A stretch of 64,000 bases of DNA from positions 8,821,612-8,885,611 of the forward strand of contig CM082594.2 of NCBI GenBank assembly GCA_040954595.2, written 5' to 3'. Both the position numbers and the translations under genes were made by a program. The notes under the pieces were generated by a model. The model saw nothing but the letters and a program-made list of their open reading frames with translations. It was not told the origin of the DNA and did not search any database. Source of the DNA: Balanoglossus misakiensis (taxonomy: Eukaryota > Animalia > Hemichordata). Below are positions 1 through 64,000 of this stretch, piece after piece; position 1 is the first letter of the stretch; each line of letters begins with the position of its first letter.

Positions 1-3000
1 AATATTTTCTGACTTCATTTTTAGTGCATTAAACGGAGCAATCATATTCCAACTTCGATAACTGCACGCGGACACTCAATTATGAGTCATATTTAAAAAA
101 ATATTATCGGCTCAAAGTTGTTACGCCCAGGTAGAATGGAACACTAAATAATTTCAATTTAGTTTTTATGTGTTAAACAATTTTCAGCTGGGTGTAAATT
201 ACAGCATGACATTTCAAAAAGTAAGAACCATGACCATTAAAATAATGGGAAGCTATTTCATAGTTGTGTGAAATCTGTCATAAAGTATATAGACTAATAT
301 GGCAGTCTGACAGGTGGGATTATAGTATGCTTTCATATTATTAACACCAAGAAAATGCTGTATATCAGGTTTATTTTGTGTTTTGATACAAAATTCGAAG
401 AAATGACAAGAAGTAAATTGACAAAAATGTTAAGTATTATTTATTAAGTTAGTCATTTTCAATTTAAACTCTTCCCTTATACTAGTAAAATACCCTCAAT
501 CACTTGAAAAAAAAGAACTGGGTTACAGACTACTGAATTAAAGCTTTAGAATGCTTATAAAATATTTACACTATGCAAGCGTATACTGACTGTTTATTAG
601 CAATGTCTTATGAATTAATTATTGTTGGTGAGTGACAGATCTTCCTTAGCAACGAGGACTGACACTGTATTGTGTCACTTAAATATGAATACTACCTGTA
701 TACTGCCTAGCAACAAGCATTGTCTGTGCATTGCTACTAACATAATACATGCTAAGCTATAAAATAATTGAATATCTACGTATAGGTACTTTGAACTGTA
801 CTATTTGCCAATTTGCAAACAAGTATGGATTAAAAACCACTCCAATAATGTAATTGAATGCGCAATAATTTCAAACGTTCTGTCAATAACTTCTCTTTTG
901 CAAATATGTAAATTTAGCAGCTTCAAATTGATCTTTCGCCATGGCAATTTTTATGTGTGTACATCAGCTTTATGGCTAATCTTCCTTTTCATACTTGGAC
1001 TTTAATTGCCTTGGGAATCTCACAGAAAAGTAAACACACAAACTCACCCACTCAAAAAGAATTAAGTTAGTAGTATAATTTCATTGACGAGCAAATGTAC
1101 ACATCATAACAAAGCTGCCAGGCATAATTTTATTGCAAAGCAAATTTACACATCATCGCAAAACTGACAAATTAAACAAATACAATTATCTTATTGATGG
1201 TATATCAAATATTCACTTGAATGCCATTGTAAAATATCTAATTAAATTCTAAAGACTCTTCGTTCACAATACAGTCACTTGATTAGTAGAACTATAATGA
1301 CTCTTTCACCTTTATATGTTGAACTATCAGCCCGGGGCTATCATCAAAGTTTCTACATGAGCCCAGGTTGAGAGTTCAAACTCCTTAAGGAGATTTTCTG
1401 TCTTAAATTGGTATTGGGGAACTATAATTACCTGTGTATAAGCACAAATAATGAAGTTGCGGGTTTTATGTGGGATGACATCATGTTGCATCAAAGGCTG
1501 TCTGGCAAAGAAGGTTAATAAATCTGCCACTTAATTTGCACTGTATGTCAGAAATTCACTGTGTATTTACATAATTCAGGACTCTTAACTAATTTGGATA
1601 GAATGTAGATAAGGACTCACATTATCAAATTTTAGGGTTTCAACATCAGTGGAGAACTATTAACATGACAAAAATAATTTTGATATTATAATATCACACC
1701 TGGATATAAAAATCACACCCAGCATTTGGGTAAGATCTGAGTTATTATTCTTTTACAACATAAATATGAATTTTTGATAAGTTGGGGCATATAGCTTGTT
1801 TACAGTGATTTAGGGAAGGCTGATACTCTCAGCAGAATGCAATTGTGGGTTCTAGTGTCATTGGTAACCTAGCCATGTTGGAAACTATTTGAGTTGGCAA
1901 TTGTGTCAGCCGTGGTTGGCCTGGCAGTGTTGTTAACTGGGCAAGTATTTAATTGACAGTAGCTGGATACCAACGCTTGCAGTCAGCTGTAGTTGAAATC
2001 TGACTTACACAACAGGTCAAGTTGAGAATTCTACATTAAAGATGCAGTGACTGTAGTCTTTATTTTCATGTACAGCAGAGACCATCCAAGTGTTGTTCTA
2101 AGCTCATTAAATACCCTCAGAATTCACACAAAATTCTTAATTGTGTTGCTGAATGACAAACACATACCACCCTGGGATCAATTACTGAACTATTATTGCT
2201 TGTAACCTTGACAAACCTAGTGAGGCATCTTTAACAGAATTCTTTATTATCCATCATGTACCCCTGAAACTAACATGCTTGCCTGCTGGGTGAAAAAAAA
2301 ATAAGGAAATGAAAATAAAATTGTAAATTAATAGATTAATCTTCTCATAGATTTTTTGATAGCAAGTGACATGCAAAATATTACCAAGAGGTTAAATGCA
2401 ATTATCGTTTGCATGATAACACCCCTCTTTGTTGCATGCAGTTGCGTAACAGAATTTAGCAAAAAAAAAGCATAGGCATTATATGGTTTCTTCATCATTG
2501 CAGCCACTGAGGTCTTCAAAACAAGAATAACGAAAATAATCCCACAAGATCATAGCTAGACTGTGACGATCAAAACCGCTTCGGAAAATCTCAAAGACTT
2601 AAATACCCTGTGTATGGAATTATGTACTGAATAAATAAATCTTGCTGTATAATTTAAGAGTATTTTCTTCAAATGTTTGGTCATGAAGTCTCCCAAGGTA
2701 GACATTGATCAGTTATCTAGCTTGCACATACCATTCATTCACTTAGGCCCTCAGCATTATGGTCACAGTTCAATTCACAGTACGCAACATTCACAAGATA
2801 AAAGACTAACCTTGTCTAAACCCTCAGTAATTAGATTTTCCCTGTAAATTTCACAGAGCAGCTTTTTTGTCCCACCCACTGAAAATTGTTGATTCGCTAT
2901 ATTTGAATTTTCCATGGTAACAGTGGTTAAATTTGCATAGGTGACCGTGTACCTTTAATATTGACACATTTCAATGCTCAGTAAAACACTTTCACAGAAT

Positions 3001-4390
3001 TCACTTTCTGTCAGCCTTTCCATAACCATGGTTACTGATGACTTCAAATTACACAGAAGTGCAGTGTTACATTCAAAGATTCTGAGCATCCGTGCATTGC
3101 GATAAGGTTTATCTATAAGGAAAGCGAAGGGAGCCCTCTTGAGATCCCTTAAAGTGAACCATGATCAATGTTCTGCATGAAATATTCATGGCTATTTGTA
3201 TGATCTGGTGTACTCTAGCAATTAATGGATAAGACGGCTATCATTCAGCCTACCTTGGAGATAGATAAATTTCTAGCACTCATCCCATGAATCAAATTAA
3301 GAGTGCGATCTTCTTCCCAGGCAGGAATGTATTTGTTTCTGCTCGATAAATCAGCCCAAACTGTCGACAAGATAACAAACAGGGGATTGCACTTTATTTC
3401 TGGAAAAAACACAGATGTACTTTAGTTTAAAAATGTATCAATGCAGATGAAAAAAATGGGGAAGATGAATTTTAAAAAATGGCAATTTCATTTAAGATGG
3501 ATGCATGTTCTTTCATAGCCTGGTCTCCATACCAACTTGTGTTTTAGATATATAGAAATTTCTATTATATGTAAAACACACAGGCTAGTTCTTTCATCGT
3601 AATGGGTGGGTAAAACTTGTTTATTTCAAATGCCAGCCCATTGGTCTCCTGCTTGGACAGCCCCCCCCCCCCCCCCCCGATATCAAATGGTGTACCCCTT
3701 AAATATTGGTTCTTTGGGTACCCTTGACTATCTAAAATGTAGCATTGTACAAAACTATCTGAAAAGTATCACATTTGACTTTGCCCAAGAATAATAAACC
3801 AACGTATGCCAACATATGACCTATAAAGGCACAACTTGAGGGGAAAAGATGGATGGCCAATGCATGGTGCTGTATGCTGTACGTAGCAGTGGGGCATACG
3901 GAGAGGCAGAATTTTGAAAATAATTAAAACATTTACTCACAAAATACACATAAGAGGTACTTTAAATCTGTCCAACTCGTTGCAGGGCTAGCTATCTGTG
4001 CGAAATTAGCCCAGAACATCAAATACTGGATCAAAAACGCATCAACACGAGAGTATATATGAACATAGCAGTCGCCATCATTTTTCCCCTTTACTCTGTA
4101 GGGGGCGCTAATCAGGCTGTATTACAGATGCAGATGACAGAAAGTTGCTCTTTTTCATTTCATTTCCGGATTTATAAATTGATTGTACCCCACGTTTGAC
4201 TCCCAAAGCATGCAAAGGGACTATCTACCTGGCATGTTACTCTGAAATTGAGTGAAAGTTTTGGGTGTTTGGGGTTTTACATGTAAAATATCGTGATGAT
4301 ATAGTCATCATTTGGATGGAAGATGCAAAATCTCATATCAGCCATCGTTTGTAACTCTGACTCGTTGGTGTTCATTTCCATTTTTTTCAG

Positions 4391-4570
4391 ATACGAGCAC
4401 TACAGAACGGCCCTGGAAAGAGTCCCTCGCCTTCCTTGGGGTACCCATCGTGAATATGGCGGGATACAAAAAGTCAACTTGCCGGAGGACCATCGCCCGA
4501 AGAGTGAACCTCCACCGGTGGTAGAAAAGGGACATAGACATTTTGGAACTGGAGCCGACCCTTACCCAAG
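4391..4570 (+). CDS. SPMIP4: SPMIP4/C7orf31-like, first visible coding exon
   Basis: tttttttcag acceptor, AG|gtaagt donor; encodes YEHYRTALERVPRLPWGTHREYGG...ADPYPR. Confidence 0.85.
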
Positions 4571-7500
4571 GTAAGTAACCAATCGTTATTGTCACTGCTT
4601 TGTTTATTAATCAGTGTATACGTGTACATAATATGTACATGTTACTTTAACATTATATAGTTTACAGCATTTAAGATTGTTCTGAAGACAGACAAACGAA
4701 AAGCGGCCAGGCGGTCCCTCCAAACAGCATTTCAATCCGTTGATGCTGAAAATACTCCTATACGATGTAGGATCTTTTGCAGCATTTATTGGTACCCAGA
4801 TGTTCTCACAAAAAAGTAACAATTCAGTAAACAATAACTGAAGAACTGCAAAAGAATCGAATAGCTGGGGTTGGCTGGAAAGTCCTAAATAAGCAAGAGC
4901 GCCCCCCACTTACAAGTAATTTGCAGACTTTTGTTTTTGTGGTGATAAACTTGCTTGTCTTCAATGATGTCTCCCGTATCTGACACTAATTCTGCTCTAG
5001 AAGTCACGTGACACAAGACATTCTCTAACTGAAGAGCCTTTTGAACTTTGAGCAAACAACTTGTTGCAGTCAGAATTTAGAGCTAGAAGCACAAGAATGG
5101 TTGGTATTTCAAATGAGCAAATACTGTTTGTACAAAGTTTATTTCTGCCACTCTACATTTGCATTTACCAATCTATCTCAGTGTGTAGGTTTCAGAATTA
5201 GCTTGTCCCAAGGAGAGACCATATTCTTTGAAGTATTTCCGACAAATTGTCTCCCCTTTGCTGCAGGCCAGTGTTATTGGGCCTAAATGACATATTTAAG
5301 GGGTGTAATTACATGCAATCGATAGTCGTAATAACTCATGAACACTGGCAGAGGTGGGTTGCAGTCAGTGCAACATTCCATTGCTGGGGGGGGGGGGGGG
5401 GTCTCAACACCATATACATTGTCCTGTCTGTGTGACAAATGTCTGCTTTCCTTCTTTAGCCAGATTGTGTTAATTCATGAAGGCTGTAGTCACTGAATGC
5501 TGAAGTGACCATCAGGGTTTGGTATTCAACCATTCCAGGCTAATTACTCACTGTACTTTACTGTGTTACTTTTTCGTCACAAGTCAGTGTGAAGTCAGTC
5601 TGTTTACTGACTCTCAAAAGAAATAATCTGTTTAATCCAGTTCTACTATTGGCCGAATCGTTGCATAATGCGACTCTTGTGTTGACCAGATATCTTGTTG
5701 AAGTGCAGCTTTACATATGACTTTACATATGGATTGTGTCACATTGTGAACAAAGCAATTACCCTCATTTGCATACTCTATGGCAACCCCCGAAGCCAGT
5801 GGTGTCGCAGGGGCTGGTCGTACGTACAACTCTGGCAAGACTAGTGTTGCTTCATGCTCAGTGAATTTGGGCTGTCTGGCTCAAATTTAGGAGTTGTAAG
5901 ATGACGACTTCGCTGTTGCCTCAACTACCGTGGAAATACCCGCCGCAGCCTGAGTATCCTAACCTGAGTAAGGTCCATTCCGTGTACCAAACGTAAGACC
6001 ACTTGTATTCTCTCCTACTGTGTTCATGTGTTAACTTATTCAACAGCCACAGGGCTTACGTGTTGAATTCTTTATGACACCAAACAACAGGGGGAATTCT
6101 TTCGCATTTTGTGTTAATTATCTCTGACAAAGATGCTCATTTGTGGAAAGAAGACAGCAAAAAAGATTTGAAAAAAAAGCATTTCAAGAAAACCAACCAA
6201 AAATCCTGGACGAATGCAAACATGATATGTAACTTGACATCTATAGTGATACATCACTGCATCTCAGCTCTCTCAGATCATGTTCCTCCATAACTATTCA
6301 TTTCTGTTTTGCTTCTGGTGTAGGTTTTCTGCCCGGAGTTTGCATCGTAAATCACCATTGTTATGGAAGACCGCAGCAAGTGTACTGTTTCTGTTTACAG
6401 AAAAACTGAAGAAGTTAGATCGCCGGCTGCAGAGTCATGTTCTCAAACGAGATTTTTTTTTGCAGGGCAACTTTGAGCAAGAAGGACTAGACCACAGCTG
6501 AGATTTAATGTCATTCCAACTCATTCAACGTTAAAATCAACTTTTTTATCATTTCTTTCAGGATCTTTAGTCTATTTTAATAGTTTTTTAGCCTTTACGC
6601 ACCACAAAATATCAGGCCTCTGTGCAGTGTTTCCAGGGCCCCAGGGACCTTGAATCAATATTTCTTTTCAGTTCTGATAATCTAAACTGTTTGAATTATT
6701 AATTCATTGAAACAAGCAAGCTATTATTTCAACTAAACAATGGTACAGTGTTAATTCTAGCTTCTATAGGGAGACATTCTAAATTCTAAAGTTTAAAACA
6801 TTTCCCAATGGTGGCATTTTTTTAATTTTCTAAATATAGTTTAATGTTTACCCAATTACCAGCAATGTCTGATTGAAGTTTGCATGCCAGGTGTCTGATG
6901 ACCACTCCTAGAGAAACTTCACATTCCTTGTAACTGAGTAACCTTCAAATATTTTTCTTAGCTTTCCATGTGTACTTGTCACATTAGCTTTACAGGGGTT
7001 GTAGGTCAGGTTTATTTAGCCAGTGGCCAGTAATGTGCAAATAAGTGTCTGGCCCTCCTTGGTGACGGCCAAGTTTGACATGTTTTGATGACAGGTGACT
7101 GGGCTACCAGATCCTATCGTCATGGTAACCTATCGGAGCTCAGACAAACCATGACACCATCAATGAATCACAGACGTCCAGCACTTTGTCAAACCACAAG
7201 TTGAATTCTTTCAAACTGTTCTATTCAACTACTCTCTACCGTCTGATAGCTGTTTAATTTTCATAAGCAGAGCTGATGACAAGTCGACTGTACCCATCGA
7301 TGCTGAGCAACTATCTTGATACTGGTTGTCAGGGTGCCTTAGTCCTCACAACTGAATGAAACCATGCAAAACTGAAGAATCTCATCTCCATTATTTCACC
7401 ATAGACAGTCGCCGGTAGTCTCCCTGCTACTGGCCGTGAGTTAATGGAATGCAGAGACAAACCATTACAGTGGCCAATTAATCTTAATTAAGCTAATTAG

Positions 7501-10500
7501 GGAAATCCCAGATCTGGGTAAATTGCCTTCTGATGATTTGCAAAGCCTCACAACACACTAGCAGTAGTGCAGTGAACTAAACAAACTCATCTTCTTTTCA
7601 GTCATCTCTTTACTGCAGGATACATTCATGACAATTGACAGCATCAGTATATATACAGACAATCAGTTATTTCATTTATTCATGTCCACAATATGAACAC
7701 TCTTTTCTTTTCTCTTTCAACAGAGGCATACCTACAAACCAGTATTATGACCTGACACAGCTGAAACGCAGCAATGTTCGATCCAATGATGAATTGTAAG
7801 TAGCATCTTGACCCACTTTCCCCATTGTTGAAAAGAGTAACATTAAAATTGTAATATAAAAAAAAAGATAATTTCTTTAATAAGGGAATTCAATATTTTA
7901 TCTAATCTTTTTGTATTTCTGTTTCCTTGCAGGGTTCCCAGACCACAAAGTATTGATATGACGTAAGTTGCTCAATTCAGTTTTCAGAAACTGCCTATCC
8001 TGCTGATAATACCATAATATCATTTGTAGTATCTCACCACACTTTTTCTCATATAAAGAGTGCCTTTCAAACTAACAGTTTTAGTTGTATTTTGGTTTTT
8101 CCATTTTCAGACAGGTTTATTTTCATCTTCATTTCAACTAACATAGCAGATTTTAAACTTTAAACACTCGCTATTGTTGCAATCTTGTTTCTTGGTAATA
8201 AGGTATGTAGGTAGTTCGTTTCTTTTTGGTTTCTTTCTATTTTTTATGTTTCTCTAATTCTTAGTATTTAAAATCCTATTGGCTCATTGTTCATCCCATC
8301 CAAGACTCAGTTTTTTCAAGTTTAAAATTTCTCAACAATCTCAACGATTCTATTTCATATCACCACTCAACTAACCATCATCAAATTATTTCTTTTCTGT
8401 TCAGGAAACTGAAAATCAACCTGCCATTCCCAGCAGAGCATCCCTATGCATCCCACCAGTCGAAGTTTGCCATGTTTCCTACTTACGGAACTACTCCGGA
8501 TGATCCTAAGACTGGTGTAGCTGCTGCCCACAACCAACCCCTGCATCCACTACAACCTGCTATGCCCTACGATGTCGTTATTGACGAGAAAGTCAAAGGT
8601 TAGCAACAAAGTTTCTCTCCACCTTATTCTCCTCATGCAACACATATCACTTCGCTGATTGACGTCTCTCTATCAAACTATTTTTGTTTTATCCATGTCT
8701 CATATCTTCACCAAAAAATCAAACACAATCCCTACAGTTTCTGTCAAAATATTTCATCATCAATTTGACATCTCTTCATTCAGAGCTTCCATCTTCCTTT
8801 CTTTCTTTCTTAACTCATCCACATTCAATCACAGGTCATTCCATGAGGAAGGAAACACAGATCGTGCCACCAGAATCCCACAAGAGAGCTCTAACCTGGC
8901 CAGGAGATAACTTTTATCAGGTGAGTGTCATTTGCCATCAGTTGTTGAATTGGAGCCCCTATACAACCAAGTTTACACACGTACAATACACTTGCATGCA
9001 CACAAAGAAACACACATTATTTGCACTTGGCCTTTTCACAAGATTCCAATTCCCCTTAATTTGCACCTCATTACTGAAAATATCATTGACGTAAGACATA
9101 AGGAAGTCACATGATGTGTGTTAGCCAATGGAAGAATGCAAAGGCTCATCTCTATGGAAACTGTAGAAACATTCAAAGGAGAACGAAACTCTTGCTCTTG
9201 CTCTGACAAACTCCAGCTACCACCAATCAACTTCAACTTATGTTGATAATAGTTCATGTGGATATTCTTTGAATATGCAAAGGTATATTTCATTTCTTTT
9301 TACACATCCCTTTATCCCCCATTCAAATGAAATAGCTTGCTCGTTCTACCTACGGAGGACGCCAGCAATACTACCCGACGCCTCCGAAGATGGTGATACC
9401 AAACCACGATGCTCGAAAGCTGGACAACACGCTGAATCCTCGCACGGCAAATGCTCTGCGCAATGTCGAGAGATCACAGTGGACGACAACGTACGATAGA
9501 AGTTTCACGGGTTACGGTCCAGCGAATGCGCTGGCGCTCGATAACTACACCGAGAAACAAACCAACGAAATGGTCTACGGTGTTGAGGATACCACCTTGG
9601 TAAGACAACTTAGGCACTCGCGACACTTTAGAAAGTAGCGAGGAAAAGAATTCCATGGTAACAAACTGTGATATTTCACAGGAGAAAAAGACAAAAACAA
9701 CCAAGTGTAATAAATGAAATTAAAGCTTTGTACAATGTTAAAACCATGAATTTAACAGAACTATATCAAGTGTACCACATCCCATGAAACTGGAAAAACA
9801 AACATAAGCAATCTAATTTTACAGTTACACTATCTTACCAGCAACCATCCGTCCATTTTTATATTATTTACTTTTTATTCAGATGTATTTATCAGTGTGC
9901 TATTGATTTGCCAGTAATGGCAACCTGTATATTTGGTTGTATTTTATTCTCTATACTTTTTATCTTGTGCATGGAAAAAAAATACTGAAAAATCGCCAAA
10001 AGTTGACAGCAGTGACCCTTTACCTCCATTGGTTTATTTAATTATTTCAACTAAATTTTGCCTCATGTTCTGTCTTGAACATGCAGGGATTATACAGCTT
10101 TACTGAGACTACATGGTGTCTATCAACTTTTCACTGACTTACTTACTGCCATGTTCACATATTTTATTGTATATATATACTTGTGTGTGCTAAATAAAGA
10201 AATAAATCCGTCCCAAGAGTAACACTTAAGAGTTCTCCAATGCAAAGAGACAAGATGAAACATAGAAAATGTCCCATTGCTCCAGAATCCTCTCAAGACC
10301 AAAAAATCATGCCACCAAACAAATGGAAAACACTTTGAAAGCCAAGTGAAGACCAAACGCAGCATGTAGCAAGCCCTGTCCCAAGCAATCAATAGCTGAA
10401 TCCTGAATTACAATCCAAAACATGTAATCAGTGATGTTTTTTTGTCTAAGTGGATTGATTACATTGTTGTCACCATGGAAACGACCTGGGATTAATCATC

Positions 10501-13419
10501 TCTGACCCGCAGTGACCTGTGACCATGAGATTGAGACTCTAAGTGAGCATTAGATTTCCTGTGATATAACAGTATCGATTGCGGTGATCAATTATTTATA
10601 GTTAAACAAACAAGCCAGGAGACATGGGCTTTTGACGAAAGAAAAAAAAACACCTGTCGCCCCCCCCCCCCCCCAGTCTGTTCATTGTTTGACGCGTTTC
10701 TATGGAGTCGGCGTTAGCAACCACCAGACCATGGCGGAGTTAACATGCAGACTGCTATTGTGTTCCAGTGAAACAGAATTCTCAAACTGCTAATCTCTGT
10801 TAACTATCAGAGGAGGGCTTATTAAGCTCAATTAATCTGCCATAACAGGGAACAATTTAAAAAAGATCTGATCCCCTAATTTCATATACAGTAGACATAA
10901 TCCAATCCCCCACTGCTGATAGAATGTACCATATAACAAAACTGTGGCTGTAAATTTCAAGCTGACATTCTGAATTTTAATTTAAAAAGACACCTGCAGA
11001 TAGCTGTAATACTTCCTCAAACTGACTAAATATAGTACTTCAAATTTGAAATGAAGAAAACCAGTATGTTAGGTATAAAACAGAGATTGTATCTATTGAT
11101 TGTCCTTAGAATCCTGTCTAAAGGTTTATTTGATTTGATATGTCAAATCAAGATTTGTTGATCAAGTTTGATGTCTGGGCAGTATCAAATGACCAAGGCT
11201 TAAATCTGTCTGTCCAGACACTCAGAAATCAATACTCTACTACTTCAAAAAAGGCTGCAGAGATCTTAAATTTTATCAGGGGACCAAAGTTCACCAAGTA
11301 ACCCATAAAAGTTTAGCAGTAACTTGTTACTGCGATCAATTGCTATAAAAGGTCATGAAAGTTATGACAGAAATTTAAATTCAGTGAAATGGAATGTATG
11401 GTTTCACGTCATTACGTATAGCTACATGACGTGTCAACTTTTCAAACTTAGAGGTTGAATGTAAAATTATGTAAAATTCACAATGAAAAAGTATTCTATA
11501 TTGTACAAAGCTTTAATTACTATGAGTAATGTTTCATCTTTAATGAGGCACATTGTATGAAGCTGTGATGACCATGTCATCGTCACAGTAATTATGATTT
11601 TTGTCTATTTTGTCAATTCTTAGCATTGTGACATTTTACTTATTTAATCTGAGCTTTGAATTCTGTCATTGATAATATGTCCCTTATCTTTCTGTTTTAT
11701 TTCCAGCATCCCAGATCATACAACACATTCATGCCACCTCGTCCACTGGAAGGCCGTATATCTCGTATGATTGGACCGGCCACTGCAGTGCGATGTGTCA
11801 TCAAGGATGGCCGTATTGAATATGTACCATTTACACCCAAAATTGACATTGAAATGGACAAGGTAATTCCCATCAAACATATCATGTCACGTACTGTAGA
11901 GTTAAGAAGCAAAGAAGACGTTACCTGTTTATTATCTTTTTATTGAAATATCTTTATGTACTGTAGTCTTTGATACTTTTGTACAACACTGCAGTATAAA
12001 AAGACCCATAAAATATAGGTTTGGGTTACAAGCCTTGTTATGCCTTTTAACGTAATAAATTGTTCAGTTCTGTGCTTCAAAGAATGAAGAAACTTTTAAC
12101 CTTGTCTTTTGACCATACGTTTCAGATCATAACTGCTTGTATTCTTGTCATTTTAGGTCAAACCGTACGCAAATCTGCCATCGGAGACTCGCGATTCATT
12201 CCAAGATCCGAAACAAGTCGATCAGTGGAAGAAGATCGAGGCAGACCAGGACCCAGACGGCCAGCTCAAGAAGCTCGCTGAGAAGAAAAGTGAAACCGTA
12301 AACCAGCAGCTCTTCGTCCCCGAGAAGGAGAAAGAGAAATCTATCGAAGAGTGGAGGAAGGACTTGGAAGCGTGGCAGAAGAGACGGTTCGAAGATATCG
12401 CGACGAACACAAGATGGAAACAAGCGGAAAACCAGGAGCATCACGATGATCTGTCGCAGCTGAGACGAAAGATCAGCTTCGTGACGCCGGTCATGCAGCC
12501 ACCAGTGTACTACGACACCCAGCATAAAGTCCTGACGTGCCGGGCACCCTTCTATTACGACGGAACAAACCCGTACGAACTGGATGATATCAGTCCCTGG
12601 GAATACCACCTGACCAAGTCCCATCTGGAGCTCCGAGACGAAGAAGAGAAGGCGACCAAGGAATGCCAGATGTCTGCTCCACTGCCGGAGAGAGAATGGG
12701 AGAAGTACCAGTTTGCCGGCAATCCCGGTGCAAATCCCAATATGGCTCTACCGAAGAAGTACTCAAACTTTCAATTGCTGCACGGAAGACCACGGCTAGA
12801 GAACAGCTTTGTACAAAAGCCGGCTGGACAGTCGACGTACACGTACGAGTACAACCCAGACAAGGTGAAAACTGTCATCGCGGCCGATAAGGATAAATAT
12901 CACTTGCGAGAGTTGAGCACGGCGATACCAAAACCTTTCCGCTCTCTCTCCCCGATCCAGAAGAATGGCACCAGGAGTGTCCAGATCTCCGACACGGTCA
13001 AAGTGGCCACAGGGGGGAACGGTCAGCCCATGACCGTCACCAGCCGGCCGGCAACTGTCCCGAATCTGGAACGAGAGCTTGTCAACGAGTACCGGGGGAC
13101 CGTCTCCTCCTCCTTCGCCCCTCAGACCGACAAGCACTGGTTCCCAGATATGAATCGGTCAGTTGATCTTGACCACTTGCCCGTGCCGAATAGCCAGCCC
13201 ACTCACCCCGCCCTCAATTACCGCCCCCCTGACTGGACCATTCCGGGAACACCCCGACAACAGTCCAAACTACGCGACATCCAAGATTCCTTCACTAAAA
13301 CTGATACTCGTAGGAAATTTCATAGTACGTTCAGTGAAACCAATCCCGATTTGAGAGGAAATATAAACACAGGAAAGACACACACTTTTCAAGGAGATAA
13401 TGCATATTATTGGCATTAG
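4391..13419 (+). CDS. SPMIP4: C7orf31/SPMIP4 homologue (sperm/ciliary microtubule inner protein 4-like), multi-exon, 5' end not located
   Basis: Phase-consistent GT-AG exons 4391-4570, 7724-7795, 7933-7962, 8405-8598, 8835-8920, 9336-9599, 11707-11862, 12157-13419 (TAG). Peptides RLPWGTHREYGG..LPEDHRPKSEPP..KGHRHFG, KRALTWPG, RNVERSQWTTTY..FTGYGP, PPRPLEGRISR and C-terminal DSFTKT..RKFH..DLRGN..GKTHTFQGDNAYYWH match, in order, the conserved blocks I recall from human C7orf31. The first visible exon starts in phase 2, so an upstream exon is required. Confidence 0.88.
10469..10482. promoter_or_regulatory. RFX X-box (GTCACCATGGAAAC) in SPMIP4 intron
   Basis: Exact match to GTNRCCATGGNAAC; RFX factors regulate ciliary genes. 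Similar motifs occur across the whole window, so function is uncertain. Confidence 0.35.
12157..13419 (+). CDS. SPMIP4: SPMIP4/C7orf31-like, terminal coding exon
   Basis: ttttag acceptor, in frame with ORF 12364-13419; ends NAYYWH*; AATAAA at ~13498 and ~13547. Confidence 0.88.
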   Translation, partial: VKPYANLPSETRDSFQDPKQVDQWKKIEADQDPDGQLKKLAEKKSETVNQQLFVPEKEKEKSIEEWRKDLEAWQKRRFEDIATNTRWKQAENQEHHDDLSQLRRKISFVTPVMQPPVYYDTQHKVLTCRAPFYYDGTNPYELDDISPWEYHLTKSHLELRDEEEKATKECQMSAPLPEREWEKYQFAGNPGANPNMALPKKYSNFQLLHGRPRLENSFVQKPAGQSTYTYEYNPDKVKTVIAADKDKYHLRELSTAIPKPFRSLSPIQKNGTRSVQISDTVKVATGGNGQPMTVTSRPATVPNLERELVNEYRGTVSSSFAPQTDKHWFPDMNRSVDLDHLPVPNSQPTHPALNYRPPDWTIPGTPRQQSKLRDIQDSFTKTDTRRKFHSTFSETNPDLRGNINTGKTHTFQGDNAYYWH

Positions 13420-16115
13420 TTAAAATGATAAAAAATGTTTATATCAATTTATTCCGTCCATGAAAAAAACTAATGCTAAATATTTGCATTTCACTGAAAT
13501 AAAAGGAGCATCATTCTAGAGGCTCACTGCCTTTGAAAAAAAAGTAAATAAAGTGTCTGTGTTTAATACCTTGACAACCCCCGTATTATGAAAATGAACT
13601 GTCCCACCATATATTAACGCAAGTGGGTCAGTTCAACTTTCACTGACTACAGGGATGGAAGTCAGAGTATCTGCATAATAATATGTAAAAAGTAGATGAA
13701 ATAGAATAAACAAATTATGTCTATAATTTCAAGGCAAATCACTCTTGATTTAAAAAAAAATCAATTTCTTCAAAAGAGGTTTGACGTAGCATAGACTACT
13801 CGAGATTTGCTGCATATCTTTGTTTAAAATGTGCAAATACATGAGTCTGATTTTAATACGGAAAAACATTGATTAGCAAGCATTATCTCCTAGCAACAAG
13901 ATGATAAACAAAGTATGGTCAGAACTCAATTTTATGAAGAAATGCATCTCATGGTGATTGTGTAATGAATTATGAAGAAAATACAAAAATTACCTACTTG
14001 TACAAGTTTTCAGTCTTGTATATATTAAAGTGATATTAATTGTACAGCTCATTTCAAATTAACTTGACTACTGTGTGAATCATACACATTGTGTATACAA
14101 TATATTAAAATGATAAGACGATATTAAAATGACGAGTTATCTGTTCAGATGGCCATAATCCTGTGCTAGGTTACTGTAATTAAGAAATAATTCTGTAACT
14201 TCAAAGACTGGTATACATGTATATCTGTTGCCTGATAACCCAGGTTGATTGTTTATATTGTACATATGATTTTCTTTTAATCAGACAATGGATTGTTCAA
14301 GCTAATTTGAAATGGACTGTGGGTACCAAACTGATGGTACTACAATTGTGCTCTTCATGTCAGCGTATGGTGACATATTCCTCCCAAGTTTCGACATTGG
14401 TCATATTTGTAAATTTGATGTGCTGTGAATTGTCAGAATCTGATTGTTGTTAATGATTGACCACAAACGATTCATTCCTACACATGGAAGTTAGATTGGA
14501 CTTACTTTATATCACATTGATTCACAAATTGTAAAAAAAGGTCACATACACAATAAGAATTGTTGTTTGATTACTTGTTTCAAAATTTGAAGTGAAATTT
14601 CATTTATTTTTGTGGCTTCACCAAATTACACCATTTAATGCATTGTGTCATAAACCCTGTGATTGCGTTGAACTGTGATGTGCTTGGCTTCATTTTGGCA
14701 GCATTCCCCAACCAGAAATCTCTGTTCATACCCGTGTTTCATTTTGGAACACTTAATTTCTAGTCAATAATGTTTTTCGGTCAACCCCCACTCCAGCCCT
14801 GATATAACTTTATTTGCGTCAGTATTGTTAAGTCAACAGAGAGGAGAGTGGTCTGGCTACAAGTGTGCATAACTATATATTTCAATATTTACACTTAAAT
14901 GCAAACACAAATATTGTCATATTTGAACTTTCACTTTTTATCTAATGGTATACAAATATATGCACAGTATGAATTTAGTGATGAATCGAATGAACTTTAC
15001 CATCACATGAAGTTTTGAATATTAATTTCCGAGGTTGGTCACATCAGCATGAACACAAAGCTTTATGATATTTCAATATTTGCCTTGTGATTTTTTTCAA
15101 GAACTGAAAGTAAATGTATTTACAACAGTAAGGGGCTGTATCCCATCTTGATATGCCCCAAGGGAATTTCAAAAGTCCCTTTTTATCTTTGTGATAAATA
15201 ATTCCGTCCACATGAACTCAGTCTATTTCTCGTGTACATTATCCCAGGTTGGTTGGATTTAGACATCATGAAAATTGAGTGAAATGGCTACAAACACTAC
15301 ATTTGGCATTTGAAGTCAGCAGGTCAATATCACGTGTATTGTGGATCTATTTGGTCCATTTTAGCTACTGGAGAATTTCTGAAAACACTACTATGCACCT
15401 TGAATTTGCTTGTGTACATACATATACATTTTTCAAATTTTATTACGTTGGCTGTATCATTTGTTTTTGTTTTTTGAAAACAAGAAAGCTTTACGAGATT
15501 TCAATTCACAGTATTCCTTACCACCACAAGATCATGATATTTGTATAAATTTTTCACGTTTTTCCCTTCTATGCAAATAATGATGCACAATTTTCTGTAT
15601 ATAGATTGAGAGTTTGAAATAAAGTGTCCTATTTGATGAAGCATCTTAAGAATTATTTCTTTGTTGGGAAAGTGCTCTCAGTATGAGAATATGCCTCTTG
15701 CCTGACTAGCTTGTTTAGCATCATTTAAATATTTCTGGCTATGTTGACTGCATTGACAGGTTATTGCCAATGTCATGCCCACACTTCAGGGCTGAACATC
15801 CTGCTGTTCATAAAACGAAACACACAGGCGGACCAACACAGACTTGACTGCATGTTTCTAAATTATAAATGTGTGCTTACCTCAGATTGTGACATTTCAG
15901 GGCTTGAAAATCTCTGCAAAGGCCTCAGAAATCTCTCCTCATGTTTGTCGACAATTCATGTAGTCAGAAATCAGGCTCCACACCACCAGATGAGGTCAAT
16001 GGAAAACAAAAGGGCTAATTTGAATGTTCACTGCATGTACATCTGCCACACTCCAGAAGCACAACCAATCAGATGGAGACAACACGGGTACTAATCATAA
16101 TATTCAAAAACAAAC

Positions 16116-16121
16116 TTTATT
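16116..16121 (-). terminator. Putative polyadenylation signal (AATAAA) of TBC1D5
   Basis: tttatt on + strand, with GT/T-rich sequence downstream on the - strand, ~1.65 kb past the stop codon. Confidence 0.45.
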
Positions 16122-16636
16122 GCTGAAATAAAATGCATATCTCCATGGAAACATGGCTAAACAAGCATAATTTAGCATATGAAGACTTCCATACACTCCA
16201 TATATAGTTCATTTAGCTTGCCATTTCCAAAGTGAGTCTGATGTGTTCATGTGCCTTGCTCTATCGTTTGAAGAAAATCATGCAAAATGTGAATTCAATA
16301 CAAAGAAATATAGATCGAAACATTGTCTAAAAAGGACTTTCTAAAATCCCTTGAAAGTAACGTGATATATTCTCAGCTCAGCTGTGTTCAGCGAAACAAA
16401 TGCAGATCATTACACTGATATTCAGACAACACACAGATTCCATGCAACAAGATATGAGAAAGTCTGTTTTATGACAAGACCACAGTAGACATTTGAGGTC
16501 ACACAATAGTGGTACCACACATTAACTAAATTTATCTCAAAGATACATTTTCACACAGCAGTGAATTTCTGTAAACCTGCAAAGTAGCTATTGCACAGAA
16601 ACTGTATTCAAAATAAAAACAGTTAATTTATATCTT

Positions 16637-16655
16637 TGCCACAAGATGGCGCTCT
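16637..16655 (+). promoter_or_regulatory. CTCF-like motif
   Basis: TGCCACAAGATGGCGCTCT matches the CCACnAGRKGGCGC core. Confidence 0.4.
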
Positions 16656-17763
16656 AATGTATTATGTGCACACATACATGTACACCCATATCATATTTTC
16701 GCGAAATGTGATAGGCTGAAATCTTTATATGATTGTTCGGCATACATATCCCTGTATATTGTAGACTGACCTTTACATAAGGAAAGCATGCAAGGAAGAT
16801 TCCTACTAGAAGCGCATTACAGTTTGAATCTAACACGAAAAGATATCTGTACAGTTGGTCCCACTATTGCTAAAAAATATGTATTGCAGTACTGTACTGG
16901 TAGATATGTCATGCACTTTTGAAGCTCACATACACAAAATCTGTTTAGCATGCACAGACACACACTGATTGTTGTATACCTGTAAATTCAGTTAAATCTT
17001 TAAGTTGATCTGTTTTCACGAACAGTTTTAAAAAATCCCAAGATTCACAATCTGCACTGACATAAGAAAATAAATGAACCTAATTTTGCTGACAAGACAT
17101 GGCCCACACAAAAAACTCAAAATGAATGTCTCTTTGACATTCTGGTTTGAAGATTACCAAATACAGCCATGCAACAATTCCACAATCTATGTGTTTTTGA
17201 CAAGAATTTCATGTTGTACTTTTCAGTGTAAGATTTGTGATATGTCATGATAAAAATATTAAATTTGTGATTTGTGACTCAAAACCCTCAGAAGCCTGAT
17301 TTATGTGAATCATAACATACTTGGTAAAATTTTGAAGTCCATGTGACGTACTATGAGAGGAAATACAAAATGGCTGCCTGCCCCAGAATGCTCTGTCATT
17401 CCTATTTTTAACAACACATCATCACATTCAACACCTACTGACAGAATGTCCTGAATTTAAAACAACTTGGCAAGATCTGGTTTGCAAATGTGGCAGTTAC
17501 ACAACACAGACTACTTGCAAAATGACAAATTTTTAGCCTTAAAATTCGACTTGTGTCCTGCTCCAAGACTGAGATATAAGGAATACATTTTAAACTGGAG
17601 GAATACAATGTGACATGGACGACAGTGAACAAATTCAATTAATCTGTGTTACTACTGCACATGAAAGATGGCTTTTTAAAAACAAGTTTCTCATTTTAAT
17701 TTAAAATGTCACACTAGAAGCTTGAATTTCTCCTCGTCCAAAAATTTCAAACTTTTAAAAATA

Positions 17764-18195
17764 TCAATCGTCTTGGTTACTAGTGCTTTCTGCTTCATTA
17801 TTAGCACTGTAATCACTATTCAACAATGAATAATCGGATTCGTCCATTTCAGAGGAGGTATTTGTCCGAGTTTCAGCCTCAGTCTCACTCTTCTTCTTGT
17901 CACCTTGGCAACCATCCACAGCGTCACTGGACAGGCTCGCTGTTTCAACTTCGGATTCTGGATCCACAAAAATGAAATCATGTGACACGGATCTGTCAAT
18001 GACCGTCTTTTCCTCTTCTTCTTCTTCATCATCACCATCATCATCACCAATGGCCGTTTCCACGGATTGATCCGGATGCTGCAATGTATTTAACTCTTCC
18101 TCTTTTCCATAATGATCATCATTGATGACAATTTCTTCATCTGCTTCTAGTAAATTTCTTGAAAATCTTAGTTCTCCTTTAAGAATATCCTTGAT
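17764..18195 (-). CDS. TBC1D5: TBC1D5 terminal coding exon (acidic tail)
   Basis: IKDILKGELRF followed by a D/E/S-rich tail and TGA. Confidence 0.9.
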   Translation of the reverse strand: MKDILKGELRFSRNLLEADEEIVINDDHYGKEEELNTLQHPDQSVETAIGDDDGDDEEEEEEKTVIDRSVSHDFIFVDPESEVETASLSSDAVDGCQGDKKKSETEAETRTNTSSEMDESDYSLLNSDYSANNEAESTSNQDD

Positions 18196-21100
18196 CTGCA
18201 GGAAAAAAATATTGCATGGTTCAAATGAAACTGTTTGAAATCTTGCTGATAGCACTTTGCAAATCAAATGCCATGTTAGTTTAATAAAGACTTTCCTTAC
18301 CTGTTTCAGTCCAGCAATTCCAAGCAAAATTTCATCTTCATTTTCTAGTTTCTGCTGCATCAACTTATCTTGTATGTGATCTGTACAAGAAATCCAAAAT
18401 TCACAATAGCTGAAACATATCCACCCATGATTATGTATTGATTATATTTATGTACAGTACTGACACATAGAAGAAAGTGTTTCCAAATCATATCATATGA
18501 AATCATACTCACTGATATGACCTCCCATTTTAGATGCACAGTACTGACACATACTCTGCATATCATCCAGCTGACTTCGTAATATTGATATCTGTTGATG
18601 AAGTTCTACTTCCTGCAATTGAACAATGTTTTGTTATTACAAATCATGGAATTTTGCTATTATTAATTGACAGTGTTTTGAGATCCGATCTGACGTGAAA
18701 CCACTTGACAATTGACCTGTGACATCAGATATGTCAGCTCACCTCTTTGCTTCTTTTACTTGAACTTCTTGGGCGACCAAATATGCCACTCTTTTTGGGC
18801 GCTTCACTGTGCGCTGGTTGAGTGATTGTCTTAGTGCCGGTCGGTGACATGTTATCCATTGGAGTCATGGTTGTTCTTCCTGGTAACGTCTTGGATTTGG
18901 AGGACTTCTCGTGAACACCTGTGTCACCTGGTGAAAAATATAATGAATTCTTATATATACTTCCAGGTAGCCATTACTCCTGGGTGGGGAGAAGCTATGG
19001 GAAATAAATTGCCTTGCTCAAGGACGCAACAGCACAGCCATGCAGGAAATGGAAAGCTCAACAAGAAAAACAATCATACTCACTTTCATCTGATATGGAC
19101 GGTGTGCTCGTTGACTTTGGTACTTTGCTTTTCGTGTCTGACTTGGACTTGGTGCCAGCAGCAATCTTCTTTGTGATGTTACTGATGCCCTGTGACACCT
19201 TACTCGATTTGAACTTGTGCACAGGTGAATTGATCTTGGCCAGTTGCTGGGAAATGTCCCTGGCTTTCTCATTGACTTTGACGTGTTCGACAGACGGATA
19301 GGTGTAGTTGTATACTGGTGGTGCCTGTTTTCTGTGTTCCTGATGACAAAAAAGTTATTTGAATATCAAAACAAAAACTCATTATGTAGGGTTCCTGCCC
19401 AAAAGGTCCAGTTGGTACATGTTCCATCTATTTCACTGGGACAATGGATACACAACAATTAAATTTTCACTTTCACCATTTAGTCAGTTGGTATTCTTCA
19501 GACAATTCAATCCAGCTCTTATGAAACCATGGTTATGTACCCAAACACACAATGCAAGATTTATTATTTATCACACCAACCTTGGGCTTTCTGAGATACA
19601 GTGCTTCATTAATAAGATAATGGACATCTGTGACTGGAGGATATCGCATCAAGAGCTTCATACAGCATGGATAATCACCTAGAAGCACTACATAGAAACA
19701 AGAAAATGTTAATCAATTGAAACAACCATACATGTAGCTATAAAGATGTCCAAAGAAGACAGAACTATCTAACAAACATTCTATCTCCAGAAATGTTCTG
19801 AATCTGCAAAAGGCAAGAGAAGGGAGAGCTATAGTTTATTCAGATTTCAATTTATCTTATATAGTATAATATAGGGTTAGGAACTTACACCGGTCTCGAA
19901 TGTAAATCAGCATGGCGACAAAAATGTAATCTACCAGGTCAAAGGTTATGCTGTCTGCAAATATGGCATCCCATAATACAAGTAGATCTTGAAGAGGAAA
20001 TTCTCGGCCAAACAACAACCGTACCCATCGACTACAAAGATAAAGAGGAATATGGGAAACATGAATACAATGTACATCTCATTGTCTGTGGCGACTTGAT
20101 CAATTGTCTTTGTTCAATTTACAGGAACATTATTCTGAATCTCAAATCAGCACTTGACTTACATTCCATATATCTGTGGTGCAATTTCCAGTTGGCTCAG
20201 ATGAAGATGTAGTTCATGGTCATACTTTTGCAGAACACGTTCTTGGATCTTGGTCAGTTTGTTGACAACAGGTGAGGTCGGATTAAACTCTAGTGGTGTC
20301 GCAAATGGTTCTGTGTTCAGTATTTTAGATTTGCCGTATGCTACATCCATGAAACCTTCCATCTTCCCGAATCTGTACAACGGTTCCATGGTCTCCATCA
20401 GTTGGGAAAACATCACACTGTGGAATGTCAATCAATACATTATAATGATGTCAGTAAACATGGAAGTTGGGACATGAGAAAATGAACAGGGTGATAATTT
20501 GAGATGTTTGCTGTATGTGCTTCATCCCTCAGACAAAAAGAACTTGTCTATAATTTCAAATATTTGAACAAAAGTAAACCAACGAATGTTTACTTACTAT
20601 GCATCATGTTCAATGTAGTCCGGATTTAACAACTCCTTGACAACATCTCTGCAAGGATTCAAACATTTGTAAATCTCAGTCATATAAACGGAGAACAACA
20701 TGTGAATAAGAAACGTTTATACTGATACCACAGATAAATAGAATGCATCATGAAGTTACAGCTAAAAGTCCAACTGCTGCTTTTTTGCATTATTTTCGAT
20801 AATTTTTTTATCTTCTACGAAAGATAAATTATACGGCAGATATTTCTCTCATGAGTATAATTATTGGAAACCACAATATCAGCATAAAAAGCAAGCCTTT
20901 AACAAATTTTATCAAAATGATGCAAAAAAGATGCAGCTTCGTGAGCTTCAAGACTCAAAGAAAATTAGTTCGTGAGCAAGGTCCATGGTAATGCAAGAGA
21001 AGATTCTCTGTATTCATAATGCAACCTACAAAAGGGTGAATGAATGATCAGTTGGCATATGAACTTGCATTAGTATGAATGTGCAAAACAAGAAGTCATG

Positions 21101-24100
21101 TTGAGTGCAGAAGTTATCAAAAACCAATGCAACAAATTCATGTCCCTTTCTGAGTACCAAGTGATTTTGTCAGAACTGACTTTTCATCAAATGAGATAGT
21201 GACATTTATCATTCTTATAACCATATGCAATATGCACAAGAAGAAAAATTAATTCAAATATTAGTCTATTAGTGAGAGCAACTCATAAAATAAAACTAAA
21301 TAAATTTTTATCAATATCCCAACACCAAAAATATCTAATAAGGAGTTTCACTATCCCAAACCATAAGAAAAAAAATATGCTAAAAATATAAGCTATTCTA
21401 ACCTCCTTTGTGGACCAATCACACTACGAAATACGTAACGAACATTACCATACATGGGGGATAGAACAAGACAAAACATGTTAAAATATTCTGCAAGAAT
21501 TACAGCACATAAATTGTCAAAATAGAAAAAAAAAGAAATTATAAGTCATGCAAATTTTAATAAAACTGAAATATTGCATTTACACAAACAGAATGATTCA
21601 GCAAAATATAACTAACATCAATTATTGCAATTTTAGTTCTAATATTATTTATGGAAAAAAATAATTAAAATAAGCAGCAAAAAGGTCCTGCATTCTTAAT
21701 GCTGTTGTTCATGCAATTATAACGAAAAGACTGCAATAGGCATTTACTGCTCTACAGTATAGTCAGATTTCTGTGGGCAAGATGCCAAGAAGTCATTCCT
21801 TATTTGGCATTATGCAAATGATCTACACTTCACATCCATATTTAGGCATAAGTTAAAATTTGCAGACTGCAGTGGTTCAATCCTGGCTATTGATTCTAGT
21901 TATGCACTGTCTCTTTACGTAGCATTATGTGTCAATAAGAATTATCATGCTATGAACATAGTCTCAAGATTATGCGTTAGAATGAGTGAAACTGAATGAC
22001 AGGCAACTTGCATATACAGAAGTGCAGAGTTTAAGGTGTTCTGGTTAACACTACAATGATGTGTTTTTGGTCAGTGATGTAGTAATAAAAGTGGTTCATT
22101 CATGTTTTCTGTGCAGTAAAAAATAACTTGAAAAGGAACATCTATGATCATGCCCCCTCAATGGCTAAGTACAGCAAACCCTGCACAGAGTATGAATTGT
22201 AACCTAAGCATTTCAATCTCAGTATAAATCTTATAAATTGTCAACTTCCTGTAAAGTGTATTGATTGCTCTATAGCTCAGATACCATTTGATAATATGGT
22301 CATACACATTTTTTTAGGTAGGGAGAGGGGTACCCTTCCACCATAACAAAGATATTTTAGCCATGACGCCAGCAAACTATTTTTACGAAACATGAAGACA
22401 GTGGGTAGTTTGAACTTATGACGAGGGAGTCTGGGAGGACAAAATCACAGACCATACAATTCCACTTGACTGCAAGACGTCCCCATTGTACTTACAGCAG
22501 TGATTCAATCTCTGTAGCATGTAGGAATGCTTGGTGATCACAATGTAAGACAAAGATCAATGGCGCCAGTAATTCATGCATACCCTGGAGTAAAGAAATA
22601 ACAAAACAAATATCAATCATGGAGAACACTATTCATTTCTGAACTGTTTCTGTAAAGGGTGAGAGTTTAACAATCTACTTATTGTTATATTAGTGACACA
22701 CATACATACATACATACACATACACATACATCATCTTGATAAGTGAGTCTCTTCTTACAAGAGTCATCTCTGCCAAACATGATCACAAAAAAGCTTATTG
22801 GATTTACCTGTTTATATGAAATATCATCATTTATTCTTGCATAGCAAAACAAAATGTTAACCATCATTGTTCGAATGTCTTCTGTTTGGAAGAATTCAAT
22901 TTCTGGGAATGTCCTCCGCACATCTTGAGCAATCAGTGACCTCAGCTCATTATCCTGGAAAAATCTATTCCAGGGACTCTGTAAAAAAGAATTTACACAG
23001 TGTTAGTTTTATGGACAAGGTTTGACAGACACAGAGGTACTTAATGAACAACCATTATGATTAAGTAGGGCTAGAGGTATGTCATTGACTGATATTGCAA
23101 AAAATTATAGTCTGCAAAAGTATCCTCGGTGTTGACATTAACATTTTTCCCCGAAATTTTGGTAAAGACCTGTAGGCAAAGGCACCTTATGTCCATCTGA
23201 TCCAAATGTAAGGGGAAAATGAGAAAAAAATACATAAAAATGTGAAAATGTTACACCAATATATTTTGAAAAAGTACCTCTTCATCCAGAGAGAGTGGAT
23301 GTGACATGGCCTCTTCTTTACTGTCCTGGACTCTAGGATTGGTGACATGTTCATCCTTGATGTCATCGTAATTCTGTCGACTTTCTCTCACTTTAGCTAT
23401 CCACTGATTCTGTTCCTCAGGAAGACATTCTAGATACAGCTTTAATGACAAATTAAAATATTTGATCAGTATCATGAATACCAAGGCACAAGGTGTACAT
23501 GTAGGCGGTGGAGTTTCCCCTGAAAAGTTCATTATATATATACATCAACAAACTCCCATGGTTTATACTTACCCGCCAACAAACACTTCTAAATCTGCTA
23601 CTTCTCAGATTTCCTTTAAATCCTTGTTTGCGGATCACTGCCATGTAGTTACCGGAGCCAAATAAATTCTGCCATTCTTGACTGCATGGATAAAAGGAAG
23701 AACACAAACGAATCATTCCCAAAATAGGCTTGACATGAAAGGTGTGACTTTGAACAACAACACACACTGTACCGGGTAGATCGTGGAAAAAATTAAATAA
23801 TGGCAAAATAGTGTATAGTGTTCATAGAAACTCCTATCATTGACTTCAATGGTGTGGTTGAATCCATATACTGGGAAGTGGAATACAAGACCATTCCATA
23901 GTTTCCTTTGTCCCTGAAAAACCTGTAACCATAGTGACTGATACTCACCAATAAGAAGTAAATGTACTGTTGATAGTTTCTTCATAGTTTTCTGGGTCTG
24001 TGATATTAGTTGTGTTGGCACTGAGTGGATCATCAAGTTGTTTTGGTTTTGGTCCAGTCACTGTTAGTATGATCAGAATTGTCACATTTATGTGTTATAG

Positions 24101-24354
24101 TCTCAGACTGATCAATCAAATTTTGTTCACGTCAATGCACACATTGGGTTGTCCGATCAAATGAGAAAAGAGGGGTGTTAGCATGTCTACTCACCTTCTT
24201 GAATACTTGGGGCGCCTTTACTTGGGTTCACAGTACCATCGTTGTTATTTTTATGTCCATTCTTTTGACCAAACTTGTCTAATTCACTAAGAATTGACTC
24301 TTTAGTCAGGGAACTATCAGGACCAGCTCGTGTCATCCCGTTTTTCTGAGACAT
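17764..24354 (-). CDS. TBC1D5: TBC1 domain family member 5 (Rab7 GTPase-activating protein, retromer/ATG8 partner), ~803 aa
   Basis: Coding exons in - strand order: 24354-24195, 24060-23949, 23681-23573, 23439-23278, 22978-22808, 22584-22496, 20648-20598, 20417-20163, 20031-19889, 19687-19581, 19339-19084, 18927-18743, 18612-18513, 18380-18301, 18195-17764. Total 2412 nt, all GT-AG and phase-consistent. Motifs: LRSSRFRSVCW, IAQDVRRTFPE (arginine finger), YKQGMHELLAP (glutamine finger), LEIAPQIYGIRWVRLLFGREF, GLKQIKDILKG. The start ATG is the least certain coordinate. Confidence 0.95.
18963..19030 (-). mobile_element. Degenerate SINE fragment in a TBC1D5 intron
   Basis: - strand reads GTTGCGTCCTTGAGCAAGGCAATTTA...CTTCTCCCCACCCAGGAGTAATGGCTACCTGG, resembling the central block (tgtccttgagcaaggcacttta...ctccacccagg..taaatgggtacc) I recall from invertebrate tRNA-derived SINEs. 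Confidence 0.55.
21403..21423 (-). CDS. TBC1D5: Candidate 21-nt alternative microexon of TBC1D5
   Basis: tttcgtag|TGTGATTGGTCCACAAAGGAG|gttag; symmetric phase 2, inserts VIGPQRR with no stop. Confidence 0.4.
22697..22730. repeat. (ACAT)n / (AC)n microsatellite
   Basis: cacacatacatacatacatacacatacacataca. Confidence 0.8.
22808..22978 (-). CDS. TBC1D5: TBC1D5 catalytic exon (IxxDxxR...YKQ)
   Basis: SPWNRFFQDNELRSLIAQDVRRTFPEIEFFQ...ILFCYAR..SYKQ; canonical splice sites. Confidence 0.95.
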
Positions 24355-24735
24355 GATTACTGCTTTGTGGAAACCCGAACTGATATTTATGTCAAAATCT
24401 GGATCATCTATACATCCTGGTATACAGGTAAAAATCTGAGGAAAAAAAGAAATATAAAGCTTGTAATTCAGGTCGACAATGACACACAAGTATTAGTACC
24501 AAACTACATGGCTTGTGCAAATTTCAGATAGAATGTGCCCAGGGTTCATACACTTTTACATACACATGCTACATAGTGTGATGAATTCATATTGCAATAA
24601 GGTCAGTGTAATAGTCAAGAGTCTATTCTTATTTTTTCATGATTGTTGGAATCTTAAGAAAACTGGGCCCATGCAGGTACATATACCTGGGTACCTATAG
24701 GTATGAAAAATATCAGTGGGACAAAAATAATTCAC

Positions 24736-24977
24736 CTGTCATGCATCCGAAAGTGGACTACCACCACCAAGAATACAGGAATCCAGAGAGTGGATGAAAC
24801 ACAACAGAACAGGCAATGCAAAATGGAAGTGAGGATTGTCCACAGCTCTCAGTGGGTTCAGGAACAGCGGTGCCAATCCCGGAAAATCAAGTTGTGGATC
24901 TACCAATAACCTACGGAGCTCATCTTCAACATTTACCAGCAGGAACTGGTTTCACGGTGTGTGACATATTAGGGACT
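24736..24977 (-). other. TBC1D5: Probable 5'UTR exon of TBC1D5 containing uORFs
   Basis: ttattttgcag acceptor and CAG|gtgaat donor; GC-richer than flanks; stops in all three frames. Confidence 0.5.
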
Positions 24978-26002
24978 CTGCAAAATAAGAGAAAAAACAC
25001 TTTTGTATAAAAGACTCATTTTTGGAGATTCTGTCCACTGTAATCTTTGACAAGCGACATAAATTTCATGAAAGATCCAACACTGAAACGTCTGTATTTC
25101 ACTTCTACCCCCCTCAGAACAAAATATTCACAATGTCTATCCTTCTGATCGGTTGTCCAAAGTAAACAAGGTTCAATGTCAACTCCATCTGTGACAGTGG
25201 TACAAGTACATCACTATTCGTAACCCAACCACTGAGTGGATTTCTAATTCTCCTCAGATCACAACACACATTCAGATAATCTTATCGACCATCATGTTAT
25301 AGACAGACTCATAAGTTAGCATCAAGATTCTAAAAATAGCCACAGCAAACATCAATCTCCATCAAACTGAGCTGATGAAGATACGACAGGGAATTTCCGC
25401 ACAAGAAAAGATTACATCTGAGTACGACATCTTGGCTGCCTATATCGCTCAAATTTTCAGCGTAGCAAGTCAAATTATTCTTAGACCAATACTAGTTTAT
25501 TACCTTGTCACATATCATGTCAAAAATTGGTCTCCTAAAATTTCTCACAATCACAAATCAAACGGAATAATATTTTTAAAAGAAAAATACAAATATCATG
25601 TATAGGTATTGCAATGAACAGAGGAACCTTAATTCCCAGTGCGTTCCCCCAATGTCTAGCCAATCATTCCATGCATACTAATGATCTTGCCCCATCCAAC
25701 ACTGCTTTCACTGTTAACCGCAGGGCATACCAAGCTTCCATTGCAATACCTGGACATATCTACAAATGATCACAATATGTACAGGAAGGGAGACAGCTGG
25801 TTCGGGGATCTATGTCACTGGTATTTTTATCTAACTGCTATTAAATTATATCCAGACTGAATAGTTTTTGTCAGCTCTGAATAGAATCGAATAGGGTAGA
25901 TTTTTTCTGAATGTTGACTTAAAATGACATATGCGGGTACCAGGTACTGCCTAGGATAAGATTTAGACATTGTGTGTCCGTACACAGGTTTAAACAAACA
26001 CA

Positions 26003-26045
26003 CAAATAAACAAATAAATAATAAATAAATAAATAAATATATAAA
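26003..26045. repeat. (AAAT)n microsatellite
   Basis: caaataaacaaataaataataaataaataaataaatatataaa. Confidence 0.75.
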
Positions 26046-26145
26046 TGGATAATACCCACACTGAACAATTGCAAAACTCAATTCACCATACATGTAGATG
26101 TAATCACCTTGACTACAATATACATTTATATTACTGATGTGGAGA

Positions 26146-26222
26146 TGGTGCCGGTGGTAATGCTGGTGGTTGTGATGATGATGCTAATAATGATGACGAA
26201 GATGATGACGATGATGATGATA
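26146..26222. repeat. (GGT)/(GAT)n trinucleotide low-complexity tract
   Basis: ggtgccggtggtaatgctggtggttgtgatgatgatgct...gatgatgacgatgatgatga. Confidence 0.7.
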
Positions 26223-28087
26223 TAGTTGACACACTGTACGTAGCAAAAGGCTAAATTAACCCCTCTTCGGGATCAGATGTTCTCTGTGTCCGAACGCTAT
26301 CACTTGAATTCAGTGGCTAACACAGTTACATGCAACAATGCCTTCTGACAGGGACTGGCTTAAGTAATTGTCTGAGTGAAATGGGTCACCCAAACACTGA
26401 TTGTAAGTGTAATACCATAGACAATAACTGTGGAATGTTTGAGTCATGAAAAATCAATATTACGACTGAACAGATTATATAACCTATAGTATATGCCACA
26501 GATGTACGCGAATTATCATTATACTCAGAACAGTATATACTACGGTAACAGTAACAGCAATTAAGGTAAAAATAGCCAGGAAAATGTACCAAGTCCAGTG
26601 GAAACGCAGTGAAAAATCACATTTTATGTACTCAACATGGAGAATAATATTCTGGAACAGAGTCACCTTAGCGACATAGACTACAGCTGTCCTTCCCCAC
26701 TAATCTAATTCAATCTTTCTCCAGTACCACTCACACAGCTAAAATTCAATTGAGACTGTCTGGAAACAGATTTATCCGACAGTCACTTAGGATTACATGA
26801 AAATAACTCCAATCTCAGATGTTTACGTCAGTGACAGCACTCACTGTTTAGAGGAGAACTGGTTTGACTGTAAGACTTAATGAATCTGCTAAAAGGGTCA
26901 ATGAAGTCACAAACGCTGTCATTTGGGCTTAAAATAAACTTAGGATATGGAATCTTGACTGAAGTGTAATACACAGGCAATTTGAGAATCTAAGTCCTCC
27001 AAGTGGTCTGGTAAATGGTGTAGTGTGCAGACATGTTAGACGGCTGGCTGGCAGATATTATATGGTGATGTGAAAATACGTATACATATACATGTATTTA
27101 TATTCCACACATTAAGTTTTCACTACCCATAAAATAAGCTAAGTCTAACCATTAGCCATAACATACCATAAACATGTAATCTCTTGTCAGTTCTCTCAAG
27201 GACAGTTGAGAAAACCTCAAGGCATTGATTATCGTCACAGCTTGACGTACATTTCGTTTTTATGCATATTAAATGGGAGTCCAGTGAAAAGGGTAGCTAT
27301 CAATAATTCAATTATGAACATATGCTGAATGCAAAGGTCAGCGGTTGCTAGGTGATGAGAAACCTTCGGATGGCCTTTTCTACTTGTTGATATCAGGATT
27401 TGAAAGAAATTAAAAAAAATAGAATTCTTTTATCAGCCAACAATATTGTTTGAAAATTACAGTTTTAATGTTATACCTAGTTATGAATAAATGTACTTTC
27501 AAACACTGAATATAAATGTGTCACATTTATGTAATAATAATTTGGAGATTATTACTCCTGCCTTCTGATATTTTTCGTTCAGTATATCACTCTCAGTAAA
27601 TCCAATTACATTATCATCAAGTATATGACTGCCATATGGATACTGGTATGTAACCAAAGTGCAACTGAATATTGCTGATTCAGCTATTTTTTCTGTCCCA
27701 TCTTCTACAAACTAGTAGTGATGTGGTGAGTGGTTAGAAAGCAACTCATCTCAGCACACCCCACTATAATAATGAACATAATATGTCCATTATTATAATG
27801 TGGTGTGAATGCAGGTGTGACAGCTGGGTGAGAGAAGAAAACAGCTGGGAACAGCTCTCAGTATTCGCACATTAATTCTGGGTTTTGTCATACCTGGTAA
27901 ATAATAGCTGTATCTGTTCTATAGCTGTTAAGATTGTATTCAATTTAATGTCTTACACATAAAATTCCTGTTGGTTACAAATTTGTCCTAGATTCCAGGA
28001 CATACACTGTACACATGGTTACCATGGATACCAAAGCTGAAAAACGTCAGTGCAGTGTAACACTGAGATGACAATGGTGTACACACA

Positions 28088-28192
28088 TATGTCATTATTA
28101 TTTGTTCAATTACATGTACATTTGTAATTCACATTATGTCATTATTATTCATATAATTATACATTATGTACATTTGTAATTCAATACATTAT
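28088..28192. repeat. Imperfect tandem duplication, two ~50-60 bp units
   Basis: tatgtcattattat...tgtacatttgtaattca occurs twice in tandem. Confidence 0.7.
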
Positions 28193-28869
28193 ACTGGCAG
28201 TATAACAATGTTGAGATAAGTTTAGGGTACCCGACTAAATTCTGCTCATGAAGACAGTAATTTCAAATCTGTTTCTAAAAGACACTAATCAAGCAATGTT
28301 TACTCTATGGCATTATTCTATCCATGATGGTACCTCTGTCAAACCATAGAGAGTTGAGGATGTCTATGATCCAACACAGGCCAATCACTGGAAGTTAACA
28401 AATGTCAACAAGTGATGACACTTCAATGGAAATGTTAACACATGTTCGTCCCATTCAAAACAAACAAATTTATACTGTAGTACTTGAACAGACCAGGGCT
28501 GCTCGTCGACCTTGTCAGTACATCCAATTTCACTGCGATCGTTCGGTGCTCTGTTCTGTAAAACCTAGCAAACTCTCTATAGATATTCTACATGAGAAAA
28601 GACGAAGGTTTTCCCCAATAAACACTGTGATACGGTCAGCTGGTGCGCTCGGGGTGTGGAGCCCAACTTTAACTGAGCAACATTACCATTGAACGATGGA
28701 GAGATATACAAGAACTATTAACGCGAAGAACGGCTATTCATCAACAAAGTCTTATCACAAATTTTTTACGCAGTTGGCTAATTTGGTTCAGGTTTCTTCA
28801 ATTTTTGCTCGGGTCGTCATTACAGAACGCGTGTTTGTTTGTAAAACCATAAATAACAGTTAGGCTTAC

Positions 28870-28940
28870 CTGAAAGGAACTCTCCTCCCCATCGAACAGT
28901 AATCAAAATGGCTGGTTGTCACGTGACACAAGTCACCTGA
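28870..28940 (-). promoter_or_regulatory. TBC1D5: TBC1D5 core promoter and short first exon
   Basis: Strong donor CAG|GTAAGC at 28870/28869; YY1-type GCCATTTTG (28904-28912); palindromic TGTCACGTGACA (28917-28928, CLEAR/E-box); locally CpG-enriched. Confidence 0.65.
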
Positions 28941-29208
28941 TTAAACTTTTAAAGGGTCATGGTGTCATTTGTAAACGGATTCCTTTGTTTTCAGACTAAC
29001 CATTGACTGTCTACGTTTGTGCACTATTCTCTCTGGGATCATGGAGAAAGAAATGGAGCGATTGTAAACTTGTTAATACCTGTAGTTCCCCCATTATACT
29101 CAAAACCATCCACACTCACAGAGACAAAAATATCTCATTTTTTTCTGACAGATTACACACAAGATAACTCACTGACAACAGTATTTCTTAGGAAACAAAC
29201 TGTATAAT

Positions 29209-29214
29209 TTTATT
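29209..29214 (-). terminator. Putative polyadenylation signal of ZEB (implies ~3.3 kb 3'UTR)
   Basis: AATAAA on - strand followed by TTTGTTTCCT downstream element; a second AATAAA at ~29267. Confidence 0.5.
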
Positions 29215-29400
29215 GCATAAAATGTCTGGTGCATGGATTACAAAAAAAGTGCTCTAAATTCTCCCTTTTATTGCTGGCAGTGTTGTTGCCTAGCAACAGC
29301 AAAAAAATAAATTACTGAGGGTCTAACAAGCAATAAATACATGATGAGTGGAAATAAAATAATATACATATATGTTGAAATAAATACTATGGCAGGAGGG

Positions 29401-29408
29401 TAATACTG
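29401..29408 (-). promoter_or_regulatory. miR-8/miR-200b/c/429 8mer target site (CAGTATTA)
   Basis: TAATACTG on + strand inside the putative ZEB 3'UTR. Confidence 0.55.
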
Positions 29409-30280
29409 TTTGGGTTTGGGTGGTGAAAAAAAAACAGTCCAGGAATGAAAAATTTAACTTTTGACCTTTGAAGTAGGATTGTCCAAGTTCAAGGTAAAGT
29501 TTCCTTGAAATTGTGATGTTTCGAATCAAAATCTGGAATCAAATCATTTTAACTGAATGTTCATGATTTTAAGCACACAACTCATCAACTGAAAACTTAC
29601 TTCTAAATTATACTAAAATCGGTGCTGAACTGGTTTATTATGCATTTGGTATGATTGTTTCAGAAGTTTGGTTTATTCCAAGTGACACATTATTGCTGAG
29701 CTTCTGACCTGTTTCTAATAAACTGATGTACTTTGAAGTAACATCCAATCAGCTGTGAGCTAACAACTGGTTTGGATCAAGCAAGATTTGTATTTAAACT
29801 CATTAAAACTAAACAACAGAATGAATATATTTATGGCATAAACTTGAAAACTAAACTGGCAGAACGATAAAACAACCCTGAAAATATCATTTGTGGCAAG
29901 ACTCAACATAAACAAGTTTTTTTCCATAAACAAAAATACTCATAAATGAATATAAGGCATTACAGTTGGTACTATAATCGTTAAATGAAGCCTTTACAAG
30001 ACAGAACAGCTTGTCTGATTGGCTCAAAAATTATACAGTTGTCACAATGAGCCAATTCAATTGAACTTTACAAAACAAAGCAAAATCTGTAATGATAAAT
30101 TTTTGATAAGATAGATTTTGAACTCTGAATAATGATCTTTCCATAAAAACATGGCAGTTAATGATGTAATTCTTCTTGTTGAAATGACAGTTCTTCATTG
30201 AAAACAGTCAGGCAAATGAGCTGTAACATTTTTACTGACCAAAAATATATGAAATAATATATATAATGAATAAAATATAC

Positions 30281-30291
30281 TAATACTGTCA
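30281..30291 (-). promoter_or_regulatory. miR-8/miR-200b/c/429 8mer target site with extended pairing (TGACAGTATTA)
   Basis: + strand TAATACTGTC equals the first 10 nt of miR-8/miR-429 as I recall them. Confidence 0.6.
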
Positions 30292-32501
30292 TCTATATAT
30301 ATTGGACAATGAAAGTCCATTGAAGTTTTATGAATGTCTGGTGTCTCTTTTGAAGTTACCGGTACTGCACATTCATTGAAAACTTAAAGCTAAATTGGCT
30401 TAAAAATGACAAGGCAGTTTTACTAGCATTTCGAGTTTCATTTGGACTGATGAATTAAAGGATTTTTAAAGGCATGCAAAATCAAAATGTTAAATTTAAA
30501 CCTCCCCATTTTCACCTGAAATGGGGTTGGTATTCCATGATTTTCTATAAAAGATACTTGATTACAGGAGATAAAATATGCTTCAGGCAGTTCAACAGGT
30601 TTTATAATGTCTTTTCATAGCACCATTGAAAGACTTATTGTCCACGCACCCACCACGCAGATAGACACAGGAAGTAGGCACCAATAAGGTGATTTAAATC
30701 ACTATGGCAACACAAAATGGCGGACATGAAAGGTCACACTGCATGATGGGTAAGATACATGACTATTTGCATGAATAGGATTCTGAGAAATCAAACTTAC
30801 ATTGATTTATTGCAATATGTGGAACCTACCACTGAACGACAAACTTCACCTGCGTTCCCCCCCCCCCCCCACTAACAGGTTTCCCACCCCTGCATCCGAT
30901 GTTATTATGGAGAAATCCAAATTTTCCTACAGAACAAGCCACAATGTCCTGAACTAAAATTCTGCCCCAAAGTCAGAATAAATATTATGCTTGTAAAGAG
31001 GATGGCATTCATTTACAATTCATGCAATTTCCACTCTTTGATTACAGATTTTGATAAATGTTGTTCCGTCTGTGATTGTCAACACACCCCTTCCATCTAA
31101 GTCCCTTCCTTCAAAATATAAAGACTGCAAAATCCCTAACCCTAATTACCCTTCCACTGCAGCTTCTTTCAAAATTTCTAAATTTGACTCATGATTATTA
31201 ACACAATGAAAACTAAATAAAGTCTAAAATCCAACTTTAAGTGAACTCAAAAGGGAATGAAAAAATGCAAGAAATATAGGAAAATCCATTGCTAATAATA
31301 CACTTGAAGAAAAAAAATCATGCTATAATATTGACCATGGAGAATGAAAGACCTAATGAATACAACAAAACCAGATCACTCAAATCTCTTCAAATCGGAT
31401 GCATCAATCTCTTTGAAGACTGGCAAGTTCATTATAATGAAACATGATATTACAGATTTTAAAATTATTCCCAGATTCTGAGAAGTTAAGCAATGGAAGC
31501 ACTTTGTTAGTAGCCATGGCAAGCTTTACAATAAGTATTTTATCAAAAAACATTTCATTTTATGGAGCACACATTTTGAGAGCTGTTAAAGTTGATAAAT
31601 TTCTTGAATATGAAGTGAATTTCTGTGAGACTCGTGGTAACTATTGCTTGTGTACACAAAGTTTGAACAACCTTGCATTCATCATTGCATAATCCCTCTG
31701 TGTCCATCTGTGACACTGTTGTCATGGTAATGTCGACTCAAAATTGCAACTACCATGGTGATATTACATGGATGAAAGCACAAAATTTGTTTGGCAAAAT
31801 ATTACACATAACAGCCAATTCATTTTTTGGTGAATGAAAAATGTAACAAAATTTTGTTTATCATGAAAAAAAATCTGGAAGAATCTGGCAGTGTATTACA
31901 CTATGGCATAAAACATTCCACCCCTCTGCAGTGGGCTGGACCACACCACATACAAGGCAATAGAGGAATGAAATGGCTATTTTCCAACTATATAAAATGG
32001 CAGTTAATTTTTTTGTTTTGAAAGTGATTATCTCGGGAAAGTTTTATTGGAAGACAAATATATGTCAGTTGCATATTTCTTTCCTGTTGAAAATTTTCCT
32101 CTTCTCACTCATTAATTCAGTACGACTACACACAGCTATCCCTATTTTGAAACTTTCCATAATTAAAACATACAAGCACCACTAATAGATACTATCTATC
32201 TATATCATCTATACATTAGACTTTTATAATTTCCATTTCTTCTGTTCTACAAAATCGTCCTGTATTTGGAAGTCCGTGTTATTGCTAATTTTTTAAAAAT
32301 CTCTATAAAATGGTAGAAGATGAATATACTGGAGGAAGAAATCCCGGTATCTTTAGTGTATTTACATTAAGATGGTTGTCATGGTAACCATTACCATGCA
32401 CACACTGTTTCCCCAAATGATTTATTTTCAGTCCTGCAGATTAATGTCCCTTCTTCAAATCACACCCAGAGTTGCTGGAAAAAAATGGTTAGGTCAGGTT
32501 A

Positions 32502-32752
32502 TTATTCTCTGTCATCGCCCGAGGCGGTCACCGACTGTGATTCTTTCTTGAGCTGCCGATGTGAGTCTTCCCGTTTGCAGTAGCTGTAACGGTGGTTCAT
32601 GTGCTGGCTGTAGGACCCTGAGTGAGAGAACTTCTTGAGACATTTGTCGCACTGGTAAGGTTTTTCGCCGCTATGTAATCGCGAGTGCTCCATCAGATGG
32701 TGTTTGTGCTTGAAGGCTTTTCCACACTCCTTGCACTGATGTGGACGTTTTC
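32502..32752 (-). CDS. ZEB: ZEB terminal coding exon
   Basis: [58 protein letters not shown]. Confidence 0.96.
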
Positions 32753-35700
32753 CTGAAGAAAAAAAAACAGAAAAAAAAACATTAGAAACATTATTTTTTG
32801 TTTGATTAAGCCACAGTAGGTTGACTGTGATTATAGGCAAACAGAAAAAACATAGTGGGCGGGAACCAGGCTGGACCATCATATAGTTATTAGAACAAAG
32901 AACCACTTCTTGACATAGAGGGCTCCCTTCAACTCCATGACATGCCCAATGAATCCTAAACTGAAGATTATAAATTTTAAAGCGATGAAAAATTTCAGAT
33001 TTATAATACTGGGTCAGTAATGTATAATTACACCTGTTTAGTCTCTTCCCAAAGAAGTTTGCGTTACAAATGACAAATGCCCAGAACACATTAAATACAT
33101 TCTGCCATCTTTGTATCAACTTAGCCCACGCAATATTTGTTCGGACAGCACGGCACGTTCATCCACCATCATTTTAATGGTGAAACAGTAAAAGAAACTG
33201 CTTGTGATTAGGTAGACAGATTTTATAATAGGTCTATTCATGGATTAACCTGCTGGGAGCTGTGCAATTATTTAGTATTCAACAAGCAACTATCTCAGGG
33301 CAATTACCGAGATTTCCTCATCCCATAAGAGGTCACCTGCTGATAGATCAAGGTCCTGGGTCATTGCTGGAGGTCACAGATAGGCTAGATCATGTTACAT
33401 TTGAAGTCATTTAGCTGCCTTCAAGTTTTAAAATAGAACCACTGTTCAGCTGACACACTTTTTCGCTTTCTGAGAATTTCTCTGCGGTCATTTTGTGGGA
33501 CATGATAGGCAATCTTGCAAAATTTGAATTATTCAATAAAATCAGTTTTAGATATAAATGCCCTTAGTAACCGTCAGTGTTCATCATGGATCACTGTGGC
33601 ATCATAACAGCTCAGGAATTGTAGGTGCTATTTGGGTCACTGTATCATACACTATCCATCTAAATCCTAAAGATACAGTATTTCTTATTTTAAAATGAAT
33701 AGTGTGTCAATCACGCAAAAAGGTACATTTCACTGATGCAGAAATTATTCTTCATGACCATGTCAGCACACGAAACCAACAGCAGCCACAAATCAAGATC
33801 AATTTGCTTTACGACCCAAATCTACGCCAAATAGCCCAATCTCCTACAATGCGATGATCTAATTACACCTATGTGCATAGAAGATGTCCGCCAGGTGATA
33901 CTTAGATATTCCGGTCTGGCTTCTCCCGGAATTCAAAGTTGGCAATAAAACTGTTCACAAGTATGTGATCAAAATGCACAAGCTCAGTTCTCTTCCAACA
34001 GCAGGATTCGAGTCTGAAGTCAGAGTCTGGGATAATTACTGATGACAAGTTGGATTGATGGTGAAATTTTTTATAAAATATGGATTGTTTGATCACAAGA
34101 GACTGGCAGTCTGTGGGAGATAGGAGCTGAGACAGACAGACACACAGACAGCAAAGAGCCCTTAACTTATTGAGAATTTATTATTGACACGTTGCTCACC
34201 TGTCTATGTCCCATAACCTGCACACTTTGCTCTATGTAAATGGCATCAGTGTATCATTATTAAATAATTTCCACCCCAAAGGTAAATGACAAGTTAAACA
34301 ATTACAGTTTGACATTTACTTTTTGACGTGAGAACAGGACACTGACAAGTTGTAAAACTAATTTAATGAAGTTGACTCTTATTAAAATTTTCTCATATTT
34401 TTGGCACCACACCTTTGCAACATTTTTGTGTGTGTGCACTTGCATCTGTATGTCTCATAAAATATTCACAATTTACACCTGGTAATGATGCATCCTGTTC
34501 ACAGATGAATGCCCCACACCTGTGGACACCACTCAGTTGCGTTGCTATGGTCACCACACTTAGTGATATGAATAAATCATGGTCCGAGATCCAGTCCTGC
34601 CATTTGTCACAGAAATTCTGACTGACGATGTCTTTCTGAGCCTAATAACCAATGTTAAGCCCATACAAACATATAGAGAATTCAGAGACCAACCTCAATC
34701 GAGTTATCTCAAAAATCTAACAAAAATTTCCTGTATACAAAGATATCTCTGAGACATACCTGAGTGTTCATAGACATGTCTAAGTAGTGAGCTGTGCTTT
34801 TGGAAGGTCTTGGGACACTGGCTGCATGCGTACATTCCGTTGACTGTGCGTGGTGACCGATCTTTCCGTCTGCGGGTTCTGGAGAGACTCATTTCGCCTA
34901 TTGACTCATCCAGGCTGCCTTCGCTCACAGACTCCTCTGAGAAATGCAACAGAATTAATTTTAGCAATTTTTTTACAATGCACACAAACATGCTCAAAAT
35001 AAATAAACACATTTTTGTCTGAAAGAATCAAAGTATTTTAATTTCTTACCTCTCTGTTGAGAGCCTTGTTGATAAGGAATTCCTTGTTTTTCGAGCAAGC
35101 TCACGTCCACACCAAGTGATTTCCGTAGCTCTTCCTCTGTCATGAAGTGCCGACCGACCATCTCGGGACTACCAGTACTCATTAGACCAAGACTGTCCAT
35201 CAATTTGAGCTTCTTTGTTGGATTGTGCGCTGCAGCAGCAAGCAGGGTGGCGTCGGGATAGCCATTGTGAATCGGGTGTGCATACATGTGATGAGGGAGG
35301 TCGATCGGACCGTGGGCCAATATGGCCGCCGTGGTTGCCGGGTCAGGTTGGCCGTTGCAGTGCGCCCGGATGTTGTTCTCGAAGTACGGCTGTCCCATCC
35401 GAGGATCCACCTTGAAGGAGCCGATGTAGAAATCGGGAGCTGTGCTCGGGAGGGATCGGTACCCTTTCATATGGAAGACAGATTTGGAATTGTCAAAGTA
35501 TGGCTGCCGCCGTTCATAGGTTGGAACTTTGACGTGTTTTGGAAGCGAAAGATCCAATGGTTGATCAGTCTTAAAGTGTTTGTCTGGAGTGTGTGCTGGC
35601 ATAGGTGATGACCGTTTCTTTGTCAAGGGTATTGGCTCCTCATTACACAGTGCTTTCTTGGAGAGATTGAGTCCATTCTGATGAGCTTCTGGAGGCATCC

Positions 35701-38700
35701 CAACCATGAGTAATCCACCCCTATCTGCTCTGGCAGGAGGCAGATGTGAGTATCTCAGCGAGTTGGAAGTGGTAATCCTGAGGGGCTGTCCGCAGTCTGG
35801 TTCATCGAAACCACGACCATCGAAACTTCTTTCGTGATCATTCTTGGATGACGGTGCACCGTCATTATCGTTGAAATCAACAGATGCGTTATCGTCGTTT
35901 GAATCGTGGTTATCGACGTCGGCATGACTGTCGCTCATTTCACTTCCTGTTGGTGAGTGCTCGCCGTTTTGGCTGCTAATGCCTTGCTTGGCGCGCATGG
36001 CAATGAACCACTCTTCAACTTCGCTGATTGGCATGCTCAGTAAATGGGAGATTTTCTCTAAGCCATCCCTGGAGGGACACTGCGACATGGCAAAGAATGC
36101 CCTCAGAGCGTGTTGGTGATTCTCCGAGATCCTGGACGCCTTTTCTCTCATGTCCTCTTCCCTTTCATTGAGATTCTCATCACCGCCCTCCGAGTCATCG
36201 CCATCAGAAACCTCTATTTCTTGAATCTTGTCACACTCGTCAACCTCTTCGTCATTCTGCATAGAATTTTCACCGTTTAGATCGTCACTGTATCTGTCCC
36301 CCTCCTGGTGGACCCGGTCGTTTTCTTGCATAGCCACAACTTCGCGCTGGAAGTTGATGAATTTGGTGAGGGAGGCGTGATTCTTGACTTTCTTCACGTC
36401 TTCGTTCTGTTCGCACAGGTAGCGTTCGTGCTGGTGCAACTCTATGGGGTTATAGAACAGTTGCTGGCAGTACCGGCATGCATTCTTATCCTTCTTGAGA
36501 TGAACACTGGCAAAAGCCTCTACTGCTTTAGCTTCATTCACTTTCCTCAAAGTGTAATCCACTATACTGTAGTTTTTCCGCTTTCCGTCAACCTCGGGGC
36601 TCTGAGTGGCCGATGGGCTCTTTGAAGACAGGTGTTCTCGGGCCATTTCTGGAAGCACAATATCTACTTGTTTGACAGGTGTCTCTGGACTGGCAGTGTT
36701 AGTTTCGGAGCTCGACTGCTTGGTTTTCTTGAGCTTGGCCACATCAGTATTCTGGCCTTCTTGCTGTTGCTTAGAAACGGTAGCACCTACAATCTGGAGG
36801 ACCTTCTTCACGGCATCGTTTGGAGGCGAGGCAGCCATGGAGACGGGAGCTTTGTCAGCCGACGCGCCGTCACCATTTTCTACCTTCACGTGGATGGGCA
36901 TCATCATGTTGGACTGGTTGGGAACCATGGACGGTTTATCGAGGTGGTCGAATGAGTGCGGACCGAAGGGATGCATATACTCAGGGCCATGTGGGTTGTT
37001 GATGGCATGGCTCATTTTGTCGTTCACGACTTTCACCGGGGCTGCCTTCTCAGAGTGAAGAGGGGGGACATATTTCAGAGGTGTACACTTCTTGCTGCTG
37101 ATGTGGGAGCTGTACGAACCTGAGTGTGAGAATCGCTTCTTGCACGTCGGGCACTCGTAAGGTTTCTCCCCGCTATGAATGCGCAAATGTTCCTTCAAGT
37201 GGTGCTTGTACTTGAAGGCCTTGTGGCACTCGCTGCACTTGAACTTGCGGTTGCCCGTGGAGTGGGTCAGCATGTGGCGCTGCAGCCGGTAGATGTTCAC
37301 GAAGGCCTTGTTGCAGATCTCGCAGATCTGGTCCCGGCCGGGCATGTGCGTGGCCATGTGGCGCTCCAGCTGAGACTTGTAGGCGAAGCTGTAGTTGCAC
37401 TCGGAGCAGGCAAAGTTATTGGCGTTTTTCTCATGGCGATATTTGATGTGCTCTTTCAGAGACGTTGCTCTCTTGTAAACTCTATCACAGTATGGGCAAC
37501 TCAGAATTGTGTCTTCAAGGCCATCATCAAGTCCACCTAGAAAAAAAAATAATTTATTAAAATTTATGAAGTACATAACAATCTTTGGCAGTGCTTTATT
37601 GAAAGCTATTCTAGATAATTGCTATAACAATGGTTGTGGTTCCAGCATCTCAGCTGTGACTGGACGCCAAAACTCTCTCATTTCTGTCTGTGGTGGCAGC
37701 AAACCCACTGGCATAAATGAAGTTCCTGAAACCTTGGAGTCTTCCATACTGTGAAACATTTTATAATATTTTTCAGAAAGTGTATTTGGGATTTTGAGAT
37801 TTCAAGCAAGTTCCTCTATATTCAGCTATTTGATATGTGACTACCTGCCAATTAGAAATGCTAGCAACATCACATGGAAATTTTATCAGTTCAGGTTTTC
37901 CTGACTGCCCTGCAGAATTAAAAGCGTCGAACACCCCAGCCGGCCTCTCCTTGCACTGCTCAAGTTTCACTTGTTCACCACACCTCGGCCATAAAATAGG
38001 TGGCGGTAGGAGTTCCTTCAACTTTACGAAGATGACTAAGATTTGTCTCGTTCGATAAATCCCTCATCACAAACCGATATACCTCGGTCAGTCGATCGCC
38101 AAACCGATCACCCCCGGTCAGAAACCACACCAGTCTCCGGCACAAAGTTTATTCACTTTTCCGCGAGACAGGTCGGGCCGGACGTTTTAATCATCAGAGT
38201 GGCATTTTCAGGTGGCCCCAGCTTGTTTTGCAGTGAACTCGTTTTCTCATGACGCAGTCGGACCAACCTTGCAGGAGTTCGTGCTGTTTATACTTGGTTG
38301 AAGGGAGCGCACCAAATGATTGATACCTACGCAGGGGCAGTGGGACAGGTACCGATGCTATCTAAACAGCAGCCCTGTCTGGAGAGCCCTGGTGTGGTCA
38401 TTAACACCACACCACCCTGTCATCTTCACCATCCAATACTAACATGTGTACAATTTATCATTCTATAACTCAGAGTGAAAGTGACATGGCTAAGACAATG
38501 CAGTTTACATCAACAGCCCAGCCACCTTGGTGCCCATACTCTGTACGCCCACTACGAATTTTCACCAGTGACTCAGGTTTGAGCTTTTAGGGCCAACAAA
38601 ACTGGGATTTGGTGACATTGAAGTTTTCTGCAGGGAAACATGTTGTTTGCTCTTCTAAAAATCTCAGTTATATCTATTACATTCTTGTTGTGGCCAACAG

Positions 38701-41700
38701 TTCTCTCCAAGCGCTGAGTCAGTTTTGCAGCCTTGTTGCAACTTTTAACTTTCCAAAACAATAACCTGGAGGAGCGATTACCAACCCTCCCATCATGCAA
38801 AACCCTGGGTTCTTGCGCACACAGGTTCTGACCTCAAGCAGCTCGCAGTGCAACTGATAATTTTATTTTTATTTAATTGTGTCCCGCAGCGATGGAGAGA
38901 AATCGCTTTGAAGTTTCTTTGCCCCAATCTGCCTTTCTCACTTGACCAGGTAATTTGCCTGTAAATGAACACTGATTGAAGCGTCTCGTTTCACAGGGAA
39001 TGGCCACCTTTCCCAATACATACACCGGGAATCCCTGCAGGCATCCCCTGGTCAAATTTTAATTGCAGTTGTTTTTCCGCGGCGCCGATCTCCAAGGTAT
39101 GCCGGCCCGCGAACTGAGTCACGTCCGCCCCAAAAACCTAGGTGTAGTTTTCCACCTTTCTCCGGAGGTGGCCGACAGATTCAGTTACCTTCCAAATCTA
39201 GCACATTTCCTGTGAGAAAGCCTGGGACACACAGACACACCAGGTCGTCAAGGAATGTTTATCGGCAGGGCGACTAACCTGACAAGTCGTGTTCGTTATC
39301 CGGTTCCTCCTCTGGCGCCTCCGGATAAATTATAGCCGTGTCGCTCCGACTCAGATACTCTTGAATGTTCATCCCCCGACTCCGTCTCTCTTCCTCCCGC
39401 AGCTCCTTATTGCTCTGGTAACCATCGTCGCCGTGGAAACTCCCCTCGTTGCTGCTCACCTCATCGTGATTAAGTTCATTTTCATTGCTATGGTAGCCAT
39501 CGCTGTGGTTACCACTGTCCCTGCATTCTGGCAAGTTATTGGCTTCAACTTCTGGGTCGCTCTCATCGGGAATATCTTCAACTATATAGACAAAAAAAAA
39601 AGAGAAAAAGTGAATCTTTAGCATAGATAACCAGCATTCTTTACCATCTTCTGTCACATGACAGAAGGAAATCTAAATTTGCGGTCATTTGGAATAAACA
39701 AATACATGATTTCCTGTCTCAGTATATCAAGATACGTGAGACCATCCTCGTTTTGTGGATACAATGTGGCTGTTGTCATTTTCTTATTGCGTCAAAGTAT
39801 GCTGATATCACAACAACATCACAATTGAAAACAATTACGGGAAGTCTAGAACAGCTGTAACTTTCTTCATCTACAGACTATTTTGATCATAAGGTGCACA
39901 CTCAAAGTTTAGAAACACGGTAGATACTGGAGGTAAAGTTACTTGTTCAAAGGTCAAACGTTCAATGCAACAATCATTTTCCGCTCACGGTCAATGTTTT
40001 TTCCCACCAAAAAAATAAATTCCATAAACAAGGAAACACCACAATGTCAAGCAATGTATTAAATACAAGGTCAACAAAAATTGCACGTAAAAGTTTAAAC
40101 TGCCTTGCTCTCACGTCAATTTCCAAAATAATCAGTTTCCAGTGTGTTTTTCACCAAAACTGCAACAGGAGTTTTCAATTTTCTTGCGTGAGAACATTTT
40201 TCGGCAGATGAGCTGAGCCGGCTTCGGCGCTACACTCTGATTTTTTTTATAGTCTCCCCGCACAGGGCCTTTGGGGATTGGCTTCACTGGTATCAGCTTA
40301 CACTCTGGCTCCACCGTTCTCCGTTCGGCCTGTTTATAGAACTCACCAACAAGCAGAAACGCACATCACCTGTTAGGTTCCTTCAAACTTGTGATCATCA
40401 AACATTAAAAGGTAAATAAATTTGCCAAAATGGCCTAAACAACTGTCTGTGTATAGCCAAGCTGGCGAGCAAAAAACAGCGCCTGTTTACAGTTGCTCTA
40501 AACAAAGTCGGGTCTAGGTGTAAACTCACCCAACTACCTTCAGCCAATCGGTTTTAAAGATACTGTAAAGATTTTACAGTATACACGTTTGTGTCAATTT
40601 GCGACAAAGGTTATTTCGTTTTCATGAGCGCCAAGTTTATCCTGAAGTCACAGACTTTGAGTCGATATTTGATCTTGTGTGACATTTGGCCAACTTACGG
40701 AGATGCCAGACATCCATTGCTTGACTCTCGTTGTCTGGATTTTCGCAGTGAAAGTTTTGGTTGCGTGTGTCCGCTACAAATACTGAAATCTGCTTTTTGT
40801 CTTGACTTCACAATTACAGCAGACAACATGGTAATTGTGATCTTGCTCAAATTATTCGACCACTCTGATCTCCTCTAGGTGTGAAGCAGAGACTTTCACA
40901 AAAAATAAAGGTGTTAAAACTGGCAGTCAGTCACTGCATAAATACCTAATTTCCTGTCAGCCAATTATAAGCAATCACCCCATACTTCGATCAAATTATC
41001 TCACTCGACACAATTTCAGCTAATATTTGATCTAAACACCTCTTTCTCTCTACCTTGGAAGCAGTTTTCCCACGTGAAAAGGTGCCAAATTAGAACATCT
41101 GTGATAAAATGTTTACTACACAATGGTTACAATTTTCATCCGCTATTTAATGTTCCCAAATAACCTCTTTTTTGAGAAATATTGTAAAACAAACACTTCA
41201 CCTTTGGGTTCTTTGTAACACGTAAGCCCTGAATGAACTACAAAAAAACAGACCATCACATTTTATGTCCAAATAAAGACTAAGAAACCAATTAATGATA
41301 ATTTAAATAAATTTCCATAATAACAACACCTGAATTACAGGTAAAAGGTTAACACAATGGGAATAGCTGGATTGAGAACCACACTCTCAACAAAAGCACA
41401 ATTGTCCAAGAGTCTAGCATAGAAAAACTTGAACAAAACTACACTAGTCTCTGGTTAGCAGCTAAAATGAAGCCATTGTATTGTTTGATAAACACTAAAT
41501 TGTTTTAATTAGGACCTAATACACTGAATTGGGCAGGGACAACACAGGTCTGGTAATTTGCATAGTTATTTCCCTCTCTTCCCCGAAAATTACCCTTCGT
41601 TATCAATAAAAGCCAAGCGGAAAACCCCTGATCAATCTACACACAGCACCTTTACAAAGATAACTTCTGTTCGAAATACACCTTAATTCCGGTCAATTAA

Positions 41701-44700
41701 ATTTCTCATTTCTGTTCACAGCCCACACCGGTGCGATTTGACCGAAACCATCAATTTGACTTGATCCAACAAAACTCCTTTTCTTCAAAACACTTGCATG
41801 GAAATTATTCCCCTTTCAAATATTCCAATGTTTCACAATGTCAGAGGTGTAATTTTCCGGTTTTCCCATTTATTCCGGTACGGATTATTTATACAAAATC
41901 ATAAATTATATTTTTGGGGATCAAATTACTTGAACAGGAAAATTACACTTTTCCTGTTGGCGATTGGTAATTACACATGAACTACCATGAATAAAAATAA
42001 TACGGTCTAGACTTTGTGTCTGTAGCGACAGGTAGAAACAGGCAAGTCAATTACCCATGCATAGTGTTTGCTCAGAGTGTTTTAGCAGGAGCAGATGTAG
42101 CCATGCCCATCCACTCGGAGCCCGGGTTTTTTTTTCCTTCTTCCAGTTTGAGAAACCTAGGTGGTCTGGATAATCAATGCTTAGATGGAACTAGCAGGTG
42201 CAGGTGATGCTATAGAGCCATAATAGTGACATCATTATTAATACGAACACATGTGACGTCCATGCAAATACCTACTTCACAGAATCGTGGCCAATATTAA
42301 GTCTCCGCGTCCGACGACGTCGTCAAGCTATTTTGTCTGCGAGCATCACCGCGCGGCGCGGTACAACCGCATGAAAATTTACCGCGGTTCTACAAGGTGA
42401 AACGATGGAAGTCAAGCGGGCTGACTGTGGGAGTCTGCAAGTCGAGACTAACTGGCAACACGCTGAACTTTTAATTTTCCTCACGTCTGCTCGGAACCCA
42501 TTGCTATTACCGTAATATGAAACTTATGATAAACATATCATTGTAGATATGAACTTCATTACACAGTAAAGTGCCTTGTTTGGCCTGCTTGATTCCCACA
42601 CTTTTCCCATCTAAAAATAACATATTTTTGCCCTTTCAAACAATATCTCCACAAAATTTATATTTAAAGCCAGAGGTCAAAATAACAGGTTGTCTATTCA
42701 TCTTTTATCATTTCTTCATACAAAAAGAATAATTTTCTGAAAAAGTCACCAAAAACTACATTTCTGATCAATACGATTAATCAAACTTGTTAATCAAGAA
42801 TTTCAAACATGAACGACTTCTGATTTCTGTAAATTACAGAACTCATTAAGTTCTCACTGAAAAAATAAATAATAAAACACTTACAATGGGCCACAGGGTA
42901 GCAAAATTTTTTGATTGATAGCTCAAGATAGTTTAAGATTGCGAACAATGAAAGAACACTTGGGGTTTGGCTTGAGGACGTCATAAGGTTTGTAGAGGCC
43001 AGGGGGAAACTGCACCAAACTTTTTTGCCTGGCCGCCCCCATAGCACCAGACACAAACTTTGCCTCAGTGTATGAAAACAAGAGTAAACTTCACCACCCT
43101 AACATTTGGACATTCAGCTTTGTAATTATTTGTGATCCGCAAAGTCTATTATTAACCGTCGACCAGCGCCCAGTGTCCATACTCTACCAGGGAAGGTAAC
43201 CCAATGTAATGAATTGATACAATGTATCAAATTACAAACTCATCAACCCAATGCCGTTGATGATGTTTCCAGATGTAGCGTCTCCGCCACCACGCAGACC
43301 GAGCTACCTTTGGTGACCTGTTCCTCTCACCCCAGGATGAGTCAGAGCCGTGCTGGGAACTGATTTGTACCGCTCGCCCCGTTCAGGTGGCCCGGATCAA
43401 AGGATCACATCTTCTCATGTTGCATTTTGCTTAAATTTAATGCCACCCTTATGAAAGTCATAAAACCGCAATGCAGAGTATCGCATCTCCACCAAGAAAA
43501 GAACAAAGCGTGGAAAATTAAAATAATATCAGTTTCCTTAAATCTGCTCATCTGGAGTCTCAAAACTTCAATAATCACAACATTTGGTGGACCTCCCTTT
43601 ACCAAAAAAGTTAACACAAAAAAACTGTTTTTATTGAAACTCAAACAATTGTCAAACACTTTGCAGTGACTAAAATTGTCCTCTTCAAAGAAATATAAAA
43701 CACACTTTGATGCATCAGACTAGTAGAAGTATCTTAGAAGTCAACACCTTTTCTTCTAACGAGTTCAGTTGAGGAAATAATTCCTGTCGAGTGATAGCAA
43801 TCTGTTTAGCCCTGTATGATCAAATATTTTCATAAACATACTGAACAAGAAGTCAGGTGGAAAAATTGTTGATCATAACCCAACTGGCCGTTTATTAAAT
43901 CACAACAGGTTTTCTCTGACCTCTGATTGCTGACAGCTCTGCTCAAGATATAACCTGAGATTGTCATCTTTCATTCGTTTCCTCTTCGTCTTCGCCACTC
44001 TGTCTCTCATTTCCGTCTTGTTTACTCTTCCACGTGCCCTTTTGTGAGATCGTTAAAATCTTCAAAGTTTCGTATATCACTTCTATTAAAAGTTTTCATG
44101 ACTTCGCTTTCTTTATGACTCACAGGGTCAAAATACACCACTGACACAATCCGCATGACACTCCCCGATTGCGGCCGGCGATGGATGTGCTAACCGAATA
44201 TCAATTTAATTATTCATTCTTACGAAACACCTCGAAATAAAGGGGAGGGGAAAATCGTCCGGAAATGAGAGTATGACCAAAGTACCTTCTGACTGGCGTG
44301 ACTGGGGCTTTTGTATGTAAATATGAATTGAATCAATGACTGAGTTGCAGACAGCTGTCATGGAAAAACAAACTGATCCTCCCCGGCACACCGAGATGCA
44401 AGGCACTGCATTGCCATTCCTCTGACAGGAGTGTTATTTCAAACGTTGTTTACTCTGATCCGATTGAAGGTGATTTTCGGTGTGGATTTACTTTGTATTA
44501 AGTTGTCGCACCCCCCTGCAAGGAGCTACTCAGCCCTACCTAATAGGCGACACTCAATTCTTCAATTTACTCCCTGATTGCAAGTAAATGTACTGAAATA
44601 TATAATGCAGATAGCAAAACAAATGAAACAAAAAAAAGGCCAAAATTCAGGCACACAAAATAAATCAATTAAGAAAATGTCATATCCTGTAGATCACATT

Positions 44701-47386
44701 CTCTGCTGAGAAGGTGTTGGTTTTCACATGCGTCATCTACACTATAGCTGTTTTTCTTGCAAAGCGCTTGAATCAAGGCTGAGGGGAAAAATTCCCGGCA
44801 TATCTGCCACGATAGCATCTGAATTATGCCAGTGGTATGCCAAGCATCAGCTGTCCATAGGTAAAAGGTACTAACCGATATTAAAACAAGGAACCTGGCA
44901 GGGGGCTTTCAAACAAAAAAGAAACTGTTAATAAACCTGTCAACATGGGGGCAAGGTTTCACACATGATTTTTTTCTGCTGAAGTGGAAAAAAAAACTTT
45001 CAAACATAATTTGATCAAGGGATTTACCCCTTTCCCCAAGCACCATGTTTAATAATTAGTACATATACACCCACAAAAGTTAAAACAAACAAGTTTTTTT
45101 AGGATCAGCCAACTCAGAAGTTTTCTGGGCTTGCCTACTCAACTATCTGTGCAGTTTACATTTTATTTAAAATATCAGAAAGAGTTAATCAGAGATAATG
45201 TGTACATGCCAATATAGACTTTGTAATCATTTAGCACATAAACCAGAGCCCAAGGTAAACATACAGACAATAGAAACTGTTAGCACAAAGTCCTGAATTT
45301 GCTGCCAGTATTTTTTGAATTGTTGGGGGATAGTGGCAGCACCTAGGAGGGGATGTTTATGGTTTATCTCTGGTTAGATACTTGCAGGAGATTATAAACT
45401 GAAGATCCCTGCGGCAGGCCCCAGCAAACGCCACTTTCAGGTAGTCTACTGACGTACTTTATTTTTACTGTTCCGCTAGGTATAATGTTACGTGGCTTGA
45501 GAACAAGCGCTCTGAAAACACCAATTTAATGGCCGTGAAAAGATCTGGGATAAAAATAAATCGTGTGATAGTCTGCAAGGCTCCAGTATGCGATACTTTA
45601 CATTACAGCTTGTGGATCTGGAGTCAAAACAGAAACACTGTGAACTATCAGGTATATAGAGAGCTCACCTCTTCACACTACAATCTGGAGTAGATGAAGA
45701 CCAAATATTGAAGAAAAGTGAGCGATAAACACATAAAAAAATGTCTATCAGGTGATGCAATTAAGTAAATCCAGTGTGTTAAATTACCAACTGTATTATT
45801 TACATATAACACCTGCTGGGCTTATTAAACAATACTTCTGGCATCTGGAAGGCCGATGGCCATTCCTTCAATCATCACTGCTCCCAACAATTGTGTCAAG
45901 TTTGGGACTAGAAATAACCATTTCATTATCCAATTCGTTGCGAAATTGGACAAGTTGGGAAATTGGAATCTAGGGGTAAAGTCTGGAATTGTTTGGGTAT
46001 TAGTTGAGATCAACTGAAGGGTTTTATTGGAAGACGGGCTTACAAGGAAGGGGAGTACATTTCAGAAACTGGACTGCATGTTAGAGCAATATGTGCGAGC
46101 TCATAGGCGCTCTATCTATTCAGAACACTACTTAGCATATACCTTCTTCCATTGTGGAAAAGAACAAAAATAGAGTGTTTTACATATCACTTTCCCTTTC
46201 ATCCCTCCCCCACCATCAGTTATCAGACATAAAAAAATAAGGAAGGATTAAAAAGTTTGTGGTGTCTTGAGAATTTCCAATATTTTTACTTTTTTGGAGA
46301 CAGGAATTTAAAACACTCTCTCCGCGGTAAATATAACATAAAGGGCATTGGAGAAAAGGTGATTACACGTAACACACACACATGAGGGGCCGAGACCATC
46401 TGTCCGGTCCGAGCTCTGGATTGACAAAAGAAGGCAAGGTACAATCACTCCAAAAGCGTTGGACCAAACGAAAACAAACATCCACGCAGAGTCCGCGGGA
46501 CGTCGATTGAGTTGTCGCCTATCTCATCAAGCCAGGTATGCGGTATACGAGGTTAAAATCAACTGAAACCACGTCCGCCAGTGACTCGCTTGTGATCAGA
46601 ATGGGACCAGCTTGCCCGCAGGTTTTACGCGAGACCATCATCGCGAATGTCCCTCTACTTTTGTCTGATCGCCGGAGTATAACGGAGCAAAGGATGCTCC
46701 AAGCCCCACACAAAGTGAGGTACACGATTTCAGTCGGTGTACAATACACGCACACCGCGTCTCACACGGCGAAATATCACACGTTTAAAATTCAGAGAAT
46801 CGAAAAAACTGCAAACACGGAATGCAAAATAAAACAGTAGAAACAGCTTGTCGGATTACATGGCCACGTTTTCCCTTTGTTAACACCTGCAGTATATTAA
46901 TTATGCAGTCGACTTTCGCTGTCATTGTTCGCTGGTCTGTATCATTGTTGGGCCATCACACTTTTCGAAACAGTTGGTCGAAAAAAAATCACCGATCGCG
47001 TACACGAATTTTGAACTTTTATACGTCCATACAGTTGATCATCGAGTGTAATTATTCCATCGCTTGGATTTTATCCACTGATGCCACTGACAATCAAGGA
47101 GCAAATAGTCGCGATAGACACAAAGATCCATTCATATAATAAGCTTGTATACACACTACGTTACACTGCACTCAGGTATATCGTTGAAATCAACAGCGAA
47201 CAATGTAACGCGCACATCTTAATGTCGTGGAAATCGACACAAAAACTCGCCGCATTGTCACGAAAGTTACAAGTTCAGTCAAAGTCATGATGGTTGACAA
47301 TTCTGGACAGTTGAAAAATTATTCCTACCTTTTTTACGTCTTGGGTTAGCTTGTTTTCTCCGTGTACACCTGGGGCCCTCCGCCAT
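32502..47386 (-). CDS. ZEB: Zinc finger E-box-binding homeobox protein (ZEB1/2, zfh1 orthologue), ~1091 aa
   Basis: Exons 47386-47329, 39581-39279, 37536-35050, 34936-34760, 32752-32502; 3276 nt, all junctions phase 1. Motifs: [36 protein letters not shown]-terminal ZF cluster ending [52 protein letters not shown], atypical homeodomain, QPLDLSLPK, three C-terminal fingers ending [20 protein letters not shown]. Confidence 0.97.
34760..34936 (-). CDS. ZEB: ZEB coding exon 4 (first C-terminal finger)
   Basis: [27 protein letters not shown]. Confidence 0.95.
35050..37536 (-). CDS. ZEB: ZEB coding exon 3 (N-terminal ZF cluster, Smad-binding-like region, homeodomain, CtBP motif)
   Basis: Lies within ORF 34994-37576; tttttctag acceptor, G|gtaaga donor. 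Confidence 0.96.
38070..38121. repeat. Short imperfect direct repeat, two units spaced ~30 bp
   Basis: caaaccgatatacctcggtcag ... caaaccgatcacccccggtcag. Confidence 0.55.
39279..39581 (-). CDS. ZEB: ZEB coding exon 2 (acidic region, [10 protein letters not shown] motif)
   Basis: tatag acceptor, G|gttagt donor; conserved ZEB motif. Confidence 0.92.
47329..47386 (-). CDS. ZEB: ZEB first coding exon (58 nt, NuRD-interacting motif)
   Basis: ATGGCGGAGGGCCCCAGGTGTACACGGAGAAAACAAGCTAACCCAAGACGTAAAAAAG|gtagg = [19 protein letters not shown]; absent from the ORF track. Confidence 0.93.
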
Positions 47387-47955
47387 GTTCCGATTCATTG
47401 AGTTGATTGAGAGAAGCTCGCGCATGCGTATGGATATACCAAATATCTACGTCATTGATGGGACTTCCTAATTTACAAGAAATCCTACTTTTATTGTGAC
47501 ACTGCCATGATAGGTGGAAACACTTCGCACCATCTGGAAACGATTTACCTTGCAGCGGTGACATTGCGGGCCATAGTTTCTCAACAAGGTTTAGATTTGA
47601 TATATTTTATACAAGGTCAGCGCTGTCCCGCTTTGCTCATCGCTACAATGATTGAATGATGTCTATTTTTATGCAAATACACGCCAGGTGTGCGTACGTC
47701 CTTTGTTTGTATTCATGCGATCCCTCTTGAATTTGCATCACTTTATCACTAGGCAACAGTCCTTAGCCTTTCGACCTTATAAATATGTAATCCAAGACAA
47801 AATATGCCCGATCCCCGCGGTTTCTTACATGAAAGGCCGGTGAAAATCAAAATAACATGCGGACTTATTTCGCTGTGCTGACACCTGGTTAGCGGCGGAG
47901 GAATCAATTGTGGGTTCATTGGACGCTGAAGCTGGTACGGGAAGCCTGAGAAGCC
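47387..47955. promoter_or_regulatory. Bidirectional promoter shared by ZEB (-) and the CCHC zinc-finger gene (+)
   Basis: 569 bp between divergent ATGs; outward TATA-like boxes (TATAAAA on - at 47605-47611, TATAAATA on + at 47778-47785); opposed octamers at 47671 and 47731; E2-boxes at 47685 and 47882; CpG-enriched over ~46.4-48.3 kb. Confidence 0.7.
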
Positions 47956-47995
47956 ATGTCTCGCCGAAAACAAGCCGCCCCACGGCCGATCAAGC
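47956..47995 (+). CDS. 40-nt first coding exon encoding MSRRKQAAPRPIK
   Basis: gccATG Kozak-like context, perfect gtaagt donor, FOG/SALL/BCL11/ZNF423-type motif. Confidence 0.85.
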
Positions 47996-50900
47996 GTAAG
48001 TTTTTCACCCACACATGGACGATCGGTATCGTGATATTTCTCGGTATGTCGAGATCGTGTGTCGTACCGCGTTGTGACCTTCGATTTGCCGCACGGTGGC
48101 GAAACGCGAAATGTTTAGGTTCTTGGCAGATTGTTACTGATTGGCTGCCATTTTGAATATGAAATGAGCCACCAGGTTTGGCAACGGTGCTGCATACGTA
48201 ATGAGTTTTCAGATAAACTTTGCACTGTGAACAAAGGGAATTTCAGTGGGCGCTCACGCAGAACTTAGGCGGGAAATAGAAAGGTTTGAATCCGGGCTGA
48301 ATCAGGGAAACTTAAAAAAGACTAGTATACCATTAGCCCAGACATTTTTACTGGAAAAAAATGCTTTCCAATTTATTTAAAAATAAGATAGATCGGAAGT
48401 ATTATTAAGTATCATCTTAATATGAATCCATTGAAAATTAGCACACAACAAATATATCATTCTTTTTTATGCTCTTGATAAATCTGAGGCTTTGTTCAAT
48501 GAAACTTTTTAGGATGGAAAATCAGAAAACTATAACTGATGACTGATGGGATTTTTAAGAAAACTAAATTATTTATTATAAGATGAAAAATCAGTACACC
48601 AACTATAAATTATGTCTTGTTTTATGATGTGTTGAATTTTAGGTGGATAATGTGTTTTAATTGAAACATTTTTACCAATGACATATTTTGTTCAAAGATA
48701 ACTTGTGACATATGTCATTTTTCTCAAAATAATATGCAAATGTCTGAAGAGGCTTCAGCATAATATAATAATATATTTCAAATCATACGAATATATATAT
48801 TCTGCCGTTGCAAAATTTTAAGGCTCACTTTTGCACTTTGGGAAATCCGTCCAGCAGCGCATTTCTAGAAACACCTCTCACCACCCAAGTTCCTGTGTCC
48901 TGGATTTGCTATTTTCCAGGATTTCCTCCTTGTAGGGAGATACACTTTCACCTTTATTGCAGCCGGATTGACAGATGCTGTGACTCCAGGAAATGACATT
49001 GTCAACGGTTTCTGAGAAGGAATCGGAATTTCCTTGCAGAAGTCGCCACACGGCATACCTTATATGGAATATTAATATCCATCCCCACTGAATATTCATG
49101 ATCCGGCTTCCCAGTCTGTGGGATGGGAAAGCCATCTGTGCTTGTTGTCAGCTCTCCGGGGGTTCCCGCGGTGATTTCCCCTCTCCTCCACGTGTTTCAA
49201 CTTATCACCTACCCCATCAAACTTTTCACCCAGCTTGTCAGTATCATGGTACGCCCCTATTGTTTTGCATTGCTGGGTCAGTCCGCTTGACATCAACAAA
49301 GGTGGGACTGTAGTGAAATATAAGTTTCTACGGTAACCTGCCAGATTCAGTAATTTTTTTCTCTCAGAGATTTACTGGGAACATATTCTCTTAAATTACA
49401 TTCGCAAACCACGTCTTGACTTCACAGCTATTCTCAAGTTTCTTTGCTCTTCATAAAAAAATCTCTTGTGAAAGTTGATTCAGGATTTAACCTCTTCACC
49501 ACCACGTCCGAGTATACGAGTCCAACCACACCATTAAAACAATTGCCAAGGATCAAAGTACAGTTTTTCACAGGGTGAATGACTTTCTCATCTATGTTTA
49601 TAAAAAACATTTGGTAACAACAGAAACTGGTGAAAATATTGCATTGTGCCTTTTTGTGTTGACAGATTTTAAACGCCCTGGCGAAGTTGTACTTGGGTAA
49701 CCTTTCCTGATTGTGGTTCCCTTTTATAAAATGATTGGGTAATATGCTTGAAATCTCTCCCTCTACTGACCAATCAAATTTCAGCTGATATGTCAAGTAT
49801 GTCTGCATTTTATGTAATCACAAAATAATATGATGGTAACTAAAAAATTCCGAAACCTTTGTGGTAATTCACACAGCTCAATCGAAGCAGTCATTTTATA
49901 GGACACTGTCCACTTTGGTGGTATTAATTGCGACTAGCCCCAGTTGTAATTATTGCGTGCATCATGTTGGTCATATCAATATCACTGGGTGACCTGCAGT
50001 AATTTATAATGGTTTTGAGTTGTGTGTTTATCGATGACAAATCACGGGACAGGGTGACCGAGATAACAATAAATACAGTGGCTCTAACTTTAAGTTGCTA
50101 GATGGCTGCATCTTTTGCAAAAGGGTAGACAACCTAAATGAGGTGAAAGGTCATATTTTGACGTTGCTAAATTATGTTGAATTCACTGACAATGTGCAAA
50201 AGTACAGAAGAGTAGAGCCTGTCTTTTCACTTATTTGGTTCTTTGACTCCAAACCTTCAAAATGGAGGTTGCTTTTTGATCAAACCCAATTTCTTCACCA
50301 AATTATGCCCTCTGTGGTCAAAATTTGGTAGGCACGTGGCATCGCTCACCTTTGCATCATACATGTACCTATGCAGCAGCTGGTTCCGAGACGGTTCCAT
50401 GCAAGCAAGACTACATTTGTACTGTTCAAAGTGTTTCCATTCATGTAGTTTTGTTTATGTACTATAAAGCCTCAATATTTTAGCTTGATAATAATGTGTG
50501 TTATTGGGTTCAACCTGTATGGTTTCTTCGGAATTTTTAAGACAAATAAAGCCAGAACTGTCTGCCAGTTTGACCATAAAAGCCATGGATCCACGTGCAC
50601 GTGAAATAGCTAGCTGCTCTTTGATGCCAGACACACAAAAACTCTCCAATCCAATGGCATGCTTTCAAGGAACAGACTACCTGTTTACAAGTCAGCTCAA
50701 AGCAGCTGGAAGAATAGCCAGGTAAAAGGGCTGCACGCCACAGAAGCCAGCGTGAATAACAACTCCCAAAGAATGTCTTCTCTCATTTGTTATGCACCGG
50801 ATGTTACATGTCCTGGGCTAAAGTACCTCTATTGAGTCTGGGGATCTGCTTTGCCAATTGTTGGGGGCAAGCTGTAGAGGTTAGAGTAGATTGGTTAGTA

Positions 50901-53900
50901 TTCTCTCCTTGATAGGGGTGGCCCGTATCCCAGCACCTTCATTCTCAGCTCCCACTATCATGATTTACATGCCCCACTTTTTAGGTTATTTGTAGAAGTG
51001 TCCCCCTACTAGTGTAAACAAAGACTCAATCAACCCATCCAAACTTCAGGAGACTTGTTCAGGTCTTGTTATTTTATGTCAAGTGGATGCTGTTGTTTAT
51101 CCCAGACTCCAAACATGAAGTAGAGGATATCAAAATGTTAAAGGTGGAGTCATCCATTCACTTTGTCATAACATTGCAAACAGTAAAAAAAACCCACGTC
51201 AAACCACCTTTTTGTATTTAATGCACTGGTATAGACCTGTTAAAAATATGACTATTCTAATGTAGCATCAATAACTCATATAATGCAAATGACCTTTCTT
51301 GAATCTTAATCTGATTAATTTCCACAGAAATTTTTATTCATAAATTGAGAAATAAGTACTTCCTTTCAGAGTCAATCCAAGGAGAATGTTTTTTCCACGT
51401 CCCCAGTCGGATGATAGATGATATGGTCGTGTTACACCCAACTTCAATTTGTCAAGTACTTGTAGATGCAGATGTATTACACTGTAGACCAGTCGAGAAA
51501 AAAGTCAACAAATCAAAGATAACTGCACTATACGAACGTCATGATAAGGGGGGGGGGATGACAATTCATGGAAGAGTGACTTCTTTCAGTGTCTCAGAAA
51601 GTCCAGTCAAAAGATGGAAGAGCAGAAGAAAGGGAAAGTCCATAATTGAATTGTGTACTAGTGGTGGTTTATCACGTTTTAATACAGCTGTTTAATCTAG
51701 TTGAGTTATTGTGTCTAGACACGATGGCTCCCACATGAACATATACACACACCCCCTGGTAAAGGTAACCCCCTCCAATGGTCACTACCCCCCCCCCCCC
51801 CTGAGGCCCTTAATCTACTCAACCAATGCCAGTGATGTATAAAATGCTGCTACGCTGAATTAAACATTTGTAACCACTTTAATTGAGACATGAGCATCTT
51901 TTATTCTCAATTCAGCTGAGTTATAGTCATTACAGATTTTGCGTTTGTAAATGCAAGACAAAAATAAGATATCAACTTTGGAAACAACTTTCTTGGTCTT
52001 CCATCTTCAGATACAGAAACAAATGTGGTTTTCAAAATTTACCCATTTTGGCTCAACGATTGTATACATTTTCATGGCCAAAGTCTGCACCGTGATTGGT
52101 GCTGATATTTTTGGTAGTCCCATGGCTAGCACTTTGCCGCCAGAAGATAGGGCAGGTGCTTTGCGTGGTGTGTGCACATTCCCCCATTAAGATTGGAGCA
52201 AGTCTCGCCCGGTATCCTAGTAACGGCAGGGATTTGTGATATGACATAAGCTCACGGTGTGTGGCACAACGCCGGTTTTAGACTCAAAAGTTGAGATATC
52301 TTGAAGCAAACTGACAGTTACCTCTGAAGTAGGGGGCATCTGGTTGCATTTATCCTCAAGTACCAAAATAATTTAATCAGTGGTTAATCTCCGTAATATG
52401 AAGTTGGGTACCAGGGGAATATAACATTTTAAGTGGCTTTTTTGACTTTCTCAACGGGTACACGCAAACGCAATGAAACCAAGAAATGAGTTCGGTGCAT
52501 ACGGTGTCCTGTATCATGTTTTAAGTCACAGGTGCTCATAAAAACATAATAATACTTTTAAAATGCCAGCTTTTGTAAATTGATATATCAGAAATTTATG
52601 CAAATCTGACAGGTTGACCTTGCTGGCCCATACCATGTTAAAGCCAATGGTGTCCATGCCCTTTGACCTGAATTAAACCAATTCATAATTGATTTCATAG
52701 TTAACAACATCAACCTGTCATGTACGCACTTGTTGCCATGGCAATACTGAGCAATTCTTCAGTATCTGCAATTCTTGGCCATTCTGTTCGTTGCAAGTAA
52801 TTCAATTAATATTTTAGAAGAAAAATATAGTCTGCAAAATGTTATGGTAGTGTATTCTTGACAAAATGTGGAAAGCATTTTAACTAACCTTTAGTAAGTT
52901 CATTTGAGATCAGTGTAAACCAACAAGATGGGAAATTTTGGAGAAGTAATATCGAAGACAAAATTGAGAGACTCCATGACAGCTGCATAAAGGTGTGCCA
53001 TCTTTAAAAGAAACCACAACTGAAACAACAAATGTTGTTTTGAAACAATTTGCCTATGCTGCTGTTTTTAGTTTATCCCGGTGTTTATTCGTTATCCTTC
53101 CTATAAGACAATAAAAACCACCTTAATGTACACTGGGGTGACCTCAGCAGGGGAAGCGGGGAGAAACCTTGCCTAAAAGTACGCCCAACAGCTGCTTTAT
53201 GAGTTACAGATGTGAAAGTTATATCACTTTGAGAGGGAAATGTTCCCGCCTAAAAGTTGGGCCGTAAATTCTGACTCTGCATGAAATTTCCATATATCAT
53301 ACACAAATTCACTACAAAGGTTTCAATTTTGGTCCAAAATTGCGGCATAATCCATGTTTTATAAACTGTAATCCAACCAGAGTGATTAAAGGGAATTTTT
53401 TTGTGATGTTCAGAAATTTCTGTGAAAGGATATTAAAACTTTTAAGATTGTTAAAGACATGTCAACAATACGTGAAGTATAATGGTGATGTGAAAGTTGC
53501 AGAAATTTAATGCGAAAATTTATGATCTGTATGAAAGTTGAGACCCCTGAAGAAACAGGAGCTGACGAGACAAGCAGTCAATAAACAGAAAGAGTCGTAC
53601 TCAGGTTTGAGGTAACTATCACCGTGTAAAGCTTCAAGTCATGGTGCCTCTCTGTATGGGAAAACTCCAGTAAAATAATAAACAAGGCTTTGATTTCACA
53701 CCGAAGTGACCTATTCTGCCAAAAGTGGACAAGGCGACTTTTATTACCTCCAATGTGGGAAAGACATTAACTTGCTCCTGGCCAATCAGACGGCGGCGTT
53801 TCAGTCGCACACTCAGGTTGGCTGCGCCCCTGTCTTAATTTACAAGGGACCAGAGTGTTCAAATTTATTGCAGAGGTCGTTAAAAAGTTTTAAATGGTCT

Positions 53901-56900
53901 CTAGCACAAATTAGTTGCAATGATGGAATAGAAAGAATGTCTTCAAATTTCACAATTTTTTGTGATAGACTCCATCTCCTATAAATAGAAAATTCAATAA
54001 TGTCAAGATAGGTATCAAAATATAAACTCAATCTGTAAAACACATCACATTGACGCAGATCATATACCACAAAAATAGATCCATGCAACAGGTCTGTCTC
54101 GGTTGTAATGTTTATCCGTTCATTATTTCTCGAAATTGTGATGCGTTATTTTCACCAGCTGAATTTAATAGACACATTATAGGTTACTCATCTCCATTAA
54201 AATGACAAAACAGGCTGAATTTCTCTGGGTGTGATCTGACCTTTCAAAAAGACATCATACAGCGGTGTGGACAGGCGTTAAGCTCTCACGTATCGGGCAT
54301 TAAAAGTGGAAACTTGATCCTCGTCCACTCGCGTCAACCTGTGATCAATTTTTCATATAAAAAACATGGGAGGTGGACCGTAGTGGAAAGATATGCTTGC
54401 CAGCTAGCGTCTCACTCATCCCAGGTATGCGATGAATCCGATGACACAGAACGTATCATATATTTGCGGCATACCTTGCCGACAGCTTTGACAACCACGT
54501 GTCGTACGGGACGCAGCTGAGATTTCTCTTTTTATGAGTTACAGTCTTTAGACCGGGGGAAGTGCGTTTCACCTGTTTTAAAGGTTCTAGGGCTATCAGA
54601 CACTGGATTCCACTTGTGTCTGTGCTGTGTAAGAAGATATCCTCAAAAACCACCTTGGGTTGGTGTCATAGTGCCACTCAGGGTCAGTCGACAGTTACCT
54701 TAGCTGAGTTTTGACACGTAGTCAGGACGGATGTCCCCATCATGCAGAGTTGAAACTTTTCATAAACTTAGATGGACAGATTTGAATGTCATTGCCAGAT
54801 CGAGAAACACTTTGATATCAGATACATGTCAATGTTCAACGAAGGATCAGCTTTCCCACCTATGCACTTTCTGCAGTTCGATCATATCCAAAAGTGGAAC
54901 TGCGACAACAATAAGATATTTATGTCACAGTTTATTTTGTCTTTCTAGAATGAAGAATTAACAATCTGTTGATTGATTCACCTTACAAGAGGTCAGAGAG
55001 CTCACAGTGTGGTCCCTGTTTTGGACGGACATACAGCTGTAATAAAGTCCCAGTACTTGATGTGCACATTCATAAGTTTTGTCGGTATTCTGTCATGGCG
55101 GCCATCATTTCATGGTGACACACCTGTCATTTTGCTGTCACTCCAAATGCCCCAGAAATCACTCAGCTCCCCAGGAATTCTGACTTCTGGTGTTGCATGT
55201 GTGTTCCAACTACATCAAGTTTAACATTTCAGGCATTCTTTCGTATACCCATCATGGTCAAGTCTCTGATCATTTTATATAGCAGTCATTTGGTATACAT
55301 AGAGTAGAATGTGTGTGGCTCATAAAGTCCCCCACAAACCCGGACACCCAAATGCGCAAAACATAACATTTAATTGCATTGGCCTCATCGAAGAAACAAA
55401 AATATTAGGACCGATTTAGTTCACATCATGCATTCACTGTGACTGTTGAGTGATTGACTTTCCATGTCGAACAAAATACACAAATCTGATCCCCTCTAAT
55501 GTTTGATTTTATTGCTGAGTGGAAACCATGTTGGATTTTATTATTTTATATTTTACTTTATATCTTAAATACTGGCATATTAAAAATTCATATTTCAGTT
55601 ATGAGCAAATTTGGAAAATATTTTACACAAATTCTTTCCTTTCACTTCACACCCAACCCTTCATAATTTTAATGGATAATTTTGGAATGTTACTCAAATA
55701 AGTCGGTGTACTTGTTTCTGATCTAGAAATTAATTTTCAGTTTACACTATATGACGCACATTGCAGACTGGACAAATTATCTCTGTTAAGATAGATGATA
55801 TACTGAAATTTGATGTTTTCAATAACTGCAGAAAGTTACCCAGATTTTATCTTCAAATTGGTCAATGACATTTTATCTCGGTGGTATTCACTTTCAATCA
55901 AGTTAGAAAACGATGGCATATCATTCCAGGTGTAACTCTTCAAGGCTGACTTTTGTCAGCTGTCACTTAGAAAGAAAATCCCACGGTTTTCAGAAATCAC
56001 TTTTTTTCTGAAAATAAATCTGCAGAAGATTCTGTAGCACACAAACACAAGTGTTGCAGCAAGTGTACAGTTTTTGACCTGTTGTATAAACAAGAACAGG
56101 ACGCGAGAGTTGGCATCCGTTCCACCTTTCACATCCAAGCATTAGAGAGTTTGGGCGGTAATCTTAACAGCTCGGTACACAGCAGTAAATTATATTGTTT
56201 TAAGTGTGAGAGAAAGCGGGGCGAACTGCCACGTTTTATCTTTACAAGCGGTAGTGGAGGTGATACCGGGTTTTTCTGTGTGTGTTCCAGTCTTTGATTT
56301 GATGGGAATTTATCTCTGTAATAGACCACTAATTGTGCAGGGGTGCCTTTGTTCTCACAGGAAAGAGTAGGGGGAAATGCCGCGACCGGTTGGCAGGCCG
56401 AGATTATGCAGGATTTGTATGGTACCTGAGTGAAGCCATATGACAGACTGACAAACTAGATACACTTCAAGTCAGGAAGTCGGTAGATACACCCAGCACT
56501 TTGCATGCGCAGGTTTTTGATTAGAGTTAATGGAGGAGTTTGGTGTGTATTATCTTTGGGGAAACGTCAGCGGAGTACATTTAATGGTCGGCAGTAACGC
56601 ACGCTGTCTGCGTCATCAAATGAGAATAAAATGACAATTTCTAGTATCAGTGGTAGGTGCTTGTTTTGAAAAACTGGTCTACAAATAAGTAAGACCTTTA
56701 ATTCTGGTAGAACGTGAAGGAGGTCATTCTCAACAACTTCTGGGGATAATTCTACTTATAGAATTCTGGTCATTTACTGGTGGTTGAAATTTTACCAAAT
56801 GTTGTACAATTTTTTCTGTTTTTCTCAAAAAATGTGTTCAAGTGCTGTGCAAGTCTACATGTGCAAAGTTCGGCTCTTGCAGTATCTAATCAGTCTTTTC

Positions 56901-59900
56901 GACTGTACTTCACGAAAAACAGAAACATGTTTTTCTTTCATCTTGACAACAGACCTGGAGACAAGTCAGATCGGCTGCGACTCCCTGGTGAATCTGACCA
57001 GGTCAGATTTTCTTGGATGCCAGCCCAGGTTTGCTTTCCCCCAGACCAGTCCAGGAGTTCTGTCTCCACCGCCTGTCATCATTGTTTCTCACATGGCCAA
57101 ACCAGTGCATTGTCTGCTGACAGACACGTCAAACACCCATAGCACATCCAATCCAGATTGAAGCAGATGATGGTGCATGTTGATCTGGGGTTTGTTTTTC
57201 CCAAACATGGACCTACCCCCTGTTCCGACGAAATGCCACCTTAAAATAATAACAGTACCTGGAACTCGTGAACCAAAGTCCAAACATAGCCACTTGTCAA
57301 GTTTTCCTTCCTTCCTGCACTGATTTAGGTTTCGAAGTTCAACTCAATCAACAATCACCTTGTGCAATAGAATAAAAAAGTTAAACTTATCACTGCCATT
57401 TTTTATTTCTACCTGATAGCATTTTAGAAAAACAAGTTTTATTGAGGAAAATCTTGATTGTTATGTCTCCGAATCTTTTATTTATCTGATCAGAATTGGG
57501 CATGACCAGTTTACTTTCAACACGTCACATGTTTTTGCAGTGCTCTGATTGGTGGCTGGGTTGAATCACCGATATTTGCGCTCCGTGTTTTCTGTCATGT
57601 TTCTGTCACAAGGAATTTTTTCCACCTCAGAGTAGATATAAATAGTTTGAGGTTGTTGACACGACAGCAGTAAAGGTACTGTGAAAGTTTCGCTGGTATT
57701 GTTGAGTATTAAAAGTGATTGTGCGGGTAAAACCTCAAGTTGGACTCTCTCCCAGTCTCTCTCACACTCTCGCAGACTCTCAAGGTTGATGATAACACCG
57801 TTTAATTACCCATCACGAAGTTTGCTCACTGGTCTGCTTCTTTGAGGCGGGGTTTACACAAGACCACATGCCAAGACCCGTTTTTAATTAAGGTGCTAGT
57901 TCCACTTATTTTGCTAATTACCGAAATAACTCTCCCCCGCCTCCAGGTATACTCAGAAAGATGGTTTGCATTTACCAATTTATGATCACTTTGTTGTGCC
58001 CATTCCCTGTTTATGCGACCATGGGTGCCCTTAATCGCTGATTCCAGGATAATTTGTGGTGTATTTTTTCTCTTCTATGACAGTGTTTATGAAAGTGTAG
58101 GCAAATACTTGGTTTTCCCCTCCCACTCTGCCAAACAGACATCAATTCTACCCAGCTGTCTCCTATATCACTCACGACCAACTTTCCATGTTGGGCTTGT
58201 AAATTGTGCACAACTCTGCTTTATTTTCAGAACAATAATAATATTAAGGTTATTGTCAAACCCAAAATGCAGAATTGGTTCCTTGTGAACCAAATGTATT
58301 TTACCCAAATGGGAAATATCAGAACTTTGATGTGACGTAAATGAATTACTAGACTGCGTAAATGTATAATGTTTTGAGGTACAACTCGTAAACTATAGGC
58401 AGTACCTTGCGTTTGGCCCCCAAACTCTTAACACAGAACACCACTCCCCCTCTGCTGTGATAATATTAAATACCTCAAGTCCACGACTGCAGTAAGGTAA
58501 CAAGCTTAATAAACTGGCATGTTGATATTGCACCATCTAAAAAAACCCACCTAGATTTTTTGATCTTTAAGACAGAAATTCCTGGTTTATCAGCAAACTG
58601 CATTTCATACAGGTTTAAACAGATCAGCATGGAGTCCTTGTGGCTTTTGGTCGAACCATGTCAAGAGAGGGGGGTACCTAGATATGCTTTTATCTGGCAA
58701 ATAGTATATTCCTCACATACAATGTCATGCTTATGATAAGTTTCAACCACAAGAAAGGTTTATTCCATCACGATATGCATTCTTTTTAAAAATTGTAATA
58801 TTGATGAAAAAAGCAGTTTTTCCCATCGCGTTTTAAATTGGTCTCACCTTTGCCGCTGTGGTTTCTGCCAAACCTCACCGGCAAACTTCCCCAAGGCGTA
58901 AACAAACGTGGTTTGTAGACTCAAGTTTCTGAATTAATTGACTGGAAAAGAACACTGTGATAAAACAGGGACTTTAAATTGGATGTCTTGTGTAAGCTAA
59001 ATCACATAAACAAAGTTCTCCGCCGGCCACATGGTTATTGTTCTTGTGCGCCAATCACATTCCGGGGCAAATCCCTGGAAATTAGGACCCCAGGTATAAA
59101 GTGGGCCGTTTGATCCCTCCTTGTCGGGGAAGAAAAAGTGATGTGTTCAACATCACATGTTGGAAGGGAAATTACATAACAATTAAGGGAAATTCACAAA
59201 CCTGGAAACTTTAGGGAAAAATATACAGGAACTTGATGCTAGGAATAGTTACAGAACAGATTTCTGTTTCATCTGTGAGATTTATTTGAACACATTGATG
59301 TCACCATTATCATTAAGTCTCTGTGACCTTTCACCTTTGCATTCGTATTTGTTACTTCCCATGATGCATTCATAGCCTAAATTCCGATTAAAAATTACAG
59401 TGTAGATCAAAATTATTCACCGTTGTCTCAATTGTTCAGTATCTTGTAACCTCTTCGGGGGAAATCGGACTACTCTGGGGGGTCTGTTGAAAGTAACAAT
59501 TTGAAACCGACAAATTAACGTTTCTCAGGAAACGAAACTTGTCATTTTGACCGTGAGTTCAGGTGACATCACCAGATGGCATCTCGATGCTTTTAAAAGC
59601 GGCGTGGACACGGACGACCACACTGTGCGTCGGTGGAAGCAGTGAAAGTCAGGTTATTGGCCGCCCGCATTCTCTCACATCAATTTGTAATCTTATCTCC
59701 AATACATTGACGTCAGAACAGGTTCTAGACACGATCCTCCTACAAGGTACATCCATGGTGTTAGACATTCTCTCAAGGTAGTGGGCTGGTCATAATTAAA
59801 ACGATTAAAGAGCCTTCCTCCCTGTGGGTGGGACCTTTAATTTCTCATTTTAACAATTCAAGCAGAAGTCAGTGGGAAGAAAAACAATGCCTGAGATCAA

Positions 59901-62900
59901 AGCTAAATAATGACACAGATAAAACAAATCACGGCTATTAGAATATATGTACATCAATGAGAGAATGAGACTAAGGCACTGAAACCGACCAAGTAACATT
60001 ACACCATTTGTTTCTTCCAAAAGTTCCTCCTGTATGTTTGTGTCAAATAGTTTAGGTTGTTAACTTTTAGCAGAACATATGACTTTCCTGTGTGGAATCA
60101 AAAACACAGGGTGCTAATTGGGTTGATGCGAGGGTCTGCTCTTATAGGTTGCACCTGTCGTACACCTGTTTGAAAAGTGGGTTGAGAAAATAAACACCAA
60201 TCAAAATCATTTCCGAGACAGCTTCAAATAAGCTCTTGAATCTCAGCTGACCAATCATTTGTGATGAACTTTTTTTCCAGAGGTCCACAGTGAACTATTT
60301 GAAAACTTCTACTCAGAAGAGGGAGAGAACAGCGACTTCAAGATCAAAGAAGAACCGTTTTCTGAGAGTGATGAATGCCCTGATGAGGAGGAGGAGGAGG
60401 AGGAGGAGGATTATGATGAAGACTATGATGATGAAGAAGATGGAAATTGGGTAAGTTCAAAGTTCAGAGTTCAAAGTTTGGCAATCTTTACATGGCCACT
60501 TTCTGACCCACAGTGCTTCTTAACTTTGTACTCATGAAATATAAAATGGTTTCCCCCGAACAGTTGAAGTGCAGAAAAGAAAGAACACAGACATAGAAAT
60601 ATTGACATAGAAAGCAGACTATTGGCACAGGAGAATTTTATCAGCACTAGCTCAGCATTTTAAGTAGTTTCAGTTCCAGATCCAGACCTATACAGTCATG
60701 AAGTAATCACTTTCACTATCCAGGTTGATCAGGTGACTGAATATCACTCTGACTGCAGAAAAACTGAAAGTAACTTGGTTGAATTCAGGGAGGAAATACT
60801 CTTATCAGTTCTGCTTTCCAGTTGTTTCTATTACAATAACACAGACATGTAACGTGTTGAATGTTTGTTTGTTATGACAGGTCATCGCTGAGGATGAAGG
60901 AAGTGACGAGGAATTTGATGGAGATGGAAAAGATGACGAATCCATGGATACGGCCAATGAAGAGGATGATCAGAAGATTACCATAGAAACTGGAGATAAT
61001 GTTGATGAAGAAGCTGGGTAAGATGCAATTTCTGGTGTTTAGTAGATGTACATGTATTTACTGTTCTGCTTTCAGATGATATTTACCACTGCTGGATTTG
61101 CTATTTTACATGATTCTACCAGCCATTTTGTTTACAAGTGGAAATGGTGAAATACAGAATGAAATATTAGCAACAGGCAGTTAAATTTAAACCAAATGTT
61201 TAATACCCAGCAAGAACAGGTGTTGTGAAGAATTGGAACCATATGTTCAGAGATCTGAATATTATTATACCATTGATAACATTACCCTACATATATATAC
61301 CGGTATTTGGGGGGGGGGGGGGAGTTACCCTTAGTTACCCAATCTTTGGTATATCCTATTGTTTACAATGATGTGGTTAGAACTACCGGTATACACCAAA
61401 CAGTGGGGTGAATTATTGCATAATTAAAACAAAGTACTTGGCCTAATTCTGTATCGGTAGACTAGGGAGTCAGATTCGAGGATATCAGTTTGCATCTTGG
61501 GTAAAAGTCACCTACTTCTGCCAGTGACAATCTAGTGAACACACCCATCATTGTGATAGAACATCTTGGGGGGTTTTGGTCATCGATGAGGGGGGTGGGG
61601 GTACTCGTTGCCTGTTTAACAGGTCAGATTATCATATCTGCACATGCATTAATTTTGTTCAGGGAAAATTCAATTGAAGTATACCCACAACCTCTTCCCA
61701 CAGAGTTGTAAATTCGTCTGTCACCCAACTGTTCAGCCAGTGACAACAAACCATGGGATGCTCAGAATAGCCATTTGGCCGCTGCATATATTTACATAAG
61801 TTTCATACATTAACATAAATTAGCATAATGTGGCATCACCTTGCTTGGCTGGAGTTGCCTTTGTTCTGGTTAGGTGCTGACTGTTTTACAATAAGACAAA
61901 TTTTAGCATGAAAATGGACCCACAGCAGATGTGCCTGGTGGTGTTAATCTCCAACTTGACACATGGTTCATTTTAAATAAATAAAATCAGGGACTCACTT
62001 TCCCATCAAAGGCAAATTAAAAGTGTAAAATGATTGCTTCAATCAGAACTGTTAATGACTACATGCTGGAAGAACACTTTTGCCTGGCAGGGCTGTGTGT
62101 CTTGCTGAGTTGTGTGGATTTATGCTGCAAACATTTTATATCAGTTCCTTAATTTAGAGCATTTAATGTCATTGACCTGCCCATTAATTTGACCATGAAT
62201 TATTTTTTAATCAAAAGGTTTGTTTTGCTTTCCCCAGTGCAAGTGACCTCCCAGGCAGACCTGAAATTCTCATTTACTTAAATACTTTGCTTTCCATGAT
62301 TTCAAGTTTTGTTGGATGATAAGGAAAATAGCTACCGTCTACTGGGCAGAATAAAATTTATGAAAACTCAGTCGTAATGAGGTTGATAAAATGTTGGGTT
62401 GACCGTCTGAATGGGAATGGCCAAGCATTGTGATATCCCATGAGACCACCACTTTTTGCCTCTTGGTGGCGCTGGTCACGAAACAGCCAAGTTGTTAAAT
62501 CTAAGAGGGCGACATTCACAATCTACACTTTATAATAGCTTGTATTGTTTCAATTATTTCAAAATCAAACCTAAACTTGGAATTTATACTCACAGTGTTT
62601 AACCACAGAATGATGTTATAGAATTCATCATAAGTCAATAATCACATGCAGCAAAAAGGGAAAACCTTCTAAATGACCACTGTTTCTAAACTCGTAGTCT
62701 TTCTTCTCTCCTCATTTTCCCAGTGACAATAAAGATAAAGACGATGATGATGCATCTGGTGAAGGTGGCAGTTCACAATATGGATGGAGTTACACATACA
62801 GTAAGTCATAAAATTATTTATAAAAAAATGAACTAGTACAATAGTTATCAACATTATTTGACAAGTGAGTACATGTACATGTAATATGTTTTACATTCAT

Positions 62901-64000
62901 TTACACATGCATGTGTTTTTCTATGTTTTATTTCAGAAGATGGACGTCCTATGTGTAGATATTGTGGCAGATCTTTCATGAGTATTGGAGGTTTGAAGAT
63001 CCACTCACATCGTTGCAGAGAAGAGAAAGCCAAGAGAGTCAAAGAACAAAAGGCGTCAAATCCTGAAGTTCAGTGCTGGAAGTGCAAAGCCATATTTTCT
63101 ACAAGAAGTTCCATGAAACGACACGAGAAGAAGTGCGGAAAGTTATACTTCCGATCTCGGCCGATGCGCGACATGGGGACCACCCGCTGCAATTACTGCA
63201 AGAAAGAGTTCCTGACTCGTTCTCTGATGAAACACCTGTCCCGGTGCAAATGGCTGACCAATTCGCAGCTGCAGATGCAGTATCGTCGGGTGATTCTCCC
63301 GAAAGGTTCAGACCCCGGGAGGGCGGAAATCGCACCCGCCAACCCGTCGCCGACCAGCACGACTGCACCCAGTGCAGCCACTTCAGTCGCTCCGGCACCC
63401 ATCAAGATCGCCCCGGCTCAACCAGCAACCTCCCCTGCGGCGGCCAGTAGCGTGCAGAGTCCACCTGCCCAGCAGCCAATAGCAGCAGCCATTCCCCAGT
63501 TACCACCTGCTGTGGTGATGACTGCAGCCCCGGGTTCACAGCCACCGCAGTTGCAGTACATCATGCCGGTCATGAGCACTGGGATGTCATCGCCGGGGAA
63601 TTCGACAGCGCCCATATTCATGGTCGCTAACGTCGGTGCAAACGTCCCACCAGGTTCTGTAATAGCTGGCAACGTAGTACCAGCAAGTTCCAGTGTTACA
63701 AACATCTTGCCCAGCGGCATACCAGCCTCTGGGGTGACCACCTTAGTTCCTGTCAGTATGGTTTCAACCACCATGGCAAACGTGCCCCCGAATGTAGCAG
63801 TCACCCGTGCCCTCTCCAGTGGTGCTGTTGTCATGCCTACCACCCCTGCCACCAACATTGCAGCGACCAGTGTTACAAACGTCCTGCCGGCAAACGGAAC
63901 TGCAACTCCCACACCGGCTGCCAGCGCAAGTACAGTTGCAGTTCAAGCTGCCAACGTAACTGGAGCTGCAGCAAACGCGAAGTCACCTACAGGGCCTGCT
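47956..64000 (+). CDS. Uncharacterised zinc-finger protein: N-terminal MSRRKQ NuRD motif, acidic region, three CCHC fingers, P/A/T/V-rich region; 3' truncated
   Basis: Exons 47956-47995 (MSRRKQAAPRPIK, C|gtaagt), 60281-60450, 60881-61017 and 62937->64000 (open to window end). Exons 1-3 join in phase; the 61017-62937 junction needs a small unresolved exon. Linking exon 1 to exon 2 across 12.3 kb is inferred from phase only. Confidence 0.75.
60281..60450 (+). CDS. Acidic exon of the zinc-finger gene (IKEE SUMO consensus, poly-E from a (GAG)n run)
   Basis: ttttttccag acceptor, TGG|gtaagt donor; VHSELFENFYSEEGENSDFKIKEEPFSESDECPDEEEE... Confidence 0.82.
60881..61017 (+). CDS. Second acidic exon of the zinc-finger gene
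   Basis: gacag acceptor, GG|gtaaga donor; VIAEDEGSDEEFDGDGKDDESMD... Confidence 0.8.
62937..64000 (+). CDS. Large exon with three CCHC zinc fingers and a low-complexity region (runs off window)
   Basis: tttcag acceptor; CRYCGRSFMSIGGLKIHSHRC, CWKCKAIFSTRSSMKRHEKKC, CNYCKKEFLTRSLMKHLSRC, then YRRVILPK, PIKIAPA and A/P/T/V-rich sequence; missing from the ORF track because there is no stop in the window. Confidence 0.88.

What the first reader, a model, noticed from the sequence alone, without database searches (positions are those of the whole stretch)
47329..47995. Head-to-head gene pair, each starting with a micro-exon encoding an RRKQxxPR NuRD-recruitment motif
Seen: ZEB begins on - at 47386 with a 58-nt exon ([19 protein letters not shown]). 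A second zinc-finger gene begins on + at 47956 with a 40-nt exon (MSRRKQAAPRPIK). Both exons end in phase 1 and are followed by a long first intron (7.7 and 12.3 kb) and then an acidic exon. Known: RRKQxxP binds RBBP4/7 and MTA of NuRD in FOG1, SALL, BCL11, ZNF423/521 and ZEB2, and human ZEB promoters drive antisense lncRNAs (ZEB1-AS1, ZEB2-AS1). Inference: this is a co-regulated two-gene NuRD-recruiter module, in which the partner could cooperate with ZEB or compete with it for NuRD. The mirrored architecture may reflect inverted duplication or capture of the promoter plus motif exon. I know of no description of this arrangement.
Basis: partly seen in the sequence, partly recalled or inferred. 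Interest (0 to 1): 0.78.

Follow-up and report, generated by a model that had tools for sequence, protein, structure and literature searches.

The report
Acorn-worm ZEB and ZNF438 back-to-back
In acorn worms the developmental repressor gene ZEB sits back-to-back, 569 bases away, with a second zinc-finger gene that is likely the counterpart of the little-studied human gene ZNF438; both begin with a tiny exon predicted to dock on the NuRD gene-silencing complex, and the partner is possibly an ancient flipped copy of ZEB itself.

Summary
The window is from an acorn worm. ZEB (minus strand) and a partner (plus strand) start 569 bp apart; both first coding exons end in phase 1, 11 codons after the start of RRKQ. 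In a relative, one spliced contig shows both first junctions, the partner exon has only synonymous changes, and 110 bp of the gap are invariant. Orthologues starting MSRRKQAAPR[P/S]IKQ lie on ZEB's contig in Ptychodera, Glandiceps and Saccoglossus. The partner is likely ZNF438: ZNF438 clusters rank 1 and 2 in the Atlas, and ZNF438 lies head-to-head with ZEB1 in 4 of 5 tetrapods listed, hundreds of kb apart. Its two finger clusters have ZEB-like recognition helices, so it may be an ancient inverted ZEB duplicate; a tree did not resolve this. The two motifs differ in class (N-terminal versus internal NIM). NuRD binding, start sites and co-expression are untested, and I had no ZNF438 sequence to align. 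The scan noted a ZEB-like first exon on shark ZNF438 before (unchecked). No paper found describes this link.

The parts
47329..47386 (-). ZEB first coding exon (58 coding nt, phase 1), internal-type NuRD-interaction motif
   Evidence: identical peptide in three acorn-worm ZEB records; spliced to exon 2 in run X8 (loose end)
39279..39581 (-). ZEB exon 2 (acidic)
35050..37536 (-). ZEB exon 3: N-terminal finger cluster, homeodomain-like domain, PLDLS
34760..34936 (-). ZEB exon 4
32502..32752 (-). ZEB exon 5: C-terminal fingers and stop
47387..47955 (.). 569-bp gap, inferred shared promoter and 5' UTRs; CpG observed/expected 1.18 over 47200-48200
47640..47749 (.). block with no difference in organism A (left edge is the edge of the stretch laid); holds octamers at 47671 and 47731 and CAGGTG at 47685
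   Evidence: 0 of 33 substitutions in 110 of 391 bp; motifs
47882..47887 (+). second E2-box CACCTG, inverted relative to the first, unchanged in organism A
47956..47995 (+). partner (ZNF438-like) first coding exon (40 coding nt, phase 1), N-terminal FOG-1-type motif
   Evidence: 2 differences in organism A, both synonymous; same peptide start in P0128, P0129, P0125
60281..60450 (+). partner exon 2 (acidic)
   Evidence: junction from 47995 in X8
60881..61017 (+). partner exon 3 (acidic)
62724..62800 (+). partner exon 4
62937..64000 (+). partner exon 5 (cut by window end): three C2HC-type fingers, then Pro/Ala/Thr-rich stretch

Best explanation
ZEB and a second zinc-finger gene, likely the acorn-worm orthologue of vertebrate ZNF438, lie head-to-head 569 bp apart and are likely driven from one compact two-way promoter, each protein starting with a short motif predicted to bind RBBP4 of NuRD. 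Shown: gene structures, both first splice junctions in a relative, purifying selection on the motif exon and the gap, same-contig orthologues in three acorn-worm genera. Inferred (my odds): partner is ZNF438 (0.85); both motifs bind RBBP4 (0.9); shared promoter with linked expression (0.7); the partner arose before the deuterostome split by inverted duplication of ZEB, keeping the motif exon and two ZEB-like finger clusters (0.55). On this reading the partner would be a NuRD-only repressor (no conserved PLDLS CtBP motif) that reads E-box-like DNA and shares or competes for ZEB targets, and the two inverted CACCTG boxes in the gap would let ZEB damp both genes.
For: Splicing: one 6,118-nt contig of run X8 covers 47329-47995, joins 47995 to exon 2 (GT..AG) and on to exons 3-5, and its loose ends match the starts of both second exons. 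Constraint: in organism A 47098-48288 differs at 113 of 1,191 bp while partner coding pieces differ at 25 of 126 and 71 of 392, and most intron DNA does not align at 85%; 2 of 2 changes in partner exon 1 are synonymous. Linkage: Ptychodera accession XP_070535424 follows ZEB XP_070535422/3; contig lengths equal ZEB's in Ptychodera, Glandiceps and Saccoglossus. Identity: 4 of 10 Atlas rows listed, ranks 1, 2, 6, 9, are ZNF438 clusters; Zfp438 is the only other coding gene in an 814-kb interval with mouse Zeb1 (PMC3183090); divergent orientation in mouse, chicken, finch, opossum (PMC3971581 supplement). Paralogy: helix scores against ZEB 41-45 and 35-39 versus mean 2.3, maximum 35 in 124 background triples; best BLAST neighbours of 3 of 4 partner finger pairs are 14-19 ZEB pairs before any of 129 background pairs; tetrapod ZNF438 fingerprint FHHD-HGST against ZEB YHHE and HHHE-HGSQ, with FHHD 5 of 5, YHHE 12 of 12, HHHE 22 of 22 occurrences in those two groups; intron 11 codons after RRKQ in both genes. 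Motif: partner matches FOG-1(1-15) at 10 of its first 13 residues (10.1101/303537); ZEB2 R22G loses NuRD (PMC8304685).
Against: No ZNF438 sequence was available to align. The Atlas score (0.96) is matched by unrelated finger proteins (REST-like, ZFAT), is not calibrated for protein parts, I chose that range because I recalled ZNF438, and a shorter range gave no ZNF438 row among 10 listed. A whole-triple ZEB profile did not single out the partner (54-61 bits; background up to 76). The finger-pair tree was unfinished and did not join partner and ZEB. The partner's LYHE-HG fingerprint is also that of Zfp131, and HGSS alone occurs 103 times. The background was 65 mostly unnamed proteins, not a metazoan sample. 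Acidic exons do not align (E 1.2-9.9). The partner has N-terminal C2HC fingers and no homeodomain hit. E-box excess in the gap is weak (P 0.08, one of 11 motifs tried). Orientation and distance are shown only for the window and organism A. One spliced run, contigs only, RNA status a guess, and it also holds intron pieces.
Confidence: 0.6

Rival explanations
1. The partner is ZNF438 and shares the promoter, but is not a ZEB paralogue: its motif exon is an independently gained or shuffled FOG-type module and the finger likeness is convergent.
For: Motif classes differ; partner start is closer to FOG-1; acidic exons do not align; tree unresolved; Zfp131 has a like fingerprint. Recalled, no call: ZFPM, ZNF423/521 and TSHZ genes also have 40-nt phase-1 motif exons.
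Against: Both finger clusters are ZEB-like in helix score and tetrapod ZNF438 fingerprints are closer still; this would need two coincidences next to ZEB.
Confidence: 0.3
2. The pair is kept together passively: the partner is a bystander whose introns hold ZEB enhancers, with separate start sites and no functional coupling of the proteins.
For: Conserved non-coding blocks in the partner's first intron; in tetrapods the finger exons are 242-729 kb apart; a human enhancer allele contacting both promoters raised ZEB1 but not ZNF438 (PMC13649568).
Against: A 569-bp gap leaves little room for independent promoters; one spliced contig spans it; the motif exon is under purifying selection.
Confidence: 0.25
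3. The partner is an acorn-worm-specific finger gene, unrelated to ZNF438, and the tetrapod neighbourhood is a coincidence.
For: Searches with its N-terminal and C-terminal regions found full-length-type relatives only in acorn worms; it is about 2,000 aa against 749-893 aa for the ZNF438 clusters.
Against: ZNF438 clusters top the Atlas list for the middle region; same orientation next to ZEB1; like fingerprints. The middle cluster was not searched by sequence.
Confidence: 0.1

Closest known systems
Vertebrate ZNF438/Zfp438 next to ZEB1
   Same: Head-to-head orientation with ZEB1 in mouse, chicken, finch, opossum; xxH[DE]-HGxx finger pair; Atlas ranks 1, 2.
   Different: Acorn-worm start codons are 569 bp apart (finger exons 25 kb) against 242-729 kb between finger exons; the acorn-worm protein is about 2,000 aa with an N-terminal NuRD motif, acidic exons, three C2HC fingers and a second finger cluster.
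ZEB1/ZEB2 (Zfh1 family)
   Same: The minus-strand gene is a full ZEB: 85% to Ptychodera ZEB, two clusters, homeodomain-like domain, PLDLS, 58-nt phase-1 motif exon.
   Different: Its divergent neighbour is a protein-coding gene, not a non-coding antisense RNA such as Zeb1os. The partner lacks homeodomain and conserved PLDLS.
N-terminal NIM proteins (FOG-1, SALL1/4, BCL11, ZNF423, ZNF827)
   Same: MSRRKQxxP at the very start; 10 of 13 residues as in FOG-1.
   Different: Different finger set; not reported for a ZNF438-like protein in the papers searched; paired with a gene that carries the internal-type motif.
Divergently paired genes with bidirectional promoters
   Same: Starts under 1 kb apart, opposite strands, CpG-rich gap (definition in abstract start of PMC2670823).
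   Different: Both partners are predicted recruiters of the same co-repressor and may be ancient paralogues.

Membership tests
ZEB family (minus-strand gene) | Two finger clusters, homeodomain-like domain, CtBP motif, NIM | tested here: met
ZEB family (partner) | Homeodomain-like domain and conserved PLDLS | tested here: not met
   no homeodomain hit in P0125, P0128, P0129; no conserved PxDLS; so not filed as a ZEB
ZEB-derived paralogue (partner) | Finger clusters group with ZEB's | tested here: inconclusive
   helix score and BLAST neighbours for; profile score and tree not discriminating
ZNF438 | Nearest family by sequence features | tested here: met
   Atlas ranks 1, 2, 6, 9 for P0121 555-1275; not for 810-945; a lead without alignment
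ZNF438 | Head-to-head with ZEB | tested here: met
   window; 4 of 5 tetrapods in PMC3971581 supplement, frog rows on differently named scaffolds
ZNF438 | Direct alignment or reciprocal best hit with a ZNF438 sequence | not tested
N-terminal NIM proteins | MxRRKQxxP at the N-terminus | tested here: met
   4 of 4 partner sequences
N-terminal NIM proteins | Binds RBBP4/NuRD | not testable with these tools
Internal NIM RK(x)xxPx[KR] | Basic residue at position 8 | tested here: met
   met by ZEB, not met by 4 of 4 partner sequences (definition PMC11602157)
Bidirectional promoter pair | Divergent start sites under 1 kb apart | tested here: inconclusive
   ATGs 569 bp apart; contigs cannot show starts or strand
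Bidirectional promoter pair | Correlated expression | not testable with these tools
   no raw reads offered

The most novel reading that the evidence does not exclude
ZNF438 is an unrecognised sister of ZEB, born by inverted duplication before deuterostomes split. Acorn worms keep the ancestral state: one small two-way promoter making two NuRD-recruiting, E-box-reading repressors under ZEB feedback. In bony vertebrates the pair drifted hundreds of kb apart, ZNF438 lost its NuRD exon, and the antisense RNA at the ZEB1 promoter (ZEB1-AS1/Zeb1os) is the relic of the old ZNF438 start.
Probability: 0.3. Interest if true: 0.78.

Novelty: new variant of a known kind. Interest (0 to 1): 0.6.

Why it matters
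ZNF438 is a little-studied human gene at an autoimmune risk locus shared with ZEB1 (PMC13205159 passages; PMC13649568 passages). If it is an ancient ZEB duplicate it gains a predicted DNA target class and a history; the linkage would date to the deuterostome ancestor; and the ZEB1 antisense RNA gains a testable origin. The acorn-worm locus packs the whole regulatory question into 569 bp.

Tried and rejected
No whole genome is held for the window, so the partner's 3' part was read from relatives only. No run was on record as RNA; X8 is treated as RNA because it skips introns. X4 lay on only 4 of 30 bins, deepest at the gap, as an open-chromatin library would, but the library type is not on record: not used. 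Sequence searches with the partner's N-terminal fingers (63 hits, 8 read, 10 named) and C-terminal region (3 hits) found no echinoderm or amphioxus orthologue; the middle cluster was not searched, so range is open. A degenerate ZEB-exon pattern in metagenome contigs gave 2 vertebrate-like loci with no second RRKQ exon within 1,077 and 358 bp upstream; they could be ZEB2-type, so this is a weak control. PDB search gave generic finger proteins. Whole-triple HMM and tree did not discriminate. A recent duplication of the exon is rejected: only patchy DNA likeness. Supplements of PMC11618098, PMC4729200 and PMC6040777 had no ZEB or ZNF438 hits (one file of the last unread). Two zinc-finger library papers were not held. 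No structure or complex prediction was run.

Full report
Observation. Both exons are at the stated coordinates with GT donors in phase 1. The start codons are 569 bp apart; first introns are 7,747 and 12,285 bp. ZEB assembles to 1,091 aa from five exons, 85%, 75% and 59% identical to Ptychodera, Glandiceps and Saccoglossus ZEB, so the window is an acorn worm close to Ptychodera. The partner assembles to an open 496 aa from five exons and runs off the window. RRKQxxP occurs twice in the window, against 0.025 per simulated window (40 simulations).

The genes are real and spliced. In run X8 of organism A one 6,118-nt contig covers 47329-47995, joins 47995 to the partner's exon 2 across GT..AG and continues into exons 3-5. 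Its loose ends, compared by eye, match the start of ZEB exon 2 at 22 of 30 letters and of partner exon 2 at 24 of 30. A contig across two genes is not one transcript; its cover of the gap may mean overlapping 5' ends or traces of DNA, since X8 also holds intron pieces. Contigs of X1 and X2 span both exons unspliced, so the layout is kept in organism A: 113 substitutions in 1,191 bp, against 25 of 126 and 71 of 392 in partner coding pieces. In 47640-48030 there are 33 substitutions: none in the first 110 bp (P 6e-5 at the mean rate, block chosen afterwards), 2 in the partner exon, both synonymous. The invariant block holds two octamers and a CAGGTG; a second, inverted CACCTG at 47882 is also unchanged. 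These were among 11 motifs tried: P 0.008 for the octamers, 0.08 for the E-boxes. ZEB proteins bind two separated CACCT(G) half-sites (PMC8304685 passages), and POU/OCT and bHLH sites are reported in the human ZEB2 promoter (PMC4505893 passage).

Conservation in acorn worms. Orthologues P0128 (Ptychodera), P0129 (Glandiceps) and P0125 (Saccoglossus) all start MSRRKQAAPR[P/S]IKQ. Each is on a contig of the same length as its species' ZEB (40,130,686; 24,148,329; 1,116,440 bp, the last through the newer split models P0121 and P0124), and the Ptychodera accession follows ZEB's directly. Orientation and distance in these three records were not visible. The full protein is about 2,000-2,200 aa: motif, acidic stretch, three C2HC fingers, low-complexity linker, a four-finger cluster, two single fingers, a Cys-rich region and a three-finger C-terminal cluster.

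What the partner is. I recalled a likeness to ZNF438 and tested it. The Atlas, given P0121 residues 555-1275, listed ZNF438 clusters at ranks 1, 2, 6 and 9 among 10 rows shown of 30 hits; unrelated finger proteins scored the same to two decimals, and residues 810-945 gave no ZNF438 row. Independently, Zfp438 is the only other coding gene with Zeb1 in an 814-kb mouse interval, and the variant name c.58+181 shows that mouse Zeb1 exon 1 also has 58 coding nt (PMC3183090 passages). The supplement tables of PMC3971581 (rows found by search) place Zfp438 on chr18 minus at 5.213 Mb and Zeb1 on plus at 5.759 Mb; chicken, finch and opossum rows show the same divergent layout, with finger exons 242, 271 and 729 kb apart; the frog rows are on differently named scaffolds. 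The non-mouse ZNF438 rows and the finch and opossum ZEB rows are unnamed Ensembl genes assigned by their cluster in that table. No ZNF438 sequence was in hand, so orthology is likely, not shown.

Is it a ZEB duplicate? For: both partner clusters carry ZEB-like helices, scoring 41-45 and 35-39 against mean 2.3 and maximum 35 in 124 background triples; on the last two fingers 42 and 30-31 against maximum 22. For 3 of 4 partner finger pairs, 14 to 19 ZEB pairs rank ahead of all 129 background pairs; for the fourth a background pair is second. Tetrapod ZNF438 has FHHD-HGST (mouse RGSA), ZEB has YHHE and HHHE-HGSQ; all 5, 12 and 22 occurrences of these first words fall in those two groups. The first intron falls 11 codons after RRKQ in both genes, as in human ZEB2 but not BCL11B. 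Against: a whole-triple profile does not single out the partner; the tree was unfinished and unresolved; Zfp131 has LYHE-HGHE, like the partner's LYHE-HGTG; acidic exons do not align; the background was small and not metazoan-typical; and I recall other NIM genes with 40-nt phase-1 exons. I put paralogy at 0.55.

Mechanism. PMC11602157 (passages) separates an N-terminal RRKQxxP class (FOG-1, ki 1,200 nM) from an internal RK(x)xxPx[KR] class (ZNF512B, ki 19 nM; ZEB2 listed). ZEB here fits the internal class and the partner the N-terminal class; the partner matches FOG-1(1-15) at 10 of 13 residues (10.1101/303537 passage). ZEB2 R22G loses NuRD. The motif is in 84 of 120 listed ZEB homologues. 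So both proteins are predicted to dock on the same RBBP4 pocket; ZEB also has PLDLS, the partner has none conserved. The likely design is a shared promoter making two repressors with related DNA reading, with possible ZEB feedback through the two E-boxes. A bystander reading remains: a human enhancer allele touching both promoters raised ZEB1 only (PMC13649568 passages).

Earlier scan note. e1-9944881 reports a ZEB1-like first exon on shark and ray ZNF438, read as capture (unchecked). I had reached ZNF438 before seeing it (note). The acorn-worm exon suggests the motif exon is ancestral and was lost in bony vertebrates, though separate gains are possible as the acorn-worm exon is FOG-type.

Literature. 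Listings for ZNF438 with ZEB1 (16 of 16 listed), ZNF438 alone (25 of 122), with invertebrate terms (5 of 3,891 listed, none naming ZNF438; 1 paper), hemichordate with ZEB terms (1 paper), MSRRKQ with NuRD (8 of 10) and ZEB1-AS1 with bidirectional terms (15 of 1,095) showed no description of this arrangement or of ZNF438 as a ZEB relative. Most were seen as listings only, and the library lacks most subscription papers.

Verdict. A real, conserved head-to-head pair built of known parts, with a likely new link between ZNF438 and ZEB. New variant of a known kind; interest 0.6.

Noticed in passing
P0125 residues about 15-440; P0124: The Saccoglossus orthologue carries a QRICH1/DUF3504 (Crypton-derived) domain between the motif exon and the acidic stretch; absent from the Ptychodera and Glandiceps models and not found in the window. 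Likely a lineage-specific insertion; newer annotation splits it off as a separate gene.
   Followed up: partly
window 50678-53772 and 57449-58991: Several 50-140 bp non-coding blocks in the partner's first intron align to organism A while their surroundings do not: candidate enhancers.
   Followed up: no
window 46351-47000: Conserved non-coding blocks at the start of ZEB intron 1; in mouse a point change 181 bp into this intron raises Zeb1.
   Followed up: no
window 47398 and 47425, minus strand: In-frame ATGs could extend ZEB by 4 or 13 aa; the Ptychodera model has a 19-aa extension.
   Followed up: no
P0128 C-terminus; window 63631-63999: The 500-aa Ptychodera model ends in letters resembling another frame of the window's exon 5: likely a frameshift in that assembly or model.
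   Followed up: no
window 17767-24500, minus strand: Exons of a Rab-GAP TBC-domain gene downstream of ZEB.
   Followed up: no
window 8265-13416, plus strand: Multi-exon gene with a 420-aa last open frame and no Pfam hit.
   Followed up: no
window 47420-47428: Palindromic GCGCATGCG (recalled as NRF1-like) just upstream of the ZEB start.
   Followed up: no
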